Below, in pieces: positions 1 to 64,000 of a DNA stretch of 64,000 bases. The translations under genes and the position numbers were made by a program. This stretch comes from an uncultured SAR86 cluster bacterium (GTDB taxonomy: Bacteria > Pseudomonadota > Gammaproteobacteria > Magnimaribacterales > D2472). The notes beneath the pieces are model-generated. The model did no database searches, had not been told where the DNA came from, and saw nothing but the letters and a program-made list of their open reading frames with translations. How positions within the stretch are numbered: the first letter of the stretch is position 1; every line of letters begins with the position of its first letter. Where the stretch lies: assembly GCA_902559345.1 (NCBI GenBank), contig CACEHH010000003.1:1316-65315 (forward strand), in the 5' to 3' direction.

Positions 1-364
1 CAGAAGAATAGATATTTTTTAAATCCATTATCTTGGATCCTTCTATAAAAGCTTTCTTTGTCCATGCGCCGGTTGTAATATAATCAGCAGTACCTGTAAG
101 ATTTTTAAAATTCATAGGTATCATTGAGAATTGATGAGTCGCACCTCCTTGAAGAAATAAAACATCATAATTTTTGGGTATATGTAATAGTTTTATTAAG
201 TCCTCTTTGGCTTCATATGCAATATTTGAATAAGTCTCTGATCGATGACTCATTTCCATGATAGATGTACCTGAATTTTTATAATCTAATAGTTCGGCTC
301 TAACTTCAGATATTACCTCTTCAGAAATAACTGCAGGCCCTGCACAGAAATTCCATTTCCTCAT
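1..364 (-). CDS. serC: Phosphoserine aminotransferase, N-terminal part (gene runs off the left window edge)
   Basis: Not in the ORF track because it is truncated. The reverse complement of 364..1 reads MRKWNFCAGPAVISEEVISEVRAELLDYKNSGTSIMEMSHRSETY...VLFLQGGATHQFSMIPMN. This is collinear with the SerC N-terminus (FNFSxGPA ... GxSxMExSHR ... LFxxGG). The ATG is at 364..362, 2 nt after the gyrA stop. gyrA-serC adjacency is common in Gammaproteobacteria. Confidence 0.85.
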   Translation of the reverse strand, partial: MRKWNFCAGPAVISEEVISEVRAELLDYKNSGTSIMEMSHRSETYSNIAYEAKEDLIKLLHIPKNYDVLFLQGGATHQFSMIPMNFKNLTGTADYITTGAWTKKAFIEGSKIMDLKNIYSS

Positions 365-366
365 AT

Positions 367-2907
367 TTATTCGTTTTGATCTTCTTCTGTAGGTATTGTG
401 ACGCACTCCATTAATTTTTCACCCTCCTTTGGAGTAATTACTTTAACACCTTGAGTGTTCCTGCTTAATGTAGGTATTTGAGATACATTGGTTCGTATCA
501 TTGTTCCTTTATCGCTTATTAGCATAATCCCGTCGTCTTCTTCGACAAGGGTAGCGGCAACCATCGATCCATTCCTTTCACTAGTTTTAATAGAAATAAC
601 CCCCTGACCACCTCGATTATGTGTTGGAAAATCGTCTAATTCAGTCTTCTTTCCATATCCATTCTCTGAAACGCACAACACTTTTTTTGAAGAGTCGGCT
701 ACATTGAGAGAAATTAGTCTTTGGTCTTTCTTCAATTTAATACCCTTAACGCCTCTTGCAGTTCTTCCCATTGCTCTAACTTTCGATTCTTTAAATCTTA
801 TTAATTTACCTGCCGAAGATGCAAGTAAAATTTCTTTGGAACCATCAGTTATTGCTGTGCCAATTAATTTATCATCTTCATCTAAATTAATTGCTTTAAT
901 TCCTGATTTCCATTTTCTAGCAAAGAGACTTAGATTAGTCTTTTTCGTTATGCCTTTTCTAGTTGCCATGAATATAAAATACTTTTCAGAAAATTCTTCT
1001 ACAGGAAGTATTTCACTTACTCGCTCATCATCATCAAGATTGAGCATATTAACTAGAGGTCTTCCTTTTGAGGTTCTTGATGCAACTGGAATTTCATATA
1101 CTTTTAACCAAAATACTTTACCTTTTGTTGTAAAACATAAAATTTGTACATGGCTGCTAAGAACATATAAATTTTGAATTAAATCTTCTTCTTTAACTGA
1201 AGCTGCAGCCTTGCCTTGACCTCCTCTTCTTTGCTCACGGTATTCGTCAAGGGGTTGAGTTTTTGCATAGCCACTTCTTGAAACAGTCAATACCCTTGTT
1301 TCTTCTGGAATAAGGTCTTCATTGGTAATACCTCTTCTTGTATCATTTATAAGTGTCTTTCTCTCATCACCAAAACTATTCTTAATTTCTTCAAGCTCAT
1401 CAATCATCAAGTTAGTTAAAGTTGATTTATCATCAAGAATTTTTTGCAATCCTAGAATCTTTTCAACTATTTCAGAAAATTCTTTACTTAAATTTTCTTG
1501 TTCAAGGCCTGTCAATCTTCCAAGTCTTAGCTCTAAAATTGCTTTAGCTTGATCATAAGATAATCTATATTTTTTACCCTTTAAGCCCAGGTCTTTACTT
1601 AGCCCTTTTGGTTTACAAGCATCATTGCCAACCTTTTTTAAGATTGCCTCAACAGGACCAGATTTCCAAACCTTTTTACATAGAGCTTCTGCCGCTAATT
1701 TTGGATCTTTAGATTTTTTAATTATAGTTATAATCTCATCAATATTTGCAATTGCAACCATCAAACCTTCTACAACATGACCCCTATCTTTGGCTTTCTT
1801 TAAGTCATATTTTGTTCTTTTTGTAATAATATCTTTTCTATGCTTCACAAAAGCCTGAAGCATTTCTTTTAGATTGACTTCCTTGGGCTGACCCTCAGAC
1901 AAAACAGTGAAATTTATACCAAAAGATTGTTCAAGTTGCGTCTGTGCAAAAAGATTATTTTCTAATACGTCAACCGAATCTCCTTTTCTAACTTCAATTA
2001 CAACTCTTAATCCATCTTTATCTGATTCATCTCTTATTTCAGTGATGCCCTCAATCTTTTTTTCTTTTACTAATTCAGCTATTTTCTCAAGCATCCTAGC
2101 TTTATTTACCATAAAGGGTATTTCATTAATTATTAATGATTGTTTTCCTGATTTATCTTCCTCAATAGAGGTGTTTGATCTGATATGAATAATCCCTCTA
2201 CCAGTTTTATAAGCTTCATAGATTCCAGCTTTTCCATCAATAGTTCCGCCAGTTGGAAAATCAGGTCCAGAAATATCTTTAATTAATTCATCTATTGATA
2301 TCTTAGGATTATTAATTAAATTAATACATCCATTTAATACTTCACTTAGATTATGGGGTGGGATATTAGTTGCCATCCCGACAGCAATTCCAGATGAACC
2401 ATTAACCAATAAATTAGGAATTTTAGTTGGTAAAACATCTGGGATATGCTCACTACCATCATAATTTGGTGAGTAACTAACAGTATCTTTTTCAATATCG
2501 CCCAACATTTGGTCAGTAATTTTTGCCATACGCACTTCGGTATATCTCATCGCTGCTGGAGGATCGCCATCAATTGAACCAAAATTTCCTTGACCCTCTA
2601 CTATTGGGTATCTCATTGAAAAATCTTGTGCCATTCTAACCATTGCATCATAAACAGCTGAGTCACCATGAGGGTGATATTTTCCGATAACATCTCCCAC
2701 AACTCTTGCAGATTTTTTATAAGGCTTATTGTAATAATTCTTTAAATCGTACATCGCATATAGAATTCTTCTATGCACTGGTTTAAGGCCGTCTCTAATA
2801 TCGGGTAAAGCTCTCCCATGAATAACGCTTAAAGCGTAACTCAAATAAGATTGTTTTAATTCATCTTCAATATTTACAGATATAATTTCTTTGGCAAAAT
2901 CACTCAT
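367..2907 (-). CDS. gyrA: DNA gyrase subunit A
   Basis: 846-aa ORF. N-terminal GyrA signatures are present ([38 protein letters not shown], catalytic-Tyr region [10 protein letters not shown]), followed by C-terminal beta-pinwheel repeats. Confidence 0.98.
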
Positions 2908-3001
2908 TTTTTTGCTTATCTAGCCCCTATTTTAGATGTGAATACTCTATGTTAATTAAGGCTATATTTTACCATATTTATAAGGCAATTTTTGGGGTAA
3001 T

Positions 3002-4390
3002 TTACTCTTTAAATTCTGATACAAGTCCACCAATAGATTCTTTTGCATCACCAAAAAGCATCCTAGCATTTTCTTTAAAAAAGAGAGGATTTTGAACACC
3101 CGCAAATCCAGACGACATAGAACGTTTAAGAACAAATACAGTTTTAGCATTATGCACTTCTATTATTGGCATCCCGTATATAGGGCTGCCCGGTTCTTCT
3201 GTAGCAGATGGATTTACAACATCATTTGCTCCTATAACAACAGCAACATCCACAGTATCCATCATGGGATTTACATCATCTGGTTCAACTAAAACATCAT
3301 AAGGAACATTTGCCTCAGCTAATAAAACATTCATATGTCCTGGCATTCTTCCGGCAACTGGATGTATTCCATATTTAACTTCGGTACCGTTAGATTCAAG
3401 AAGCTCTCCAAGCTCTCTAACTACATGTTGAGCTTGAGCTACAGCCATACCATAACCAGGAATGACTAATACAGAACTAGCGTTTTCAAGAATTAAATAT
3501 GCATCTGATACATTGATAGGTTTTACTTCTCCAACTTCTTCTGATTTGGAGTTTGAAGATGATGAAGCATATCCAATAAATAGTATATTGCCAATTGATC
3601 TATTCATGGCTTTAGCCATTATTATTGTCAAAATTAACCCGCTTGCACCAACTAAGGATCCAGCAACTATAAGAACATTATTTGTAAGCAAGAGTCCTGC
3701 AAAAGCTGCTGCTATACCAGAAAAGGAATTTAACAAAGAAATCACCACTGGCATATCTCCTCCACCAATTGGCATTACAAATCCAATTCCTCCAAGTAAA
3801 GTGAAGATAAGCAAGATTGTGAAGAAATCAAAAGATGGAGGAATTAAGTATGTTATAGATGCTGAATAAATTAAATAAATTAAAGAAAGATAGAAAATTG
3901 TTGTAAATAATTTAGTAATCAGTGAAGTTTTCTGTATTTTTAGTTTCTCTGATAATTTGCCATACGCAACTATACTACCTGAGAATGTAATACCCCCTAT
4001 ATAAGTAGTAATCATTATCAATACATATTGAAATGCATTATCTGGAACAGAGTTAAATTCAGACCAAGCAATAAAGAAAGTTGCTAAGCCTCCAAATCCG
4101 TTAAAGAGTGCAACCATTTCTGGTATTGAGGTCATCTTAACTTTTAATGCTATTAATGAACCAATTAATGCCCCAACTCCTATTCCTGCAAAAATTAGAT
4201 AAATATTAACTTCAATCTTAGGATCTATAAATGTTATTAGAACTGCAATGAACATCGCCAGAGCAGATAAAAAATTACCTTTTACAGCTGTCTCTTCCTT
4301 GCCTAGCATCTTAATTCCTGAAATAAACAATATAGATGAAGCTATATATATTAGATTTTGGAATGTAGAAATATTTTCTAACATGCTCAT
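3002..4390 (-). CDS. pntB: NAD(P) transhydrogenase subunit beta
   Basis: 462 aa. Multi-TM N-terminal half plus a C-terminal NADP(H)-binding dIII domain (GYGMAVAQAQH, HPVAGRMPGHMNVLLAEA, VIGANDVVNP). Confidence 0.95.
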   Translation of the reverse strand: MSMLENISTFQNLIYIASSILFISGIKMLGKEETAVKGNFLSALAMFIAVLITFIDPKIEVNIYLIFAGIGVGALIGSLIALKVKMTSIPEMVALFNGFGGLATFFIAWSEFNSVPDNAFQYVLIMITTYIGGITFSGSIVAYGKLSEKLKIQKTSLITKLFTTIFYLSLIYLIYSASITYLIPPSFDFFTILLIFTLLGGIGFVMPIGGGDMPVVISLLNSFSGIAAAFAGLLLTNNVLIVAGSLVGASGLILTIIMAKAMNRSIGNILFIGYASSSSNSKSEEVGEVKPINVSDAYLILENASSVLVIPGYGMAVAQAQHVVRELGELLESNGTEVKYGIHPVAGRMPGHMNVLLAEANVPYDVLVEPDDVNPMMDTVDVAVVIGANDVVNPSATEEPGSPIYGMPIIEVHNAKTVFVLKRSMSSGFAGVQNPLFFKENARMLFGDAKESIGGLVSEFKE

Positions 4391-4392
4391 TG

Positions 4393-4665
4393 TTATTTTT
4401 TCTTAAACATTTTAAGCATTCTATTTGTTACAAGATAGCCACCAAAAACATTAATTGATGCAAATGTAACTGCTAGAAAAGCTAAGATATTTTGTAATTG
4501 ATTGTCTCCACCAAGCACTAAAGCTCCAACGAGAGCAACACCAGAGATAGCATTTGCACCAGACATCAGGGGCGTATGTAAAGTGCTTGGAACTTTTGAA
4601 ATTAACTCAAGTCCCAAATAGATTGAAAGAATTAGTACAAAACCTAGTAATGCATATACTTCCAT
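4393..4665 (-). CDS. pntAB: NAD(P) transhydrogenase alpha subunit, membrane part 2
   Basis: 90-aa hydrophobic protein between pntAA and pntB. Its start overlaps the pntAA stop. This is the three-gene split-alpha layout. Confidence 0.8.
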   Translation of the reverse strand: MEVYALLGFVLILSIYLGLELISKVPSTLHTPLMSGANAISGVALVGALVLGGDNQLQNILAFLAVTFASINVFGGYLVTNRMLKMFKKK

Positions 4666-5783
4666 TATTTAAACCTCTCATTAGTAATTTTCCCATCAAA
4701 CACCAATACGCTACTTTGGATTATTTCATCTTCAAAATCAAAATTAATAGTTGCTGATTCTTTATTATAAAAATCAGAAATCCAGTTATTATAATTATTA
4801 GATAAAGCTAAAGAAGCATGGCTTGAAACCTTTGATGCTAAGTTCGATATCCCTATTATTTTAATTCCATTCCTATCTATTACTTTATCAACCTCGGAGC
4901 CCTCAACATTTCCCCCTGTCTCAACTGCCATATCAAAAATTACACTTCCAGGTTTCATTAAATCTATAGTTTTATTATCAATCAAAAGCGGTGCTGGTCT
5001 TCCAAAAAGTTGAGCAGTGGTAATTACGATATCCGATCTTTCGCATACCTTCGTTTGAAGCTCTTTCTGTTTATTAATTTGTTCCTCTGTTAATTCTTTA
5101 GCGTAACCCTGATCAGTTTCACCAGTTTCTCCTAAATCAATTTTTACAAATTTTGCACCTAATGAATTAACTTGTTCTTCAACCACATCTCTTGTATCAA
5201 AAGCCTCAACTCTAGCACCCAATCTTTTGGCTGTTGCAATAGCCTGAAGGCCAGCAACACCAACACCAATAACAAAAACCTTTGCAGGTTTTAAAGTACC
5301 GGCTGCCGTCATCATCATTGGCAATGCTGTTGAAAGATGTTTTGCGGATTCTATAACCGCAACATATCCAGCTAAGTTTGCCTGAGAGCTCAAAACATCC
5401 ATCTTTTGAGCTCTAGTAATTCTAGGAATAAATTCCATACTAACAAGGTTAATCTTTGATTTTGAACATAAATTAATTAATTCTTGATTATTAAAAGGAT
5501 TAACCATTCCTAAAATAGTAGAATTTGATTTGACTTGGTTAACTTCGTCTCGAATTAAAGCTTGATTAGTAATTATGAGATCTCCATTTTCTAAACATTC
5601 ATCTCTAGTATGTTTTTTTAAACCTGTGTCTGCAAAAACTTTGTCACTCACATTAATACCATCACCAATTCCTTCTTCAAACCAAATCTCAATATCGAGG
5701 TTTAATAATGTATTTATTGTCTCTATATGAATTGGAGACCTGTTGTCAGAAGAAATATTTGATTTTAATGCAGCTATTATCAC
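4665..5783 (-). CDS. pntAA: NAD(P) transhydrogenase alpha subunit part 1 (soluble dI domain)
   Basis: 372 aa with an alanine-dehydrogenase/PNT fold and the Rossmann motif VIGVGVAGLQAIATAKRLGA. Confidence 0.92.
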   Translation of the reverse strand: MIIAALKSNISSDNRSPIHIETINTLLNLDIEIWFEEGIGDGINVSDKVFADTGLKKHTRDECLENGDLIITNQALIRDEVNQVKSNSTILGMVNPFNNQELINLCSKSKINLVSMEFIPRITRAQKMDVLSSQANLAGYVAVIESAKHLSTALPMMMTAAGTLKPAKVFVIGVGVAGLQAIATAKRLGARVEAFDTRDVVEEQVNSLGAKFVKIDLGETGETDQGYAKELTEEQINKQKELQTKVCERSDIVITTAQLFGRPAPLLIDNKTIDLMKPGSVIFDMAVETGGNVEGSEVDKVIDRNGIKIIGISNLASKVSSHASLALSNNYNNWISDFYNKESATINFDFEDEIIQSSVLVFDGKITNERFK

Positions 5784-5949
5784 GATTTTAATTTCTGAAA
5801 TTATGTAGTGAATTTAATCTTAATAGCTCATTTAAGTCAAACAAATTAAAAAATCAATGATATGCGCATTGGCTCGGCATATTGGTTGTAGTTTTGCTAC
5901 AAAATAAATATTTTTATTTATTCTTAATTAAATTTATAAGGGTTAGAAT

Positions 5950-6651
5950 ATGCCAATGGCTAACATAGACGATCAAGAAATTAAAAAATTTTCTGATATT
6001 GCCAAGGATTGGTGGAATGAAGATGGTGATTTCAAACCTTTGCATATAATAAACCCTCTTAGAGCAAATTATATTAAAAGCAAAGCTAAATTAGAGGGGA
6101 AAAAGGTTTTAGATGTAGGTTGTGGTGGTGGACTTCTTTCAGAAGCGTTGCATGATTTTGGTGCAGATGTGACTGGGATTGATGCTGCTGGTCCTGGTAT
6201 AGAAGTAGCTAAAATTCATGCAAAAAATGATAATAAGAATATAAAATATTTTGAAATAACAGCTGAAGAACTTAATCTTAAGGAATCAGGATCTTTTGAC
6301 ATTGTTACCTGTCTTGAAGTCTTAGAACATGTACCTGACCCTAAATCACTTGTTGCAACATGCATAGATCTTCTTAAACCTGGAGGAGCATTGTTCTTGT
6401 CAACAATAAATAAAAATCCTAGATCATGGATCACAGCTATAGTTGGGGCTGAATATATTTTCAACCTTCTTCCAAAAGGAACTCATGAATTTGATAAATT
6501 TATAAAACCATCTGTATTAGCAAAATATGTAAGGGAAGCTAATGCGGAACTAATAGAAACTAAGGGTATGTTTTATAATCCTTTAACTCATAAGGCCAAT
6601 CTAAATAATGACCTTGGTGTAAATTATTTAATGTATGCAAAAAAACCATAA
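5950..6651 (+). CDS. ubiG: Bifunctional 3-demethylubiquinol / 2-polyprenyl-6-hydroxyphenol O-methyltransferase
   Basis: 233 aa. N-terminus KFSDIAKDWWNEDGDFKPLHIINPLR, SAM motif VLDVGCGGGLLSE, and LKPGGALFLSTINKN. Confidence 0.9.
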   Translation: MPMANIDDQEIKKFSDIAKDWWNEDGDFKPLHIINPLRANYIKSKAKLEGKKVLDVGCGGGLLSEALHDFGADVTGIDAAGPGIEVAKIHAKNDNKNIKYFEITAEELNLKESGSFDIVTCLEVLEHVPDPKSLVATCIDLLKPGGALFLSTINKNPRSWITAIVGAEYIFNLLPKGTHEFDKFIKPSVLAKYVREANAELIETKGMFYNPLTHKANLNNDLGVNYLMYAKKP

Positions 6652-7297
6652 AACAAAATTAGTTTTATTCGATTTAGATGGAACTTTGATAGATACGGCG
6701 CCTGATTTCTTAATTTCATTGAACAATGTTCTCAGTAATCATTCTAGGGAAAATGTAACTATGGAAAAAATAAGGCCTCATATATCAGAAGGATCATCCA
6801 AATTAATTAAATTATTCTTTGAAATTAATGAAGAGCATATGAGTTTTGAACAATATAAAAATGAGTTTTTGAATGAATATTCATCAAACCTAACAAAAAG
6901 TTCAAGACTGTTTGATGGAATGGAAACAATAATAGAATATCTAAATGATAATGGGATTATGTTTGGAGTAGTAACAAATAAATATCATGAATATGCCGAG
7001 CCAATAATTAATTCATTCCCTGAACTGCAGACTATTAAAATTTTAGTGTGTCCTGACCACGTAAGCATCTCTAAGCCGGATCCAGAAGGCATTCTACTTG
7101 CATGTAGTAAATTAAAAGTTAGTCCTAAAGATGCTGTATATCTTGGCGATCACATTAATGATTTAAAAGCAGGTCTCGCTGCTGGCACAGATGTAATTGG
7201 TTGCTTATACGGTTATTCACTTGAAGAAGTTGATATTAATAATCTCAAGTGTAAATCTGTTAATAGTGTTTCTGAAATAACTTCTAATATTAATTAA
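6635..7297 (+). CDS. HAD-superfamily phosphatase (phosphoglycolate phosphatase / MupP-like)
   Basis: 220 aa. HAD motif I is FDLDGTLIDTAPD and the C-terminal motif is LGDHINDLKAGLAAG. It occupies the position after ubiG, as in the Pseudomonas ubiG-mupP-SDR arrangement. Confidence 0.75.
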   Translation: MQKNHKTKLVLFDLDGTLIDTAPDFLISLNNVLSNHSRENVTMEKIRPHISEGSSKLIKLFFEINEEHMSFEQYKNEFLNEYSSNLTKSSRLFDGMETIIEYLNDNGIMFGVVTNKYHEYAEPIINSFPELQTIKILVCPDHVSISKPDPEGILLACSKLKVSPKDAVYLGDHINDLKAGLAAGTDVIGCLYGYSLEEVDINNLKCKSVNSVSEITSNIN

Positions 7298-8046
7298 TGG
7301 AAATAGACAAAAATAATCTTAATAAAAAAAATATATTGGTAACTGGCGCTTCTAATGGTATTGGAAAGTCTCTTGCAATTAATTTAAGCAAATTAGGTGC
7401 GAATATACTTATGCTATCAAGAAATGAAGTAGAGTTAGATTCAATTTACGATGAGATTAAAGAAAAATATAAAACTGATCCATGCATTTTAAAATGTGAC
7501 TTAGAAAATCTTGATGACAGTAAATCACAAGAAATAGTTAATATTATTTTAGATAACTATAAAGGTCTTGATGCAATAATACATAACGCATCAGTTCTTG
7601 AAAAAATGTCTCATATTCAAAGTTATGATTCGAAAACATGGGAGAAAATATTAAAAATAAATTTAACTAGTTCATTTATGCTTTCAAAACATCTAATTCC
7701 TTTAATGCAATCTTCATCCAACCCTAGAATAATTTTTACAACCTCGAGTGTTGGGAATAAAGGCAAGGCATTTTGGGGGGCATATTCAGTTTCAAAGGCT
7801 GGCATTAATGCTCTGTCTGAAATATTAGCAGACGAATTAGAATCAATCTCAAATATCAAAATATTTAACTTCAACCCCAAAGCAACTCAAACTTCTATGA
7901 GAGCGCTTGCATATCCAGCAGAAAATCCTGTATTAGTTAAAAAACCTGACGATCTTTTTGATTACTATTTATGGATGCTTTCTGAAGAAAGCTCTGATTC
8001 AAAAAATACATACATAGAGTTTGATGAAAATAATGCTTTCATATAG
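7297..8046 (+). CDS. Short-chain dehydrogenase/reductase, YciK-like
   Basis: 249 aa. TGASNGIGKS cofactor motif, NAS, and catalytic YSVSKAG. It is the third gene of the ubiG-HAD-SDR trio. Confidence 0.8.
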   Translation: MEIDKNNLNKKNILVTGASNGIGKSLAINLSKLGANILMLSRNEVELDSIYDEIKEKYKTDPCILKCDLENLDDSKSQEIVNIILDNYKGLDAIIHNASVLEKMSHIQSYDSKTWEKILKINLTSSFMLSKHLIPLMQSSSNPRIIFTTSSVGNKGKAFWGAYSVSKAGINALSEILADELESISNIKIFNFNPKATQTSMRALAYPAENPVLVKKPDDLFDYYLWMLSEESSDSKNTYIEFDENNAFI

Positions 8047-8650
8047 TTACATTCTCCTCTTCTAGAGTCCTCCACATATATAAGCACATATAACTCCTAA
8101 ATGGGCTAAATAACTCATAAAAGCTAGTATTGTATTTTTTTGATGAGAACATTTTAATATGGGCATTTTTAAGTCCTAAATCTAGATATGAAAAAACATC
8201 TGGATCGCCTAAATAAAATATTCTTGACATCTCAATAGACCAAGGCCCTATGCCCTTTATTTTTATTAAGAATTCATACAAGTCATCAGCAGGCATCTTT
8301 TTCAATTGTTTTTTAGTAATTTTAATTAGCTCTTTATTGAAAATAATTCCATTTAGATACCCGATCTTTTGCCTAGATAGACCAGCTTCTTTAAACTTCT
8401 TATTTAATTTTTCATTAATTTTTTTGTATTTGTTATCTTTTAGAATTAATTCTGTTCTTTTCCAAATTGCAGCTGCGGATTTAACTGATAATTGCTGACC
8501 GACAATAATCTTTGAAAGATGATCAACAAATTTCATATTTGAAGTTCTAATATTCAAAGGGCCAACCTTCTTAATATGATTTGCGAATTGATTAAAGTTT
8601 AATTCAAGAGATTTTTTATATAGAAAATCATATGCACGTTTATGTTCCAT
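8039..8650 (-). CDS. DNA-3-methyladenine glycosylase II family (HhH-GPD, AlkA-like)
   Basis: 203 aa. Helix-hairpin-helix/GPD region IKGIGPWSIEMSRIFYLGDPDVFSYLDLGLKNA. Confidence 0.7.
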   Translation of the reverse strand: MEHKRAYDFLYKKSLELNFNQFANHIKKVGPLNIRTSNMKFVDHLSKIIVGQQLSVKSAAAIWKRTELILKDNKYKKINEKLNKKFKEAGLSRQKIGYLNGIIFNKELIKITKKQLKKMPADDLYEFLIKIKGIGPWSIEMSRIFYLGDPDVFSYLDLGLKNAHIKMFSSKKYNTSFYELFSPFRSYMCLYMWRTLEEENVTI

Positions 8651-9365
8651 AATTTTTTAAAGAATCTATCTCTTTATTTGATAATTCAATACATTGTCCC
8701 CTTTTTAAACTTGAAGGTAAGAATATTGGTCCAAATCTTGTTCTTTTTAGCCTGCTTACTTCTAAATCCACTGCATTAAATAATTTCCTTACTTCTTTAT
8801 TCTTGCCGGACATGAGACAAACTGAAAACCATTGGTTAGAAGAAATTTTTTCTCCTTCGACAATGTCTGAAAGTTTGTATATGTCACCATCTATTGTTAT
8901 TCCTGAGAGCATTTGCTTCCTTTTTTCTGAAGTAAAATTACCTCTAGCTCTTACCAAATATTCTCTATCAATCATTGAAGAGGGATGCATGCAAAAATTT
9001 GCAAAATTTCCATCATTAGTAAAAAGCATTAAACCTGAAGAATTAATATCAAGTCTACCAATAGATATCCATCTTACTTTTGATTTACCTGAAGGTAAAA
9101 AATCAAAAACTATTGGAATATTTTTTTCTCTTTTTGAAGAAGACAAGACTTTTTCTGGTTTATTAAGAATCAATAACTTTGTCTCTGATTCTGTGTAAGT
9201 AATTATTTTACCTTCATACTCGATAATATCATCTTGATGAACTACGCTTCCTATTTCAGCAATTTTACCATTCAAAGTAATCTGATTTGACTTTATTAAG
9301 TTTTCACAATATCTTCTTGAACCAATCCCAGATTTAGCTAAAAATTTCTGCAGTCTTTCTGCCAT
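8640..9365 (-). CDS. rluB: 23S rRNA pseudouridine synthase B (RsuA/RluB family)
   Basis: 241 aa. S4 domain ERLQKFLAKSGIGSRR and catalytic region IGRLDINSSGLMLFTNDG. It lies downstream of scpA-scpB, as in many Gammaproteobacteria. Confidence 0.85.
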   Translation of the reverse strand: MAERLQKFLAKSGIGSRRYCENLIKSNQITLNGKIAEIGSVVHQDDIIEYEGKIITYTESETKLLILNKPEKVLSSSKREKNIPIVFDFLPSGKSKVRWISIGRLDINSSGLMLFTNDGNFANFCMHPSSMIDREYLVRARGNFTSEKRKQMLSGITIDGDIYKLSDIVEGEKISSNQWFSVCLMSGKNKEVRKLFNAVDLEVSRLKRTRFGPIFLPSSLKRGQCIELSNKEIDSLKNYGT

Positions 9366-9368
9366 TTC

Positions 9369-9926
9369 TTAGACAGCTTGAGAAAAAATATCATTTTCAG
9401 CAGTCTCTATGATTTGAGGTAGATCAGGTAGTTCAGAAATATTTTTTAAATTTAAATCATCTAGAAAATCTTTTGTAGTCACATAAAGAGCTGGTCTTCC
9501 TGGAACATCTCTGTACCCAGAAACCTTTACCCAGTTTCTTTCCAATAAAGATCTGATACTTCTAGTGCTAACGGTAACACCTCGAATATCTTCAATATCA
9601 CCTCTCGTTACAGGTTGCTTATATGCAATAATTGAAATAGTTTCCATTAAAGCTTTTGAAATTCTTGGTGTTTTATCATCCCAAAGACTACTTAAGCAAG
9701 CGCTATGATCTTGTTTTATTTGAAGCCTATACCCCGACGCAACATCTTGAACCTCTATTGCTGTGTTTGCATATCTTTCTTCAAGAAAATTTAATGATTT
9801 TTTAATATCAGAAAGATCAGCTTCGATCCCATTGTTTTCAAAAATATTCTTCATCTCAGATAGTCGAATTGGCCTTCCAGCACCAAAAAGCAATGCCTCA
9901 ATAGAATTTACTAAGTTAATATTCAA
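9369..9926 (-). CDS. scpB: Segregation and condensation protein B
   Basis: 185 aa. IEALLFGAGRPI N-terminus, ETISIIAYKQPVTRGDIEDIRGV, and GRPALYVTTKDFL. Confidence 0.88.
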   Translation of the reverse strand: MNINLVNSIEALLFGAGRPIRLSEMKNIFENNGIEADLSDIKKSLNFLEERYANTAIEVQDVASGYRLQIKQDHSACLSSLWDDKTPRISKALMETISIIAYKQPVTRGDIEDIRGVTVSTRSIRSLLERNWVKVSGYRDVPGRPALYVTTKDFLDDLNLKNISELPDLPQIIETAENDIFSQAV

Positions 9927-9927
9927 T

Positions 9928-10719
9928 TCATATTCTCCTTGAAGATTTTATGAATAATTCTTCGCTCTTATTTTGTATAAGCTCAACATACCCATCTTTG
10001 GCAAGCTCTAATGATGCTAACAATGTTACAACAACTCCTTTTCTACCTTCTGGTTTTATAAGGGTCTTAGAAAAACTGATCAAATCAGTGCGCGATAATA
10101 TATCTAATATGATTTGAATACGTTCTTTTGTTGATAGCTCTTCAAAATCAATTTGATGATTTGCTTTGTAATTAGGTCTATTTATAACCTCACTAATTAG
10201 GTTATACATCTCACCTTTTGTAATCTTAATTTTATTTTCTTGAACTTCTAGAGTTGGTAATTTAGCAGAGGCTGTAAAAAAATCTCTATCAATTCTTGGG
10301 AGTAATGCAATTTTCTCAGAAACATTCTTAAATCGTTGATATTCCTGCAATCTCTTTATCAAAGCTAATCTAGGATCATCTTCTTCCTCATCAAAAGATT
10401 CTGTTGGAAGCATTAATCTAGATTTAATTTCTGCTAATGTGGCCGCCATTACTAGATAGTCTGCAGCCAAATCAAATTTTAAAGAATCCATTAACTCTAT
10501 ATATTCAAGATACTGATCAGTTATTTTAGACACATCAAGATCAAGAATATTTATATTTTCTTTTTTAATTAAATATAAAAGAAGATCTAAAGGACCTGAG
10601 AATGACTCAAGACATATCTCTAAAGCATTGGGTGGAATGAAAAGATCATCTGGCAACTCTTCATATTGATACCCCATTACAGTAGGTAATTCTAATTGGG
10701 CAAGATTATTATATTGCAT
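9928..10719 (-). CDS. scpA: Segregation and condensation protein A
   Basis: 263 aa. FSGPLDLLLYLIKKENINILDLDVSKITDQYLEYI is typical of the kleisin ScpA. It lies directly upstream of scpB. Confidence 0.88.
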   Translation of the reverse strand: MQYNNLAQLELPTVMGYQYEELPDDLFIPPNALEICLESFSGPLDLLLYLIKKENINILDLDVSKITDQYLEYIELMDSLKFDLAADYLVMAATLAEIKSRLMLPTESFDEEEDDPRLALIKRLQEYQRFKNVSEKIALLPRIDRDFFTASAKLPTLEVQENKIKITKGEMYNLISEVINRPNYKANHQIDFEELSTKERIQIILDILSRTDLISFSKTLIKPEGRKGVVVTLLASLELAKDGYVELIQNKSEELFIKSSRRI

Positions 10720-10725
10720 ATATAA

Positions 10726-10739
10726 ACACTATATAGTGT
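10726..10739. promoter_or_regulatory. Perfect 14-bp palindrome ACACTATATAGTGT in the scpA / DAHP-synthase divergent spacer
   Basis: Read directly from the sequence, 7 nt upstream of the scpA start codon. No known operator consensus is matched. Confidence 0.2.
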
Positions 10740-10901
10740 AAGTTTTATCTATTTTAATACAATATATTGTGCATTTCCTTAAAAATGTAATATAAATTCA
10801 AGAATTATTAAATAATAATTTAAACTTTACTGTTTCTATTATCCTGCTTTCATTTAATAATATTCATCCTTTTTAAAATTTGGAATATAAAATATAAAGA
10901 T

Positions 10902-11951
10902 ATGAATTATTCAACTGACAATACTAGGATTATAGATAGAAGAAAAGTTCCTGCTCCATATGAACTAGTAAATAAATATCCAATTAATGATGGAATTGCA
11001 AAACTTGTATATGGAACAAGAAATCAAATCAGTCAAATACTTCATGGCAAAGATGACAGATTATTTGTTGTAGTTGGTCCCTGCTCGATCCATGATCCAG
11101 AAAGTGCTATTGAGTATGCAAATAAATTATTGGCTGTACACAAAGATTTTAGACAGAATTTACTAATAATAATGAGGGTTTACTTCGAGAAGCCAAGAAC
11201 AACTGTGGGTTGGAAAGGTTTAATAAATGATCCTGATATTAATGAAACTTACAATATTGCAAAAGGTGTCGAAATTGCACGGAAGCTTTTAATTGACATT
11301 GCTAATTTAGGCCTACCTGCCGGCACTGAATTCTTAGATCCAATATCTCCACAATATGTTACAGATATCATTTCATGGGGCGCGATCGGAGCAAGAACAG
11401 CTGAAAGCCAAATCCATAGAGAGCTTGCATCAGGATTATCTTGTCCAATTGGAATTAAAAACGGTACAGATGGGAGTTTAAAGGCAGCAATAGATGGAAT
11501 TCAAGCTGCTAATCACTCACATGTTTTTTTAGGTGCAACTAAGGAGGCTGACATTGCTATGCTTAAAACAGCAGGAAATAATGATACTCATATTATTCTT
11601 AGAGGCGGGAAAGTTCCCAACTATGATGAAGTATCAGTAGAAAACACACTCACAGCTCTTAAGGAAGCTGAAATTAATGAGACAATTATGATTGATGCAA
11701 GTCATGGAAATAGTCAAAAAAAGTTTAAACAACAAATACCTGTAATAGAATCTATTTGCAATCAGATAAGTGGTGGCAATGATAATATCAAGGGCGTGAT
11801 GATAGAAAGCCACTTAAAAGAAGGTAATCAAAAAATTAGTGATAATTTAAACTATGGGCAAAGCATTACCGATGCGTGCATGGGCTGGGAAGATACATTG
11901 CTTTGCCTCAAAAAACTTAATGAAGCTATAAATATTAAAAGAGGTAACTAA
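10902..11951 (+). CDS. aroG: 3-deoxy-7-phosphoheptulonate (DAHP) synthase, class I
   Basis: 349 aa. VVGPCSIHDP, KPRTTVGWKGLINDP, and IDASHGNS. The isozyme (Phe/Tyr/Trp-sensitive) cannot be assigned from sequence alone, so the symbol is nominal. Confidence 0.9.
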   Translation: MNYSTDNTRIIDRRKVPAPYELVNKYPINDGIAKLVYGTRNQISQILHGKDDRLFVVVGPCSIHDPESAIEYANKLLAVHKDFRQNLLIIMRVYFEKPRTTVGWKGLINDPDINETYNIAKGVEIARKLLIDIANLGLPAGTEFLDPISPQYVTDIISWGAIGARTAESQIHRELASGLSCPIGIKNGTDGSLKAAIDGIQAANHSHVFLGATKEADIAMLKTAGNNDTHIILRGGKVPNYDEVSVENTLTALKEAEINETIMIDASHGNSQKKFKQQIPVIESICNQISGGNDNIKGVMIESHLKEGNQKISDNLNYGQSITDACMGWEDTLLCLKKLNEAINIKRGN

Positions 11952-11956
11952 TTTAA

Positions 11957-12751
11957 TTGGAGAATAAAAAAAACCTATCTTTTTCAAAAGAAGTAGCAGA
12001 AACATTAGGAATAGAATGCGCAATAATATTAAATTTATTTAAAAATAATAAGTTAGGCAACATTTCTACATATGAAGATCTTCAAAATTCATTAAAAAAA
12101 GAATTATCTTTCATTGATGACACTCTCTTAAATGATTCTATAAATAAATTAATCTCCTTTAATTTAATTGATCTGGATAAAAGTGAAGCAATAATTCAGA
12201 ATAATTTCACGCCAAATAAGAATATAGAATCTAGGCAATTAGATAGTAATTGGGTTCCCTCTTCAGAAACTCTCGACATCATAAATATGGCTGAGATTAC
12301 AAATGACTTTCTAACTCTTAAATTAAAAGAATTTAAGATTTATTGGATAGAAAGAGGGCAGAAAAAAAATAATTGGAATATCTCATTTCTAAATTTCATT
12401 AGAAGAGAATGGGCGAAAGAAAATAATTCTAACAAAAGCCTTCCATACCCTATTGATGAGAAATGGCTTCCTAGTGAAGATGTTTTTGATATTTTAAATT
12501 TATCTAATATAACAAAAGATTCTGCGTTAAAATATTTAAGAGAATTTATTCTATATTGGAAAGATAATGGCGCTGCTTTCTCAACATGGAATTCTAAATT
12601 CATTGATCATGTAAAAAGAAGACATATGATTAATGATAATATAGGTAAAAATGAAAAAGATAAGAAACATTCTGAGCCAGGAAGATATTCAAAAGACTTC
12701 CAGACAAGAAAAAACGACGATAGTTGGGCAAAAGAAATCAACCTTGAGTAA
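11957..12751 (+). CDS. DnaT-like protein with two tandem DnaT-type (primosomal protein I C-terminal) domains
   Basis: 264 aa with a TTG start. Residues 96-152 and 167-222 repeat the pattern W-x-P-S...EF-x2-YW-x3-G-x5-WN-x2-F-x3-[IV]-[KR]R. That matches the E. coli DnaT segment WQPDADFIRL...[25 protein letters not shown] as I remember it. Confidence 0.5.
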   Translation: MENKKNLSFSKEVAETLGIECAIILNLFKNNKLGNISTYEDLQNSLKKELSFIDDTLLNDSINKLISFNLIDLDKSEAIIQNNFTPNKNIESRQLDSNWVPSSETLDIINMAEITNDFLTLKLKEFKIYWIERGQKKNNWNISFLNFIRREWAKENNSNKSLPYPIDEKWLPSEDVFDILNLSNITKDSALKYLREFILYWKDNGAAFSTWNSKFIDHVKRRHMINDNIGKNEKDKKHSEPGRYSKDFQTRKNDDSWAKEINLE

Positions 12752-13298
12752 ACAAGATTTTATTAGATCAATAGATTCATTATTTTTAAAGCTTGAACTA
12801 GCATATCACTATCAGTTTTATAAGGTATTTGGAACTGATGAAAAATTGAAAGAAGGTAAAAAACTATGGGCTGTAAGTTTAAAAAATGTTTCTTCAGAAG
12901 TGATACTTGAGGCCGTTGAGAATGTTATTTCATCTCAATCATACTTACCAACATTAACTGATCTTATTAAAGCTTGTAAAGACATTAATAAAAATGACGG
13001 TTTTTTATCACCAGAAGAAGCCTATCTAGAAGCAAGAAAATCCTACCAACCCAGAAAAGAATTTAATTGGACACATCCAATTATATATTTTGCTGGTAAG
13101 AAAACTGGATGGAATACACTAAATGAAAAGGATTCCAATCAAAACTTTGAAGCTTTTAAAAAAAATTATATCTCAATGAAAATGCAGGCACAGGCTGGTA
13201 AAAAATTTACTATAGAAAAAATTTTAGAAGATGAGGAAGAGTTAAAACCTTATGACAAAGACTTATTTAAAAAACTTAGAAAAAAATTCAAAGTTTAA
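12744..13298 (+). CDS. Phage lambda replication protein P-like (putative helicase-loader family)
   Basis: IDSLFLKLELAY...KKLWAVSLKNVSSEVILEAVENVISSQSYLPTLTDLIKACKD...FNWTHPIIYF is collinear with the lambda P core (INGVFSQLL...RRQWVLAF...FLPSPGQFVAWC...YPWKSNAHYW). The start was chosen as the in-frame TTG 12744, which overlaps the upstream stop (TTGAGTAA). The track's ATG 12651 would overlap the upstream gene by 101 nt. Confidence 0.5.
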   Translation: MSKQDFIRSIDSLFLKLELAYHYQFYKVFGTDEKLKEGKKLWAVSLKNVSSEVILEAVENVISSQSYLPTLTDLIKACKDINKNDGFLSPEEAYLEARKSYQPRKEFNWTHPIIYFAGKKTGWNTLNEKDSNQNFEAFKKNYISMKMQAQAGKKFTIEKILEDEEELKPYDKDLFKKLRKKFKV

Positions 13299-13320
13299 AA
13301 AATAAATTTAAAAAAATACT

Positions 13321-14199
13321 ATGAAAATAACTAAAAATATTAGGCTGTCTCTATACATTCTTATTCCAATAACCTTTTGGATGATTTCTGGATTCTTTAA
13401 AAATGAAAGAATTGACGAGCCTGATAGTCAAAATGAGTTATTCAGCGTAAAAACAATAATAAGTGAATCTATTGAATATCAGCCATTAATAAAGCTTAAG
13501 GCTACCACTAAATCTGAGGCGCGTATTGATGTTAAGGCTAAAACTTCAGGAGAAGTTGTAAGCATTGGAGCTGTTCAAGGAAAGTTTGTAAATAAAGATT
13601 CTATTTTATGCAGTCTGGGTATCGTTGAGCTTAATAGAACAGAAGTTAAAGCGCCGTTCTCTGGGTATATTGAAAAAATAGTAAAGCCAGGCAATTTTCT
13701 TGAAAGAGGTCAAGTTTGTGCAACACTTATCCAATTAAGCCCAATTGTTTTCTTAGCAGGAGTTCCTGAGTATGAAATTAATAAAGTTAAAAATGGGCAA
13801 GATGTGATACTTGAGCTGGTAACTGGAGAAATAATTAAAGGTGAATTAACTTTTGTGTCAAAAAGCGCTTCATCTGAAACTAGAACATTTAATGTTGAAT
13901 CTCAAATTAATAATGCTGATGGTTCTATCAAAGATGGTTTAACAGCAAGTATGACTATTAAGATTGATAAGGTAAAAGCGCACAAGATTTCGCCGTCTAT
14001 ATTATTGCTAAATGATGATGGTAGGCTCGGTATAAGAATTGTAGACAGCAACAGCAATGTTGAGTTTGCTGAAATAACTATATTAGAAGACTCTATAGAA
14101 GGGCTATGGGTTACCAATATCCCAGATCGAGTAGAAATCATAATTCAAGGCCAGGGATTAGTAGAAGATGGTCAAAAAGTTTTAACAAATCTTAAATGA
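13321..14199 (+). CDS. RND efflux periplasmic adaptor (membrane fusion protein)
   Basis: 292 aa. N-terminal TM anchor and lipoyl/beta-barrel-type segments (VKAKTSGEVVSI, VKAPFSGYIEKI). The stop overlaps the RND pump start. Confidence 0.8.
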   Translation: MKITKNIRLSLYILIPITFWMISGFFKNERIDEPDSQNELFSVKTIISESIEYQPLIKLKATTKSEARIDVKAKTSGEVVSIGAVQGKFVNKDSILCSLGIVELNRTEVKAPFSGYIEKIVKPGNFLERGQVCATLIQLSPIVFLAGVPEYEINKVKNGQDVILELVTGEIIKGELTFVSKSASSETRTFNVESQINNADGSIKDGLTASMTIKIDKVKAHKISPSILLLNDDGRLGIRIVDSNSNVEFAEITILEDSIEGLWVTNIPDRVEIIIQGQGLVEDGQKVLTNLK

Positions 14200-17100
14200 C
14201 AAAAATAATTGATTTTGCCATAAAAAAAGCAAAGACTACTTTGTTAATTGCTTTCATGATAGTTATTGCCGGTTCTTATGCTAGACAAGAAATTCCAGTT
14301 GCAGCATCTCCAAATGTTCAATTACCATTTATTACTGTTTCAGTTTTTCTAGATGGCGCTTCTCCAGGTGATACATCAAGACTAATTGCGAGGCCTCTTG
14401 AAAATAGATTAAAAACTGTTACTGGTGTAAAAAATATAAGATCAACAAGTTATTTAAGTTATGCAAGAATATTTCTAGAATTTGAGGTTGGTTTTGATAT
14501 AGATAAAGCTCTTGTGGATGTTAAACAAGGAGTAGAAGAAATAAAATATCAGCTACCTTTAGAGGCTGAAGACCCTCAAATTGAAGAATATACAGAGGCG
14601 AGTTTCCCTGTTATGAATATAAGTATTGTTGGAGGGAAATCAATTAGACAAAAAGTTTTTTATGCCCGCGATCTTAAGGACAGAATTGAGCCAATTGAAC
14701 AAATTCTTGAAGTAAATGTGACTGGAGCACCTGAAGAGGTTCTTGAAGGTGTTATAGATAAATCCAAAATGGAGTCCTATGGGGTTACCCTGTCTGATAT
14801 TTATAACTCTGTTTCAAACAATAACGTAATCATCCCCGGAGGTAAACAGGACACAGGACAAGGGAGTTTCAATATAGAAGTTCCTAGCATTATAGAGTCA
14901 GCTAAAGATATTTATGCTATTCCGGTAAAAGTTACAAAAGATGCAATTGTTACTCTTGGAGAGATTGCGACAGTAAAAAGAACTTTTAAAGACTTTACTT
15001 CATATGCAAGAGTTAATGGTCAAGATGCAGTTACCTTAGAAATATCATTAAGAGAAAGTGCTAATGCAATCGATGCATCTAATGCTATCAGGGAAGTCTT
15101 AGCAGACTTTCAAACAACTCTACCAAGTAATTTAGAAATTGTAATTTCAAATGACGATACAATTTATGCTAGCTTGATGGTAAAAGAGCTAAATGGAAAC
15201 ATTATTGCAGCTGTAGTGCTAATTATGGTCTTAGTGATTGCAAGCATGGGTGCTAGAGTTTCAATGCTAGTTGGTCTATCAATACCTTTTTGTTTCTTAA
15301 TGACATACTTAATTCTCTATAGTTTAGATATGGAGGTAAATTTCCTAGTAATGATGGGTCTTTTGCTTGGTATGGGGATGTTAATAGATGGTTCGATAGT
15401 CATAACTGAATTTGCTGACAAAAAGATTTCTGAAGGCTTATCGAGGTCTGAAGGTTATACTCTTGCCTCAAAGAGAATGTTCTATCCAATTCTTGCCTCT
15501 ACCGGTACAACAATGGCAGCATTTATACCGGTAATGTTTTGGCCAGGCTTTACTGGGCAATTTATGAGGTACCTACCAATAACAATTTTCTTTGTATTAT
15601 CTGCCTCATTATTTTATTCATTAATTGTTATTCCAGTTTTGGGGTCTTATTTTGGTCAAAAAAAATCAGCTCTTAATTCAGATGAAGATCATATTTCAAT
15701 ATTTACTAGGCTTACAGAATGGTATGGAAAATATATTAAACGCTTTGTTGAGAATCCAATTGAAACAGTAGTTGCGGTTGTTGCAGTTCTATTAGTTATT
15801 ATCATGAGCTATGTATATTCTGGTAAAGGAACAGTCTATTTTGCAATTGTTGATCCAGTTCAAGCAAATATAACAGTTAAAGCTAGAGGTAATTTTTCTG
15901 CACTTGAGACAAAGGAAATCATTGAAGAGGTTGAAGAACGATTTCTAAAAGTAGAGGGAATTAAAAATGTATACCTGCGATCAGGAACAAATTGGTGGCA
16001 ATCAGGAGCTGATAGGATTGGTGGTGGTTTTATTGAAACATTAGAGCCATCTCAAAGAAATATATCTGGACTAGAGATTATGGATAAACTTAAAGCTTCA
16101 ACAAGAGATCTTCCTGGAATAACAGTTGAAGTTGAAGCAGATTTAGGCGGCCCATCATTTGATTCTCCAATTGAACTAGATGTATATGGTGATACTGAAG
16201 AATCTGTAAATAATGCTGTAACTCTTATTGAAAATCATATGAGAAATGAAATGACTGGTCTCAATAACATCTTCTCTTCGAAAGCATATCCTTCTGTAGA
16301 ATGGAGCGTTGAAGTTGATAAACAAAAGGCAGCTCAATTAGGGGTAAGTGTTAGCGATGTTGGAGCATTGGTTCAAATGCTTACTAACGGTTTTAAAGTT
16401 GGAGAATATCGACCTGATGACGCTAAAGATGAAGTTGAAATTAGAGCTAGATTTCCTGATTCAGATAGAACAATAACTGGGATAAGAGATCTAAATGTGG
16501 TTACAAAGAAAGGAACAGTGCCAGTGAGCTCATTTGTAAAAGTAGTGCCAAAAGAAAATCGTCAAACTGTAAATAGAAAAAATGGTAAATATTTTCAAGA
16601 GGTTGGAGCAGGCACACAAGATGAATCTGAGGTTTCATTAAAAGTAAGTGAATTAAATAAATGGTTAAAATCAGCAGATTTAGGCTTAGGAATTTCTTTC
16701 AGTTTTGGAGGTATGGCTGAAGAAACTGAAGAAGTTAATAATTTTATGATTGTAGCTGGAATTACAGCCGTATTTATGATGCTATTAATGCTTATCACAC
16801 AATTTAATAGCTTCTATCAATCATTTATTATTCTTTCTTCAGTAACAATATCTTTTGTTGGCGTCCTTCTTGGTTTATTAATTACAGGCAAATCTTTTAG
16901 TACAACAATGACTGGCTTATCAATAGTCACATTGGCAGGAATTGTTGTTAATAATAATATTGTGCTTATTGATACCTTTAACAAGCTTAAAGAAGAATCT
17001 CCACATCTTGAGAAGTCTATTCATATTATTAATGCTTGCAAACAAAGATTAAGACCAATAGTTTTAACTTCATTAACAACAATATTTGGATTAATGCCAT

Positions 17101-17318
17101 TAGCTATGGGGATTAGCCTTGATATCATTTCAAGAGACATACTTGTTGGTAGCAGAATAGTCGATTGGTGGTCTAACTTAGCTGTTTCTATTGTTTTTGG
17201 GCTTGGTTTTAGTACATTTATTACCCTAATACTTACTCCTGCAGTTTTATCATTACCATATGCATTAAGAAATGACTTTAAAAAATACTTCCAAACTTCA
17301 TCTAATAACTTACAATAA
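14196..17318 (+). CDS. RND family efflux transporter, inner-membrane permease (AcrB/AcrD/AcrF family)
   Basis: 1040 aa with the two-fold repeated architecture of 12 TM helices plus two large periplasmic loops. No outer-membrane factor gene is adjacent. Confidence 0.92.
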   Translation: MTKIIDFAIKKAKTTLLIAFMIVIAGSYARQEIPVAASPNVQLPFITVSVFLDGASPGDTSRLIARPLENRLKTVTGVKNIRSTSYLSYARIFLEFEVGFDIDKALVDVKQGVEEIKYQLPLEAEDPQIEEYTEASFPVMNISIVGGKSIRQKVFYARDLKDRIEPIEQILEVNVTGAPEEVLEGVIDKSKMESYGVTLSDIYNSVSNNNVIIPGGKQDTGQGSFNIEVPSIIESAKDIYAIPVKVTKDAIVTLGEIATVKRTFKDFTSYARVNGQDAVTLEISLRESANAIDASNAIREVLADFQTTLPSNLEIVISNDDTIYASLMVKELNGNIIAAVVLIMVLVIASMGARVSMLVGLSIPFCFLMTYLILYSLDMEVNFLVMMGLLLGMGMLIDGSIVITEFADKKISEGLSRSEGYTLASKRMFYPILASTGTTMAAFIPVMFWPGFTGQFMRYLPITIFFVLSASLFYSLIVIPVLGSYFGQKKSALNSDEDHISIFTRLTEWYGKYIKRFVENPIETVVAVVAVLLVIIMSYVYSGKGTVYFAIVDPVQANITVKARGNFSALETKEIIEEVEERFLKVEGIKNVYLRSGTNWWQSGADRIGGGFIETLEPSQRNISGLEIMDKLKASTRDLPGITVEVEADLGGPSFDSPIELDVYGDTEESVNNAVTLIENHMRNEMTGLNNIFSSKAYPSVEWSVEVDKQKAAQLGVSVSDVGALVQMLTNGFKVGEYRPDDAKDEVEIRARFPDSDRTITGIRDLNVVTKKGTVPVSSFVKVVPKENRQTVNRKNGKYFQEVGAGTQDESEVSLKVSELNKWLKSADLGLGISFSFGGMAEETEEVNNFMIVAGITAVFMMLLMLITQFNSFYQSFIILSSVTISFVGVLLGLLITGKSFSTTMTGLSIVTLAGIVVNNNIVLIDTFNKLKEESPHLEKSIHIINACKQRLRPIVLTSLTTIFGLMPLAMGISLDIISRDILVGSRIVDWWSNLAVSIVFGLGFSTFITLILTPAVLSLPYALRNDFKKYFQTSSNNLQ

Positions 17319-17321
17319 ATT

Positions 17322-17546
17322 ATGACAAACTCAGGAAAAAAAATAGATTTTGAATCATCTCTAAAGGATTTGGAATTAATAGTCGAAAAATTAGAAGATG
17401 ATAATATTAATCTTGAAGATTCTGTTAAATCTTTTGAAGAAGGAATCAGCTTGGTAAAAGAATGTCAAAAACAGCTTGAAGAAGCAGAACTAAAAATTAA
17501 AAAACTACTAGATGATGGTACTTCGTCTGAAATAGAAAAATCATAA
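17322..17546 (+). CDS. xseB: Exodeoxyribonuclease VII small subunit
   Basis: 74 aa. FESSLKDLELIVEKLEDDNINLEDSVKSFEEGISL. Conserved xseB-ispA-dxs order. Confidence 0.85.
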   Translation: MTNSGKKIDFESSLKDLELIVEKLEDDNINLEDSVKSFEEGISLVKECQKQLEEAELKIKKLLDDGTSSEIEKS

Positions 17547-17552
17547 ATAATA

Positions 17553-18422
17553 ATGCTAGAAGAATTTTTGTCTCATATTAGAGAAATAGTATCTTTAAAT
17601 ATGAAAAAGTGTATTAACGATAGTAATCCTATTGAATATGCTATGGCTTATTCTGCTTTGAGTGAAAGCAAAATGATAAGAGCAGGATTAATTATGGCCT
17701 CGGGTAAAATTAATAACCATATATCTAAAAAAAGTTTATTGACTCTCGCTTCGTCAATAGAATTAATGCACACATACTCTCTAATTCATGATGATCTACC
17801 AAGTATGGATGATGATAAATATAGAAGAGGTAAAAAATCATGTCATATTGAATTTGGCGAAGCTAATGCTATTCTAGCTGGCGATGCACTTCAAACTTTA
17901 GCATATGAGATTATTTGTGATGATAAAGATTTGTCATCAGATGAAAAAGTAATATGTATTAAATTAATCACTAATGCATGTGGAAAAAACGGAATGGTGT
18001 ATGGTCAATTTCTTGATATAGAAAGTGAGTCTAAAAAAATAGACGAGGATTCAATTGAAAATATTCATTCTCTAAAAACTGGTAAGCTTATTGAATGTGC
18101 AGTCATGTTGGGGCAAATTGGTAATTTAAATAAAAATGAGACAAACGCTCTTAAAAAATTTAGTAAAAAAATTGGATTAGCATTTCAAATTACAGATGAT
18201 ATTCTTGAGATTACATCAGATATAAAGACTCTAGGAAAATCTACAGACTCTGATATAAAAAATAAAAAATCGACCTATGCGACAGTTGTTGGCATTGAAG
18301 CTGCCATTAAAAAATCAAAGAATCTTTCTAAATCTGCCATATCTGATTTAGAAATTCTTGAATTAAAAAATATTAATTTGCTGATAGAATTAGCAAAATA
18401 TATATCATATAGAGAGAAGTAA
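17553..18422 (+). CDS. ispA: Farnesyl diphosphate synthase
   Basis: 289 aa. First and second Asp-rich motifs LIHDDLPSMDDD and FQITDDILE. Confidence 0.92.
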   Translation: MLEEFLSHIREIVSLNMKKCINDSNPIEYAMAYSALSESKMIRAGLIMASGKINNHISKKSLLTLASSIELMHTYSLIHDDLPSMDDDKYRRGKKSCHIEFGEANAILAGDALQTLAYEIICDDKDLSSDEKVICIKLITNACGKNGMVYGQFLDIESESKKIDEDSIENIHSLKTGKLIECAVMLGQIGNLNKNETNALKKFSKKIGLAFQITDDILEITSDIKTLGKSTDSDIKNKKSTYATVVGIEAAIKKSKNLSKSAISDLEILELKNINLLIELAKYISYREK

Positions 18423-18423
18423 A

Positions 18424-20295
18424 TTGAGAATTTTTAAAGAAATTCCTAGCAATAAGCCATTAACTCCCCTGCTAGACTCTGTAGATATACCCTCTGATAT
18501 AAGGTCCTTTTCAATTCATGAACTTGAAACTCTCTCGAATGAGTTAAGAGAATTTTTACTATATTCTGTTGGTCAAAGCGGGGGCCACTTAGGAGGAGGA
18601 CTTGGTGTTATTGAACTAACAGTAATATTACATCATCTATTTAATACCCCTTATGATAATTTAATTTGGGATGTAGGTCATCAAGCATATCCTCACAAAA
18701 TTCTTACAGGAAGAAAAAATAAAATACAAACTATAAGAAAAAAATCCGGATTAGCCCCTTTTCCGTTGAGAAAAGAAAGTGAATATGATGCATTTGGAGT
18801 TGGTCATTCTAGTACATCGATAAGTGCCCTTCTTGGTATGGCTATAGCCTCCAAAGATAGTTCTCCAGATAAGAAACATGTGGCAATAATTGGTGATGGA
18901 GCTATGACAGCTGGAATGGCATTTGAAGCTTTAAGTCATACCGGTCATTTAAAACCAAACTTACTAATTATCTTAAATGATAATGATATGTCTATTTCTG
19001 AGAATGTTGGAGGTTTATCTAATTATTTTTCTAGAATATGGGCATCTAAAATATATAAAGGTATTAAAAAAAGTGGTTCTAGTTTTTTAAAGCCGCTACC
19101 CCAAGCCTACCACCTCGCAAGAAAAGTTGAGACTCAGATGAAGGCCATGGTTGCTCCAGGAACAATTTTTGAAGAACTTGGATTGAATTATATTGGTCCT
19201 ATAGATGGCCATAATCTCAAGCAACTAAAAGATGTCATTTCAAACCTAAAAGAATTTGATGGCCCGCAATTTCTTCACATAATCACAAAAAAAGGTGCCG
19301 GCCTAGATCCTGCTGAAGCAGATAGAATAGGCTTTCATGCAATAGGTAAAATAAGATCAATAAACAAAGATAAAAAATCTAAACAAAAAAAGTATCAAGA
19401 TGTATTCAGTGATTGGATCGTTGATATGGCTGAAACTGATAAAAATCTAATTGGCATTACCCCGGCTATGAGAGAAGGGTCAGGATTAGTTGATTTTAGT
19501 CAGAAGTATCCAGAAAGATATTTTGATGTTGCAATAGCTGAACAACATTCTGTGACTTTTGCAGCTGGTCTTGCAACTGAAAATAAGAAACCGGTCGTGG
19601 CGATATATTCAACCTTTCTTCAAAGAGCATATGATCAATTAATTCATGATGTTGCAGTTCAAAATCTAGATGTTACATTTGCTCTAGACAGAGCAGGTCT
19701 TGTTGGAGAAGACGGCCCTACTCATTCAGGAAATTATGATATTTCATATCTTAGATGTATACCAAATATGATGATATGCACACCTTCTAATGAGAATGAA
19801 GCAAGGCATTTATTAACGACAGCTTATCTACATGAAGGACCTGCTTCTGTTAGATATCCTAGGGGTGTTGGTTCCAATGAGCCGATAAAAAATCAATTAA
19901 TCCCATTTGATGTTGGTAAAGCTAAATTAATAAATAAAGGTAATAGTAAAATAGTTATTTTAAATTTTGGAGCTTTATTAGAAGAGGCAAAAATTGTTGC
20001 AAGTGAGTTGAAACTTATTTTAATTGATATGAGGTTTGTAAAACCGCTAGATGAAGAAATGCTGAAAAAGCATTTATCCAAAGCAGAATACTTTGTATCT
20101 ATTGAAGATGGGTCTGTGATGGGTGGGGCTGGAAGTGCTGTTCAAGAATTCTGCTCTAAAGAAAGTATTTTAATTAAATCAATATTATTTGGTATACCTG
20201 ATAAATTTATTGAGCATGCTTCAAGACAAGAAATGCTAAATGATGCTGGCCTAAGCTCAGAAAAAATAAAATCTAGATTAAAAAAATTACTATGA
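18424..20295 (+). CDS. dxs: 1-deoxy-D-xylulose-5-phosphate synthase
   Basis: 623 aa with a TTG start. GGHLGGGLGVIELT, DVGHQAYPHKILTGR, the TPP motif IGDGAMTAGMAFEALSH, and the transketolase C-terminal domain. Confidence 0.97.
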   Translation: MRIFKEIPSNKPLTPLLDSVDIPSDIRSFSIHELETLSNELREFLLYSVGQSGGHLGGGLGVIELTVILHHLFNTPYDNLIWDVGHQAYPHKILTGRKNKIQTIRKKSGLAPFPLRKESEYDAFGVGHSSTSISALLGMAIASKDSSPDKKHVAIIGDGAMTAGMAFEALSHTGHLKPNLLIILNDNDMSISENVGGLSNYFSRIWASKIYKGIKKSGSSFLKPLPQAYHLARKVETQMKAMVAPGTIFEELGLNYIGPIDGHNLKQLKDVISNLKEFDGPQFLHIITKKGAGLDPAEADRIGFHAIGKIRSINKDKKSKQKKYQDVFSDWIVDMAETDKNLIGITPAMREGSGLVDFSQKYPERYFDVAIAEQHSVTFAAGLATENKKPVVAIYSTFLQRAYDQLIHDVAVQNLDVTFALDRAGLVGEDGPTHSGNYDISYLRCIPNMMICTPSNENEARHLLTTAYLHEGPASVRYPRGVGSNEPIKNQLIPFDVGKAKLINKGNSKIVILNFGALLEEAKIVASELKLILIDMRFVKPLDEEMLKKHLSKAEYFVSIEDGSVMGGAGSAVQEFCSKESILIKSILFGIPDKFIEHASRQEMLNDAGLSSEKIKSRLKKLL

Positions 20296-20767
20296 GTGTA
20301 CTTAAAAAACCTGCAAATATTCCTGCTATTAAATCATCAAAGACAATACCAAATCCGTTTTTAAATTTTTGATCAAAATAAGAAATTGGATATGGTTTAA
20401 GAATATCAAATATTCTAAACAAAATTAAAGCACTTACAGCATATACAGTTCGCTCATATTGGTCTGAGGCAAAATAAACAACAGGAATTAAAGCTACCCA
20501 CATACCTGCCAGTTCATCAATTACAATTGATTTATGATCTTTTTCAACTAAATTTCTAGAAACCTTTTCGCATATCCAAATAGCAAAAAAGATAGTAATA
20601 ATTATTAATATCAAAATACTGGACTTACCAAGCAAATGCGCCATAAATATAAATATTGCCCATGCAAAAATACTACCAAAAGTACCTGGCGCAATTGGGA
20701 TTAGGCCAATTCCTCCGAGAGTTGCTATTAAATGATATATATTTTTTAAATTTGGAAATTTTTGCAT
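20273..20767 (-). CDS. pgpA: Phosphatidylglycerophosphatase A
   Basis: 164 aa. GIGLIPIAPGTFGS, DHKSIVIDELAGMW, and FRIFDILKPYPI. Confidence 0.88.
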   Translation of the reverse strand: MQKFPNLKNIYHLIATLGGIGLIPIAPGTFGSIFAWAIFIFMAHLLGKSSILILIIITIFFAIWICEKVSRNLVEKDHKSIVIDELAGMWVALIPVVYFASDQYERTVYAVSALILFRIFDILKPYPISYFDQKFKNGFGIVFDDLIAGIFAGFLSTLIVIFLI

Positions 20768-20788
20768 TCTTTATAATTGTATAACTTT

Positions 20789-21682
20789 TTATATAAAAGA
20801 GTCCCAGCCTTCTTTATTGAGATTTATATTTTCATCTTGGTTTAATAGTTCAACATCAGACCCTGAAGTGATTATGCCTATTTGAATATAATCATCTTGA
20901 TTAAGATCTTTTTTATATTTTTCTTCGCAAGTAAAGCATAATTCATAATCATCTCCATATGATAAATCATTGATATCATTGATAATCGGAATTTTTTCAA
21001 GCTTTATACTTGCTCCAACTCCAGATGATTTACATATACTATTAAGATCTTTTATTAAGCCGTCTGATATGTCTATACAAGATGAAGCTAGGCTAGATAT
21101 ATATTTGCTTTTCTTAAAATTTACTTTAGGCCTAAAATAATCAGATATATATTTAGATTTTTTATTCTTCTTCCAATCAAGAAGGCCTTTTCTTCCCTTG
21201 CCTAGCGATCCAGTTATATAAACTAAATCATTTGGCTTGGCATTAGATCTTAAGATTGGTTCTTTAAATGGATATCCGAAAACGTTTACACATACATTGA
21301 GCTCTCCGTATGTGATATCTCCACCAACTAATTTCATATTGTAATCATCTATTATTGATGCAACTCCTTTTGTAAATTGTTTATACCAATAAATATCTTT
21401 TTTATCTGATGTAAGTCCTATAGTCATAAAGGATGGATAGGCTCCCATTGCTGCTAAATCACTTAATGCAACAGCGATTGATCTATATGCTATATCTTCT
21501 GGATTAGAATTTTCTGGGAAATGTGTGTTTACTTTTGATATGTCCAATGAATGGATAAGATTTTTATCTTGCTTTTTTATAACTGCAGCATCATCTCCAG
21601 AGCCGACAAGCACTAAGTCAGATTGAAATTGATTCTCAACTAAATGCTGAAAAGATTCTAAGATATCTGATTCAGATATCAA
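20789..21682 (-). CDS. thiL: Thiamine-monophosphate kinase
   Basis: 297 aa with a TTG start that overlaps the thiolase stop codon. GDDAAVI, VGGDIT, and CIDISDGL. It precedes pgpA as usual. Confidence 0.85.
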   Translation of the reverse strand: MISESDILESFQHLVENQFQSDLVLVGSGDDAAVIKKQDKNLIHSLDISKVNTHFPENSNPEDIAYRSIAVALSDLAAMGAYPSFMTIGLTSDKKDIYWYKQFTKGVASIIDDYNMKLVGGDITYGELNVCVNVFGYPFKEPILRSNAKPNDLVYITGSLGKGRKGLLDWKKNKKSKYISDYFRPKVNFKKSKYISSLASSCIDISDGLIKDLNSICKSSGVGASIKLEKIPIINDINDLSYGDDYELCFTCEEKYKKDLNQDDYIQIGIITSGSDVELLNQDENINLNKEGWDSFI

Positions 21683-22866
21683 GAAGGGTATCTTTCAAAC
21701 AATCCGCTAGCTCCCATGCCTCCACCAATACACATAGTTACTATTCCAAATTGTTTATCTAAGGCTTGAAGCTGACGAGTTATATGTCCAACCTGTCTTG
21801 AGCCAGTCATGCCAAAAGGATGACCTATTGAGATGGATCCTCCATCTAAATTTAGCTTATCCATAGGAATTCCAAGCTTATCTCTACAATAAACTACTTG
21901 CACAGCAAAGGCTTCATTTAATTCCCATATATCAATATCATTCATAGATAAATTATAATTCTTAAGAAGTTTTGGAACAGAATATACTGGACCTATGCCC
22001 ATTTCATCAGGCTCACACCCCATAGTAGTGAAACCTCTAAAGTATGCAGTTGGTTTTAATCCAAGATCTTTAGCTTTTTCTTCAGACATTACAAGCGTTA
22101 CTGATGCCCCATCAGAAAGCTGTGAGGAATTTCCTGCAGTTACAGATCCATTTTCTGGATCAAATACTGGTTTTAATGAAGAAAGACCTTCTAACGTTGT
22201 TTCTGGTCTATTACATTCATCTTTATCAACTGTGTAATCAATCTCCTTAGACTCGCCAGTTTCTTTATTTGTCAATAACATCTTTGTTTGCATTGGAATT
22301 ATTTCATCATCATACCCACCAGCTTGTTGAGCTGCTGCAGTTCTCATTTGGCTTTCATAAGCATATTCATCTTGAGCTTCTCTAGAAACATCATACCTTT
22401 TAGCAACAACCTCTGCAGTCATTCCCATAGGATAGTAAATACCAGGAGATTCTTGAGCAAGTCTTTCATTAACAAAATTATCCATATTAGTATTCATCAT
22501 TGATATTGTTTCTGCTCCACCAGCAATTACAGTGTCATAGCAACCTGCCATAATTTGACCTGCTGCCATTGATATTGATTGTAGTCCTGAGGAGCAATAT
22601 CTATTAATAGTTGTACCACCTGTGGTAATAGGTAAATTTGATAAAACAGCTGCATTCCTTCCAACATTATGTCCTTGAGCTCCCTCTGGATTTCCACAAC
22701 CCATGATAATATCTTCAACCTCTTCAGGAGGTAAATTTGGGTTCCTTTCTAGGATTGCATTAATAATATGAGCTAACATTTCATCTGGCCTAGTCATATT
22801 AAATCCGCCTCTGTGAGACTTAGCTAATCCTGTTCTAACACTATCAACAATAACTACATTTTTCAT
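21679..22866 (-). CDS. Acetyl-CoA C-acyltransferase (thiolase)
   Basis: 395 aa. Active-site Cys region NRYCSSGLQSI and C-terminal motifs GHPFGMTG and CIGGGMG. Confidence 0.92.
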   Translation of the reverse strand: MKNVVIVDSVRTGLAKSHRGGFNMTRPDEMLAHIINAILERNPNLPPEEVEDIIMGCGNPEGAQGHNVGRNAAVLSNLPITTGGTTINRYCSSGLQSISMAAGQIMAGCYDTVIAGGAETISMMNTNMDNFVNERLAQESPGIYYPMGMTAEVVAKRYDVSREAQDEYAYESQMRTAAAQQAGGYDDEIIPMQTKMLLTNKETGESKEIDYTVDKDECNRPETTLEGLSSLKPVFDPENGSVTAGNSSQLSDGASVTLVMSEEKAKDLGLKPTAYFRGFTTMGCEPDEMGIGPVYSVPKLLKNYNLSMNDIDIWELNEAFAVQVVYCRDKLGIPMDKLNLDGGSISIGHPFGMTGSRQVGHITRQLQALDKQFGIVTMCIGGGMGASGLFERYPS

Positions 22867-22888
22867 AATTTCTCCAATAAAATCTAAA

Positions 22889-23200
22889 CTATTCTAGACT
22901 ATCTTCTTCCTTTCTTAAAGCTTTATACCAATCAGGAATTAATTCAATTTCATGTTCCTTTGCTTTCTTTAAAACATAAGGAATTGAAATTGGGCTAAAG
23001 GGAAGAATTGCTAGAATACCAAGGCCAACACTCTTTAAAACTTGCTTAAGTTGATAGTTTGCTTTCTCTATCTCTTCCTCAGTTGCACTCCCCTCAATAT
23101 GTTTCATATAAATATCTAGCATTTTTTTATTTTCATCAGTTTCTTCAAGGAACGAATCTTTAAGTCTTAAGATATATTGTTTAATTTTTTTTGTATTCAT
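22889..23200 (-). CDS. Hypothetical small protein with one hydrophobic segment
   Basis: 103-aa ORF, co-directional with and 22 nt upstream of the thiolase. Charged helical N-terminus plus VGLGILAILPFSPISIPYVL. I cannot assign a family with confidence. Confidence 0.35.
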   Translation of the reverse strand: MNTKKIKQYILRLKDSFLEETDENKKMLDIYMKHIEGSATEEEIEKANYQLKQVLKSVGLGILAILPFSPISIPYVLKKAKEHEIELIPDWYKALRKEEDSLE

Positions 23201-23233
23201 ATGAGTACAAATATTATGCTACATTTAGCTAAG

Positions 23234-23887
23234 ATGAAGAAATCTGATCGAGCAAAAGTTATAAAAAAAGTTTTAGATAAATTTTATCCAGAAACCCCCA
23301 TACCTCTTAATCATGAAGATGTTTTCACATTGCTTATTGCTGTTCTTTTATCTGCTCAGTGTACTGACGAAAGAGTAAATAAAATAACACCAAAACTATT
23401 TTCAGTTGCACCAGATCCATTAAGCATGTCAAAACTTACTACTGATAAAATATATAAGATAATTAAGCCGTGTGGTCTTGGGCCACAAAAATCTAAAGCT
23501 ATTAATGAGTTATCAAATATATTAATAAATAAATTTAATGGTGAAGTTCCGAATAGCTTTAAAGATCTTGAAAAACTTCCAGGGGTTGGCCATAAAACGG
23601 CATCAGTTGTAATGAGTCAAGGTTTTGGAATTCCAGCATTCGCTGTTGATACCCATATTCATAGATTAGCTCAAAGGTGGGGCTTAACAAATGGAAAAAA
23701 TGTTAAGCAGACAGAAAATGACCTCAAAAATATTTTCTCTGAAGATTTATGGAATAAGCTCCATTTGCAAATCATTTTTTGGGGAAGAGAATACTGTACA
23801 GCGAGATCTTGTTATGGTCTAGATTGTGAAATTTGCAAAACCTGCTACCCAAAAAGAACAAAACCTTTTGTGCACAAAAAGCCTTAG
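23234..23887 (+). CDS. nth: Endonuclease III
   Basis: From MKKSDRAKVIKKVL... it aligns with the E. coli Nth N-terminus (LLIAVLLSAQCTDERVNK). HhH motif LPGVGHKTASVVM. The C-terminal Cys cluster CTARSCYGLDCEICKTC has spacing that differs from the E. coli C-X6-C-X2-C-X5-C. The track's start at 23177 would overlap the divergent ORF. Confidence 0.9.
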   Translation: MKKSDRAKVIKKVLDKFYPETPIPLNHEDVFTLLIAVLLSAQCTDERVNKITPKLFSVAPDPLSMSKLTTDKIYKIIKPCGLGPQKSKAINELSNILINKFNGEVPNSFKDLEKLPGVGHKTASVVMSQGFGIPAFAVDTHIHRLAQRWGLTNGKNVKQTENDLKNIFSEDLWNKLHLQIIFWGREYCTARSCYGLDCEICKTCYPKRTKPFVHKKP

Positions 23888-23939
23888 ATAATATAAAATT
23901 ACACTAAATTCTTATAATAATTTTGTATTTTTTTAAATC

Positions 23940-25220
23940 ATGAAATCATCTAAAAGCGATAGTATTTTTTCTAACTCAAACTCTATTAAAGATTATGATT
24001 CTGATTTGTGGGCATCATTTGAGCATGAGGCTGATAGACAGGAAGATCATATTGAGTTAATTGCATCTGAAAATTATGCTTCAAAAAGAATTCTTGAAGC
24101 ACAAGGCTCGATTCTTACAAATAAATATGCAGAAGGATATCCATCAAAACGATATTATGGTGGATGTGAAAATGTTGATATTGCAGAAAATCTTGCTATA
24201 GAAAGAGCTAAAAAACTTTTTAAAGCAGATTATGCAAATGTTCAACCTCACTCTGGCTCATCAGCCAATGCTGCAGCATATTTAGCTCTTCTAGAACCAA
24301 ATGATACTATCCTAGGAATGAGTCTTGACCATGGAGGTCATCTAACTCATGGATCAAAAGTAAATTTTTCTGGAAGAAATTATAAGAGTTTTCAATATGG
24401 GCTTCACCCTGAAACTAATGACATAAATTACGATGAAGTAAGATCTCTTGCAAAAGAACATAGTCCAAAATTAATTATTGCAGGATTTTCTGCTTTCACA
24501 GGAATTATCGATTGGGACAAATTTAGAAAAATTGCTGATGAGGTAGGGGCTTATTTTCTTGTTGATATGGCTCATGTTTCAGGGCTTGTTGCTGCTGATT
24601 TATACCCTTCGCCTATTCCCTATGCAGATGTTGTTACATCAACTACACATAAAACATTAAGGGGACCAAGATCTGGAATCATTCTTGCGAGAGCAAATGA
24701 AGAAATAGAAAAAAAACTAAATTCTGCAGTTTTTCCTGGCTCACAAGGCGGGCCTCTAATGCATGTGATTGCAGCTAAAGCTTTATGCTTCAAAGAAGCT
24801 CTAGACCCAGAATTTAAAATTTATACTCAACAAGTTATTAATAATGCAAAAATTATGGCGGAAACAATTATGTCAAATGGTATTAATATTGTTTGTAATG
24901 GAACTGAGAATCATATAGTGCTTGTTGATTTAAGAAGTAAAGGCATCACAGGCAAGGATTTAGAGAGAGTATTAGGATCTGTAAATATAACTGTTAATAA
25001 GAATTCTGTTCCAAATGATCCTGCTTCACCTTTCGTTACCTCTGGAATAAGAATTGGAACTCCTGCTATAACAACAAGAGGATTTAAAGAAAAAGAAACA
25101 ATTCAGATTAGCAACTGGATTTCAGATATTATCAATGATTTTGATAATGAAGAGTTGCAAAAAAATGTCAAAGAGAAAGTACAAAATCTTACAAGTAATT
25201 TTCCAGTATATAATGTCTAA
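23940..25220 (+). CDS. glyA: Serine hydroxymethyltransferase
   Basis: 426 aa. [25 protein letters not shown], and the PLP-Lys region [16 protein letters not shown]. Confidence 0.97.
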
Positions 25221-25700
25221 ATGTTCTGTCCTTTTTGCCAAGCTGAAGATACTAAGGTAATTGACTCTAGATTAGTTACTGATGGCACACAAATCAGAAG
25301 AAGACGATCATGTGAAGTCTGTCAATCAAGATTTACAACATTTGAAACTGCTGACCTTGCCCTGCCAAGAGTAATTAAAAGTAATGGTGAAAGACAGCCA
25401 TTTAATGGATCTAAATTAAAAAAAGGTATGTTAAGAGCGCTAGAAAAAAGACCTTTATCTGCAGAAGAGATAGACTCTGTATTTGGAAAAATCTTAAAAG
25501 AAATTAGGACTAGAGGTGTTCGAGAGATTAAATCTATTGAAATTGGAGAAATTATGATGAATGCTTTAAAGGATGTGGATAGTGTTGCCTACGTTCGTTT
25601 TGCTTCTGTTTACAGGGATTTCCAAGATATAAAAGATTTTTCAGAGGAGATAAATTCACTTAGCAAGGAAAGTCCTAAAAATAAAAAATCAAAGAAATGA
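25221..25700 (+). CDS. nrdR: Transcriptional repressor NrdR
   Basis: 159 aa. Zinc ribbon [17 protein letters not shown]...[12 protein letters not shown] plus an ATP-cone. Confidence 0.95.
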
Positions 25701-26698
25701 ATTACGAAGAGTTAATGCTTCGTGCTATCACTAAAGCTGAAAAATTTAAATACACTGCAAAACCAAACCCTGTTGTAGGCGCAATCATTATCAATGATAA
25801 TGAAATAATCTCAGAAGGCTATCATGAAGTTTATGGAAAAAATCATGCTGAAATTAACGCAATTGAGGAAGCTCAAAAATATCTAGGTAAAAAATTTCAA
25901 AGCTTTTCAGAATTAACGTTAATATGCACATTGGAACCATGCAGTCACATTGGAAAAACAGGCTCTTGCGCAGATTTTATAGTTAAAACTGGTTTTAAAA
26001 ACGTAATAATTGGAGCAATTGATCCCAATCCAAAAGTTGCAGGCAATGGTATAAAAATTTTAGAAGCTAATAAAGTTTCGGTTAAGTCTGGATTATGCAA
26101 GGATCTTATAGAAAAACAAAATAGATTTTTCTTTTACAAACATAAAACAAATAAACCTTATATTACTATCAAAATTGCATCTTCTCTTGACGGAAAATCT
26201 CATTACAATGATGAAAGAGTTTTTATCACTTCTGAGTCATCTCGAAATGATGTTCAAAAAATTAGAGCTAATTATGATGCTATTTTGACCGGAGGAAATA
26301 CTTTGAGAAATGATAATCCAATAATGAATGCACGCGTTAATTTCTCTGTAAATCAAGCCAAAAAGATTTTATTAACAAATAATTCTTATAATAAAGAATC
26401 AGATTTTTTTAAAAATGCTTCTGTAGATGTTTTTAAAATTAATGATTTGAATGAAATTATTGATTCATATAAAGATAGTGACATATGTTCAATATTGATC
26501 GAAGCTGGACCAAAGTTAGTAAATGCATTTCTTAATAAAGGAATAGTTGATGAATTAATTGTTTATAAATCAACAAAAAAACTTGGGGAAAAAGGAGTTA
26601 ATTGGTTTTATGAAGATTATGCTATTGAAAATTATGGTTTTAAATTAGAATCCTCATATAAAATTGATACTGACTTAAAAAATACATATAAAAAATGA
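25697..26698 (+). CDS. ribD: Bifunctional diaminohydroxyphosphoribosylaminopyrimidine deaminase / 5-amino-6-(5-phosphoribosylamino)uracil reductase
   Basis: 333 aa. Deaminase zinc motifs HAEINAI and [14 protein letters not shown], followed by a C-terminal reductase domain. Confidence 0.9.
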
Positions 26699-27774
26699 CT
26701 AAAAGCAATATTTTAGAAATAATTCAAGATATCAAAGATGGGAAGATGGTAATTATCGTTGATGATGAAGCTCGAGAAAATGAAGGTGATCTAGTCTGTG
26801 CAGCTGATTTAGTTACTCCTGAAATTATTAACTTTATGGCTTCAAAGGGAAAGGGATTAATTTGTCTTCCAATGAGCACAAGACTTTGTCAAAAATACGA
26901 CCTTCAAATGATGACAAATAATAATAGAGCTGCAAATAAAACAGCTTTTACAGTTTCAATTGAAGCTGCCGAAGGTATCACTACTGGAATATCTGCAGCT
27001 GATAGATCTCATACAATTAAAACAGCAGTAAATAAAGACTCAAAGCCATCAGATATTGTTCAACCAGGCCATGTTTTCCCTTTAAAAGCAATGAAAGGCG
27101 GTGTACTAAGCAGGGCTGGTCATACTGAAGCTGCATGTGATTTATCAAAGCTAGCTGGATTACAGTCCGCAGGCGTTATATGTGAAATTATGAATGATGA
27201 TGGAACAATGGCTCGAAGAGATGATCTAATAAAATTTGGTGAAGAAAATGACATTAAAGTTGGTACCATTGCTGACTTAATAGATTATAGACTTTCAATG
27301 GATGCAACTGTTGAGTCTGTTCTCGATAAAGACGTAGAAAACGAATTTGGTAAATTTAAATTAAATGTATGGAGAGATAAAATTCATGATGAATATCATT
27401 TTTCCCTTTCAAAGGGTGACCTTAAATCAGTTGAATCTCCACTTGTAAGAGTTCAAACTCAAAGTATTCTTCAGGATACTTTGGGAATAGATGAGCTTGG
27501 GAAAAATTGGTCTATAAGAGACTCATTAAAAAGAATTGCAGATGAAGGCACTGGATTGTTTGTATTAATTAATTATAAAGATGCAAAAAGTTATTGGCTC
27601 AACAAACTTGAAGAAAAAGAAATTGAACCAAAAAGCAATAGAAGGGTTATAGGAGTAGGTTCGCAAATATTAAGAGCATTAGATTTAAAGAAAATTACTG
27701 TTCTTGGGACCCCTACTAAATATAATGCAGTCTCAGGATTTGATATTGAAATTACAGGATTTATAAATGAATAA
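26695..27774 (+). CDS. ribB: 3,4-dihydroxy-2-butanone-4-phosphate synthase fused to a GTP-cyclohydrolase-II-like domain that lacks the zinc cysteines (RibBX-type)
   Basis: 359 aa. The DHBPS domain looks intact ([21 protein letters not shown]). The C-terminal domain reads [20 protein letters not shown] where RibA has RVHSECLTGD...RCDCG, so no Cys is present. Confidence 0.88.
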
Positions 27775-28189
27775 AATATTAATTGTTCAAACAACTTGGT
27801 ATGAAGAAAAAACTGTTGATATGTCGAATATTGTAATAGATATATTAGAAAGTGATGAGCTTGATAAAACAACTCGCATTATAAGTGCAACTGCTCCTGG
27901 AGCGCTTGAGCTTGCTGCTGTAGCTAAACAACATATTCTTAAGCACGATGATTGCATTGGGATAATTTTTAATGGGATAGTTATAAGAGGTGAAACAATT
28001 CATTACCAACTTGTTACAAATGAGACATTTAGATCTATTGGATCGCTTGCTGAGAGTTTTTGTAATATAGCGATTATTAACAATGTTATATGTGTAGAAA
28101 ATTTAGCTCAGCTAGAGAAAAGACTCTTGAAAAATACTAAAAATAATACCTATGCTTTAATAGAGCTCATAAATGAAAAATCTAGCTAG
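27767..28189 (+). CDS. ribH: 6,7-dimethyl-8-ribityllumazine synthase, short and divergent
   Basis: 140 aa in the ribH slot between ribB and nusB. APGALELAAVAK and GIVIRGETIHYQLV are recognisably related to VPGAYELP and GTVIRGGTAHFEYV. The N-terminus and the C-terminal KAGNKG region are divergent. Confidence 0.65.
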   Translation: MNKILIVQTTWYEEKTVDMSNIVIDILESDELDKTTRIISATAPGALELAAVAKQHILKHDDCIGIIFNGIVIRGETIHYQLVTNETFRSIGSLAESFCNIAIINNVICVENLAQLEKRLLKNTKNNTYALIELINEKSS

Positions 28190-28583
28190 TTTCAAAATAG
28201 CAGTTAGAACTAGAGAGTATTTAATTCAAGCTATTTTCCAAATGCTTTTTAATGATCAAAAAACTTCTAAAATAATTAAACAATTCAAAGAGGAACATAA
28301 ATCAAAGAAGGTAGACTTTAAAATGTTTTCTGCATCTATAAAATCTATAGAAAAAAATAAAAAGAATATTGAAAATGCAATAGAGTCTTTAAATATTAAA
28401 AATTCCAGTATTGAGTTAATTGACAAATCAATACTCTATTTTGCAATCAATGAAATGCTTTTTGGTGAATTAGATAAGCCTGTAACTATCGATGAGTCTT
28501 TGAGGCTTTCTAAAAAATTCTCTAGTCCTGATTCTTACAAATTTATTAATGCAAGTTTGGATAAATTTCTAAAAACTATGTAA
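28173..28583 (+). CDS. nusB: Transcription antitermination factor NusB
   Basis: 136 aa. ELIDKSILYFAINEMLF...PVTIDESLRLSKKFSSPDSYKFINASLDKF matches the NusB C-terminal half. It follows ribH. Confidence 0.78.
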   Translation: MKNLASFKIAVRTREYLIQAIFQMLFNDQKTSKIIKQFKEEHKSKKVDFKMFSASIKSIEKNKKNIENAIESLNIKNSSIELIDKSILYFAINEMLFGELDKPVTIDESLRLSKKFSSPDSYKFINASLDKFLKTM

Positions 28584-28585
28584 AA

Positions 28586-30673
<2,088 letters not shown>

Positions 30674-30690
<17 letters not shown>

Positions 30691-31720
30691 CTTTTTTCTT
30701 ATTTTCTTCCATTATCTTATCTAGGGGTAAATATAAAAGATTATTGCCACCTTCAACATCCACCATGACTTTGGTTGAATTTGATAATACAGATTGAAGA
30801 GCATCTAAATATAACCTATCTCTTGTGACTTCAGGCGCCTTCTTATATTCTTCAAGAAGTTTGTTAAATCTATCAACCTCTCCTTCAGCATTTGCGACCA
30901 CTGCAAGTTTATATGCCTCAGCATCTCTTATTCTTGCTTGAGCTTGACCTCTTGCCTCTGGAACTATTGATAAAGCATATCTTTCTGCTTCATTTTGCAA
31001 TCTTTCTTTATCCTCTCTTGCAGCAACCACATCATCGAATGCATCTTTCACAGCTGGAGGAGGATCAGTTTTTTCTATATTAACTTGTTGAACTATCAAA
31101 CCTGTTTGATAAATATCTAAATAAGATTGCAGTCTCGTCTGGACTTCTTGCGCAATATTTTCTCTTCCTACTGTTAAGGTTGTATCAAGAGTATTATCAC
31201 CAACAACATGTCTTAAAGCACTTTCAATTGCATTCCTTAAGCTTCCTTCAGGATCTTTAACATTAAGAACAAAGTCTTTAAGATTCGCAATTCTATACTG
31301 AACAGAAACAGTTACATCAACTATATTTTCATCTTTAGTAAGCATGCTGTTTGTTTGGGTATATCTTCTAGTTAAAGAAACATTCTCGATATATCTTTCA
31401 TCAATACCAGCAAGTCTGAAATTTAACCCTTCGTCTTGCTCTTCATAAAATTCACCAAGCCTGAGAATAACCGCCCTTTCAGAAGCGTCAAGCTGATATA
31501 TGGATTGAGACGCATATATTATTAAAAAACCAAATAATCCATACATTAAAATTCTTGATGGTGAGAGTTTAAAACCTCTTTTATTTCCATCTCCACCAGA
31601 ACCATTGCTTGAAGGTTTTTTTCGACCAAGAATAGATGAAAACTTTTTCATTAATTCATCAAAATCTGGTGCGTCATTATTATTGCCCCAAGGATCTTTG
31701 TTGTTGTTATCCCAATTCAC
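30674..31720 (-). CDS. hflK: Protease modulator HflK (SPFH/band-7)
   Basis: 348 aa. N-terminus MNWDNNNKDPWGNNNDAPDFDELMKKF, then a TM helix and an SPFH domain. Confidence 0.9.
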
Positions 31721-31778
31721 TATTAATTACCTCAATTGTTTTCAATATTATAATTTATGTTGGGGCTTATTATCATAT

Positions 31779-32720
31779 TTAAAGTAAAGATGTTACCTTT
31801 TTGAAGGTATCTTCTAATATTTTTATATCATTTATACCAATTTCTTTAAATTCTTCCCAACCTCTAATCCAAGTTGACTGTCTTTTGGCTAGTTGTCTAG
31901 TTGCATACAATGCTTTATCAAAACAGGTTTCTAAATCATATTCATCATTTAGATAACTAAAAAATTGTTTATAGTTTACTGATTTTCGAATTGGATGATT
32001 TTTTGGAATTTTATAACGCTGCAACAAATTCTTCACTTCTTGCTCTAAACCATTATCGAACATCGATTTAAGTCTCTTTTCAATTCTTTCATGAATATTA
32101 GATCTTTCATCCATAATCCCAAACTGTAAGACTGAAAAATTATTTGTTAATGCTTTTTTTTGCTTATCTTTTAAAATCTCACTTAAGGGTTTGTTTAGAA
32201 CCTTAAATACCTCAAGTCCTCGAATTATTCTAGTTTCATCATTTTTATTAATTTTTTCTGCATACACAGGGTCTTTTTTCTTTAACAAATCATACAAATA
32301 TGAAGGTCCATTTTGTAATTTGCGTTGTTCTAACTCTGCCCTATAATTTTTTTCTCTATCGGGCAAGTCATGCATGCCATCAAGTAGCGACTTAAAGTAC
32401 ATCATTGAGCCACCAACAAATAATGGTATTTTCTTAGCTAAATGAGCTTTCTTTATTGTTTTATGAGATGTGCTACAAAAATCTGCAACACTAAATATTT
32501 TATTTGGAGAAATGATATCTACCATATCATGTGGGTATTTTTCTAAGATTTGCTTATCTGGTTTTGCAGAGCCAATATCACATCCCTTATACACCATAAC
32601 AGAATCAACACTTATTATTTGGACTGGAAACTTTTGGGCTAAGTTTAATGCTAAATCTGTTTTTCCAGTTGCAGTTGGCCCAAAAAGAAAAATAATTGGT
32701 AATTTTGTGTTGATAGTTAT
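31779..32720 (-). CDS. miaA: tRNA dimethylallyltransferase; 5' end extended beyond the ORF-track start, start codon non-canonical or unresolved
   Basis: The track ORF starts at an internal Met (MVYKGCDIGSAKP). The same frame upstream reads ITINTKLPIIFLFGPTATGKTDLALNLAQKFPVQIISVDSV, which contains the MiaA P-loop, back to an in-frame TAA at 32723..32721. There is no ATG/GTG/TTG in that stretch. Confidence 0.82.
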   Translation of the reverse strand: MTINTKLPIIFLFGPTATGKTDLALNLAQKFPVQIISVDSVMVYKGCDIGSAKPDKQILEKYPHDMVDIISPNKIFSVADFCSTSHKTIKKAHLAKKIPLFVGGSMMYFKSLLDGMHDLPDREKNYRAELEQRKLQNGPSYLYDLLKKKDPVYAEKINKNDETRIIRGLEVFKVLNKPLSEILKDKQKKALTNNFSVLQFGIMDERSNIHERIEKRLKSMFDNGLEQEVKNLLQRYKIPKNHPIRKSVNYKQFFSYLNDEYDLETCFDKALYATRQLAKRQSTWIRGWEEFKEIGINDIKILEDTFKKVTSLL

Positions 32721-32727
32721 TTAAGAG

Positions 32728-34310
<1,583 letters not shown>

Positions 34311-34356
34311 TAATAATTTAAAGCTCTAATAATGTAATAATACATCTTAATATTAT

Positions 34357-35229
34357 ATGAATAATGCATTATTAATAATTCTTATTACTTTTTGGAGAGC
34401 AATAATTCTTCTTCCAAGAAGCTTACAGCTAATATTGTCATCATTTGTTGGGTTTTTGCTATATTTAATTCCTCTTAAAAGAAATAAATTTAGCAAAATA
34501 AATATTGACCTGTGTTTTCCAAATATGAGTACAAATGAACTGCAAGAAATATACAAAAGAAATGTAATCTTATCTGGAAAAATTTTTTTTGATACTGGAA
34601 TAGCATGGTTTTGGTCAAACAAAAGAATAAATAAAAATATTTCTTATAAAATAAATGGATTAAATAAATTAATTAAAATACAGCAATCAGGCCAAGGGGT
34701 TCTTTTATTTTTTAAACATTCATTACATTTAGAACTTGATACAAGGGTACTTGGAATGCATGCTGAAATATATGGTGTTGAAAGAGAGCATAATTCTAAA
34801 TACTTTCAATCCATTCAAAGAAAAGGCAGATTAAAAGGTATGTGTGATGTTGTAGATAGGAACAATACTATTAGATTTATAAAATGGCTTAAAGAAGGTA
34901 AGACTGTTCTTTATGCGCCTGATCAAGATTATGGAATGAAAAAATCAAATGAAATAAAATTCTTTAATCAGCCGGCAGCAACAGTTTCTGCTCCATCTAA
35001 AATAGTTAAAAAAACATCCTGCAAAACTTTTTTCTTAAATAGCTATCTTAATAAAAATCAATTAATTATTAATATTGAAGAATTAACTTTAAATCATTTG
35101 GATGAATTCAACTTTTCAGAAAATTTGAACATGTATATTGAAGAAAAAATTAAAGAAAATCCTTCTGAGTATCTTTGGCAACACAGAAGGTTTAAGTCCA
35201 CCCTAGGCAAACAAAATTTATATAAATGA
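34357..35229 (+). CDS. lpxL: Lipid A biosynthesis (Kdo)2-lipid IVA late acyltransferase (LpxL/HtrB family)
   Basis: 290 aa. NIDLCFPNMSTNE, HSLHLELD (HX4D/E-type dyad), YAPDQDYG, and YLWQHRRFKS. Confidence 0.85.
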   Translation: MNNALLIILITFWRAIILLPRSLQLILSSFVGFLLYLIPLKRNKFSKINIDLCFPNMSTNELQEIYKRNVILSGKIFFDTGIAWFWSNKRINKNISYKINGLNKLIKIQQSGQGVLLFFKHSLHLELDTRVLGMHAEIYGVEREHNSKYFQSIQRKGRLKGMCDVVDRNNTIRFIKWLKEGKTVLYAPDQDYGMKKSNEIKFFNQPAATVSAPSKIVKKTSCKTFFLNSYLNKNQLIINIEELTLNHLDEFNFSENLNMYIEEKIKENPSEYLWQHRRFKSTLGKQNLYK

Positions 35230-35828
35230 AGATTCGGGAAATTGAAGAAGTTAAAGGCTTTATGCCAAAGCATGAAGGTGAAGCGCTTTTAAATTGGGCT
35301 AAAATTTTTTCAAATATTGGACCTATTTTAGAAGTTGGTACATATTGCGGAAAATCAACTTTATATTTAGCCAAAGGGGCAGCAACTAATAATCAATATG
35401 TGTTCACAATTGATCATCATTCAGGTTCTGAAGAGCATCAATTGAATGAAGAATATTTTGATAATGAAATATATGATTACTCTAAAAATAGAGTAAACAC
35501 ATTTCCTCTATTTATTAAAAATGTAAATAAATTTAAGGCAAATAATATTGTTCCAATTATCTCTGAATCATCAGAAATTGCATCAGAATGGTCATCTAAT
35601 TTGGGCATGGTATTTATAGATGGAGGTCACTCTATTGAGTCTGCATATAACGACTACAATTCATGGGAACCTAAAATATTAACTGGGGGATCATTAGTTA
35701 TACATGATATTTTTGAAAATCCTGATGAAGGAGGTCAGGCACCATATGAAATATATAAAAAAGCTCTTAAAAATAACTATGATTTATATGAAAGAGTCGA
35801 CACTATTGCTTGCTTAATAAAGAATTGA
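35226..35828 (+). CDS. Class I SAM-dependent methyltransferase (small O-methyltransferase-like family)
   Basis: 200 aa. ILEVGTYCGKSTLYLAKG (SAM motif I) and VFIDGGHS...GGSLVIHDI. The start overlaps the lpxL stop (ATGA), suggesting translational coupling. Confidence 0.65.
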   Translation: MKIREIEEVKGFMPKHEGEALLNWAKIFSNIGPILEVGTYCGKSTLYLAKGAATNNQYVFTIDHHSGSEEHQLNEEYFDNEIYDYSKNRVNTFPLFIKNVNKFKANNIVPIISESSEIASEWSSNLGMVFIDGGHSIESAYNDYNSWEPKILTGGSLVIHDIFENPDEGGQAPYEIYKKALKNNYDLYERVDTIACLIKN

Positions 35829-36863
35829 TTGATCCTTAATGAATAAATCTGATGCATCTGAATAATCAAACACGGTGTCAGCAGCAATTATCAATGCAGC
35901 TGAAGTCCAACTTGGTTTTTCTTCTGGCCAAAAAATATTTTCTTCATATTGCCATCCCATATACGGAATTCCATTTTGATCAGAAATATTCAACACATCA
36001 GAAAGCAATTTTCTGGCATCTTTATAATTACCAACAATTGCTAAAGAAATTATAAATTCACTCGTTTCGGCAACAGTAATCCAAGGTTCTTCAATAACAC
36101 ATTTAATACCAATGTCTTTTATATAAAAATTGTTGAAGACTTTCTCAATATAAAAAGATTTTTCATTATTATTTAAACATCCAGAAATAATCGGATAATA
36201 CCAATCCATTGAAAATCTTTTTCTATCTTTCAATAAATCAAATTTCCCTATAGGATTTTTTATAGCATTGGATAAAAGCTCATAACATTTAAGCCATTTT
36301 TTAATATTTTTTTGTTTATCAAGTATTCTTGAAATAGCAACACCACATTCGATGCTTTTTAGAATAGATGAAGATCCTGTAAGCAAATAGTCTTCTTCTA
36401 ACATCCCTTCTGAATCAATTGACCAAGGTATTGCCCCGTTAGATATTTGCAGCTTAGTTGTAAAATTAATTGCAGATTCAATAGTAGGCCATAATTTTTT
36501 TAAAAATTCTTTATCTAAAGAAATTTTATAAAAATGTAATGCAGCGACTGCAATATATGGAGCAAAATGTGTTGGTTTATTCTTTTCGAGTGGCTTTAAA
36601 TCATCATACTTAGCATACCAACTTCCATCTATATTTTGATTTTCAATTAACCACTGAAACGCTAATTTAGCTGATCCCATTTTGTTGGCAAAATTTAAAC
36701 CCATTATTGATTCAATATGATCCCATGGATCATGAGAACCATCTTCATTAGATGGAATTGCTCCAGATTGTAATTGGATTGACTCTATATATGCAGCTAT
36801 CTCAATAAAATACTCTTTATTATAAAAACAATCATCTTCAAATCTTTTTAAAGGCTTATGCAT
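35814..36863 (-). CDS. Hypothetical cytosolic protein, (alpha/alpha)-toroid-like (prenyltransferase / squalene-oxidase-repeat or glycoside-hydrolase-like fold)
   Basis: 349 aa with no signal peptide. It is W/Y-rich with repeat-like motifs (SIQLQSGAIPS, ENQNIDGSWY, KLQISNGAIPW, SDQNGIPYMGW) reminiscent of QxxDGG/SW terpenoid-cyclase/prenyltransferase repeats. It is the last gene of the GT4-MTase-toroid string. The fold call is tentative. Confidence 0.4.
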   Translation of the reverse strand: MHKPLKRFEDDCFYNKEYFIEIAAYIESIQLQSGAIPSNEDGSHDPWDHIESIMGLNFANKMGSAKLAFQWLIENQNIDGSWYAKYDDLKPLEKNKPTHFAPYIAVAALHFYKISLDKEFLKKLWPTIESAINFTTKLQISNGAIPWSIDSEGMLEEDYLLTGSSSILKSIECGVAISRILDKQKNIKKWLKCYELLSNAIKNPIGKFDLLKDRKRFSMDWYYPIISGCLNNNEKSFYIEKVFNNFYIKDIGIKCVIEEPWITVAETSEFIISLAIVGNYKDARKLLSDVLNISDQNGIPYMGWQYEENIFWPEEKPSWTSAALIIAADTVFDYSDASDLFIKDQSILY

Positions 36864-36865
36864 TT

Positions 36866-37570
36866 TTATATTTTTTCAAAATACATTGAAAAACTTTTTC
36901 CCATGATTGGATTTAAGGCTTTATCTAATAAATTAATAAAAAAAGGTTTTTTAAGAATATGTCTCTCAAGCATTCTCTTATAAAGATTGACTAAAAAATT
37001 TTTATCCTGCGTGTTCCAAAAAAAACACCTAAGCCACCAATAAGGACTATGAATTGAATGAAATTTCTCAGATGATAAAAACTTAAATCCAGATTCCTTT
37101 ATTTCTGAGATTAATCCTGATTGACTAAATATTCTAAGGTGCCCGCCTGGTTGGTTTTGATATTCTTTAGAAAGTTTCCAGCATATTTTTTCAGGCCATG
37201 TAGCAGGAACGCTTGCATAAAATTTACCGCCTGGCTTTAAAACTCTATGGATTTCTTTAACAGCATCATTATATTCGTGAAGATGTTCAAGCACTTCTGA
37301 ACATACTACTAGATCAATACTTTCGTCTGGGAATGGTAATGAATATGCAGAACCTTTTAAAAATTGAGCACCAGCCTTTGAAATCGACTTAAAGTATTCA
37401 TATCCCTCTTCAGCCTTTTCTAAAGATTCTTTATCCATATCTAATCCAATACATTTCATTAAAGGATAATCTTGCATAATTCCAAATATATGACGCCCTT
37501 CTCCACAGCCGACATCAAGCATTACGCCTTTTTGATTAAGTTCATGTTTTTTTAAATTAAAAGTTAACAT
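36866..37570 (-). CDS. Class I SAM-dependent methyltransferase (type 11)
   Basis: 234 aa. MLDVGCGEGRH (motif I), DLVVCSEVLEHL, and VLKPGGKFY. Confidence 0.8.
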   Translation of the reverse strand: MLTFNLKKHELNQKGVMLDVGCGEGRHIFGIMQDYPLMKCIGLDMDKESLEKAEEGYEYFKSISKAGAQFLKGSAYSLPFPDESIDLVVCSEVLEHLHEYNDAVKEIHRVLKPGGKFYASVPATWPEKICWKLSKEYQNQPGGHLRIFSQSGLISEIKESGFKFLSSEKFHSIHSPYWWLRCFFWNTQDKNFLVNLYKRMLERHILKKPFFINLLDKALNPIMGKSFSMYFEKI

Positions 37571-38810
37571 CGTTAAATTTTTCTATTGTTTTAAAAATAA
37601 TATTCTCATATTGTTTTGTAATTTTAGCCCAATTAAATCTTTCAATTATATGCTGTCTTCCATTTATGGCTATTTCTTTATATTTTTTATAATCCATTAT
37701 TATTTCTTTTACAGAATCAGATATCATTTTATGGTTCTGAGGATTAACTAGCGTAGCATAATCATTTACTAATTCAGGAATGGATGAAATATTCGTTGCA
37801 ATTAAAGGCACTTCACAACTCATAGCTTCTATAACTGGGTATCCAAAACCTTCATATAAAGAACTTACTATCGCTATTGAGCTTGTTGAATATAATTCTG
37901 TTATTTGCGCTTTTGTAATATTAGATTTAAAAAATACGCTGTCTTTTATATCAAGTTCATTGATTAATCTTTCAGTATGTCCATTTTCTTTAATTGAGCC
38001 AATTACTATTAAGTGCATCTTAGGGAAATCTGACTTTAAATCCTTCAGAGCTTTTAACGAATAATCTAATCCTTTCAATGGGACATCTGCGCTAGCTGTA
38101 GTGATTAATCTGTAGGGATTTCTTGTAGATTTTAAGATAGGCCTAAATTCATCAGTATCTAATCCATTATTAATAACAGTTATGTTTTTCTTGTTACACT
38201 GAAACTCTTTGATAATTCCATCTTTTGAGCTTTGTGAAGGTGAGATAATTCTATTGATTTTAGGAGCTACTTTTTTTTGCATCTTTAAGAAGGAATACCA
38301 CCTATATCTTGAAAATTTATACTTTATCTTTTTAGATGATGCTAGTTCATACTTATAATCAAAAGTGATTGGGTGGTGAATAATCTCAATAAAAGGGAGT
38401 CTGTTCTGTATCTCAAGCATTCCATAACTTAAAGATTGATTGTCTATAACTAAATCATAATCATTATTATTTTTTAGAAAATCGTTGGCTCTATCTCCAA
38501 AAGTTTTCATTTCTGGAAAGCCACCAAATAAAACTGAGAAAAATTCATAATAATCGTTAATATTTTTTTGTTTTTTATTAAATAATTTTTTAATCCTATC
38601 TTTAAATGAGAATGTTTCGAATAAATTTAATCCTGGTAATTTTATTAAATTAATTCCCTCATGAAGATCGGGATATGGAGGTCCAGAAATAACATCCACG
38701 TTATGGCCAATCAAGGTCAAGGCTAAAGAAATATCTTTTACATAAACGCCCTGTCCTCCACCAAATTTAGCGCTTCTATAACTAAGGATTGCTATATTTA
38801 ATTTTTGCAA
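37557..38810 (-). CDS. Glycosyltransferase family 4 (GT-B, group 1)
   Basis: 417 aa. The C-terminal EX7E-type region is SLYEGFGYPVIEAMSCEVPLIATNISSIPELV. GGQGVYV is present near the N-terminus. Confidence 0.88.
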   Translation of the reverse strand: MQKLNIAILSYRSAKFGGGQGVYVKDISLALTLIGHNVDVISGPPYPDLHEGINLIKLPGLNLFETFSFKDRIKKLFNKKQKNINDYYEFFSVLFGGFPEMKTFGDRANDFLKNNNDYDLVIDNQSLSYGMLEIQNRLPFIEIIHHPITFDYKYELASSKKIKYKFSRYRWYSFLKMQKKVAPKINRIISPSQSSKDGIIKEFQCNKKNITVINNGLDTDEFRPILKSTRNPYRLITTASADVPLKGLDYSLKALKDLKSDFPKMHLIVIGSIKENGHTERLINELDIKDSVFFKSNITKAQITELYSTSSIAIVSSLYEGFGYPVIEAMSCEVPLIATNISSIPELVNDYATLVNPQNHKMISDSVKEIIMDYKKYKEIAINGRQHIIERFNWAKITKQYENIIFKTIEKFNDVNF

Positions 38811-38816
38811 AAGTTA

Positions 38817-39737
38817 TTATTTTGTGTAGGTTAACCAGTTTTCGTATAAAGAATTTTTACCAGAAATAATTTCTTGGAATTTATTTTGAAGCTTGTATGT
38901 AACCTCACCTCTTTTACCATCATTTATAGGTTTATTATCAAGTTTTGTTATTGGCGTTATTTCAACAGCTGTACCTGTAAAAAATGCTTCTTCAGCATTG
39001 ATTAGATCTTCATAACGAATATTTTCTTCTTGAACTTCAAAATCAAGATCTTTTGCAATCTGAATTACTGATTGACGCGTTATTCCATTTAAGCAATGAG
39101 CTTTAGTTGGGGTAGAAATTATATTATTTTTAACAATAAAAATGTTCTCTCCACTTCCCTCAGATATAAAGCCATCCTTATCCATCATAATAGCTTCATC
39201 GGCTCCACTTTCAAGCGCCTCATGAAGGGCCATAGTATTACTAAAATATGTTCCAATAATTTTATTTCCTGAATGCAAAGGATTATCATATTGTCTATGA
39301 GAAGATTTTATAACTGAAATACCATCATTCTTAGCTTTGGGATCCATATATGAAGGCCACTCCCAAGCCGCAATTGCAACATTTACACTCAAATCTTTTG
39401 CACGCAAGCCAAGACCTTCATTTCCAAGATATACAATAGGTCTTATATACCCCTGATCAAGATTATTTTTATTTAAAATTTCAAGCTGAGTATTATTTAA
39501 TTCATCATTTGAAAAAGGTATTTTGATATTTATTTTTTCTGCAGCTTCAAAAAGCCTATTAGTATGATCTTGAAGCCTAAATATTGCTGCTCCTTTTGCA
39601 GTCTTATATGCCCTTACACCCTCAAATACTCCAGTGCCATAATGCAAAGTATGAGAAAGAATATGAACATTTGAATCATTCCATTTTTCAAATGATCCAT
39701 TTTTCCATATTAATTTATTATCAGTATCTACAAACAC
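38817..39737 (-). CDS. ilvE: Branched-chain-amino-acid aminotransferase
   Basis: 306 aa. LHYGTGVFEGVRAY, FRLQDHTNRL, EGSGENIF, and GITR. Confidence 0.93.
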   Translation of the reverse strand: MFVDTDNKLIWKNGSFEKWNDSNVHILSHTLHYGTGVFEGVRAYKTAKGAAIFRLQDHTNRLFEAAEKINIKIPFSNDELNNTQLEILNKNNLDQGYIRPIVYLGNEGLGLRAKDLSVNVAIAAWEWPSYMDPKAKNDGISVIKSSHRQYDNPLHSGNKIIGTYFSNTMALHEALESGADEAIMMDKDGFISEGSGENIFIVKNNIISTPTKAHCLNGITRQSVIQIAKDLDFEVQEENIRYEDLINAEEAFFTGTAVEITPITKLDNKPINDGKRGEVTYKLQNKFQEIISGKNSLYENWLTYTK

Positions 39738-39799
39738 ATTTCAAGATATAATTAAGCATAGGTATTATTGCAAAATCATACATATAAAAAAAGAAAAAT

Positions 39800-41170
39800 A
39801 TGGAAATAACAAAATCGATTTTTAGGGAATATGACATTAGAGGCATATACCCAAAACAAATTAATGAAAGCGTTATTGAACAAATTGCAAAAGCTATATC
39901 AATAAAGTGCGATAATGAAAAAGTCTCAGAAATCTGCATAGGAAGAGATGGCAGGCTATCAGGCAAAAGCTTAATTGACTCTTTATCAACCTCTTTATCA
40001 CAATATGGTCTTAATGTTATTAACATAGGTCTTGTAACCACGCCCTTGTTGTATTTTGCAGCAAAAAAGAATGCTTATAAGAGTGGTGTAATGATTACAG
40101 GCAGCCATAATCCAAAAGAATATAATGGAGTTAAGCTTGTTATTAATGACAACCCTGTATCGGGAAATGAGATCTTAAAGCTTATCAAAAAAGATAAATC
40201 AAAAGCTAAAGATGCAGGCGAAATCATTCATATAGATATAAAAGAAAAGTATCTTCAAGAAGTAAAAGAAAATATTAAACTAAATTTAAATGAAAAGATT
40301 AAGGTCGTGATTGATTGTGGCAATGGTGCTGCTGGCTGCATTGCACCTCAATTATTTAATAGTATAGGTTGTGAGGTGGTTGAGCTTTTTAGTGAGGTAG
40401 ATGGCAATTTCCCTAATCATCACCCTGATCCTGGGAATATCGAGAATCTAAATGATCTAATTTTAAAGGTGAAAGAAACTAATGCTGATTTAGGCTTAGC
40501 TTTTGATGGCGATGGTGACAGAATTGGTCTAGTAACAGATCAAGGAGAGATAGTATTTCCTGATAAAATCATGATGATTTTAAGTGAAGATATACTATCT
40601 TCTAATAAAGGATCAGTAATTTTTGATGTGAAGTGCTCAAATGCTCTTAGTAATATAATTTCTGAACTAGGCGGTAATCCAATAATGTTCCCAACAGGGC
40701 ATTTCCATATTAAGAATGGAATAAAGAAACATAACCCGTTGCTTGCAGGAGAAATGAGTGGTCATATTTTCTTTAATGATAAATGGTATGGCTTTGATGA
40801 TGGTCATTATTCAGGAGCAAGAATAATTGAAATTATTTCAAATAAAGGTAAAAGTATTTCTTCAATTAATAATGAATTTCCGCAACTCTTCTCAACCCCT
40901 GAGTTGAATATAAATGTTACAGATGAATCAAAATTCAATATAGTAAAAGAATTCTCAGAAAAATGTAGTCTAAAGGGTGATAAAGTTACTATTGATGGCT
41001 TAAGAATAAATTTTAAAAATGGGTGGGGTTTATTAAGGGCTTCTAATACAACTCCTAAATTGGTTCTTCGGTTTGAAGGGAACTCTCCTTATGATCTTGA
41101 TGAGATTAAAAATGGATTTATAAATGAACTTTCTCGCATTTGTCCTGATATTGATATAAATTTAGATTAA
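39800..41170 (+). CDS. algC: Phosphomannomutase / phosphoglucomutase
   Basis: 456 aa. Active-site Ser loop TGSHNPKEYNGVK, metal loop FDGDGDR, and GEMSGH. Size and context (next to slmA) resemble AlgC/ManB. Confidence 0.88.
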   Translation: MEITKSIFREYDIRGIYPKQINESVIEQIAKAISIKCDNEKVSEICIGRDGRLSGKSLIDSLSTSLSQYGLNVINIGLVTTPLLYFAAKKNAYKSGVMITGSHNPKEYNGVKLVINDNPVSGNEILKLIKKDKSKAKDAGEIIHIDIKEKYLQEVKENIKLNLNEKIKVVIDCGNGAAGCIAPQLFNSIGCEVVELFSEVDGNFPNHHPDPGNIENLNDLILKVKETNADLGLAFDGDGDRIGLVTDQGEIVFPDKIMMILSEDILSSNKGSVIFDVKCSNALSNIISELGGNPIMFPTGHFHIKNGIKKHNPLLAGEMSGHIFFNDKWYGFDDGHYSGARIIEIISNKGKSISSINNEFPQLFSTPELNINVTDESKFNIVKEFSEKCSLKGDKVTIDGLRINFKNGWGLLRASNTTPKLVLRFEGNSPYDLDEIKNGFINELSRICPDIDINLD

Positions 41171-41173
41171 GAG

Positions 41174-41743
41174 ATGAAAAAAGATAGAAAAAATATTATT
41201 CTTCAGTCCTTGGCAAGCATGCTTGAGGAAAGGAATCTTTCTAAGATAACCACTGCTTTGCTAGCAAAAAAATCAAATATTACTGAAGCTGCATTGTATA
41301 GACACTTTCCTAGTAAAAGATCTATATATGCTGAATTATTTTTATTTTGTGATAATGCGATCTTTGCAAAATGCAATGAACTCAAAAAAAGTGATCTATC
41401 TTCAAAAGATAAAGCAAAGAGTGCATTCATTTTTTTCATGATTTTCATTGAAAAAAACAAGGGATTTGCTAGATTGCTATCAAGAGAAGCTCTTTCATCA
41501 AACGAACAAAATGTAGCTGATGATGTAAATAAATTTTATGAAAGATTTGAACTAATACTTAGACAAATGTTAAAAGAAGATAGTGCAAATCTGAATGCGC
41601 AACCAGGAATATCTGCTCAACTTATTGTTTCGTCAATAGAAGGTAGTATTGGCAGATATATAAGGTCTAAATTTAAAGACTCTCCATCAATTTATATTGA
41701 AAATGTTTGGGAGCTTTTATCATTAAGTATTTTTAAAAACTAA
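41174..41743 (+). CDS. slmA: Nucleoid occlusion factor SlmA (TetR family)
   Basis: 189 aa. [36 protein letters not shown] and the C-terminal [22 protein letters not shown] are collinear with E. coli SlmA ([36 protein letters not shown] ... FCEGMLSRFVRSEFKYRP). Confidence 0.75.
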   Translation: [189 protein letters not shown]

Positions 41744-44169
41744 TTTATATTTTCTTGAAGAAATAGCTCGAAGTAAAAATTTTCTTTTGATTCTGTATCT
41801 ATTTCACCAGTTGATTTATTAACTCTAACAAATGATATATTTTCTGGAATTGGGTCTTGAGAAACTTCCAATGTATCTAATTTGTAATCCATATAATTAA
41901 GCCATATCGGTAAAGCAATTGTTGAGCCATATTCATTTTCACCCAATGAAGTAAAATCATCTGTTCCAACCCACACAGTTGTTACAAGTTCATTGTGGAA
42001 TCCAGAAAACCATGTGCTAATAGAATTATTGGTAGTGCCTGTTTTGCCTCCAATGTCTTCTCTTTTAAGAAATGCAGACTGTCTTCCAGCAACACCACTA
42101 TTTAAAAAACCTTTTAAAACATCTTTTGTTAAAAATGCAACTCTTTCATCAATTACCTTCTCATCTATATTTAATGGTTCTAAAATATAATATGGTCTTT
42201 TAACATTCATTTCCATGGTGTTTAACCACGGAAAAGCATTTATCTGTTTTGGTATATTGAAGTCATTATTTGAGAAAATAACATTACCAAATCTATCAAC
42301 AATACTATCAATAAAATAAATATCAGGAATGTGGCCATTATTTGCAATAACGCTATAAGCCCTTGCCATTTCAGCTGGAGAAAAATTTCCTGAACCTAGT
42401 GCTAATGATAGATCGTTTGGCAGTCTTGATTTTTCAAATCCAAAGTTCTCTAAATAATTATGAGTATTATTAATACCTAATTCTCTTAATAACTTAATAG
42501 AGACAATATTTACAGATTTTGTTAAAGCTTCTCTTAATGACAGAGGTCCATAAAACTCTCCAGTGTAATTCTGAGGCCGCCATGCACTTTCTAGGTTTTG
42601 ATCTTCAAAAACAATAGGCGCATCGTTAATTAAAGACGATAAATTATATCCATTATTAAGGCCTGCACTATATATAAAAGGTTTAAAGCTAGATCCTGAT
42701 TGAGGATATGAAAGTCTAACTCTATCAAAACTACTTTCATTAAAATTCTTTCCTCCCACGTAGGCAATAACTTCTCCTGATTTAGGGTTTATTGAAATTA
42801 AAGAAGATTCAGCAATAGGAATTTGATCAAGACTTAAAAAATCTTCATTATTTTTTAAATATACAAGGTCACCAAAGTTTATAATATCTCTAAAATTATT
42901 GGGTTTATTACTATAGTTATTGATTGAAATCCTCTTTCTTGCCCAGTTATATTCATTGTTCCAAACAACCCTGTTGATTTGAAAGTCTTCGTCAATAACA
43001 AAAAACTCTTCGCTATCAACCCTTACAACCAAAGCTTTGGTAAAGCCTTTATAATATGAATGATCATCAAATATATCTGTTATTTGGTTTGAAATATTTT
43101 CTTCATAAAAATCATCATTATTTACATAATTTTCATAGATTAAAAAATCTAAATTTAAGTTACTAAGCTTATCTCTCTGGTCATTTGTAAAAAGATTTCC
43201 ATAATTTTTTGCTTCTCTCCAACCATGCCTCTTGTCATAGTTAAACAACTCTTTCATCATGCTTTCTTTAGCAATCCTTTGTGAACTTGAATCAATAGTT
43301 GTAATTACTGACCAGCCCTCTTTATAGGCTCTTAGTCCATATCTAGTTATAATTTCTTGTCTTACAAGTTCAGCGATATGGCTTGCATCTACTTCATATA
43401 AATTTATATTTTTGGCTACCTTTAAATCTTCAGATATAGCTTTTTTATATTCAACTGAATCAATATAATTTAATAAAAACATCCGAGATAGGATCCAATC
43501 TCTTCTTTGCTTTGTTCTCCTTGGATCTTTTATAGGATTAACTCTCGATGGAAGTTGTGCAAGTGCAGCTATAGTTGCAGACTCACTTATGCTTAGATCA
43601 TTTAATCCTTTGTCAAAATATGTATTTGCTGCTGCTTCAATGCCATACGACCTGTTGCCAAGAAAAATCCTATTTACATATAACTCAAAAATTTCTTCTT
43701 TACTAATAGTTCCTTCTAACTCTAGTGCTAAAAAAATTTCTTTTAATTTTCTAATAACGGTTTGGTCTCTGGTTAGAAGATATCCACGAACAACCTGCAT
43801 AGTGATTGTTCCTCCACCCCCCTCACAGCCTGTTGCTCTAAGGCATCTAATAAAAGACCTAATTAATCCTGTATAACTAATTCCTTGATGATTAAAAAAA
43901 TTATCATCCTCTGCAGCAAGGAAAGCATTCTTTATATTTTCTGGGATATTTTGGTAATCGGTGGTTCTTCTCTTTATTTCTCCAAATTCACCTATTAAAA
44001 CTCCGTCTTTTGTATAAACCTTTAAAGGCATTTGTAGTTCAGACTCATCAACTAGGTTGATTTCTGGAAGATCTGGTTTCAATACAATATAGGTAGCTAT
44101 AATTAAAGTTATTGCTACCAAGCAAAGAAAAACTCCTGAAAAAAAGGAAATTCTTACTAGTCTATGCAT
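41740..44169 (-). CDS. mrcA: Penicillin-binding protein 1A (bifunctional glycosyltransferase/transpeptidase)
   Basis: 809 aa. GT51 motifs AAEDDNFFNHQGI and GGGTITMQV. Transpeptidase motifs SSFKP, SVN and KTGTTN. Confidence 0.95.
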   Translation of the reverse strand: MHRLVRISFFSGVFLCLVAITLIIATYIVLKPDLPEINLVDESELQMPLKVYTKDGVLIGEFGEIKRRTTDYQNIPENIKNAFLAAEDDNFFNHQGISYTGLIRSFIRCLRATGCEGGGGTITMQVVRGYLLTRDQTVIRKLKEIFLALELEGTISKEEIFELYVNRIFLGNRSYGIEAAANTYFDKGLNDLSISESATIAALAQLPSRVNPIKDPRRTKQRRDWILSRMFLLNYIDSVEYKKAISEDLKVAKNINLYEVDASHIAELVRQEIITRYGLRAYKEGWSVITTIDSSSQRIAKESMMKELFNYDKRHGWREAKNYGNLFTNDQRDKLSNLNLDFLIYENYVNNDDFYEENISNQITDIFDDHSYYKGFTKALVVRVDSEEFFVIDEDFQINRVVWNNEYNWARKRISINNYSNKPNNFRDIINFGDLVYLKNNEDFLSLDQIPIAESSLISINPKSGEVIAYVGGKNFNESSFDRVRLSYPQSGSSFKPFIYSAGLNNGYNLSSLINDAPIVFEDQNLESAWRPQNYTGEFYGPLSLREALTKSVNIVSIKLLRELGINNTHNYLENFGFEKSRLPNDLSLALGSGNFSPAEMARAYSVIANNGHIPDIYFIDSIVDRFGNVIFSNNDFNIPKQINAFPWLNTMEMNVKRPYYILEPLNIDEKVIDERVAFLTKDVLKGFLNSGVAGRQSAFLKREDIGGKTGTTNNSISTWFSGFHNELVTTVWVGTDDFTSLGENEYGSTIALPIWLNYMDYKLDTLEVSQDPIPENISFVRVNKSTGEIDTESKENFYFELFLQENIN

Positions 44170-44270
44170 AACTTATTTTAAATCTATAATCGTAGAGAAT
44201 ACATCATTTAGTATTTAAAAAGTGTATTTATTGACTGAGATGTTAAAATCTTCGCTTATTTAATGTAACT

Positions 44271-44774
44271 ATGAACATATTTATTGTTGGTCCAATGGGT
44301 TCCGGTAAATCTACCGTTGGGAAAATTATATCTGACGAAATGTTTCTAAACTTTTTTGATACTGATGAAGAAATAGAATCTAGAACAGGGGCGTCTATTG
44401 ATTGGATTTTTGATCTTGAAGGCGAAGATGGTTTTAGAAAAAGAGAAAGCAGTATTCTGAATGAAATGGTTATAAAAAATTCTATTGTTCTATCAACTGG
44501 TGGTGGGATAATATTATCTGAAAACAATAGAGAGCTTTTATCTTCAAGGGGTACGGTATTTTATTTATCAACCCCTATATCTGTTCAGGTAGAAAGAACT
44601 GCAAAAGATAAAGATAGGCCATTGCTTAAAAATGGAGATCCTGAAGAAATCCTTACCAGGCTTCATGAAGAACGAGAGAGTTTATATGAAGAAGTATCAG
44701 ACCATGTTGTGATGACTGAAAATAAATCTAGTCAGGATGTAGCTTCTGAAATCATATCTTTGGTTAAGAGTTAA
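44271..44774 (+). CDS. aroK: Shikimate kinase
   Basis: 167 aa. P-loop GPMGSGKSTVGK, FDTDEEIE, and STGGG. Confidence 0.93.
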   Translation: MNIFIVGPMGSGKSTVGKIISDEMFLNFFDTDEEIESRTGASIDWIFDLEGEDGFRKRESSILNEMVIKNSIVLSTGGGIILSENNRELLSSRGTVFYLSTPISVQVERTAKDKDRPLLKNGDPEEILTRLHEERESLYEEVSDHVVMTENKSSQDVASEIISLVKS

Positions 44775-44777
44775 ATT

Positions 44778-45842
44778 ATGGCAGAAATATCAGCTGGAAA
44801 AGCCTCTTCAAAGTATCAAATTCATATTGCTGGCAAAAATTTACCAAAATCCGTTTTAAATAAGCATATTGGTAAAAAAAATAAAGTTCTTATTATTTCT
44901 GACAAAGGGGTTCCTAAAAAACATATAGATTCAATCAAAAGCATAATCAATAATAAAAATAAACATGTTCTGATATTAGAACAAGGAGAAAAATCTAAGT
45001 CTTTTTCATCTTTCCAAGAAATAATGAATAAGCTCTTTGAGCTTAATTTTGATAGGTCTGACTGCCTTATAGGGTTAGGCGGAGGCGTGGTTGGTGATAT
45101 AACTGGATTTTGTGCAGCTACTTTTTTAAGAGGCATCGATTATATTCAAATTCCTACAACACTATTATCCCAAGTAGATTCATCCGTTGGTGGTAAAACA
45201 GCAATTAACGTTCCACAAGGTAAAAATTTAATAGGATCATTCTATAATCCAAAATTTGTTCTAATATCTACTAGTTTTTTAAAGACACTTCCTAAGAATG
45301 AATATGAGTCTGGTCTAGGAGAGGTAATTAAATATGCTTTTATTGGCAATAAGAAGCTGAAAAGTATTATCGAAGAAAATGCTAGTAAGATAGTTAAAAG
45401 AAATGAAGGAATTCTAAAAATAATAATAGAAGAATCTATTAAAACTAAATCTAAAATTGTTACTAAAGACGAAAAAGAAAATGGTATAAGAGCAATCCTT
45501 AATTTTGGACATACTTTTGGGCATGCTATAGAAGCTTATGAAAAATATAGAAATATAACTCATGGCGCTGCAATTACTCTAGGTATGATTATTGCTTCAA
45601 AAGTTTCTTACTTTGAGGGACATATTAAAGATTATCAATTAGACAACGTAATAAATATGATTGATTCATTGGGCTTAAAAACAGATCACTCAAAATATAA
45701 ATATACAAATCTAAAGAAATATATGAAATCAGATAAAAAAGTTTCAGACGGTAAGTTAAATCTAATTCTAATTAACAAAAAATTTAATGCTTTTAAAACT
45801 TCTAAATTCAAAAATAAAAATATAATAAAAGCTTTAAATTAG
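44778..45842 (+). CDS. aroB: 3-dehydroquinate synthase
   Basis: 354 aa. LGGGVVGDITGF, DSSVGGKTAIN, and FGHTFGHAIE. Confidence 0.93.
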   Translation: MAEISAGKASSKYQIHIAGKNLPKSVLNKHIGKKNKVLIISDKGVPKKHIDSIKSIINNKNKHVLILEQGEKSKSFSSFQEIMNKLFELNFDRSDCLIGLGGGVVGDITGFCAATFLRGIDYIQIPTTLLSQVDSSVGGKTAINVPQGKNLIGSFYNPKFVLISTSFLKTLPKNEYESGLGEVIKYAFIGNKKLKSIIEENASKIVKRNEGILKIIIEESIKTKSKIVTKDEKENGIRAILNFGHTFGHAIEAYEKYRNITHGAAITLGMIIASKVSYFEGHIKDYQLDNVINMIDSLGLKTDHSKYKYTNLKKYMKSDKKVSDGKLNLILINKKFNAFKTSKFKNKNIIKALN

Positions 45843-48800
45843 GCAGCGTTTGCTGTGGTCGCCTTTAATAAATCTTGAATATTGGATGCAGCTGGAATGA
45901 CTAGCCAAAAGAAAGGCTCATATCTTTCAAAATCATTAAGTATTTCCTTTGCTTTGTTGCTCTTGGTATATTTGTAATGTTTTTCGAGTATTTCTTTTAA
46001 ATATTTTCTATGAGGCTGCATTTCCTCAGTGGTGATTCTCTCCAAGTTAACTAACCCTCTATTGCATTGATCAAAAAAAGTTCTATCTTGATCAAGAACA
46101 TAAGCAAAACCTCCTGTCATTCCTGCTCCAAAGTTTAAGCCTGTTGTTCCCAAAATAGTCACATGCCCCCCTGTCATATATTCACAACAATGGTCTCCCA
46201 CACCTTCAACAACTGCATTTGCTCCAGAGTTTCTTACAGCAAATCTTTCTCCGGCTGAACCAGCAATAAATAGCTCTCCTCCAGTTGCGCCATATAAACA
46301 AGTATTGCCAGCAAGAACTGTTTCGTCATTTTCTTTTGCAAAATCAGAATCATTTTTAATTACAATCCTTCCTCCATTCATGCCTTTTCCAACATAGTCA
46401 TTTGCATCTCCATTTACAGTTAAATTTAAATTATTTGCATTCCAACATCCAAAACTTTGTCCTGCAGAACCATTAAAATTTAAAGATAACTTTTTTTGTA
46501 ACCCTTTCTCACCGTATTTTTTAGCTATGTATCCAGATATGCTAGCTCCAACAGATCTGTCTCGATTTGAAACCCTAAAATGCAACGTTCCCTTTTTATT
46601 ATTGTCTATATATTTGATAGATTGATTTAATATCTTTTCTGCAAGAATACCTTTATCCCATGGATTATTTCTTTTGACTTTACAAAAATGTGGCTCATCT
46701 AAATTATCATTTCTTTCTAATAAACCAGATAAGTCGATCGATTTGTATTGATCCTCAATATCAATAATTTGTTCGAGATATTTTGTCTGGCCTATTATAT
46801 CTTCCAGCTTTGGAACACCTATATTCTTTAAATGATTTCTTACATCATTGGCAATAAAATTAAAATAATTTATAACTCTTTCTTTTTCTCCAATAAAATG
46901 TTGATTAATTAAGTCCTCTCTTTGAGTTGCAACTCCTGTGGCACAATTATTTAAATGACATATTCTTAAATATTTACACCCCATTGCAATCATAGGGCCT
47001 GTACCAAATCCAAAAGATTCAGCTCCTAAGATAGCAGCCTTTATGACATCAAGCCCTGTTTTCATTCCTCCATCAGTTTGAAGTCTTATTTTATGCCTTA
47101 AGCCAGAATCTCTTAGACTCTGATGAGCCTCTGCTAAACCAAGCTCCCATGGCGAGCCGGCATATCTTATTGATGTTAAAGGACTTGCACCAGTTCCCCC
47201 GTCATGACCTGAAATTGTTATTAGGTCTGCGTAAGCTTTTGCAACACCAGATGCTATAGTCCCAACACCTGGCTCTGAAACTAATTTTACAGAAACAAGG
47301 GCTCTAGGGTTAACCTGTTTTAAATCATAAATAAGCTGAGCTAAATCTTCTATAGAATAAATATCATGATGAGGTGGGGGTGATATTAATGTTATTCCAG
47401 GTGTTGAATATCTTAATTCAGCAATTAGTTTATTAACCTTACCACCTGGAAGTTGGCCACCCTCGCCTGGTTTTGCGCCCTGTGCTATTTTTATTTGAAG
47501 AACTTCAGCATTGACTAAGTAATGTGGCGTAACACCAAACCTTCCAGAGGCAACTTGTTTAATTTTTGACATCTTTATGGTTCCATACCTATGTTTACCC
47601 TCACCTCCCTCGCCTGAGTTAGATCTTGCTCCTAATGTATTCATTGCTTCAGCAAGCGTTTCATGCGCTTTTGGTGAAAGCGACCCAAGACTCATTCCAG
47701 CAGAGTCAAATCTTTTTATTATTTGTTTTACAGATTCTGGTTCTATATTTGATTGATCCTTAAGATATTTAACTTTCAATAAATCTCTTAACATTGCTGG
47801 GGGTCTTTTATCTACAAGATCAGAATATTGCTTATAAATTTCATCTGATCCTGTGGAGACTGCTTCTTGTAATTTTTTTACAATTTCAGGATTATAGGTA
47901 TGATATTCTCCACCATGAACATACTTTAAAAGCCCTCCAATACTTATATCAGACAAATTAGATCTGGCATATTCGTTTAATTTTTTATTCTCATAATGTA
48001 GGTCTTTAAAATTTTTTCCTTGAATCCTGCTTACAGTATTTGTAAAACACATATCTACAATTTCATCACTCAATCCAACTATTTCAAATAATTGAGATCC
48101 TCTATAACTAGATATAGTGGAAATTCCCATTTTTGAAATTATTTTTAATAAGCCTTTGTTGATACCTTTTCTATACCTAGCACAATTTTCATGTGCATCG
48201 CCTTGAAGTTCATTTCTGTTTGTAAGATCTAGAATAGTTTGATATGCCAAAGTCGGATAAACTGCAGTAGCTCCAAATCCTATTAAACATGCAATTTGAT
48301 GAGTGTCTCTTGCAGAAGAGGAAGTTACGAGAATATTTACTTTAGATCTTAAACCAAGTTTAACTAAGTGTTGATGTACACATCCAATTGCTAATAACGC
48401 ATTAATATGAAAAGAATCTTTGTCTGGAACAGATTCATCCAAGTGAATGATGGTATTGCCATCATTCACGCTTTGAATGACTTTTCTTTGAAGGTTTTTT
48501 AATGCAGTTTTAAGATCGATATTCCTTTTATATTCAAGTTTAATTTCATCACAATCATAATAAGGGTTACACAAAATCGATTGGAGTTTTTTGTATGATA
48601 AAACAGGTGAAGATGTAACCAATCTTTTTGCATGCTCTGGAGTTTCTTCAAAAATATTTAATTCTGGGCCATAACAAGTCTCAAGAGACATTACCGAAAC
48701 TTCTCTTAGTGAGTCAATTGGGGGATTGGTAACCTGAGCAAATTGTTGTCTAAAATAATCATATATCTGCCTATGCATTTTGCTCATAACTGCTAAAGCA

Positions 48801-50269
48801 GTATCATCTCCCATCGATCCAGTTCCCTCCTGCGATTCAATTGATAGAGGTTTTATAATTGATGTTCTCTCTTCTTTAAATAAAAGGAATAATTTGGAAG
48901 AAACATTAAAATCTTCTGAGGTAATTTTCTTTAATCCCTGGCCTTCATATTTATCTAAGCTTGATTCAATATAGATTGAGCTCTCCTTAAGCCATTCTCT
49001 ATAAGGAGCTTTTTGTTTAAGATTTTCATCAATCTGTTTTTCAGAAAATACCTCACCTGTTTTAGTATTAATAGCTATTATTCCTCCAGGCGAAACTCTT
49101 CCTTTAAAAGCAATTTTCTCGTTTTTAATTGGATTAATTCCAGTTTCAGATGCAATAGATATTACATTGTCATCATCTATCTGAAATCTTGCAGGCCTAA
49201 GACCATTTCTATCAAGCATGCATATCGCCCAATCTCCATCTGACATTACTATGCCTGCTGGACCATCCCAAGGCTCCATGTGCATAGAATTATATTCATG
49301 GAATCCTCTTATATCTGGATCTAGTAGCTGAGCATTTTGCCATGCTGGGGGCAAAACCATTCTTATAGATCTAAAAATATTTACACCTCCTTTAACTAAT
49401 ATCTCAAGCATATTGTCCAATGCTGAGGAATCTGAACCTACTTCGTTTACAATTTGTTTAAATTTCTGAATCTTAGGAATTAAAGGCGTTTTAAAATTGT
49501 TTGATCTAGCTTTTACCCAGTTTCTATTTCCTCTTATTGCATTTATTTCTCCATTATGGGCCAATAATCTAAATGGTTGAGCTAAATGCCACTTTGGAGT
49601 TGTATTTGTAGAAAATCTTTGATGAAAAACACAAATAGAAGACCTAAATTTGCTCGACTTCAAATCAAGATAAAAATTATTAATGTCTTTGGGCAACATT
49701 AAGCCTTTATAAATAATGGTTTTTGAAGACATACTACAAAAATATAGCTTTTCATCATCAAGGTATATTTCTTCAATAAATTTCCTAGATTGAAGGATAG
49801 CGGTTTGAAATTGACTTTCAGACAAATTATCTTTGCAAGGTTTTATAAATATTTGGTATATGCTTGGCAGACAATCTAAGCCTATATCTCCAAGAACTTT
49901 CTTATTTACAGGAACCTCTCTAGTCGAGATTATCTCTAATGCTTCAGATAAAAGTATTTTCTTAATTTTAGGTAATATTACATCCAATTCTTCAAAATAA
50001 AATAATTGCCCAATTGCAAATCTTTTTGGCAATTCAATATTTTGTTCCTTCGCAAGAATTCTCTTAAAAAAAGTTTTATCAATATCGATCAATAAACCAC
50101 AGCCATCACCTGTTTTTCCATCAGATCCAATCCCACCCCTGTGAGTCATGCTTACTAATGCATTTATGGAATCTGTTATTATTTTTCTAGATTTCTTGCC
50201 ATCAATATTTGCAATTAATCCAAAACCACAATTATCTCGAAAGTCATCTTTTTTATAGAGTTTAGGCAT
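45839..50269 (-). CDS. gltB: Glutamate synthase (NADPH) large subunit
   Basis: 1476 aa. N-terminal amidotransferase Cys (DNCGFGLIAN), then central, FMN/[3Fe-4S] and C-terminal GXGXG beta-helix domains. It is convergent with aroB with a 4-nt stop-codon overlap. Confidence 0.98.
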   Translation of the reverse strand: MPKLYKKDDFRDNCGFGLIANIDGKKSRKIITDSINALVSMTHRGGIGSDGKTGDGCGLLIDIDKTFFKRILAKEQNIELPKRFAIGQLFYFEELDVILPKIKKILLSEALEIISTREVPVNKKVLGDIGLDCLPSIYQIFIKPCKDNLSESQFQTAILQSRKFIEEIYLDDEKLYFCSMSSKTIIYKGLMLPKDINNFYLDLKSSKFRSSICVFHQRFSTNTTPKWHLAQPFRLLAHNGEINAIRGNRNWVKARSNNFKTPLIPKIQKFKQIVNEVGSDSSALDNMLEILVKGGVNIFRSIRMVLPPAWQNAQLLDPDIRGFHEYNSMHMEPWDGPAGIVMSDGDWAICMLDRNGLRPARFQIDDDNVISIASETGINPIKNEKIAFKGRVSPGGIIAINTKTGEVFSEKQIDENLKQKAPYREWLKESSIYIESSLDKYEGQGLKKITSEDFNVSSKLFLLFKEERTSIIKPLSIESQEGTGSMGDDTALAVMSKMHRQIYDYFRQQFAQVTNPPIDSLREVSVMSLETCYGPELNIFEETPEHAKRLVTSSPVLSYKKLQSILCNPYYDCDEIKLEYKRNIDLKTALKNLQRKVIQSVNDGNTIIHLDESVPDKDSFHINALLAIGCVHQHLVKLGLRSKVNILVTSSSARDTHQIACLIGFGATAVYPTLAYQTILDLTNRNELQGDAHENCARYRKGINKGLLKIISKMGISTISSYRGSQLFEIVGLSDEIVDMCFTNTVSRIQGKNFKDLHYENKKLNEYARSNLSDISIGGLLKYVHGGEYHTYNPEIVKKLQEAVSTGSDEIYKQYSDLVDKRPPAMLRDLLKVKYLKDQSNIEPESVKQIIKRFDSAGMSLGSLSPKAHETLAEAMNTLGARSNSGEGGEGKHRYGTIKMSKIKQVASGRFGVTPHYLVNAEVLQIKIAQGAKPGEGGQLPGGKVNKLIAELRYSTPGITLISPPPHHDIYSIEDLAQLIYDLKQVNPRALVSVKLVSEPGVGTIASGVAKAYADLITISGHDGGTGASPLTSIRYAGSPWELGLAEAHQSLRDSGLRHKIRLQTDGGMKTGLDVIKAAILGAESFGFGTGPMIAMGCKYLRICHLNNCATGVATQREDLINQHFIGEKERVINYFNFIANDVRNHLKNIGVPKLEDIIGQTKYLEQIIDIEDQYKSIDLSGLLERNDNLDEPHFCKVKRNNPWDKGILAEKILNQSIKYIDNNKKGTLHFRVSNRDRSVGASISGYIAKKYGEKGLQKKLSLNFNGSAGQSFGCWNANNLNLTVNGDANDYVGKGMNGGRIVIKNDSDFAKENDETVLAGNTCLYGATGGELFIAGSAGERFAVRNSGANAVVEGVGDHCCEYMTGGHVTILGTTGLNFGAGMTGGFAYVLDQDRTFFDQCNRGLVNLERITTEEMQPHRKYLKEILEKHYKYTKSNKAKEILNDFERYEPFFWLVIPAASNIQDLLKATTANAA

Positions 50270-50279
50270 AGATATATAA

Positions 50280-53046
<2,767 letters not shown>

Positions 53047-53050
<4 letters not shown>

Positions 53051-53922
53051 TCTTCCCAAAGCCTAATTAATCCCTCTTGAGTACAAGATGCAATTAACTT
53101 TCCATCTCTAGAAAAAATTGAGCCCCTAGAAAATCCTCTTGCATTTCTAGTAATTGGGCTTTCAATCGTATACAAAAACCATCCATCTAAATTAAGCTTT
53201 CTGTGAAACCACATTGCATGATCAAGGCTCGCATTTTGTAAGTTTTTTGTAAGAAAATTTACTCCAACTGAGTTATTAGCCGCTCCTAGCAACCCCATAT
53301 CAGAAATGTACAAAAGAAATGCTTGTTGGATTACTTGATCTTCCGGAAGCTTGCCGCCTGTTTTAATCCAAGTATTTTTATAAGGAGGCATCCTTTCAGG
53401 TTTAAAATAATTCTGTTTTTCAACAGGCCTCATTTCAATTTCTCGTTGCTTAATAAACATAGGCATGTCTTCTTTTTTCATCTTTAATTCTTTAAGAATC
53501 TCTTCTCTAATCTCTTGCTCACTTTTTAATGTTTCAGGTTCTGGAACATTAGGCATATCAATTTGATGCTCTAAACCTTTTTCTCTTTTTTGAAAAGAAA
53601 TTGAACAATTGAAAATAACCTCTCCATCTTGAATTGCTTTAACACTTCTTGTTGTAAAACTCTTACCATCTCTGATTCTATCTACAGTGAATGTGATTGA
53701 TTTTTCCATTATTCCCGGTCTTAAGAAATATGAATGAAAAGAGTGTGCGAAATGTTTAACATCTACAGTTTTATATGCAGCTATAAGAGTCTGCGCCATA
53801 ACTTGCCCCCCAAATATTCTCTTATAACCTACATTTTTTCCAGTCCAGCTAAAAATATCTCTATCAACTTTCTCTAAGTTAAATAGTTCAAGTGATTTTG
53901 TAAGCTGAGATTTATTTGCCAT
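53047..53922 (-). CDS. tesB: Acyl-CoA thioesterase II
   Basis: 291 aa. LELFNLEKVDRDIFSW...RIFGGQVMAQTLIAAYKTV is collinear with the E. coli TesB N-terminus. Double hot-dog fold length. Confidence 0.9.
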
Positions 53923-53923
53923 T

Positions 53924-54679
53924 TTATGTTGCGCTTAAACCACCATCAACAATCAATTCAGTTCCTGTTATAAATGATGACTCATCTGAAGCAAGAAAGA
54001 CTGCAGCATTTGCAATATCTATAGGTTCGGCAAGTTTTCTGATAGGAATCTGTTGAATGAGTTTTTGTTCAATATTTCTTTCTGGAGCTGAATCAATCAT
54101 ACTTTGCACCATTGCAGTCCTAGTAAAAACTGGATGCAACGAATTACATCTAACAAGATTGGTTGATTTTGCACAATGTAAAGCAACTGATTTTGATAAA
54201 TGTCTCACAGCCGCCTTAGAAGAGTTATAGGCAGACGTGTTATGCGAGGCAACTATTCCAGACATGGATGAAATATTAATTATAGAGCCGTTTCCTGATT
54301 CTCTCATTAATGGCAATGAATATTTACAACCCATGAAAACTGAATCTAAATTAACTTTATGAACTAATTCCCATAGTTCCAGATCAGTAGATTCAACATC
54401 TCCTCCTCCTCCCATGCCAGCATTGTTTACTAAAATATTTAAGGAGCCTATGTCTTTTTTTATTTGAGCTATTGCTTTTTGCCAATGATCAGCGCTTGTT
54501 ACATCTAGTATAATGTAGTCGCATGAAAGCTCTTTAGCTGCTTCTATTAATGTATCTTCATTTATATCGCTTATGACAACTTCAGCACCTTGTGAAATCA
54601 TACACCTTGCCATTTCTTTGCCCAATCCCTGAGCCCCTCCGGTGATGAGTGCAACTTTATTTTTTAATCTTTCTGACAT
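53924..54679 (-). CDS. Short-chain dehydrogenase/reductase (classical SDR)
   Basis: 251 aa. TGGAQGLGKE, NNAG, and the catalytic S...YNSSKAA. Confidence 0.88.
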   Translation of the reverse strand: MSERLKNKVALITGGAQGLGKEMARCMISQGAEVVISDINEDTLIEAAKELSCDYIILDVTSADHWQKAIAQIKKDIGSLNILVNNAGMGGGGDVESTDLELWELVHKVNLDSVFMGCKYSLPLMRESGNGSIINISSMSGIVASHNTSAYNSSKAAVRHLSKSVALHCAKSTNLVRCNSLHPVFTRTAMVQSMIDSAPERNIEQKLIQQIPIRKLAEPIDIANAAVFLASDESSFITGTELIVDGGLSAT

Positions 54680-54785
54680 ATTTTTTCTTAAATTTTTATT
54701 ATGATATCTTACATTGTTTATAAAAAAACTAGAACTTTAAACTATCAAAAGGTAGGATATGCAGTCCTAATATAGAGTTTTAATA

Positions 54786-55754
54786 ATGACATTAAATAAA
54801 AAAATAGAGTTACCAAGCAAGCCTGATAAAAAATTTGCTGTTTCTGATGTTTTTGATATTGATTCAAAACTTTCTGTAAAAGGCTTCAACGATAAATCAG
54901 ATTGGGTTCCTGAAATAGATAGTTCTTATGTATTTGATAAAAATACAACATTATCCATATTGGCTGGTTTCGAGCATAACAGAAGAGTTATGGTTCAAGG
55001 GTTTCATGGGACAGGTAAGTCAACACATATTGAACAAATAGCTGCAAGATTAAATTGGCCATGTGTCCGAATTAATCTTGATAGCCATATCAGCAGAATT
55101 GATTTATTAGGAAAGGATGCTATCAAACTAAATGATGGTAAACAAATCACAGAATTTCAAGAAGGGTTATTACCATGGTCAATTCAAAATCCTGTTGCCT
55201 TGGTCTTTGATGAGTATGATGCGGGTCGTCCAGATGTTATGTTTGTAATACAGAGAATACTTGAGGTGGAGGGTAAGCTCACTCTTCTTGATCAAAATAA
55301 AATCTTAACTCCACATCCTTCTTTTAGATTATTTGCAACAACAAACACTGTTGGTCTTGGAGATATGACTGGCTTGTATCACGGAACTCAACAAATTAAT
55401 CAAGGCCAGTTAGATAGATGGCATATTCTTTCGACACTAAACTATCTTAATCCTAAACAAGAATATAAAGTAGTCGCATCCAAATTAAACAGTCTCAAAG
55501 GAGCAAAAAATCAAGAAATATTAATAAATATGATTAAGCTTGCCAACTTAACGAGGTCTGGTTTTGCTAATGGTGATATTTCTACATTAATGTCACCAAG
55601 AACAGTTATTTCGTGGGCTCAGAATTACAAAATATTTAAAGATCTTGTTGATTCATTTAAGTTAAGCTTCTTAAATAAATGTGATGATATTGAAAAACCA
55701 ATTATCTCTGAATATTTTCAACGCTGTTTCGATAAAGAAATTGATGAAATTTAA
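54786..55754 (+). CDS. cobS: CobS-type AAA+ ATPase (aerobic cobaltochelatase small subunit family, MoxR-like)
   Basis: 322 aa. Walker A GFHGTGKST and Walker B LVFDEYDAGRPDV. Length and pairing with a CobT-like vWA protein fit CobS. Confidence 0.8.
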   Translation: MTLNKKIELPSKPDKKFAVSDVFDIDSKLSVKGFNDKSDWVPEIDSSYVFDKNTTLSILAGFEHNRRVMVQGFHGTGKSTHIEQIAARLNWPCVRINLDSHISRIDLLGKDAIKLNDGKQITEFQEGLLPWSIQNPVALVFDEYDAGRPDVMFVIQRILEVEGKLTLLDQNKILTPHPSFRLFATTNTVGLGDMTGLYHGTQQINQGQLDRWHILSTLNYLNPKQEYKVVASKLNSLKGAKNQEILINMIKLANLTRSGFANGDISTLMSPRTVISWAQNYKIFKDLVDSFKLSFLNKCDDIEKPIISEYFQRCFDKEIDEI

Positions 55755-55767
55755 CATAATATAGTTT

Positions 55768-57537
55768 TTGATGGGATGGAATAAACATAGAGAAAGACTC
55801 CATGAGGCAGCCTTTTCATCAGTAAAAGCTATTTCTAATAAAAAAGATTTAACTTCTAGCACTGGCCTATCGCAGAGACCTCCTATTGAAAAAAATATCA
55901 TCATTCCTTCTGCACCCCGGTCATCAAAAGATTTAAATAAATGGAGGGGGGAATCAGACTATCAAGCCTTCTGGCATCTTTTTCATAAAAAAACGAAAGA
56001 GCTGCCCCTAACGTTAAATGCAAGAATGATCTTTAATGAATTGGAGATTTCAAGGGTAGAATTACTTGGTAGCTCTAAATACAAAGGTTCACAAAAGAAT
56101 ATTTCAGAATACCTTAATCAAAGAAGCGCAAATATAGATGATAAGAAATCAATGAGCACTTTGGCTTATGGAGCAAACCTGTGGCTAAAAAATGCTGCAA
56201 GATTTAAATTAAGTGATGAATCTAAGAATATTTTGCAAATATTTAAAGACAAATACAATTTAAATGAATCCATAGAGCTGGTAGCTAAAACATTAGTCGA
56301 TAATATTGACAATCAAATTAAATTTGAGAAATTATCATTAAAATTTCTTCAAAAACTCAATCTTGCTAAAGATATAGCTGATAAAGATAGTGATTCTAAT
56401 TCTGATCATACCCCTGGCACAAATGATGAGCTTGAAAACAACAATATTGAAGAAGAATCTCAGCTAACAGATGAGAATGAAAAAAATATTGAGGACTTTC
56501 AAGGGAATATAGAAGTTGATATTCAAGAATCACTTGAAAATATAGATGACGCATCAATACAAGAAGAAATCGAAGGAGTTTCATATCTTAATAATGAACT
56601 CTATTCAAATTTTAATAATGATTATTCTATATATACTTCAAATTTTGATGAAATAATCGATGCTAAAGATTTAGTGACTAATGATGAATCTATGAGACTG
56701 AGAAACCAATTAGATAATTTAATTAAGCCTCATTTATCAACAATTGGAAAACTAGCGAATAGACTTCAAAGATTGTTATTGGCGAAACAAAATACCAGCT
56801 GGAACTATAACTTAGAAGAAGGAATATTGGATAATGCAAGATTGCATCGAGTTATTGCAAATCCAGGATATCCACTAAGCTTTAAACAAGAGACAGAAAA
56901 TAATTTTAAAGACACTATTGTTACTCTCTTAATTGATAATTCAGGTTCAATGAGAGGAAGATCCATTAGTTTAGCTGCAATATGTGCAGACATTATTGGA
57001 AGTACGCTAGAAAGATGCCAAGTTAAAACAGAAATACTTGGTTTTACAACCAAACATTGGAAAGGTGGAGATTCAAAAAAGCTTTGGGAAATTAATGGCA
57101 GTCGCTCTAATCCTGGAAGATTAAATGATATTAGGCACATAATATATAAAAGTGCTGATAATAGTTGGAGAAGATCCAGAAAATATTTTGGTGCAATGTT
57201 GAGAGAGGGTTTGTTAAAAGAAAATGTTGATGGTGAAGCTCTGGCATGGTCACATGAAAGATTAACTAAAAGATCAGAAGAGAGGAAAATAATGATTGTT
57301 ATATCTGATGGGGCTCCTGTAGATGACAGTACAAATTCAGCAAATAGAGAAGATTTTTTAGACAACCATCTGAAAGAAATTATCTTCAAGATAGAGAATG
57401 AAAGCAATATTGATCTTCAAGCAATTGGTATAGGTCATGATGTAACAAAATACTATAAAAATGCACTTACCATTAATAGAGCTGAAGAACTTGGCGAAGT
57501 TTTATTGGATGAATTGACAAAACTTTTCAATAATTAG
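55768..57537 (+). CDS. cobT: CobT-type protein (N-terminal CobT domain, acidic linker, C-terminal vWA/MIDAS domain)
   Basis: 589 aa. The acidic low-complexity linker spans about 56381..56581. The C-terminal vWA domain has the MIDAS motif LLIDNSGSMRG and ISDGAPVDDST. Confidence 0.78.
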   Translation: MMGWNKHRERLHEAAFSSVKAISNKKDLTSSTGLSQRPPIEKNIIIPSAPRSSKDLNKWRGESDYQAFWHLFHKKTKELPLTLNARMIFNELEISRVELLGSSKYKGSQKNISEYLNQRSANIDDKKSMSTLAYGANLWLKNAARFKLSDESKNILQIFKDKYNLNESIELVAKTLVDNIDNQIKFEKLSLKFLQKLNLAKDIADKDSDSNSDHTPGTNDELENNNIEEESQLTDENEKNIEDFQGNIEVDIQESLENIDDASIQEEIEGVSYLNNELYSNFNNDYSIYTSNFDEIIDAKDLVTNDESMRLRNQLDNLIKPHLSTIGKLANRLQRLLLAKQNTSWNYNLEEGILDNARLHRVIANPGYPLSFKQETENNFKDTIVTLLIDNSGSMRGRSISLAAICADIIGSTLERCQVKTEILGFTTKHWKGGDSKKLWEINGSRSNPGRLNDIRHIIYKSADNSWRRSRKYFGAMLREGLLKENVDGEALAWSHERLTKRSEERKIMIVISDGAPVDDSTNSANREDFLDNHLKEIIFKIENESNIDLQAIGIGHDVTKYYKNALTINRAEELGEVLLDELTKLFNN

Positions 57538-57557
57538 TAATTATTATAAAATGTTAT

Positions 57558-57576
57558 ATGTTTACACTGTAAACAT
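57558..57576. promoter_or_regulatory. Perfect 19-bp palindrome ATGTTTACA-C-TGTAAACAT, candidate operator (or weak hairpin) 18 nt upstream of the diiron oxygenase start
   Basis: Read directly from the sequence. It has 9-bp arms around a single central C and sits in the 57-bp spacer between cobT and the next ORF. Confidence 0.3.
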
Positions 57577-57594
57577 TATTTAGAGAGCTATTCT

Positions 57595-58701
57595 ATGAAG
57601 ATACATAAGCAAGATGGACCACCTGAGGATCTTTTATATTTTGATGAAGATTTAAATCTGACTCAGAAACAAGTAGAGGATGTTGTAGAAATTTTTCATA
57701 CACCTCTTACAGGTGCATATAACTGGGATTACACAGATGCAGATAATCGAATAAAAAAACTCTATGAGCTTGGTAAAGAATTAAACTGGAATGGTTCTAT
57801 TGATCTTAATTGGGATTATTCGCATCCAGCAGATGAAAGAATTATTGAAACTGATGAAGAACTTCCTCATGAAGCTCTTGATGCCTATAACGATCTTTCA
57901 GAAGAAGAAAAAATACTCTTTGATAGGCATAGCACTGCTGAACTTATGAGCCAATTTCTTCATGGAGAGCAAGGTGCTCTTTTAGTTGCTTCACAATTGG
58001 CAAGTTGTGCACCCTCTTATAATGCAAAACTATATGCTGCTTCTCAGACATTTGATGAAGCTCGACATGTCGAGGTTTTTAATAAATATCTTCAAGATAA
58101 AATAGGTATTCATTATCCAATCAATCCTAATTTAAAGTTATTGCTTGACAAAATTCTTACAGATGAAAGATGGGATTTAAAATTTATAGGAATGCAAATA
58201 ATTATTGAAGGGTTAGCATTGGCTGCATTTCAGATGCTTAAATCTATTACAAAAGACCCGTTATTAAAACAATTACTTCATTATGTTGTTCGTGATGAAG
58301 CAAGACATGTAACTTTTGGTATAAATTATTTAGAGGATTTTATTAAGACATTATCGCCTGAAGAAATAGAAGAAAGAGCACAATTTGCATATGAGGCTTG
58401 TGTTATATCAAGAGACAGATTAATTAATACAAAAGCGGAACAAAGATTTCTTAAAATGTCTGAGGATGAAGCAAGAGAATTTTCTTTAAATACTGGAAGT
58501 TTTGAATTATTCAGAAATTTCTTATTTTCTAGAGTAATACCTAATTTATCGAGAATTGGTCTCTTAACTGATTCTGTCAGGCCTAAATTTGAGGCTTTAG
58601 GCTTATTAGAATATGAGCACGCCCCTGATGATTTTGAATGTGATTGGGCGGAAATGAAAAAGCCTTTAGAACAATTTGGACAAATACCTACAACTTTATA
58701 A
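57595..58701 (+). CDS. Ferritin-like diiron-carboxylate oxygenase of unknown substrate (AurF / R2-like superfamily)
   Basis: 368 aa. It carries the canonical E...EXXH...E...EXXH ligand set: HGEQGALLVASQL, FDEARHVEVF, IIIEGLALAAF, and VRDEARHVTFG. Confidence 0.65.
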   Translation: MKIHKQDGPPEDLLYFDEDLNLTQKQVEDVVEIFHTPLTGAYNWDYTDADNRIKKLYELGKELNWNGSIDLNWDYSHPADERIIETDEELPHEALDAYNDLSEEEKILFDRHSTAELMSQFLHGEQGALLVASQLASCAPSYNAKLYAASQTFDEARHVEVFNKYLQDKIGIHYPINPNLKLLLDKILTDERWDLKFIGMQIIIEGLALAAFQMLKSITKDPLLKQLLHYVVRDEARHVTFGINYLEDFIKTLSPEEIEERAQFAYEACVISRDRLINTKAEQRFLKMSEDEAREFSLNTGSFELFRNFLFSRVIPNLSRIGLLTDSVRPKFEALGLLEYEHAPDDFECDWAEMKKPLEQFGQIPTTL

Positions 58702-58756
58702 CTTTAAATTTATTATAAAGTCCATATCTTATTAACATATAAATGGAGAATTAATT

Positions 58757-59503
58757 ATGTCAAAACACTCTGCTCTAAATACATTTGGTAGATCAGGTAA
58801 TCCTGCTTTTACAAAAAATTTTAGAGGTTCATATGACCTCCCTATAAATGAAAGAATGACTTTAGATGGTGCTGTAAATAAAACTGGTATCTTATTGTCG
58901 CTATGTTTTGGTGGGGCTTTTATTGGATGGAATATTCCATTATTAATGATCCCTGCTGCAATTATTGGATTTATTTTAGCTCTAGTTACAATCTTTAGAA
59001 GCCCTTCAAAAGCTGGATCTACGGCACCATTATACTCTTTATCACAAGGTATATTTTTAGGGGGAATCACAATGATCTTTGAAGATCAATTTCCTGGAAT
59101 AGCAATTCAGGCAATTGGACTAACTTTTGGAATACTTGCATCTTTGTTGTTTTGCTATAAAAGTGGAATTATCAAACCCACTGAGAATTTCAGACTTATG
59201 GTCTTTTCGGCTACGGTTGGTATAGGAATTATTTATTTAATTAGTATCTTAATGAACATTTTTGGTGATGGTCAAGAAACTATGATGATTCATCAAACTG
59301 GTCCATGGGGAATAGGTTTTTCACTTTTTGTTGTAGGTATTGCATCTTTAAATCTAGTCTTGGATTTTGATTTTATTGAAGAAGGCGCTGAACAAGGAAT
59401 GCCAAAATATATGGAATGGTATGGAGCCTTTTCATTGATGGTTACTCTTATATGGCTTTATATGGAAATTCTCAGGCTTCTTGCAAAATTAAGAAGTAGG
59501 TAA
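58757..59503 (+). CDS. Bax-inhibitor-1-like / YccA-like integral membrane protein
   Basis: 248 aa. N-terminal RSGNPAF motif followed by about seven hydrophobic helices, as in the 'Bax inhibitor 1 like' family. Confidence 0.6.
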   Translation: MSKHSALNTFGRSGNPAFTKNFRGSYDLPINERMTLDGAVNKTGILLSLCFGGAFIGWNIPLLMIPAAIIGFILALVTIFRSPSKAGSTAPLYSLSQGIFLGGITMIFEDQFPGIAIQAIGLTFGILASLLFCYKSGIIKPTENFRLMVFSATVGIGIIYLISILMNIFGDGQETMMIHQTGPWGIGFSLFVVGIASLNLVLDFDFIEEGAEQGMPKYMEWYGAFSLMVTLIWLYMEILRLLAKLRSR

Positions 59504-59506
59504 AAT

Positions 59507-59710
59507 TTGAACTATATTTTTGGGATAATCGCAGTTGCATCTTTATTAATTTTTTTTAATCTTGCAAAGGTAAGAGCCTCTGAAAAACAAAGAAATAGAG
59601 AAAATAAGATAGACTGGTCTATAAGCAGATATCATAATTTTTATAAGGGTTTTTTAGTTCTGGTTGTTGTAGTTTTATTATCTGCTTTGATAATTAGTAT
59701 CTTTATATAA
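59507..59710 (+). CDS. Hypothetical small two-TM membrane protein
   Basis: 67-aa ORF with a TTG start 3 nt after the preceding stop. Two hydrophobic helices flank a basic loop (KVRASEKQRNRENK). There is no homology evidence. Confidence 0.3.
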   Translation: MNYIFGIIAVASLLIFFNLAKVRASEKQRNRENKIDWSISRYHNFYKGFLVLVVVVLLSALIISIFI

Positions 59711-59744
59711 TTTGAAGGTTAAAATATCAGATTAAAGGAATATT

Positions 59745-61943
59745 ATGAATTTAAAAAAAATCAATCTAAGTAAATATTTTATAAGCCTAGCTTTTTTATT
59801 CCCGTTAATAATTGTTAATGCAGATAATCATGCTCCTATAATACAACCTGGAGCACCTGGGAATCCTTCAAAAATTCTTGATGCTAAAGAAGCAACAAAT
59901 ATATCTAATACATCATATATAAAAGCTGATGTTAAATTTCTTCAAGGGATGATTGTTCATCATGAGCAAGCAATTCTTATGTCTAATATGGCAGGTGAAA
60001 GAACAAATAATAAAACGATACTTGATCTTGCTAAAAGAATTGACGTTTCTCAAGCTGATGAAATTAATTTTATGGAAAGCTGGTTAAAACAAAGAAATGA
60101 ATATGCTGATAATTCTCATGAAAATCATCATATGCATAGAAAACATCATATACATGCAAGTCATAATATGCATTTAGATATGGCTGGTATGGCTACACCT
60201 AAGCAACTAGATGATTTAAAAAAATCAAGCAGTACAGATTTTGATAGATTATTCCTTCAGCTAATGATTACTCATCACGATGGCGCATTAGAAATGGTTG
60301 AAGAATTAAAAAAATATCCAGGAAATGCATATGACCCTATTTTAAATGAATTCGTAGCAGACCTTGTGAATGATCAAGGCGTTGAAATAGAGAGAATGAA
60401 TACTATTTTGGTTGATCTCTCAGATGATCCAAGATCTGGACTAGCACCTGGTTTGTATATTGCTGATGAAGCTATATTGAATATGGAATTAATAGTCTCA
60501 CTTAAAAAGCCAACTGGTTTCTTTGATCCTAACAATCCTGAAGCAAAAGGATCAGAAGACTTAACAGAGGACAATGAAAATAAAACTACTGCAGAGGTTT
60601 CAAGATCTCTTCGATCACCAATGCTGTCTTTTGCAAACACCGATATGGCATTCAAAGATAATATTCTTGTTGCAGGAAGTTATCATGGCTTTAATATTTA
60701 TGAACTAAAACCCAATGGGATTCCAAGCCTTGTTTCTTCCGTTGTATGTCCAGGAGGTCAAGGAGATGTATCAATAGTTGATGATTTGCTTATTATGTCT
60801 GTTGAGGAAAATAGAAGCAGAATTGATTGTGGTTTAGAGGGAGTTAATAGAGATTCAAGCCCTAACAGATTTAGAGGTATAAGAATCTTTGATATTTCAG
60901 ATTTAAATAAGCCTAGACAAGTTGGAGCTGTTCAAACATGTAGAGGATCACATACACATTCAGTAGTCTCTAGTTCAGATGAAAAAATTATTGTATATAA
61001 CTCAGGTACTGGTCGTGTTAGAGATAATGAAGAATTATCTGAATGTTTTGGCTGGGATGGCGGAGGAACATCATATTTTACGATTGATGTAATAGAAATA
61101 CCTGTGAATAATCCATCAGAATCAAAGATTGTTAAAAGTCCAGCTGTCTTTATGGATATAGAAACAGGTAGGGTTGCTGGTTTATGGCGTGGTGGAGACC
61201 ATGGAGATGATACTCAAGAAACCTCACCAACTGATCAATGTCATGATATAACTGTGTTTCCTTCCGCAAATATTGCAGCAGGAGCATGTTCAGGTAATGG
61301 AATTTTATTTGATATAACAGATCCATATAATCCTAAGAGATTGGATGTTGTTTCAGATGTTGGTTTCGCTTACTGGCACTCAGCTACTTTTAACAATGAT
61401 GGTACTAAAGTAATTTTTACAGATGAATGGGGCGGCGGAGGCCGCGCAAGATGTCGCGCATGGGATCCTTTAGATTGGGGTGCTGATGCTATATATGACA
61501 TTGTTGATAATAAACTAGAATTTAAAAGCCACTATAAAATGCCTGCTCCTCAATTAGAAACTGAAAACTGTGTTGCTCATAATGGATCAATCATTCCTAT
61601 TCCAAATAGAGATATATTTGTTCAAGCTTGGTATCAGGGTGGTATTTCTATTATGGATTTTACAGACTCTTCTAATCCAAAAGAAATTGCTTATTTTGAT
61701 AGAGGTCCAATACTAGAAGATTTATTAATCACTGGTGGTTATTGGTCAACATATTTTTATGAGGGTTTTATTTATGGAACTGAAATTACTAGAGGTTTAG
61801 ACGTCTTTAGATTAATTCCAAGCGAATATATTAGTAAAAAAGAAATAGAGGCTGCATCTAATGCATTTCCTGCAGTTGGCGATAATGTTTTTAATCCTCA
61901 ACAGCAATTTCCAATGGCATGGCCTGATACTTATTTAGAATAA
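59745..61943 (+). CDS. Secreted fusion protein: DUF305 four-helix domain with His-rich insert plus LVIVD-repeat beta-propeller
   Basis: 732 aa. Signal peptide ...FPLIIVNA/DN. The two DUF305 half-motifs are FLQGMIVHHEQAILMS and FLQLMITHHDGALEMV. The His-rich insert HENHHMHRKHHIHASHNMH lies at 60117..60173. The C-terminal approx 450 aa carry LVIVD-type repeats (GDVSIVDDLLIMSV, CHDITVF, AHNGSIIP) and many conserved-looking Cys/His. Confidence 0.7.
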   Translation: MNLKKINLSKYFISLAFLFPLIIVNADNHAPIIQPGAPGNPSKILDAKEATNISNTSYIKADVKFLQGMIVHHEQAILMSNMAGERTNNKTILDLAKRIDVSQADEINFMESWLKQRNEYADNSHENHHMHRKHHIHASHNMHLDMAGMATPKQLDDLKKSSSTDFDRLFLQLMITHHDGALEMVEELKKYPGNAYDPILNEFVADLVNDQGVEIERMNTILVDLSDDPRSGLAPGLYIADEAILNMELIVSLKKPTGFFDPNNPEAKGSEDLTEDNENKTTAEVSRSLRSPMLSFANTDMAFKDNILVAGSYHGFNIYELKPNGIPSLVSSVVCPGGQGDVSIVDDLLIMSVEENRSRIDCGLEGVNRDSSPNRFRGIRIFDISDLNKPRQVGAVQTCRGSHTHSVVSSSDEKIIVYNSGTGRVRDNEELSECFGWDGGGTSYFTIDVIEIPVNNPSESKIVKSPAVFMDIETGRVAGLWRGGDHGDDTQETSPTDQCHDITVFPSANIAAGACSGNGILFDITDPYNPKRLDVVSDVGFAYWHSATFNNDGTKVIFTDEWGGGGRARCRAWDPLDWGADAIYDIVDNKLEFKSHYKMPAPQLETENCVAHNGSIIPIPNRDIFVQAWYQGGISIMDFTDSSNPKEIAYFDRGPILEDLLITGGYWSTYFYEGFIYGTEITRGLDVFRLIPSEYISKKEIEAASNAFPAVGDNVFNPQQQFPMAWPDTYLE

Positions 61944-61963
61944 TTTTAGATAAATTTAAGATT

Positions 61964-62776
61964 ATGAACATAGCTTTTGATTTTGGTATTACTAATACAG
62001 ACGTAGTAATTAATAATAAATCCAAGAATCGATTCTTTACCTTCCCAACTGAAAAAATAGATAAAAATTTTATTTCGAAAATATTAAGTTTAATAGAAGT
62101 TAATTTAAATGAAATAAAAAATATTGCTGTCACTGGTGGAAAATCAAATGATCTTGATGATGAATATATGAGCATACCTATAACAAAAATTAATGAAGTT
62201 GACGCTATAGGAAAAGGAGTAAAAGAATTATACAAGACTGGCGAGAATCCATTTGTTGCTATTAGTGCAGGAACAGGCACAGCATGCATTTATCATGCTG
62301 ATGGAAAATTTAATTACTTAGGCGGAATATCTATAGGCGGAGGCACTCTTCAAGGCCTATCAAAACATTTAATTAACAATACAAATAATGAAGATATTGA
62401 AGAATTAGCAATTACAGGTAATAGAAAAGAGTTAGATTATCTTATCGGAGATATTGCTAATGAAATAGGCTCTCTAAACTCAGAAATTACGGCTTCAAAT
62501 TTTGCAAAAGCTAAAAATTTAGATAGCCTGTCTTCTAATGATGTAGCAGCTTCAATAACAAATATGATAGGCGAAGTTATTGGAACTGTTGCTTATCTTA
62601 ATGCTATGTTATGTGGTGAAAACAAAGTTTATTTCTTAGGTCGAGTTTCGTTAAATAGTAATATAAAATCAGCTATTGAAGATAGATTAAAATTAGCAAA
62701 TATCACTGGTATCTTTGAAGATAAAAGAGAATATGGTAATGTACTCGGAGCATTAAATTGCATACAAACAAAATAA
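61964..62776 (+). CDS. Type II pantothenate kinase (Staphylococcus/eukaryote-type, acetate-and-sugar-kinase/Hsp70/actin fold)
   Basis: 270 aa, collinear with S. aureus type II PanK as I remember it: FDFGITNTD (vs IDAGGTLIK), VTGG, EVDAIGKG, AISAGTGTACIY...LGGISIGGGTLQGL (vs VGTGTSLHY...VGGIGTGGGMIQGL), ITASNFA (vs LTAANFG), IGEVIGT, and VYFLG. Confidence 0.8.
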   Translation: MNIAFDFGITNTDVVINNKSKNRFFTFPTEKIDKNFISKILSLIEVNLNEIKNIAVTGGKSNDLDDEYMSIPITKINEVDAIGKGVKELYKTGENPFVAISAGTGTACIYHADGKFNYLGGISIGGGTLQGLSKHLINNTNNEDIEELAITGNRKELDYLIGDIANEIGSLNSEITASNFAKAKNLDSLSSNDVAASITNMIGEVIGTVAYLNAMLCGENKVYFLGRVSLNSNIKSAIEDRLKLANITGIFEDKREYGNVLGALNCIQTK

Positions 62777-62803
62777 GTAAATTTTTTATATAATCCTAAG
62801 AAT

Positions 62804-64000
62804 ATGGAAGTAGTTACCGATAAATCGATCATCATTACTCTTGCGATACCAGTATTTTTTTTACTGATAATAGTTGAATACATTTATGGAAGGTTTGTTG
62901 GTAAAAATACTTATCGTCTCAATGATACTGTGACTAGCATTACCATAGGTATGATAAGTAGGTTTCCAACTATGTTAAACCTTGGTGCGCAAAGTGTAAT
63001 ATTCTTATTTATAAGCAATTATTTAACCAAGAATGGTTTAGCATTACTTTCTGTCAAAAACCCATTTACTTGGATAATTGCGTTTCTATTATATGATTTA
63101 TCCTATTATTGGATGCATAGAATGCATCATGAAATAAAAATATTATGGGCAACACACAGCGTTCATCATCATGGTGAAGACTATAATCTTGCTACTGCGC
63201 TAAGACAAACTAGCACTGGTTGGTTATGGAAATGGATTTTTTATATGCCAATGATTCTTCTGGGAGTTCCAGTTGAAGTTTTTATAGCTGTTGCTGGTGT
63301 AAATCTAGTATATCAGTTCTGGGTTCATACCGAACATATAGGTAATCTAGGTTTTTTTAGAAAAGATATTTATTACACCGATGAACCATCGAATACATCA
63401 TGCTAAAAACAAAGAATATATCGATGCTAATTATGGTGGTGTATTTATAATCTGGGATAGGATGTTCGGAACATACACGCCGCAAAGAGAAGACTTGGAG
63501 CCAGTATATGGAACTGCTACACCTTTAAACAGCTGGAATCCTATGTGGGCAAATTTTCAAGTTCTTTCAATCATGGTCAAAGATACGATTAAAACTAAAT
63601 CATGGAAAGATAAAGTTAAGGTGTGGTTTTCACAAACATATTGGAGACCGGATGATTGTATTGAAGAAAAAGATCCTAATGATTTTTACAAAAAATTTAA
63701 TCCTGAGATTAGTGGTGATGTAAAACTATTCGGATTTTTTCAAATGTTGTTTACAATTGGAGTATCAGGCTCTGTTCTAACATTTGTTTCTTTGCATGAA
63801 TATTCCGAAATCGTAATTTTTGGCGTTATTATTATAATAATATCTTCGCTCACAGCTTATTTAATGCAAGCAAGAACATTAGCCTACCGTTTAATAATGT
63901 TTTTTTCTTTTTTTACTATTTTTGGGATATATTATTTTGATTTTCTTAATATAGAGCTTATCTCAACAAAATTACTTTTAGCGCAGTTGTGTATGAATAT
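62804..64000 (+). pseudogene. Fatty acid hydroxylase / sterol desaturase family membrane diiron protein, interrupted by a +1 frameshift in a T7 run; 3' end beyond the window
   Basis: His boxes HRMHH and HSVHHHGEDYN lie in the 62804 frame, which ends at 63406. The third box, TPMNHRIHHAKN...NYGGVFIIWDRMFGTY, continues in the +1 frame to the window edge. Removing one T from the T7 run at 63352..63358 gives a continuous HIGNLGFLEKIFITPMNHRIHH. Confidence 0.8.

Follow-up and report, generated by a model that had tools for sequence, protein, structure and literature searches.

Results

Organization of the dopC/dopE locus

The window analysed here is a stretch of 64,000 nucleotides from the SAR86 cluster; loci of its relatives were read in stretches of at most 21 kb. 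It contains two consecutive genes, dopC and dopE, in the order aroG-dopC-dopE-RND, all on the plus strand (Table 1). The first encodes a protein with a putative O-like N-terminal domain, two DnaT-type repeats and a C-terminal tail; the second encodes a lambda P-like protein. In the NCBI annotation, dopC is a 'DnaT-like ssDNA-binding domain-containing protein' and dopE a 'replication protein P'. As the original prediction had noted, the pair is flanked by a DAHP synthase gene and an RND pump, and neither phage genes nor an integrase are found within ±10 kb. No terminator-like site was detected in the interval 10600-14300. The GC content of the 1-kb bin spanning dopC and dopE is 27%, slightly lower than that of the adjacent bins (~31-35%).

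Table 1 Features of the SAR86 dopC/dopE locus (window coordinates).
Feature	Position	Strand	Description
aroG (DAHP synthase)	10902..11951	+	PF00793 in syntenic loci; ends 5 nt before dopC
dopC	11957..12751	+	264 aa, TTG start; N-terminal domain, two DnaT repeats, C-terminal tail
DopC N-terminal four-helix domain	11984..12157	+	residues ~10-67; putatively O-like/wHTH-like
DnaT-type repeat 1	12242..12427	+	residues 96-157; three-helix unit
DnaT-type repeat 2	12455..12640	+	residues 167-228; highest conservation within DopC (YLREFILYWKDNGAAFTTWNSKFIDHVKRRH)
DopC C-terminal tail	12650..12748	+	residues 232-264; predicted disordered yet conserved as far as Cellvibrionales-type DopC
dopE, lambda P-like	12651..13298	+	probably 215 aa from ATG 12651; alternative 184 aa from TTG 12744
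Probable dopC (frame 1)/dopE (frame 2) dual-coding overlap	12651..12751	+	101 nt
DopE C-terminal helix (predicted)	13257..13286	+	residues 172-181, numbering of the 184-aa form
RND efflux pair	13321..17318	+	PF25954, PF00873 (syntenic loci); begins 22 nt downstream of dopE
Membrane-fusion protein	13321..14199	+
RND pump	14196..17318	+

DopC carries two DnaT-type repeats

Two tandem copies of a DnaT-type motif had been predicted in DopC, and the Pfam search bears this out. PF17948 ('DnaT DNA-binding domain') matches the protein twice (E=4.1e-34; 116.6 bits for a cut-off of 25), the strongest part of the match covering residues 165-222. The copies of the motif lie at residues 96-152 and 167-222 (nt 12242-12412 and 12455-12622), with a period of 213 nt, or 71 aa. 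The two copies are 37% identical to each other (BLASTP, E=3e-14), and the repeat is also visible in the DNA as an echo at 213-nt spacing (family D4).

We collected 484 full-length DopC homologues. E. coli DnaT is a remote relative, reached by a profile of 24 homologues at E~0.5 in the correct register (PDB 4OU6/4OU7). Using the AF2 model of DopC (pLDDT 71, falling below 50 for residues 228-244), Foldseek returns as top matches the DnaT84-153/ssDNA complex (4OU6) and Salmonella DnaT (6AEQ), with probabilities of 0.90-0.96 and target TM-scores of 0.53-0.56. DopC shares with E. coli DnaT a three-helix domain of the ssDNA-binding PF17948 family and, like it, lies in an operon with a DnaB loader, here a proposed one. 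In contrast, E. coli DnaT (~180 aa) is an oligomerising protein with one such domain per chain, and the single chain of DopC holds two. The N-terminal domain of DopC is unrelated to that of DnaT, and its partner is P-like instead of an AAA+ DnaC. We class DopC as a DnaT-domain protein and not as a DnaT orthologue.

A putative O-like N-terminal domain and a conserved tail

In the AF2 model, the N-terminal domain of DopC is made of four helices (residues 11-17, 19-29, 39-49 and 55-67) and carries the motif LSFSKEVAETLG.E.AIIL ... F.D ... KLI.F.LI. It is homologous to the N-terminus of Cellvibrionales-type DopC (hhalign probability 95%, E=3.8e-8), and the latter matches the N-termini of lambdoid phage 'replication protein O-like' sequences (tblastn E=4e-5 to 6e-6). 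The direct comparison of the SAR86 domain with a phage O-like protein is weak, with a shared register (hhalign E=0.029), and nothing significant was obtained by hhalign against PAJU2 gp63 and Marinomonas phage gp37 (E up to 0.8). Neither HTH_36 nor Phage_rep_O (PF04492) matches DopC in Pfam at E<=1, PF04492 being present in the control PAJU2 gp63; Foldseek gives weak wHTH matches. The N-terminus of the published DopC proteins was described as lambda O-like, with HTH_36 found by HHpred (PMC5509034). DopC appears to be the O-derived partner of the pair, through a relationship to phage O that is transitive. The earlier statement that no O-type initiator lies nearby would then overlook DopC itself. 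As compared to lambda O, neither PF04492 nor Phg_2220_C is detected in DopC, and the DnaT repeats stand in place of the C-terminal domain.

The tail of DopC contains the motif NE..KK.SEPG.Y..DF..RK.D.SWA.EI, whose columns are invariant in the homologue alignment. Distant homologues with three or four repeats align through residue ~259 of the SAR86 query, tail included, and SAR86 DopC matches Spongiibacter pelagi P0260 at E=1.5e-42.

DopE belongs to the lambda P family

The original assignment of the second gene to a lambda P-like family stands. DopE matches PF06992 (Phage_lambda_P) at 28.3 bits for a cut-off of 26 (E=1.7e-6), just 2 bits over the cut-off, in an alignment that takes in profile positions 3-159 of 162. 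It also matches PHROG 109 ('P-like helicase loader') at 8.4e-14. The top five Foldseek matches of the DopE model, itself of low confidence (pLDDT 60), are lambda P in its complexes with DnaB (9OA1/9OA2, E=9e-4). On the other hand, a DopE profile run against the PDB reaches SPP1 G39P at E=0.31 and does not reach lambda P, and single-sequence phmmer searches of PDB sequences with DopC and DopE give chance matches only. Hence, sequence comparison alone falls short of the solved structures, where Pfam, PHROG and fold comparison succeed. NCBIfam holds no meaningful model for either protein; its sole match to DopC within E<=1 comes from a lipoprotein family that bears no relation to it, and scores far under the cut-off.

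SAR86 DopE aligns end to end with the Teredinibacter and Spongiibacter DopE proteins, with 30-32% identity (E 8e-33 and 2e-33). In a genome scan with DopE, the sequences that come after SAR86 are those of Oleispira, Spongiibacteraceae and Cellvibrionales, at 34-38%. P-like proteins of cultured phages reach 24-26% identity over 74% of the length. DopE is thus best placed as an orthologue not of phage P but of the DopE that is resident in Cellvibrionales and Oceanospirillales. Residues L174, L178, R179, K181 and V184 are invariant at its C-terminal end, around the predicted helix 172-181, and L178 and R179 are also kept in Teredinibacter and Spongiibacter DopE. This helix may be equivalent to the lambda P lasso, the role of which has been described (PMC12661323).

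The dopE start codon and a probable dual-coding overlap

Translational coupling of the two genes had been proposed through a TTG start at 12744. The overlap TTGAGTAA is indeed present at 12744-12751, but the TTG is doubtful as a real start. An ATG is found 31 codons upstream of it (ATG 12651) in essentially all SAR86 loci, and the ATG or GTG usual at -10 is an ACG in the window. From ATG 12651 to 12743, the dopE frame encodes MKKIRNILSQEDIQK.... This frame has no stop over 32 codons or more in 68/68 distinct sequences, as compared to 0.085 stops per codon in its other parts. In addition, the third-position entropy of dopC is down to 0.45, from 0.92, within codons 232-253 (p=1.7e-5). The conserved ATG and this lowered synonymous variation argue for ATG 12651 as the probable start of dopE, which would create a 101-nt dual-coding overlap with dopC.

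The pair is resident, conserved and under purifying selection

The gene order rluB-scpB-scpA | aroG-dopC-dopE-MFP-RND is fixed across ~75 SAR86-type loci, on contigs of up to 1.3 Mb that show a cellular context rather than prophages. aroG lies upstream wherever a SAR86-type locus extends far enough to reveal the upstream gene. In the window, as in every complete locus, dopC and dopE are neighbours or overlap. Their reading frames are intact and keep this position across ~75 SAR86-type genomes at species level, with identities as low as ~40%, and each SAR86 species examined carries one syntenic copy of the locus. By the Nei-Gojobori method, dN/dS is 0.11 for dopC and 0.084 for dopE, compared with 0.03-0.07 for the neighbouring genes. 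The identity of the two genes, their orthology, their residency and the purifying selection acting on them are established by these data. Both original family assignments stand, the context is not that of a prophage, and the idea of a domesticated phage replication module is upheld.

A tblastn search of 50,697 phage genomes with SAR86 DopC returned nothing, and scans of IMG/VR with DopC and DopE alignments gave no confirmed relative. The patterns used in these scans are SAR86- or DopE-specific, so that distant viral relatives may still exist.

The phage pedigree of both proteins and the slightly low GC content of their bin are what one could expect of a decaying prophage remnant, or of a cryptic secondary origin in which an O-like initiator gene with an internal ori is followed by a loader gene. 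Against this stand the intact frames at the same position in ~75 species-level genomes, dN/dS values of ~0.1 and the empty ±10 kb surroundings, free of integrase and phage genes. Moreover, no iterons or tandem repeats were found at the dopC locus, and DnaA-box matches (20 versus 21.4 expected) do not form a cluster. As far as nucleotide sequence can tell, dopC is not an origin. The conservation across ~75 genomes, dN/dS of ~0.1 and the lack of iterons or of a DnaA-box cluster effectively refute both forms of this explanation.

The pair had also been considered a possible anti-phage decoy. In such a device, DnaB would be taken up by the domesticated P-like protein, or phage loaders would face its competition, so that lambdoid phages could not hijack the helicase. 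That a loader of this origin may incidentally hinder some phages is a speculation of Brezellec et al. (PMC5509034). PADLOC, for its part, matches neither DopC nor DopE. Genes for defence tend to evolve fast, to sit in islands and to have a patchy distribution; the dopC/dopE locus is fixed, single-copy and syntenic in the SAR86 species examined, with housekeeping-like dN/dS. We consider a defence function very improbable.

Discussion

The SAR86 pair is the dopC/dopE system

The two genes had been taken for an orphan pair posing an open puzzle. A system of this kind is in fact published. dopC and dopE were described as domesticated phage replication genes in Cellvibrionales and in Oceanospirillales devoid of dciA (Brezellec et al. 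2017, Genome Biol Evol 9:1561; PMC5509034), and were proposed to load DnaB in bacteria that lost DciA. In the published genomes, the presence of dopE coincides exactly with the absence of dciA and dnaC/I (PMC5509034). SAR86 lies outside the lineages treated in that study. In Teredinibacter turnerae, Spongiibacter and Oleispira, which are species of that study or belong to their genera, we find a DnaT-domain gene with a PF06992 gene directly after it. The order and the strand of the genes agree with those in SAR86, and the genes overlap or nearly abut. Their DopE is likewise a PF06992 protein of ~190-215 aa that aligns end to end with that of SAR86. Their DopC follows the same three-part plan, with a homologous N-terminal domain, DnaT-type repeats and a C-terminal tail. 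In both cases the context is resident and non-prophage, and iterons are absent. The SAR86 pair is therefore a real, conserved module and an instance of the dopC/dopE system, not a new kind of system.

Three differences set the SAR86 version apart. First, its DopC has two repeats, while other DopC proteins have three (109/116 sampled) or four (7/116, including T. turnerae); hence its length of 264 aa, as compared to 370-445 aa. Second, its genomic context, between aroG and the RND genes, is a different one. Third, the dopC/dopE overlap is probably ~101 nt and conserved in SAR86, whereas it is 38 nt in T. turnerae and absent in Spongiibacter.

The arrangement recalls the lambda O/P module, in which an initiator-type gene is also followed by a P-type loader gene. 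DopE matches lambda P in profile and in fold, and the N-terminus of DopC appears transitively related to lambdoid O-like initiators. Unlike the lambda module, the SAR86 pair has no phage context and no ori iterons in its first gene. Replacement of DciA by a loader of phage origin is also known for VdhL1/VdhL2 of Vibrionaceae and for DnaC/DnaI, and replacement loaders often arrive with an O-like companion gene (PNAS 2024, PMC11087808). However, VdhL belongs to another family, weakly related to PF06992, and DnaC/DnaI differ from DopE in being AAA+ ATPases.

A candidate helicase loader

With a probability of about 0.7, we propose that the SAR86 genes are orthologues of dopC/dopE, that is, domesticated lambdoid O and P genes that now form a core module standing in for DciA/DnaC. 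The helicase-loader function is inferred from published work on lambda P and on DnaT of E. coli, together with the proposal of 2017. Our literature search retrieved no experiment on any DopC or DopE, later papers citing DopE just as 'suggested', and no paper linking SAR86 to DciA.

In the proposed scenario, an O-type initiator and a P-type loader of lambdoid origin would have been domesticated in an ancestor of Cellvibrionales, part of Oceanospirillales and SAR86, and inherited vertically since then as a core module. DopE would bind the host DnaB hexamer, with the conserved helix at its C-terminus probably contacting the DH-LH site, and would open the ring as lambda P does. Given that the locus has no iterons, DopC would no longer act as an origin-binding initiator. 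It would rather hold single-stranded DNA through its two three-helix DnaT-type repeats, and DopE or DnaB through its tail and/or its N-terminal domain. The DopE-DnaB complex could then be delivered to oriC opened by DnaA, and possibly also to stalled forks processed by PriA, the module taking the place of DciA or DnaC. One mRNA would probably yield both proteins at a constant ratio, dopE being read from ATG 12651 within the 3' end of dopC.

The pair may, as had been suggested, serve as a restart adaptor. In its strict form, DopC and DopE would act only like PriA-PriB-DnaT-DnaC, reloading DnaB at stalled forks or D-loops, and oriC would be served by another loader, either DciA or an unrecognised one. 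E. coli DnaT, the sole characterised protein with a PF17948 domain and the top structural match of DopC, is a restart factor, and Brezellec et al. raise a restart role for DopC (PMC5509034). The exact coincidence of dopE with the lack of dciA and dnaC/I in published genomes argues against a role limited to restart, as does the fact that lambda P is an origin loader. Furthermore, both genes are kept under strong constraint in a streamlined genome of ~1.2-1.3 Mb, which is easier to reconcile with an essential role than with an accessory role. An exclusive restart function is thus unlikely, though less so than a defence role. Restart and oriC loading are not mutually exclusive.

Implications for SAR86

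A stronger version of the helicase-loader proposal, to which we give somewhat less than even odds, is that SAR86 has neither DciA nor DnaC and depends wholly on a minimal phage-derived loader. In this tentative model, the tandem units of a two-repeat DopC would amount to a single-chain DnaT oligomer on ssDNA, and translation of DopE would begin at a conserved ATG that lies 101 nt within dopC, in a dual-coding arrangement. If this is true, SAR86 would have the smallest natural version of a third bacterial helicase-loading system, and the dopC/dopE overlap would be a built-in control of stoichiometry.

How helicases are loaded in bacteria devoid of DciA, DnaC and DnaI is a question answered so far in part, and DopCE is the third solution that has been proposed. 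Our analysis extends the range of DopCE to SAR86, a genome-streamlined group that is abundant worldwide and ranks among the commonest bacterial clades in surface ocean waters. Across the SAR86 cluster, dopC/dopE is a fixed and strongly constrained core module. DopC tolerates a lowering of its number of DnaT repeats to two; this helps the choice of a minimal construct for biochemistry.

Identification of the DnaT-like and P-like proteins

DopC carries two copies of the DnaT motif, as originally predicted from the sequence (residues 96-152 and 167-222, spaced by 71 residues). The copies are 37% identical (BLASTP E=3e-14), far past chance, and Pfam family PF17948 'DnaT DNA-binding domain' matches the protein twice (E=4.1e-34, 116.6 bits, cut-off 25). 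The direct link to E. coli DnaT is distant: a 24-sequence profile reached PDB 4OU6/4OU7 only at E~0.5, albeit in the correct register, and the best four Foldseek matches of the AF2 model (pLDDT 71) are DnaT84-153/ssDNA and Salmonella DnaT (probability 0.90-0.96). In addition, the repeat region matches PHROG 1032 'replication initiation protein' (5.6e-9). According to the AF2 model and the DopC alignment A1, conservation is highest in the second DnaT unit. The C-terminal tail is also kept in homologues with three to four repeats from other orders.

Features of dopC and of its junction with dopE
Feature	Location	Strand	Description	Basis
dopC ORF	11957..12751	+	TTG start, 264 aa	
DopC N-terminal four-helix domain	residues ~10-67		motif LSFSKEVAETLG.E.AIIL	AF2 + A1
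DopC linker	residues 75-91		variable, disordered	AF2 + A1
DopC DnaT units	residues 93-157 and 164-228		three helices each	AF2 + A1
DopC tail			NE..KK.SEPG.Y..DF..RK.D.SWA.EI; strongly conserved yet predicted disordered	AF2 + A1
Putative dual-coding segment	window 12651-12751; same region in dopCE loci L001-L004 and L007-L078	+	ATG, open frame, halved dopC synonymous-site variability	

The second ORF, whose end is at 13298, had been taken for lambda-P-like, and profile searches bear this out. Its product matches nearly the full PF06992 'Replication protein P' profile, marginally (28.3 bits versus a curated cut-off of 26), and more clearly PHROG 109 'P-like helicase loader' (8.4e-14). The best five PDB matches of its low-confidence AF2 model (pLDDT 60) are without exception lambda P chains from complexes with DnaB (9OA1/9OA2, best E=9e-4). 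A DopE profile searched against PDB sequences had the SPP1 helicase loader G39P (1NO1) as top match (E=0.31), and Pfam Inhibitor_G39P matched at E=0.15. Both matches lie at about residues 24-75 of the 184-aa DopE (window ~12813-12968), around the conserved ..LPTLTDL.KAC.., and hint that P-like and G39P-like loaders may be remotely related.

Relation to the published DopC/DopE family

The same pair was described by Brezellec et al. 2017 (PMC5509034), who placed dopC directly 5' of dopE and proposed a third type of helicase loader. An exhaustive representative search with the window DopC returned 439 relatives, among them a 384-aa Spongiibacter pelagi protein (E=1.5e-42), which itself retrieved proteins of Spongiibacter, Zhongshania, Litorivivens, Pseudohongiella and Teredinibacter turnerae. 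On T. turnerae and Spongiibacter contigs, a DnaT-domain gene comes directly before a PF06992 gene encoding 190-202 aa. Their DopE proteins align end to end with that of the window (30-32% identity, E=8e-33 and 2e-33), including the C-terminal ..LR.K.. helix, and the DopC proteins share repeats, C-terminal tail and N-terminal domain. Overall, the window pair shows the testable defining features of DopC/DopE, the direct O-like signature excepted. We rejected DnaT orthology for DopC because of its two repeats, different N-terminus, P-like partner and lack of a meaningful NCBIfam match. Likewise, the pair is not a lambda O/P module, since PF04492, iterons and phage context are absent.

What is new beyond PMC5509034 is modest: the SAR86 host, a two-repeat DopC, a DnaT unit occurring in 2-4-fold tandem, a different and fixed genomic context, and a likely long dual-coding overlap. 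All SAR86-type loci examined encode two DnaT repeats, whereas non-SAR86 loci have three or four and lie in other contexts. One 363-aa protein labelled 'SAR86 cluster bacterium' (MCS5548640.1; P0434/P0247) has three repeats and 34% identity to the window DopC; either the label is used loosely or three repeats persist in some SAR86-labelled lineages. In two SAR86 MAGs, dopC is split into two ORFs (L067, 5150-5990) or shortened to 200 aa (L041, 5403-6002). Because dopE and all neighbours are intact in both, the two cases probably stem from frameshift or assembly error, not from pseudogene formation.

The DopC N-terminal domain is unrecognised by Pfam and gave no significant hhalign match to two phage initiators. 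It is homologous to the Cellvibrionales-type domain (hhalign probability 95%, E=3.8e-8), and in tblastn the Spongiibacter DopC N-terminus in turn matches 'replication protein O-like' proteins of lambdoid phages (35-38% identity across 81 residues, E=4e-5 to 6e-6). The SAR86 profile aligned to one of these in the same register, weakly (E=0.029). Support for the O-type ancestry claimed in 2017 is thus transitive, not direct.

Escherichia phage mEp460_ev081 (LR597641.1 31980-32945; L091 2501-3466) has a 321-aa gene at the lambda O position, after cII, whose N-terminus is 38% identical to that of Spongiibacter DopC. It is followed by a Ren-like gene, with no P gene, and its product has no Pfam DnaT domain at E<=0.1. 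The gene recurs in L092; of the two records, one labels it 'Primosomal protein I' and the other 'replication initiation O-like protein'. In a Spongiibacteraceae MAG (JAUXHA010000033.1; L082 5400-5981), the ORF 5' of dopE has only 193 aa; it lacks the N-terminal domain but has the conserved tail (..DRSWADDL) and two DnaT-like repeats in degenerate form. DopC without the O-like domain may therefore work in some lineages; alternatively, the start of this ORF is mis-assembled.

The dopE start

The original prediction coupled dopE to dopC through a TTG at 12744 (TTGAGTAA). The tight coupling stands; for the start, we favour a conserved ATG at 12651 over the TTG. Gene callers differ, giving forms of 184, 193-197 and 214-215 aa. 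Most SAR86 relatives have their dopE start called at an ATG/GTG 10 codons 5' of the TTG position (193-197 aa), where the window has ACG. Virtually every SAR86 locus has the ATG 31 codons 5' of the TTG. The dopE frame is open for at least 32 codons ahead of the dopC stop in all 68 distinct dopC sequences, and elsewhere within dopC it has 0.085 stops per codon. Moreover, codons 232-253 of dopC have a third-position entropy of 0.45, down from 0.92 (Mann-Whitney p=1.7e-5), and this stretch would overlap dopE only with a start at the distal ATG. The simplest reading of these patterns is a conserved dual-coding overlap of ~101 nt, with a 215-aa DopE. Alternatively, the low dopC variability would reflect an RNA-level constraint, e.g. 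an internal ribosome-binding region. The genes are tightly coupled under either reading.

Proposed mechanism

Through a lasso helix at its C-terminus, lambda P docks on the DH-LH site of DnaB and opens the helicase ring (PMC12661323), and the C-terminal amphipathic helix of DopE is conserved. According to the title of PDB 4OU6, oligomers of the E. coli DnaT domain bind ssDNA, whereas DopC has two to four copies per chain. By these analogies, we favour a model in which DopE would open DnaB, while DopC, no longer an origin-specific initiator, would anchor the DopE-DnaB complex on ssDNA where DnaA has melted oriC, and perhaps on restart substrates as well. The model presupposes that SAR86 genomes lack dciA and dnaC/I. 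The literature searched holds no experimental test of the mechanism in any DopC/DopE member.

A conserved housekeeping context

A DopE-alignment scan of one genome per GTDB species yielded 201 loci. Among the best 80, about 70 are SAR86-cluster SAGs/MAGs (56-75% identity). Next come three deeper gammaproteobacterial MAGs (40-42%) and, at 34-38%, Oleispira, Spongiibacteraceae, Cellvibrionales and Pseudomonadales MAGs. Among all fetched loci, each SAR86-type locus of sufficient length shows the order rluB-scpB-scpA / aroG-dopC-dopE-MFP-RND, where aroG encodes DAHP synthase and MFP and RND are the membrane-fusion protein and RND pump genes. Relative to the window, DopC has a median identity of 56% and DopE one of 64%, with flanks from 68% (rluB) to 82% (aroG). 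For dopC and dopE, pairwise Nei-Gojobori dN/dS (43 moderately diverged pairs) is 0.11 and 0.084, versus 0.03-0.07 for five neighbours. The remaining window is housekeeping (gyrA, pntAB, rib genes, glyA, purA, PBP1a etc.), and SAR86 SAG assembly GCA_902559295.1 has an identical copy of a gene that lies at 33 kb. On several long SAR86 contigs (0.84-1.3 Mb; L001, L037, L051, L062, L067, L070), dopCE lies within ~1-50 kb of a record end, and the L001 contig stops inside neighbouring housekeeping genes; a nearby assembly break point, rather than closeness to oriC, may be the cause.

As predicted, the +/-10 kb around dopCE are free of phage genes. No relatives of the pair were found in IMG/VR, and P-like loaders of cultured phages are only 24-26% identical to DopE. 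With its housekeeping surroundings and fixed synteny, the pair is therefore not confined to prophages in relatives. An origin within dopC was rejected: 10700-13400 contains no iterons or tandem arrays, and the window has 20 DnaA-box-like sites (21.4 expected), at chance level and without a cluster. The suggested anti-phage decoy was also discarded, PADLOC having no match for DopC or DopE.

In the window (~32% G+C), aroG, dopC, dopE and the RND pair are packed into 10902-17318, with gaps of 5 nt (aroG stop to dopC start) and 22 nt and two overlaps. From aroG to the RND genes, terminator-like sites are absent and promoter-like ones are fewer than expected by chance; we therefore infer from sequence that dopCE is co-transcribed with its neighbours, as is usual for a streamlined genome. 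Throughout SAR86, a replication module seemingly shares its transcript with one gene of amino-acid biosynthesis and the genes of an efflux pump.

What the first reader, a model, noticed from the sequence alone, without database searches (positions are those of the whole stretch)
35226..38810. Uncharacterised four-gene cassette (MTase; alpha/alpha-toroid protein; MTase; GT4) attached to the lipid A-Kdo genes
A 200-aa SAM methyltransferase is translationally coupled to lpxL (ATGA overlap). Converging on it, with a 15-nt overlap, is a string of ilvE, GT4 glycosyltransferase, type-11 methyltransferase and a 349-aa W/Y-rich protein. That protein has QxxDGSW-like repeats (ENQNIDGSWY, SNGAIPW, QNGIPYMGW), suggesting a prenyltransferase/terpene-cyclase-like or GH-like (alpha/alpha)6 barrel, and it has no signal peptide. 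Nothing in the canonical Raetz or core-oligosaccharide pathway needs a toroid protein or two methyltransferases. Given its position next to waaA/lpxL, the cassette may build or modify a methylated glycolipid or core sugar. I cannot name the product.
Basis: partly seen in the sequence, partly recalled or inferred. Interest (0 to 1): 0.55.

Follow-up and report, generated by a model that had tools for sequence, protein, structure and literature searches.

The report
Mycobacterial-type methylmannose polysaccharide cluster in SAR86
The four "uncharacterised" genes are a full copy of the cluster that non-tuberculous mycobacteria use to make and recycle an intracellular methylated mannose polysaccharide that binds fatty-acyl chains, found here in the abundant marine bacterium SAR86 and in many other Proteobacteria, where it has apparently not been reported.

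Summary
All four ORFs, the ATGA overlap with lpxL and the 15-nt convergent overlap are as described. The cassette is not uncharacterised. Each protein is a full-length homologue (34-41% identity) of one member of the mycobacterial 3-O-methylmannose polysaccharide (MMP) cluster:
- the GT4 matches ManT (PDB 7QSG, E 8e-70);
- the type-11 methyltransferase matches pMeT3;
- the 349-aa "toroid" matches the endomannosidase MmpH (7QSJ, E 3e-57; AlphaFold model TM 0.90);
- the 200-aa methyltransferase matches MeT1 (6G7D, E 2e-41).

Gene order, the convergent MeT1 and all mutation-validated catalytic residues are conserved. The window is from SAR86. The same unit occurs in other Gamma-, Delta- and Alphaproteobacteria and in Streptomyces (at least 599 matching stretches among species-representative genomes), and a ManT+MmpH tree follows taxonomy. 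Linkage to waaA is confined to Gammaproteobacteria, and lpxL adjacency to SAR86. The proteins have no membrane segments, and the window has no export or ligase genes. The likely product is therefore a soluble cytoplasmic polymethylated mannan, not an LPS decoration. The sugar and its donor are inferred, not shown. I found no report of MMP genes outside Actinobacteria in the papers I could search. Verdict: a new member of a known kind in an unexpected host, of moderate to high interest.

The parts
37557..38810 (-). ManT-like GT4 glycosyltransferase (417 aa), predicted alpha-(1->4)-mannosyltransferase that elongates the chain
   Evidence: PDB sequence search: 7QSG (M. hassiacum ManT) E 7.9e-70 over residues 4-409; the next best chain scores 1.7e-15. 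35% identity to ManT. G15, H142, K240, E313, G314, F315 and E321 are conserved as G18, H145, K246, E320, G321, F322 and E328. The modelled guanine contact D293 is K300. Reciprocal best hit in the window.
36866..37570 (-). pMeT3-like class I SAM methyltransferase (234 aa), predicted mannose 3-O-methyltransferase
   Evidence: Pfam Methyltransf_11. Aligns end to end (residues 1-233 against 1-235, 35% identity, 176 bits) with the methyltransferase that sits between ManT and MmpH in the mycobacterial-type locus L087. In the reciprocal search it scores 177 bits, against 54 bits for the window's other Methyltransf_11 gene. Found next to ManT and MmpH in 67 loci from five taxonomic groups.
35814..36863 (-). 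MmpH-like (alpha/alpha)6-barrel endo-alpha-(1->4)-mannosidase (349 aa), predicted recycling and priming hydrolase
   Evidence: PDB 7QSJ E 2.7e-57. AlphaFold pLDDT 94.6. Foldseek top hit 7QSJ with TM 0.90, rmsd 1.2 A, E 6e-28; next hit 2e-08. Catalytic D47, D50 and E262 and 7 of 8 pocket residues are conserved; N101 is H99.
35226..35828 (+). MeT1-like methyltransferase (200 aa), predicted reducing-end 1-O-methyltransferase; start overlaps the lpxL stop (ATGA) and the 3' end overlaps the MmpH-like gene by 15 nt
   Evidence: Pfam Methyltransf_24. The only PDB match is 6G7D/6G80/6H40, E 1.6e-41, 41% identity. PMC9883506 identifies MeT1 as the 1-O-methyltransferase of the cluster; my link of those PDB entries to MeT1 rests on memory. 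The DHHxGSEEHQ block and 31 columns are at least 95% conserved across 56 cluster-linked homologues. The convergent orientation is conserved in all groups, including the actinobacterial locus L086.
39800..41170 (+). Phosphomannomutase/phosphoglucomutase (context; possible supplier of mannose-1-phosphate)
   Evidence: Pfam PGM_PMM I-IV; NCBIfam PgmG 444 bits, below the cut-off of 600. Its position next to ilvE and the cluster is conserved in SAR86 relatives. A functional link is inferred only.
38817..39737 (-). ilvE (context; lies 7 nt upstream of ManT on the same strand and is probably co-transcribed)
   Evidence: NCBIfam branched-chain amino acid transaminase, 380 bits against a cut-off of 279. 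The arrangement ilvE-[cluster]-waaA is also seen in L055 and L077.
34357..35229 (+). lpxL (context; translationally coupled to the MeT1-like gene)
   Evidence: Pfam Lip_A_acyltrans; ATGA overlap. lpxL directly abuts the MeT1-like gene only in the window-type SAR86 loci; in the second SAR86 lineage (L039) it lies about 1.6 kb away, and it was not detected in other groups.
33069..34310 (-). waaA (context)
   Evidence: Pfam Glycos_transf_N; NCBIfam Kdo transferase models, 345 bits, below cut-off. Found within 7 kb of the cluster in 18 of 45 gammaproteobacterial loci and in none of about 40 delta, alpha or actinobacterial loci.

Best explanation
The cassette is the SAR86 version of the four-gene cluster that non-tuberculous mycobacteria use to make and self-replicate 3-O-methylmannose polysaccharide (MMP). 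MMP is a short, soluble, cytoplasmic chain of alpha-(1->4)-linked 3-O-methylmannose with a methyl cap on its reducing end. Proposed mechanism, transferred from the mycobacterial enzymes: (1) the ManT-like GT4 adds mannose from a nucleotide sugar (GDP-mannose in mycobacteria) to oligomannoside primers of at least 3-4 units; (2) the MeT3-like enzyme 3-O-methylates the added residues, a step that is presumed rather than shown even in mycobacteria; (3) the MeT1-like enzyme methylates the free reducing-end 1-OH; (4) the MmpH-like inverting endomannosidase cuts mature chains into defined fragments that prime daughter chains. What is shown here: homology of all four proteins, conserved gene order and orientation, conserved catalytic residues, a matching fold, soluble proteins, and wide and apparently old distribution in Proteobacteria. 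What is inferred: the sugar, the donor nucleotide, the methylation positions, the chain length and the physiological role. In mycobacteria the proposed role is sequestering long acyl-CoA or fatty-acid chains, with a link to cold adaptation. The position next to lpxL and waaA is best read as synteny inherited within Gammaproteobacteria, possibly allowing co-expression with lipid A acylation, and not as evidence that the glycan is attached to LPS.
For: Homology to the reference enzymes: MmpH 7QSJ E 2.7e-57; MeT1 6G7D E 1.6e-41, the only PDB match; ManT 7QSG E 7.9e-70, with the next chain at 1.7e-15; MeT3 35% identity over the full length to the cluster methyltransferase of L087, whose ManT is 76% identical to M. 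hassiacum ManT. Each reference protein picks exactly its counterpart as best hit in the 64-kb window. Gene order ManT-MeT3-MmpH-MeT1 equals MHAS_04402-04405. Convergent MeT1 is also seen in the actinobacterial locus L086. Catalytic residues proven by mutagenesis in PMC9883506 are all conserved: MmpH D47, D50, E262; ManT K240, E313, E321, plus H142. Structure model pLDDT 94.6, TM 0.90 to 7QSJ. The four genes are the only families shared by SAR86, other gamma, delta, alpha and actinobacterial loci: 83, 67, 67 and 55 loci. A ManT+MmpH NJ tree follows taxonomy. GC3 equals that of housekeeping genes. No membrane segments. No exporter or ligase genes in the window. PMM/PGM lies 2 genes away.
Against: No chemistry has been done on any proteobacterial carrier. 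Identity to the mycobacterial enzymes is only 34-41%. ManT D293, modelled as the guanine contact, is conserved in the actinobacterial loci examined (5 of 5) and, among Proteobacteria, only in a minority (8 of 60), and is K in SAR86, so the donor may not be GDP-mannose. MmpH pocket residue N101 is H in the window-type SAR86 clade, and ManT L317 is Y. No GDP-mannose pyrophosphorylase is present in the window, and the rest of the genome could not be examined. MeT1 catalytic residues could not be checked because the 2019 PNAS paper is not held. MMP's proposed partner in mycobacteria (FAS-I) is, from general knowledge, absent in Proteobacteria, so the function cannot simply be transferred. In Gammaproteobacteria the cluster does sit among LPS and sugar-nucleotide genes (waaA, hldE, rmlABCD).
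Confidence: 0.75

Rival explanations
1. The cluster builds or decorates an LPS component, such as a methylated mannan O-chain or a core substituent.
For: ATGA coupling of lpxL and the MeT1-like gene. waaA lies within 7 kb in 18 of 45 gammaproteobacterial loci. rmlABCD, hldE and a TolC-like gene flank the cluster in Halieaceae-type genomes. PMM/PGM is nearby. 3-O-methylmannose occurs in one LPS O-chain, that of Oligotropha carboxidovorans, cited in PMC9883506.
Against: The same unit occurs with no LPS genes nearby in about 33 delta and alpha loci and in Actinobacteria, which lack LPS. All four proteins lack membrane segments, whereas LpxL and WaaA have them. No undecaprenyl-phosphate glycosyltransferase, Wzx/Wzy, Wzm/Wzt or WaaL-type gene was found in the 64-kb window. 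A cytoplasmic endo-hydrolase and a reducing-end 1-O-methyltransferase do not fit a lipid-linked, exported polymer. The homologous product in mycobacteria is intracellular.
Confidence: 0.08
2. The enzymes are true MMP-cluster homologues, but in SAR86 and other Proteobacteria they make a different polymethylated glycan, with another hexose, another nucleotide donor, or another methylation or acylation pattern.
For: ManT D293 is variable outside Actinobacteria (T in most gammas, K in SAR86). SAR86-specific changes are N101 to H in MmpH and L317 to Y in ManT. Syntrophales clusters add a hexapeptide acyltransferase and a B12-radical SAM enzyme, which shows that the cluster is chemically elaborated in some lineages. 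Streptomyces griseus is reported to make an acetylated MMP. Identity is only 34-41%.
Against: 10 of 11 MmpH active-site or pocket residues and the whole ManT mannosyl-binding EGF...E loop are conserved. Retention of all four activities as one unit across phyla argues for the same basic product. D293 and L317 are modelled contacts that were never mutated, and L317 contacts the sugar through its main chain.
Confidence: 0.14
3. The cluster is catabolic: it degrades and modifies methylated mannans taken up from seawater rather than synthesising them.
For: MmpH is a hydrolase. In Desulfobacteraceae, MmpH-like genes occur without ManT, MeT3 or MeT1, sometimes next to an MFS transporter. From general knowledge, SAR86 is a scavenger of organic matter.
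Against: The window cluster contains a glycosyltransferase and two methyltransferases, which are biosynthetic. There is no transporter, TonB receptor or sugar kinase in or next to the cluster. The mycobacterial hydrolase is required for biosynthesis.
Confidence: 0.03

Closest known systems
MMP (3-O-methylmannose polysaccharide) gene cluster of non-tuberculous mycobacteria: ManT, pMeT3, MmpH, MeT1 (M. hassiacum MHAS_04402-04405; Maranha et al. 2023, PMC9883506; Ripoll-Rozada et al. 2019)
   Same: The same four protein families, each aligned over its full length (34-41% identity). The same order, ManT-MeT3-MmpH-MeT1. A convergent MeT1. The same validated catalytic residues. The same MmpH fold (TM 0.90). 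Soluble proteins.
   Different: The host is a roughly 32% GC Gram-negative marine gammaproteobacterium (SAR86) with, presumably, type II fatty-acid synthesis. The cluster is embedded between ilvE and lpxL-waaA, and MeT1 is translationally coupled to lpxL. ManT D293 is K, and MmpH N101 is H. The product has not been demonstrated.
GH15 glucoamylase/glucodextranase and GH125 exo-alpha-1,6-mannosidase (clan GH-L) (alpha/alpha)6 barrels
   Same: The fold class and an inverting-type acid/base pair. A weak partial NCBIfam hit to TIGR01577 (40 bits). Foldseek hits at E about 1e-8.
   Different: The score is far below the family cut-off (40 against 820 bits). Structural hits are 20 orders of magnitude weaker than MmpH. 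According to PMC9883506, the -1 subsite Arg/Asp of GH15 and GH125 are absent in MmpH, which is an endo-enzyme.
MGLP (6-O-methylglucose lipopolysaccharide) pathway of mycobacteria
   Same: It is the other polymethylated cytoplasmic polysaccharide proposed to bind acyl chains, and it is made by a GT4-type enzyme plus methyltransferases.
   Different: A different sugar (glucose), a different primer (from memory, glucosylglycerate), different genes, and no MmpH or MeT1 homologues. Not tested here beyond the specific matches to the MMP enzymes.
Polymannan O-antigen systems capped by methylation (E. coli O8 / Klebsiella O5 WbdA-WbdD, from memory) and the 3-O-methylmannan O-chain of Oligotropha carboxidovorans (cited in PMC9883506)
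   Same: Mannose polymers with O-methyl groups, made by GT4-type enzymes in Gram-negative bacteria.
   Different: Those polymers are undecaprenyl-linked, exported by ABC transporters and ligated to core. No such genes are near this cluster, and this cluster has a hydrolase and a reducing-end methyltransferase instead.

Membership tests
MMP biosynthesis/recycling cluster (ManT-pMeT3-MmpH-MeT1) | Four adjacent genes encoding a GT4, a class I methyltransferase, an (alpha/alpha)6 hydrolase and a Methyltransf_24-type methyltransferase, in the order ManT-MeT3-MmpH-MeT1 | tested here: met
   ORF map. Order in M. hassiacum MHAS_04402-04405. The same order and a convergent MeT1 in the 55 loci where MeT1 was detected, across five taxonomic groups.
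MMP biosynthesis/recycling cluster (ManT-pMeT3-MmpH-MeT1) | MmpH: (alpha/alpha)6 barrel with catalytic Asp47, Asp50 and Glu262 (mutagenesis-validated) and a conserved pocket (W49, N101, F102, T163, M215, Y219, E265, W315) | tested here: met
   E 2.7e-57 to 7QSJ. Model TM 0.90, rmsd 1.2 A. D45, D48 and E266 are present. 7 of 8 pocket residues are identical; N101 is H99.
MMP biosynthesis/recycling cluster (ManT-pMeT3-MmpH-MeT1) | ManT: GT4/GT-B enzyme with Gly15 loop, His142, Lys240, Glu313-Gly-Phe and Glu321 (K240, E313 and E321 validated by mutagenesis) | tested here: met
   E 7.9e-70 to 7QSG, with a gap of 55 orders of magnitude to the next GT4. G18, H145, K246, E320, G321, F322 and E328 are present. 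These residues are invariant, or nearly so, across the 65 cluster-linked homologues.
MMP biosynthesis/recycling cluster (ManT-pMeT3-MmpH-MeT1) | ManT donor specificity for GDP-mannose (modelled guanine contacts Leu291 and Asp293) | tested here: not met
   L291 is I298 (conservative), but D293 is K300. D is conserved in the 5 actinobacterial sequences and only in a minority (8 of 60) of proteobacterial ones. The contact was modelled by analogy to PimA and never mutated, so this weakens the donor assignment without excluding it.
MMP biosynthesis/recycling cluster (ManT-pMeT3-MmpH-MeT1) | MeT1: homologue of the structurally characterised 1-O-methyltransferase (6G7D), with its substrate and metal-binding residues | tested here: inconclusive
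   Sequence homology is met: E 1.6e-41, 41% identity, the only PDB hit, with 31 columns at least 95% conserved across phyla. The published catalytic residues could not be checked because the paper is not held.
MMP biosynthesis/recycling cluster (ManT-pMeT3-MmpH-MeT1) | pMeT3: the Methyltransf_11 protein encoded between ManT and MmpH | tested here: met
   Full-length alignment to the L087 and L085 cluster methyltransferases (35-39% identity, about 176 bits). Reciprocal best hit at 177 against 54 bits. Its 3-O-methyltransferase activity is still unproven in mycobacteria.
MMP biosynthesis/recycling cluster (ManT-pMeT3-MmpH-MeT1) | Product: soluble intracellular alpha-(1->4) 3-O-methylmannose chain of 11-14 units with a 1-O-methyl aglycon | not testable with these tools
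   This needs extraction, mass spectrometry and NMR from a carrier or a heterologous host. The only indirect support is that the proteins are soluble and that no export genes are present.
MMP biosynthesis/recycling cluster (ManT-pMeT3-MmpH-MeT1) | Availability of the activated mannose donor (PMM plus GDP-mannose pyrophosphorylase) | tested here: inconclusive
   PMM/PGM is present at 39800-41170. No NTP_transferase/ManC was found among the window ORFs of at least 150 aa. The rest of the genome is unavailable.
LPS core / O-antigen modification locus | Membrane-associated or lipid-carrier-dependent enzymes plus a flippase, ABC exporter or ligase, and consistent co-occurrence with LPS genes | tested here: not met
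   No membrane segments. No such genes in the window. waaA linkage only in Gammaproteobacteria (18 of 45 loci) and in none of about 40 loci elsewhere.
Prenyltransferase / terpene cyclase alpha-alpha toroid | Match to prenyltransferase or squalene-hopene cyclase repeat families or folds | tested here: not met
   No Pfam hit at E <= 0.01. The 50 top Foldseek PDB hits are overwhelmingly glycoside hydrolases and phosphorylases, with a few sugar isomerases/epimerases and one uncharacterised protein; none is a prenyltransferase or cyclase.
GH15 glucoamylase family | Score above the family threshold and the GH15 -1 subsite residues | tested here: not met
   TIGR01577 scores 40.4 bits against a cut-off of 820.7, for a partial match. 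GH15-type structures score only E about 1e-8, with rmsd about 5 A. PMC9883506 reports that the GH15 Arg/Asp -1 subsite pair is missing in MmpH.

The most novel reading that the evidence does not exclude
Polymethylated mannose polysaccharides may not be a mycobacterial peculiarity tied to FAS-I and the mycolate envelope. They may instead be an old, widespread bacterial cytoplasmic acyl-chain carrier. Under this reading, the streamlined SAR86 genome keeps the cluster translationally coupled to the late lipid A acyltransferase LpxL because the glycan buffers or delivers long acyl chains for envelope lipid synthesis or for lipid catabolism at low temperature. From general knowledge, many carriers are fatty-acid or hydrocarbon degraders (Smithella/Syntrophaceae, Parvibaculum, Pseudomaricurvus hydrocarbonicus). 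From memory, methylated hexoses are known in marine dissolved organic matter, and this glycan could be one unrecognised source of them.
Probability: 0.2. Interest if true: 0.8.

Novelty: new member of a known kind. Interest (0 to 1): 0.6.

Why it matters
MMP is treated in the literature as a feature of non-tuberculous mycobacteria (plus an acetylated form in Streptomyces), and is studied as a possible target and as a modulator of mycobacterial fatty-acid synthesis. The published census searched only actinobacterial genomes (PMC9883506). A complete, catalytically intact cluster that tracks taxonomy in SAR86, Halieaceae, Cellvibrionales, Microbulbifer, Syntrophales and several Alphaproteobacteria has four consequences:
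1. About 3.6 kb of "hypothetical" genes in one of the ocean's most abundant heterotrophs now has a concrete, testable annotation.
2. The function of polymethylated polysaccharides can be studied in organisms without FAS-I or mycolic acids, which bears on the unresolved question of what these glycans are for.
3. The rare alpha-(1->4)-mannosyltransferase and endo-alpha-(1->4)-mannosidase activities are much more widespread than thought.
4. Several carriers are cultured, so the prediction can be tested directly.

It also corrects the tempting but weak inference that position next to lpxL and waaA implies an LPS function.

Tried and rejected
- Prenyltransferase/terpene-cyclase reading of the W/Y-rich repeats: rejected (no Pfam hit; listed structural neighbours overwhelmingly glycoside hydrolases/phosphorylases).
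- GH15 membership: rejected (40 against 820 bits).
- Recent horizontal transfer from Actinobacteria: rejected. The cluster's GC3 (0.18-0.22) equals that of housekeeping genes. The ManT+MmpH NJ tree follows taxonomy (no bootstrap). Synteny is conserved among SAR86 relatives at about 47-72% MmpH identity.
- Rfam scan of the window: no hits.
- Promoter and terminator scan of 32600-41300: fewer matches than in shuffled sequence, so uninformative.
- Search for extra universally conserved partner genes, such as a missing initiating enzyme: none found. Only lineage-specific neighbours appear: rmlABCD, TolC-like, hldE and waaA in gammas; hexapeptide acyltransferase and B12-radical SAM in Syntrophales.
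- Attempts to read the 2019 PNAS MeT1 paper by DOI and PMC id failed because it is not held, so MeT1 catalytic residues and any statement there on distribution could not be checked.
- Literature searches for MMP genes or methylmannose polymers in Proteobacteria, SAR86 or marine bacteria found nothing relevant.
- The genome scan used the peptide pattern [FYW][AS]MDW[YF]YP, which M. hassiacum (SMEWYYP) does not match. The absence of Mycobacterium among the 80 loci is therefore a sampling artefact, and the taxonomic picture is biased towards relatives of the query.

Full report
**Observation.**
- The 200-aa gene lies at 35226-35828 (+). Its ATG overlaps the lpxL stop, reading ...AAATGAAG....
- Three co-directional genes lie on the minus strand: GT4 at 37557-38810, a methyltransferase at 36866-37570, and the 349-aa protein at 35814-36863. 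They are packed with a 14-nt overlap and a 2-nt gap.
- The GT4 starts 7 nt after the ilvE stop.
- The 3' ends of the 349-aa and 200-aa genes overlap convergently by 15 nt.
- Pfam gives Methyltransf_24, Methyltransf_11 and GT4, and nothing for the 349-aa protein.
- NCBIfam gives only a far sub-threshold partial hit to a GH15-type "oligosaccharide amylase" (40 bits against a cut-off of 821).

**Identity of the four proteins.** A sequence search of the PDB resolved the cassette.
- The 349-aa protein matches 7QSJ, the methylmannose polysaccharide hydrolase MmpH of Mycolicibacterium hassiacum, at E 2.7e-57 over residues 23-333.
- The 200-aa methyltransferase has a single PDB match, 6G7D/6G80/6H40, at E 1.6e-41. 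From memory these entries are the MMP 1-O-methyltransferase MeT1; PMC9883506 describes MeT1 as the cluster's 1-O-methyltransferase.
- The GT4 matches 7QSG at E 7.9e-70, and the next GT4 chain scores 1.7e-15. 7QSG was deposited as "D-inositol 3-phosphate glycosyltransferase". I take it to be the ManT structure of PMC9883506: its accession is adjacent to that of MmpH (7QSJ), and the residue numbers the paper gives for M. hassiacum ManT map onto it exactly.
- The fourth enzyme, pMeT3, has no solved structure. To test it I retrieved a mycobacterial-type locus, L087, whose ManT is 76% and whose MmpH is 70% identical to the M. hassiacum proteins. Its cluster methyltransferase aligns end to end with the window's 234-aa protein (35% identity, 176 bits).
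- In a reciprocal search of the whole window, every reference protein picks exactly its counterpart. The MeT3 reference scores 177 bits on 36872-37570, against 54 bits on the window's other Methyltransf_11 gene at about 6100-6400.
- Maranha et al. 2023 (PMC9883506) describe this four-gene cluster and its order, ManT-pMeT3-MmpH-MeT1 (MHAS_04402-04405). The window has the same order.

**Catalytic residues and fold.** The residues shown by mutagenesis to be essential are all present.
- MmpH D47, D50 and E262 correspond to D45, D48 and E266.
- ManT K240, E313 and E321, together with the conserved H142 and G15, correspond to K246, E320, E328, H145 and G18.
- Ten of eleven MmpH active-site or pocket residues are identical. 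N101 is H99, a change specific to the window-type SAR86 clade.
- One feature fails. ManT D293, modelled by analogy with PimA as a guanine contact, is K300 here. It is conserved in all five actinobacterial sequences but in only a minority (8 of 60) of proteobacterial ones. The nucleotide donor is therefore not secure.
- An AlphaFold model built on a 41-sequence alignment has pLDDT 94.6 and pTM 0.93. It superposes on 7QSJ with TM 0.90 and rmsd 1.2 A (E 6e-28). The next hits (E about 1e-8) are generic (alpha/alpha)6 glycoside hydrolases and phosphorylases.

**Host and distribution.**
- The best genomic match is an uncultured SAR86 single-cell genome (72% identity for MmpH). A relative whose MmpH-like protein is 69% identical, on a 995-kb contig, has the same neighbourhood: slmA-PMM-ilvE-[cluster]-lpxL-waaA-glnB-miaA-hflKC.
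- The rest of the window is ordinary housekeeping sequence at about 32% GC.
- The MmpH family is small but diverse: 133 clusters at 50% identity reach E <= 1e-30, out of 1.84 billion representatives.
- The best 80 come from SAR86, Halieaceae, Cellvibrionales, Microbulbifer, Spongiibacteraceae, Syntrophales, Desulfobacteraceae, Desulfarculus, Henriciella, Caulobacteraceae, Parvibaculum and Streptomyces.
- tblastn and ORF clustering show that ManT, MeT3, MmpH and MeT1 are the only gene families shared by all five taxonomic groups, in 67, 67, 83 and 55 loci respectively. Wherever they were detected they have the same order, with MeT1 on the opposite strand.
- The convergent MeT1 is also seen in an actinobacterial locus, L086.
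- A neighbour-joining tree of ManT+MmpH recovers SAR86, other gamma, alpha, delta and Streptomyces as separate clades (no bootstrap). The cluster's GC3 is indistinguishable from that of housekeeping genes.
- Together these results point to long residence in each lineage rather than recent transfer.

**Relation to LPS.**
- waaA lies within 7 kb of the cluster in 18 of 45 gammaproteobacterial loci, including all six SAR86 loci. In Halieaceae-type genomes the flanks are rmlABCD, a TolC-like gene and hldE.
- None of the roughly 33 delta or alpha loci, and none of the actinobacterial loci, has LPS genes nearby.
- Direct lpxL adjacency to MeT1 is specific to the window-type SAR86 clade.
- All four proteins lack hydrophobic segments, whereas LpxL and WaaA have N-terminal anchors.
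- The window has no flippase, ABC exporter, polymerase or ligase gene.
- A cytoplasmic endo-hydrolase and a reducing-end 1-O-methyltransferase are hard to reconcile with a lipid-linked exported polymer.
- I therefore read the LPS neighbourhood as inherited gammaproteobacterial synteny. It may allow co-expression with lipid A acylation in SAR86, but it is not evidence that the glycan is part of LPS.

**Mechanism (inferred by homology).** ManT elongates alpha-(1->4) oligomannoside primers. MeT3 3-O-methylates them. MeT1 caps the free reducing end. MmpH cleaves mature chains into primers for daughter chains; this is the "partially conservative replication" of PMC9883506. The adjacent PMM/PGM could supply mannose-1-phosphate, but no GDP-mannose pyrophosphorylase is in the window. 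The physiological role is open. In mycobacteria MMP is proposed to sequester acyl-CoA and fatty acids, and loss of MmpH slows growth at 15 C.

**Novelty.** Full-text searches found no report of MMP genes or methylmannose polysaccharides outside Actinobacteria. The published census was restricted to actinobacterial genomes. The 2019 PNAS paper could not be read, so a remark there cannot be excluded. The proteins carry no Pfam or NCBIfam assignment that would reveal their role. I classify the finding as a new member of a known kind, in an unexpected and ecologically important host.

**Limits.**
- No chemistry exists for any proteobacterial carrier.
- Identities are 34-41%.
- Taxon labels are taken from record titles.
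- ORF calling in the loci was crude.
- The locus sample is the top 80 by similarity to the query and is biased by the search pattern, which excludes the mycobacterial SMEWYYP motif.
- Prevalence within SAR86 was not determined. At least two divergent SAR86 lineages carry the cluster: L005 and the window, and L039.

Noticed in passing
L009:4926-11124, L012:5004-11532; also L013, L014, L030, L032, L052: Syntrophales/Smithella genomes carry a six-gene version of the cluster. A hexapeptide-repeat acyltransferase (about 240 aa) and a B12-binding radical SAM enzyme (about 530 aa) are inserted between MmpH and the convergent MeT1. This suggests an acylated and/or C-methylated variant of the polysaccharide (compare the acetylated MMP of Streptomyces griseus).
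   Followed up: partly
L016, L025, L029, L060, L065 (MmpH-like at about 6900-8000 in each): Desulfobacteraceae loci have an MmpH-like gene followed by the same hexapeptide acyltransferase, and sometimes an MFS transporter, but no ManT, MeT3 or MeT1 within 7 kb. The hydrolase may have a different, possibly catabolic, role there.
   Followed up: partly
L028, L043, L069, L070, L071: Cellvibrionaceae loci have ManT-MeT3-MmpH but no MeT1 homologue within the fetched flanks, so the reducing-end cap may be optional or encoded elsewhere.
   Followed up: no
L019, L023, L026, L034, L037, L061, L067, L068 (flanks of the cluster): In Halieaceae-type Gammaproteobacteria the cluster is sandwiched between rmlB/D/A/C (dTDP-rhamnose) on one side and a TolC-like outer-membrane protein, hldE and waaA on the other. 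This is a conserved arrangement whose meaning (synteny or function) is unresolved.
   Followed up: partly
window 59745-61943 (+): A 732-aa protein in which only residues 62-222 match a known family (DUF305). The remaining 500 or so residues are unassigned.
   Followed up: no
window 61964-62776 (+) and 62804-63406 (+): A Fumble-type (type II, eukaryote-like) pantothenate kinase homologue, followed directly by a fatty-acid hydroxylase family protein.
   Followed up: no
window 54786-58701 (+): A CobS-like AAA+ (AAA_5) and CobT-like VWA pair, followed by a weak AurF-like di-iron oxygenase homologue. No other cobalamin genes are in the window.
   Followed up: no
window 8039-8650 (-) and 12651-13298 (+): Two ORFs of about 200 aa with no Pfam match. 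The second overlaps the preceding DnaT-domain ORF (11957-12751) by about 100 nt, so one of the two starts is probably miscalled.
   Followed up: no
window 37557-38810 (ManT-like residue K300) and 35814-36863 (MmpH-like residue H99): SAR86-specific substitutions occur at two modelled sugar or nucleotide contact positions: ManT D293 to K, and MmpH N101 to H. ManT L317 is also Y. Together they might signal a slightly different substrate in this clade.
   Followed up: partly

Follow-up and report, generated by a model that had tools for sequence, protein, structure and literature searches.

The 64-kb window, by which is meant the whole stretch of SAR86 DNA that was analysed, carries a single copy of a gene whose predicted product joins a DUF305 domain to a seven-bladed beta-propeller (Table 1). 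Start, end and strand of the reading frame are exactly those given in the original prediction. Few uncultured heterotrophs of the surface ocean are as abundant as SAR86 bacteria, which possess small genomes, and because the 2.2-kb gene is kept in 68 of 71 SAR86-type species-representative loci (orthologue identity 63-93%), it likely matters for the physiology of the group. Export is predicted by a heuristic that combines residue layout with hydropathy. The N-terminal stretch MNLKKINLSKYFISLAFLFPLIIVNA reaches a best 12-residue Kyte-Doolittle mean of 2.84, and an equivalent hydrophobic N-terminus is found in all 61 SAR86 orthologues with enough N-terminal sequence, in agreement with the signal peptide originally proposed. 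The motif that follows shortly afterwards takes the form PPIVQPGAPGxPSR in the fused and the separate module DUF305 proteins of high-GC metagenome loci. At the other end of the protein, N717 of the C-terminal tail is almost invariant in the family alignment.

Table 1. Positions in the 64-kb window of the fusion gene and of the features of its product
Feature	Residues	Position	Strand	Basis or remark
Shine-Dalgarno-like AAGGA		59735..59739	+	5 nt 5' of ATG; sequence read directly
Whole ORF, DUF305-propeller fusion protein	1-732	59745..61943	+	ATG start, 732 aa plus stop codon; ORF list
Predicted Sec signal peptide, MNLKKINLSKYFISLAFLFPLIIVNA	1-26	59745..59822	+	Charged/hydrophobic/V-N-A layout
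Conserved N-terminal motif, IIQPGAPGNPSK	32-43	59838..59873	+	Kept in SAR86 orthologues
DUF305 domain	62-222	59928..60410	+	Pfam PF03713
First MxxHHxxAxxM motif, MIVHHEQAILM	M69, H72, H73, M79	59949..59981	+	
His/Met-rich loop between DUF305 halves	121-149	60105..60191	+	Holds 9-His tract and conserved tail HLDMAGM
Second MxxHHxxAxxM motif, MITHHDGALEM	M174, H177, H178, M184	60264..60296	+	
Conserved junction, LSDDPRSGL...KPTGFFD, with strand 247-253	225-261	60417..60527	+	pLDDT 81-98
Acidic disordered linker, poorly conserved	262-291	60528..60617	+	pLDDT <50 for 262-276 and 280-291
Seven-bladed beta-propeller, LVIVD kind	298-690	60636..61814	+	AlphaFold2 model, PDB fold match
Start of strand A, blade 1	D300	60642..60644	+	85% conserved
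Just before strand A, blade 2 (DSSP strand 342-345)	D341	60765..60767	+	87% conserved
Start of strand A, blade 3	H403-T-H405	60951..60959	+	H403 83%, H405 80%; invariant in SAR86
Start of strand A, blade 4	H500-D501	61242..61247	+	H500 89%, D501 91% conserved
Before strand A, blade 5	H545	61377..61379	+	92% conserved
B-C loop of blade 5, motif FTDEWGGG	D560-E561	61422..61427	+	D560 97%, E561 96% conserved
Strand A, blade 6	H612	61578..61580	+	94% conserved
C-terminal tail, helix 698-705 and conserved NPQQQ motif	691-732	61815..61940	+	AlphaFold2 model

DUF305 domain and His/Met-rich loop

The DUF305 domain that had been recognised by its two HH half-motifs matches PF03713 over model positions 1-151 of 151 (E=1.5e-39; 135.9 bits against a gathering score of 27), and both half-motifs were found. 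In the AlphaFold2 model it consists of two helical hairpins that make up a four-helix bundle, the fold expected of it (helices 60-86, 90-116, 163-189 and 198-224; pLDDT mostly 88-96). Among 72 module-type DUF305 sequences from non-SAR86 loci, M69, H72 and H73 of the first motif are 100% and M79 is 96% conserved, the second motif is 97-100% conserved, and twelve Met/His positions of the domain are conserved at 92% or above. Within SAR86, each of the four residues of the first motif is at least 98% conserved and the second motif is invariant.

The closest characterised relatives of the domain are copper-binding CopM proteins, consistent with the link to copper that had been suggested for it: PDB sequence matches include CopM (5fej, E=7e-9), as well as 2qf9 and 3bt5. 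The NCBIfam CopM profile (NF049983) gives 75.8 bits (E=2e-21), under its 90-bit cut-off, and by these scores the SAR86 domain is a relative of CopM and no equivalog of the CopM family metallochaperone. CopM of Synechocystis (sll0788; PDB 5fej, 5ffa-e) is a periplasmic or extracellular DUF305 copper-binding protein, with which the SAR86 protein has in common a signal peptide, a full-length DUF305 match, two MxxHH motifs, a Met/His-rich, Cys-free domain, and a disordered His/Met linker separating the two halves. Periplasmic Cu(I) proteins, among them CusF, CopC and CopM, typically have sites that are rich in Met/His and free of Cys, and copper is, to our knowledge, the sole metal shown for the DUF305 fold. 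Periplasmic CopM binds Cu(I) with a KD of 3.7e-16 M (PMC4335983), and Cu(II) is bound by its MxxHH motif, which corresponds to MxxHH of the SAR86 protein, and by its His/Met linker (PMC11836926). The proteins differ in their context, in that CopM is a stand-alone protein of 196 aa from a copper-induced copMRS operon, whereas the SAR86 DUF305 domain is fused to a 440-aa propeller and no cop genes lie near the fusion gene. The N-terminal (I/P)(I/V)QPGAPG motif is likewise an extra conserved feature of module-type DUF305 proteins as compared to CopM.

The loop between the two halves of the domain lies at the position of the CopM linker GMMGMHQGHGMMAMD, which is likewise His/Met-rich and binds Cu(II) in soaked crystals, and is disordered in the AlphaFold2 model (pLDDT <50 for 125-142). 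It contains the 19-residue tract of nine His and two Met that had first drawn attention to it (HENHHMHRKHHIHASHNMH, 60117..60173), including an imperfect 12-nt duplication (CATCATATGCAT, 60126..60137; CATCATATACAT, 60144..60155). The tract is present as described but is not conserved and varies among close orthologues, which the original prediction had named as a sign against it; among 63 orthologues compared it is confined to the present genome, and one of 88% identity (L001) has only 'IKSNH-HMH' at its position. What is kept throughout the 63 orthologues is richness in His and Met, with a median of 4 His and 4 Met (32% H+M versus a background of about 5%; His makes up 2.4% of the orthologue proteins overall) in a loop of variable sequence and 20-39 residues that ends in a conserved H-M-H-x-x-M-x-G-M-A tail.

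Propeller fold and conserved polar residues

The whole-protein AlphaFold2 model (pLDDT 85, pTM 0.82) resolves the propeller into 27 strands in seven groups plus a closing strand, giving seven blades of four strands at pLDDT mostly >90, and all top PDB fold matches of the model are propellers. From the strand count, strand 247-253 in the junction probably closes blade 7; the junction segment is also the mature N-terminus of the propeller protein in two-gene versions. Because a pTM of 0.82 over 732 residues exceeds the reach of the 440-residue propeller alone, the model would seem to hold the DUF305 domain and the propeller in a fixed mutual position. Of the two halves of the protein, the propeller is the better conserved, with a mean column identity of 0.9-0.98 in blades 4-6, 0.76-0.87 in DUF305 and 0.18 in the loop. 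Its relatives amount to 2931 cluster representatives at E<=1e-3, and propeller identity between phyla is 45-67%.

The naming of the propeller as LVIVD-type holds by an indirect route. The query itself has no match to PF08309, even with the C-terminal part alone at E<=10 (gathering score 20.2 bits), whereas 18 of 30 homologues do match, several of them above that cut-off and five at 25.8-40.1 bits, and NCBI names the homologues 'LVIVD repeat-containing protein'. Read from these homologues and from the seven-bladed model, LVIVD membership of the SAR86 protein is transitive. Similarly, the choice-of-anchor B profile (TIGR04312) scores 43.8 bits over residues 509-688 only, against a cut-off of 100 bits, and gives sub-threshold matches in 29 of the 30 homologues. 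TIGR04312 proteins bear a C-terminal sorting signal of variable type, and Pfam and NCBIfam profile searches detected neither a sorting signal nor an anchoring domain in the SAR86 protein. As both families are functionally uncharacterised, membership gives no mechanism. SBP56, the methanethiol oxidase family (PF05694), was tried and rejected, its match covering one LVIVD-like strand at 12.8 bits (E=0.05) versus a 34-bit gathering score; one of 30 relatives matches (1.5e-3 with Pfam PF05694, 6e-5 with NCBIfam NF052453), and SBP56, NosZ and thiocyanate dehydrogenase structures are absent from the top 50 fold matches.

Conservation is 80-97% at ten polar positions of the propeller (D300, D341, H403, H405, H500, D501, H545, D560, E561 and H612) in an alignment of up to 106 cluster representatives, with 59-104 residues per column, and D560-E561 is the most conserved acidic pair of the family. 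DSSP assignment of the AlphaFold2 model puts all ten at strand-A N-termini or in a B-C loop, and in space they would be clustered around the mouth of the central channel. Among PDB folds, the model most resembles Sb-PTE (5hrm, 5ioj), a haloalkylphosphorus hydrolase from Sphingobium sp. TCM1 whose seven-bladed propeller carries a binuclear Mn centre. Entry 5hrm takes Foldseek ranks 1 and 2 (E=7e-13, TM 0.52 normalised to target) and is the best PDB sequence match of the family profile (E=2.7e-4), over one 34-39 residue repeat-like stretch. The two propellers have in common seven blades and LVIVD-like 'GGhxhhDhxDPxxP' strands, and Sb-PTE possesses disulfides and is exported, as predicted for the SAR86 protein. 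Their identity in the Foldseek alignment is 11-12%, and blade register is not fixed by sequence: the single-sequence match has E=0.03, and weaker local alignments fall in conflicting registers. The sole significant sequence match places residues 618-656 on Sb-PTE 481-519 (profile E=2.7e-4; 14.4 bits), and its ungapped extension sets H612 on position 475.

The order of residues along the blades is a carboxylate, a His, a His, a His with a carboxylate 16 residues on, and a His, the same as that of E201/H258/H317/H389+E407/H475 in Sb-PTE. Of the latter, H389, E407 and H475 are taken here to be metal ligands, as Mabanglo et al. reportedly described in 2016, while E201, H258 and H317 were found in the printed Sb-PTE sequence. 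D341 may correspond to Glu-201, and the further proposed counterparts are H403 for His-258, which likewise precedes 'MVTISPNGRRVY'; H500 for His-317, from the alignment of CHDITVF with PHEVSIS; H545 for His-389; D560-E561 for Glu-407, 18 residues past His-389; and, by the extended alignment, H612 for His-475. The putative ligand set, D341, H403, H500, H545, E561 and H612, is 83-96% conserved, and D300, H405, D501 and D560 are conserved in the SAR86 propeller family in addition to the Sb-PTE set.

All the Cys/His motifs quoted in the original prediction are present, as is one absent from its list, ECFGWDGG (C434), but the many Cys that it noted are probably not metal ligands. Taken in order along the chain, the eight invariant Cys make up four pairs (335/362, 399/434, 499/515 and 570/609), a pairing that, by analogy with Sb-PTE, probably reflects disulfides of an exported protein.

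A two-gene module outside SAR86

In 63 of 80 non-SAR86 metagenomic loci, DUF305 is fused or directly adjacent to the propeller gene: 54 have it as the immediate upstream neighbour in the same orientation, 4 have it adjoining on the opposite strand, and 5 carry the fusion. The DUF305 gene is found within 1.6-3.2 kb in 4 further loci and is absent from 13. In five of these 13 the sequence upstream is shorter than 400 nt; at least 7 loci whose flank is long enough lack a DUF305 neighbour, as does Egicoccus. Within the Actinobacteria, the two genes adjoin in Agromyces, Streptomyces and Nonomuraea, and are fused in the reverse order in Serinicoccus and Arsenicicoccus. The SAR86 protein is a Rosetta-stone fused form of this widespread two-gene module, which is common in soil, sediment and marine bacteria. 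Fusion or direct adjacency in 63 of 80 loci, together with fusion in reverse order, argues that DUF305 and the propeller work together. This coupling outside SAR86 is the main new result; the first reading had missed both it and the putative His/Asp/Glu layout at the channel mouth.

No conserved third gene was found near the module. The SAR86 gene has CobS/CobT-like, AurF-like, BaxI, Fumble and FA_hydroxylase genes as neighbours, and in no SAR86 clade were cop, cus, P-type ATPase or two-component genes found nearby, nor phosphate-related, pho-regulon or other functionally telling neighbours. Two similar gene layouts occur in the literature. In Starkeya novella, a DUF305 gene stands 12 bp from an exported beta-propeller gene (Snov_0990/0991); the pair is under the control of the ECF sigma factor RpoE1 and is induced on tetrathionate (PMC6527743). 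In Myxococcus xanthus, a DUF305 and beta-propeller pair, MXAN_3416/3417, lies inside the copper-induced curA operon (PMC3707914). The pairing is undiscussed in both papers (PMC6527743, PMC3707914), and these propellers, annotated as YVTN and PQQ_2 types, are likened to the SAR86 module by gene layout.

Candidate functions of the fusion protein

An exported DUF305-propeller fusion with a metal-related role, as the original prediction suggested, appears to be the best reading of the SAR86 protein. In its more specific form, which has about an even chance of being correct, the protein would be a Sec-exported, periplasmic or released metalloprotein of two parts, a propeller with a metal centre and a CopM-like DUF305 partner that handles metal. 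The C-terminal propeller would be the working part. Where the innermost strands of blades 1-6 begin, it has a ring of conserved Asp/His residues, to which the B-C loop of blade 5 adds the Asp-Glu pair; between them these residues would bind one or two metal ions at the opening of the central channel, in an arrangement resembling the four His and two carboxylates of the phosphotriesterase Sb-PTE. The eight invariant Cys would supply four disulfides. The DUF305 four-helix bundle, with two MxxHH motifs, eight conserved Met and a flexible His/Met loop, may take up scarce metal for delivery to the catalytic site, or may instead buffer or guard that site. Most bacteria would make the two parts from separate, co-transcribed genes, fused in SAR86 and, independently, in a few other lineages. 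The ligand chemistries of the two parts are no obvious match, the Met/His set of DUF305 being suited to soft Cu(I) and the His/Asp/Glu set of the propeller to Mn, Fe, Zn, Co or Ni, which makes a simple handover of copper uncertain.

An Sb-PTE-like hydrolase dependent on Mn, Zn or Fe, acting for example on phosphate esters, is an unlikely alternative, in which DUF305 would not supply the catalytic metal but would guard against copper mis-metallation or play a structural or regulatory part. Sb-PTE is the best PDB match by both structure and sequence, a conserved set of His and carboxylates is typical of binuclear hydrolases, and marine bacteria commonly have propeller phosphatases, PhoX and beta-propeller phytase among them; the conserved Met-rich set of DUF305, which suits Cu(I) and not Mn or Zn, would also fit a guard. 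However, the homology to Sb-PTE is marginal and its blade register ambiguous, the one Sb-PTE-like gene whose neighbourhood was readable has no adjacent DUF305 gene, the SAR86 loci have no pho-regulon or phosphate-related neighbours, and we know of no precedent for a guard domain of this kind.

Less probable again is a copper-sequestering or resistance protein, an enlarged CopM 'metal sponge' whose propeller is a non-catalytic scaffold or an extra binding surface. Free copper is extremely low in the open-ocean habitat of SAR86, and for this reason a constitutive core resistance gene would be unexpected in a streamlined genome. The experimentally characterised DUF305 proteins nevertheless all bind copper and confer tolerance (PMC4335983), a 'metal sponge' model for a DUF305 protein is put forward in a preprint (bioRxiv 10.1101/013581), and in the Myxococcus operon a DUF305 lipoprotein adjoins a propeller lipoprotein under copper induction (PMC3707914). 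The His/Met loop, moreover, grows and shrinks like a low-specificity binding tract. Against such a sponge, the propeller is more conserved than either DUF305 or the loop, a precise polar set is kept from Gammaproteobacteria to Actinobacteria in the manner of an active site and not of a scaffold, and the SAR86 clades have no copper-efflux or two-component genes (cop, cus, P-type ATPase) nearby.

A non-enzymatic cell-surface or adhesion protein, with the propeller as a platform for ligand or protein binding, is improbable. In its favour, the LVIVD repeat was first described from surface proteins of archaea and bacteria (PMC2447325), LVIVD proteins have been treated as attachment factors (bioRxiv 10.1101/2022.05.06.490989), and SLH, CWB2, Ig-like, fn3 and RTX modules are found in relatives. 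Secreted enzymes bear surface-anchoring modules just as often, however, and neither an anchoring module nor a sorting signal was detected in the SAR86 protein. Inter-phylum propeller identity of 45-67%, with His/Asp/Glu residues at the channel mouth that hardly vary, does not resemble adhesins, and the obligate pairing with a metal-binding domain would be left unexplained.

The two-part exported metalloprotein can be taken further, though only tentatively and with the balance of probability on the other side: rather than being chiefly a copper-resistance sponge, DUF305 may accompany a large class of exported LVIVD-type propeller metalloenzymes as the dedicated partner that inserts or guards their metal, and the propeller may embed a new kind of metal centre whose substrate matters in surface ocean and soil. 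Periplasmic metalloenzymes with dedicated chaperone genes include MtoX, a copper-dependent SBP56 propeller, with SCO1/SenC, and the N2O reductase NosZ with NosL. The logic would be shared, namely that the gene of an exported propeller enzyme whose metal site is lined by His adjoins one for a small exported metal-binding protein; the fold of the chaperone differs, being DUF305 here as compared to SCO1 or NosL. Sequence echoes of SBP56/MtoX in the family are faint and far under threshold (query E=0.05, single members 1.5e-3 and 6e-5). If a propeller metal centre is indeed served by DUF305, the domain would have a role beyond copper tolerance, a new class of exported metalloenzymes would be at hand, and the finding may bear on trace-metal use by marine bacteria. 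The propeller class so envisaged would span SAR86, Actinobacteria and many soil, sediment and marine bacteria. DUF305 and LVIVD-type propellers are thereby joined into one testable two-component unit, which is also present in culturable Actinobacteria, for example Streptomyces, Agromyces, Nonomuraea and Serinicoccus, that are open to genetic and biochemical work.

Architecture of the fusion protein

The fusion gene borne out by the ORF list begins with ATG and runs for 732 codons, and AAGGA, 5 nt before its start, resembles a ribosome-binding site in a window of about 31% G+C. On heuristic grounds residues 1-26, MNLKKINLSKYFISLAFLFPLIIVNA, are laid out like the Sec signal peptide of the original prediction, and a comparable hydrophobic N-terminal stretch is found in 61 of the 61 fusion orthologues with enough N-terminal sequence, four of which carry a lipobox-like motif; the protein is probably exported. 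A scan for promoters and terminators round the gene found fewer promoter-like sites than in shuffled controls and was uninformative.

Pfam recognizes the predicted DUF305 domain end to end (residues 62-222, E=1.5e-39, 135.9 bits), and both motifs cited for it are present. Its closest solved relatives by sequence are the copper-binding protein CopM (5fej, E=7e-9) and two structural-genomics DUF305 proteins, while the NCBIfam CopM model scores 75.8 bits on the fusion protein, under its 90-bit cut-off. CopM is periplasmic and partly extracellular, binds Cu(I) with a KD of 3.7e-16 M and gives copper tolerance (PMC4335983), and its binding of Cu(II) involves an MxxHH motif and the linker between the domain halves, GMMGMHQGHGMMAMD (PMC11836926). 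Exactly this linker position is occupied in the fusion protein by a 19-residue tract with the expected nine His and two Met. The tract is not fixed in close orthologues: across 63 SAR86 orthologues the linker varies in sequence and in length (20-39 residues, with 1-9 His and 2-13 Met), yet it is His/Met-rich in all 63 (median 32%, the protein as a whole having about 5%) and keeps a conserved tail, H-M-H-x-x-M-x-G-M-A. AlphaFold2 models it as disordered. The tract is encoded by an imperfect 12-nt direct duplication, its copies 18 nt apart, and every His codon of the tract is CAT, suggesting a slippage-type expansion of the loop. Because the linker is variable but always rich in His and Met, and contains this duplication in this genome, the tract is read as a locally expanded family feature, neither a fixed site nor pure drift.

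Twelve Met and His residues are, unlike the tract, conserved: M69, H72, H73, M79, M110, M146, M149, M174, H177, H178, M184 and M218 each reach at least 92% among 72 DUF305 sequences taken from unrelated loci. A constellation of Met and His without Cys, as in periplasmic Cu(I) proteins, points to copper. Copper is not the sole metal context reported for the domain, since the diatom iron-starvation protein ISIP3 has DUF305 as its defining domain (PMC7966952).

The LVIVD label originally given to the C-terminal half is supported through its relatives: the Pfam LVIVD model does not match the query even at E<=10, but matches 18 of a diverse set of 30 full-length relatives, passing the gathering score in several, and NCBI names such relatives 'LVIVD repeat-containing protein'. 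The NCBIfam choice-of-anchor B model reaches 43.8 bits of a required 100, and membership of the SBP56/methanethiol-oxidase family was rejected, all matches being far under threshold and confined to one repeat strand. Residues 285-732, used in an exhaustive search, matched 2931 cluster representatives at E<=1e-3, of which 602 reach E<=1e-30. Many of the diverse relatives are exported or surface-bound, because they carry SLH, CWB2, Ig-like, fn3 or RTX modules; as a clue to substrate the extra domains of larger relatives were set aside, consisting of anchoring modules only (fn3, CWB2, SLH, Ig-like).

In an AlphaFold2 model built from 113 aligned sequences (pLDDT 85, pTM 0.82), a four-helix bundle is followed by a junction that is well ordered and an acidic linker that is disordered; the 27 strands fall into seven groups, and strand 247-253 is positioned such that it could close blade 7. 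The whole-chain pTM implies that, in the model, the two domains hold a fixed mutual placement. The top match among solved structures is the Sphingobium propeller phosphotriesterase Sb-PTE (5hrm, E=7e-13), followed by generic WD40-like propellers and paraoxonase. Sb-PTE is also the top PDB sequence match of the family profile (E=2.7e-4), through an LVIVD-like strand, and on fragments of Sb-PTE the Pfam LVIVD model gives no more than sub-threshold matches.

Coordinates of features in the window and in fetched loci
Feature	Sequence	Position	Strand
CobS-like AAA+ ATPase, CobT-like VWA protein and AurF-like di-iron oxygenase genes, in a row	window	54786..58701	+
67-aa ORF, TTG start	window	59507..59710	+
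Fusion gene	window	59745..61943	+
His tract	window	60117..60173	+
Duplication, first copy, CATCATATGCAT	window	60126..60137	
Duplication, second copy, CATCATATACAT	window	60144..60155	
TonB-dependent receptor gene	L059	4774..7905	same as fusion gene
Cation-efflux (CDF, PF01545) gene	L077	11075..12055	
DUF305 and propeller parts in one long open frame	L078	5307..7755	
Cation-efflux (CDF, PF01545) gene	L078	11905..13152	
Lactonase/SGL-type propeller gene	L079	2303..3451	
M56 metallopeptidase and DUF5134 genes	L083	10802..12414	
DUF305 gene, then two tandem propeller genes	L084	~6076..9741	divergent

The DUF305-propeller pairing outside SAR86

Metagenomes outside SAR86, searched with patterns that do not match SAR86 sequence at the two motifs, yielded 80 loci of 46-74% G+C, which were scanned with HMMs built from each half of the fusion protein. 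DUF305 lies directly upstream of the propeller gene on the same strand in 54 of the 80, and in five it shares the propeller's reading frame as an N-terminal fusion, as in SAR86. It adjoins the propeller gene on the opposite strand in four loci and lies within 1.6-3.2 kb in four more; no DUF305 was found near the propeller gene in the remaining 13, five of which have less than 400 nt of upstream sequence. DUF305 neighbours are divergent in Agromyces seonyuensis, Streptomyces sp. NBC_00184 and Nonomuraea gerenzanensis, downstream on contig L081, and upstream on contig L079 with a stop overlapping the propeller start. The reverse-order fusion, propeller then DUF305, occurs in Serinicoccus profundi and an Arsenicicoccus MAG, while Egicoccus and two metagenome contigs have no DUF305 neighbour. 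Fusion in both orders, together with adjacency in about 85% of testable loci, is strong evidence that the two halves are partners in function and probably in physical contact as well. When encoded by two genes, each protein carries a hydrophobic N-terminus of its own, and the fusion junction, DPRxGL...KPxGFFDP, corresponds to the mature start of the propeller protein. All-against-all ORF clustering of the 80 loci revealed no third conserved gene, the next family occurring in four loci.

No paper describing the pairing as such was found among the papers searched on LVIVD, DUF305, choice-of-anchor B, and SAR86 and copper. Two reports mention a DUF305 gene beside a propeller gene in passing: Snov_0990/0991 of Starkeya novella, separated by 12 bp, controlled by the ECF sigma factor RpoE1 and induced on tetrathionate (PMC6527743), and MXAN_3416/3417 of Myxococcus xanthus, in the copper-induced curA operon (PMC3707914). 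Annotation assigns these propellers to the YVTN and PQQ_2 types, and the likeness to the fusion family drawn here is one of gene arrangement. A second, unrelated propeller gene of Lactonase/SGL type directly downstream of the L079 module brings to mind the 'YVTN propeller' that adjoins DUF305 in Starkeya (PMC6527743).

Several other loci have individual peculiarities. In Nonomuraea gerenzanensis (L084, NZ_LT559118.1) the divergent propeller genes are tandem paralogues, and three places in the record match the propeller. Locus L078 has its DUF305 part spread across two frames; it is probably an N-terminal fusion that frameshifts in the assembly have interrupted. L078 and the unrelated L077 each have a cation-efflux gene 3-4 kb downstream from the propeller gene, and L077 also has an ArsB/CitMHS transporter gene; this may be chance or a neighbourhood loosely related to metals. 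On the Streptomyces plasmid (L083), M56 metallopeptidase and DUF5134 genes lie about 2.5 kb from the module, with PAP2 phosphatase, HAD hydrolase and glycerophosphodiester phosphodiesterase genes nearby.

A candidate active site and its interpretation

All the Cys/His motifs originally singled out in the propeller half are present. SAR86 orthologues share all eight Cys and eight propeller His without exception, and blades 4-6 form the most conserved stretch of the protein. In a wider alignment (up to 106 representatives, 59-104 residues per column), conservation is 85% for D300, 87% for D341, 83% for H403, 80% for H405, 89% for H500, 91% for D501, 92% for H545, 97% for D560, 96% for E561, 94% for H612 and 99% for W667, and 83-95% for the eight Cys; H314, H486 and H596 are SAR86-specific. 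In the strand map of the model the innermost strand of blades 1-6 has the conserved Asp and His at its N-terminal end or immediately in front of it, and D560/E561 are in the B-C loop of blade 5. Residues so placed in a propeller encircle one opening of the central channel, the usual active-site location, and the conserved residues are predicted to cluster there.

The binuclear Mn centre of Sb-PTE is reportedly bound by E201, H258, H317, H389, E407 and H475, of which E201, H258 and H317, as well as Cys-146 and Cys-242, were confirmed in the sequence compared (residues 93-298, 316-338, 357-383 and 481-519, from HMMER alignments). D341, H403, H500, H545 with E561, and H612 of the fusion protein follow the same blade-by-blade order, with the second carboxylate 16-18 residues past the third His in both. 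Ungapped extension of the sole significant sequence match aligns H612 with His-475; the weaker alignments adopt other registers, so the equivalence to the Sb-PTE ligands is a well-motivated inference rather than a result. The eight Cys, in four consecutive pairs, are best read as disulfides, and a role as metal ligands was set aside on this pairing, the probable export of the protein and the Sb-PTE precedent. No DUF305 gene lies beside the Sb-PTE-like gene in the one locus examined.

The preferred reading, held with middling confidence, is of an exported metalloenzyme whose catalytic metal centre would lie at the channel mouth, with the DUF305 part capturing, delivering or buffering metal for it, the two genes having been fused in SAR86 and a few other lineages. 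Domain identities, fold, conservation pattern and the counts of fusion and adjacency are results of the analysis, while export, the clustering of conserved residues in space, metal binding by either half, its transfer and catalysis are predictions. Metal transfer between the halves would face a tension, in that the Met/His set of DUF305 suits Cu(I), whereas hydrolases that use Mn, Fe, Zn, Co or Ni more typically have a His/Asp/Glu set like that of the propeller. Because of this mismatch a second explanation is kept, unlikely as it is, whereby DUF305 guards the propeller site instead of loading it. A pure copper sponge is somewhat less probable again, fitting the conservation pattern more poorly than a metalloenzyme would, and an adhesin, which shares this poorer fit, is the least probable. 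On the metalloenzyme reading, the fusion gene is a new fused form of a chaperone-plus-enzyme arrangement, drawn from two families of unknown function, and not a categorically new kind of system. The original observation of the gene is confirmed, and its interpretation as a metal-binding or redox enzyme outside the cytoplasm is partly supported. The protein is well defined, widespread, abundant and accessible to experiment.

Retention and gene neighbourhood in SAR86

A scan of species-representative genomes found 71 loci, nearly all labelled SAR86 cluster and the remainder uncultured Gammaproteobacteria or 'Porticoccaceae' MAGs, with full-length matches at 63-93% identity; thus the window belongs to a SAR86 genome and the fusion gene is widely kept in the lineage. 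Marine metagenomes hold more than 8000 near relatives of the protein. In SAR86 clades of at least about 72% identity the gene lies between BaxI-like and Fumble-type kinase genes, and the CobS-like, CobT-like and AurF-like genes keep their order upstream in all of them; no other cobalamin genes were seen in the stretch examined round the CobS/CobT-like pair. More distant clades have guaA/guaB, a tail-specific protease, an ABC-F ATPase, an MFS transporter, DUF3604 or a TonB receptor as neighbours. These are unrelated housekeeping genes that change with the clade, and operon context was rejected as a functional clue since no consistent partner recurs across SAR86 clades.

In one distant clade (L059) the gene immediately upstream of the fusion encodes a TonB-dependent receptor (1043 aa, Plug domain), an arrangement not seen in other SAR86 clades. 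Between the BaxI-like and fusion genes of the window is a 67-aa ORF with two hydrophobic stretches, read by eye, which may encode a small membrane protein or be a chance ORF; weakly similar ORFs (48-61% identity) occupy the same place in L025, L026, L029 and L058. The AurF-like and BaxI-like genes are 56 nt apart in the window, and about 2.3 kb of extra DNA lies between them in SAR86 loci L025-L034, L037, L041, L060, L062-L064, L066-L068 and L070.
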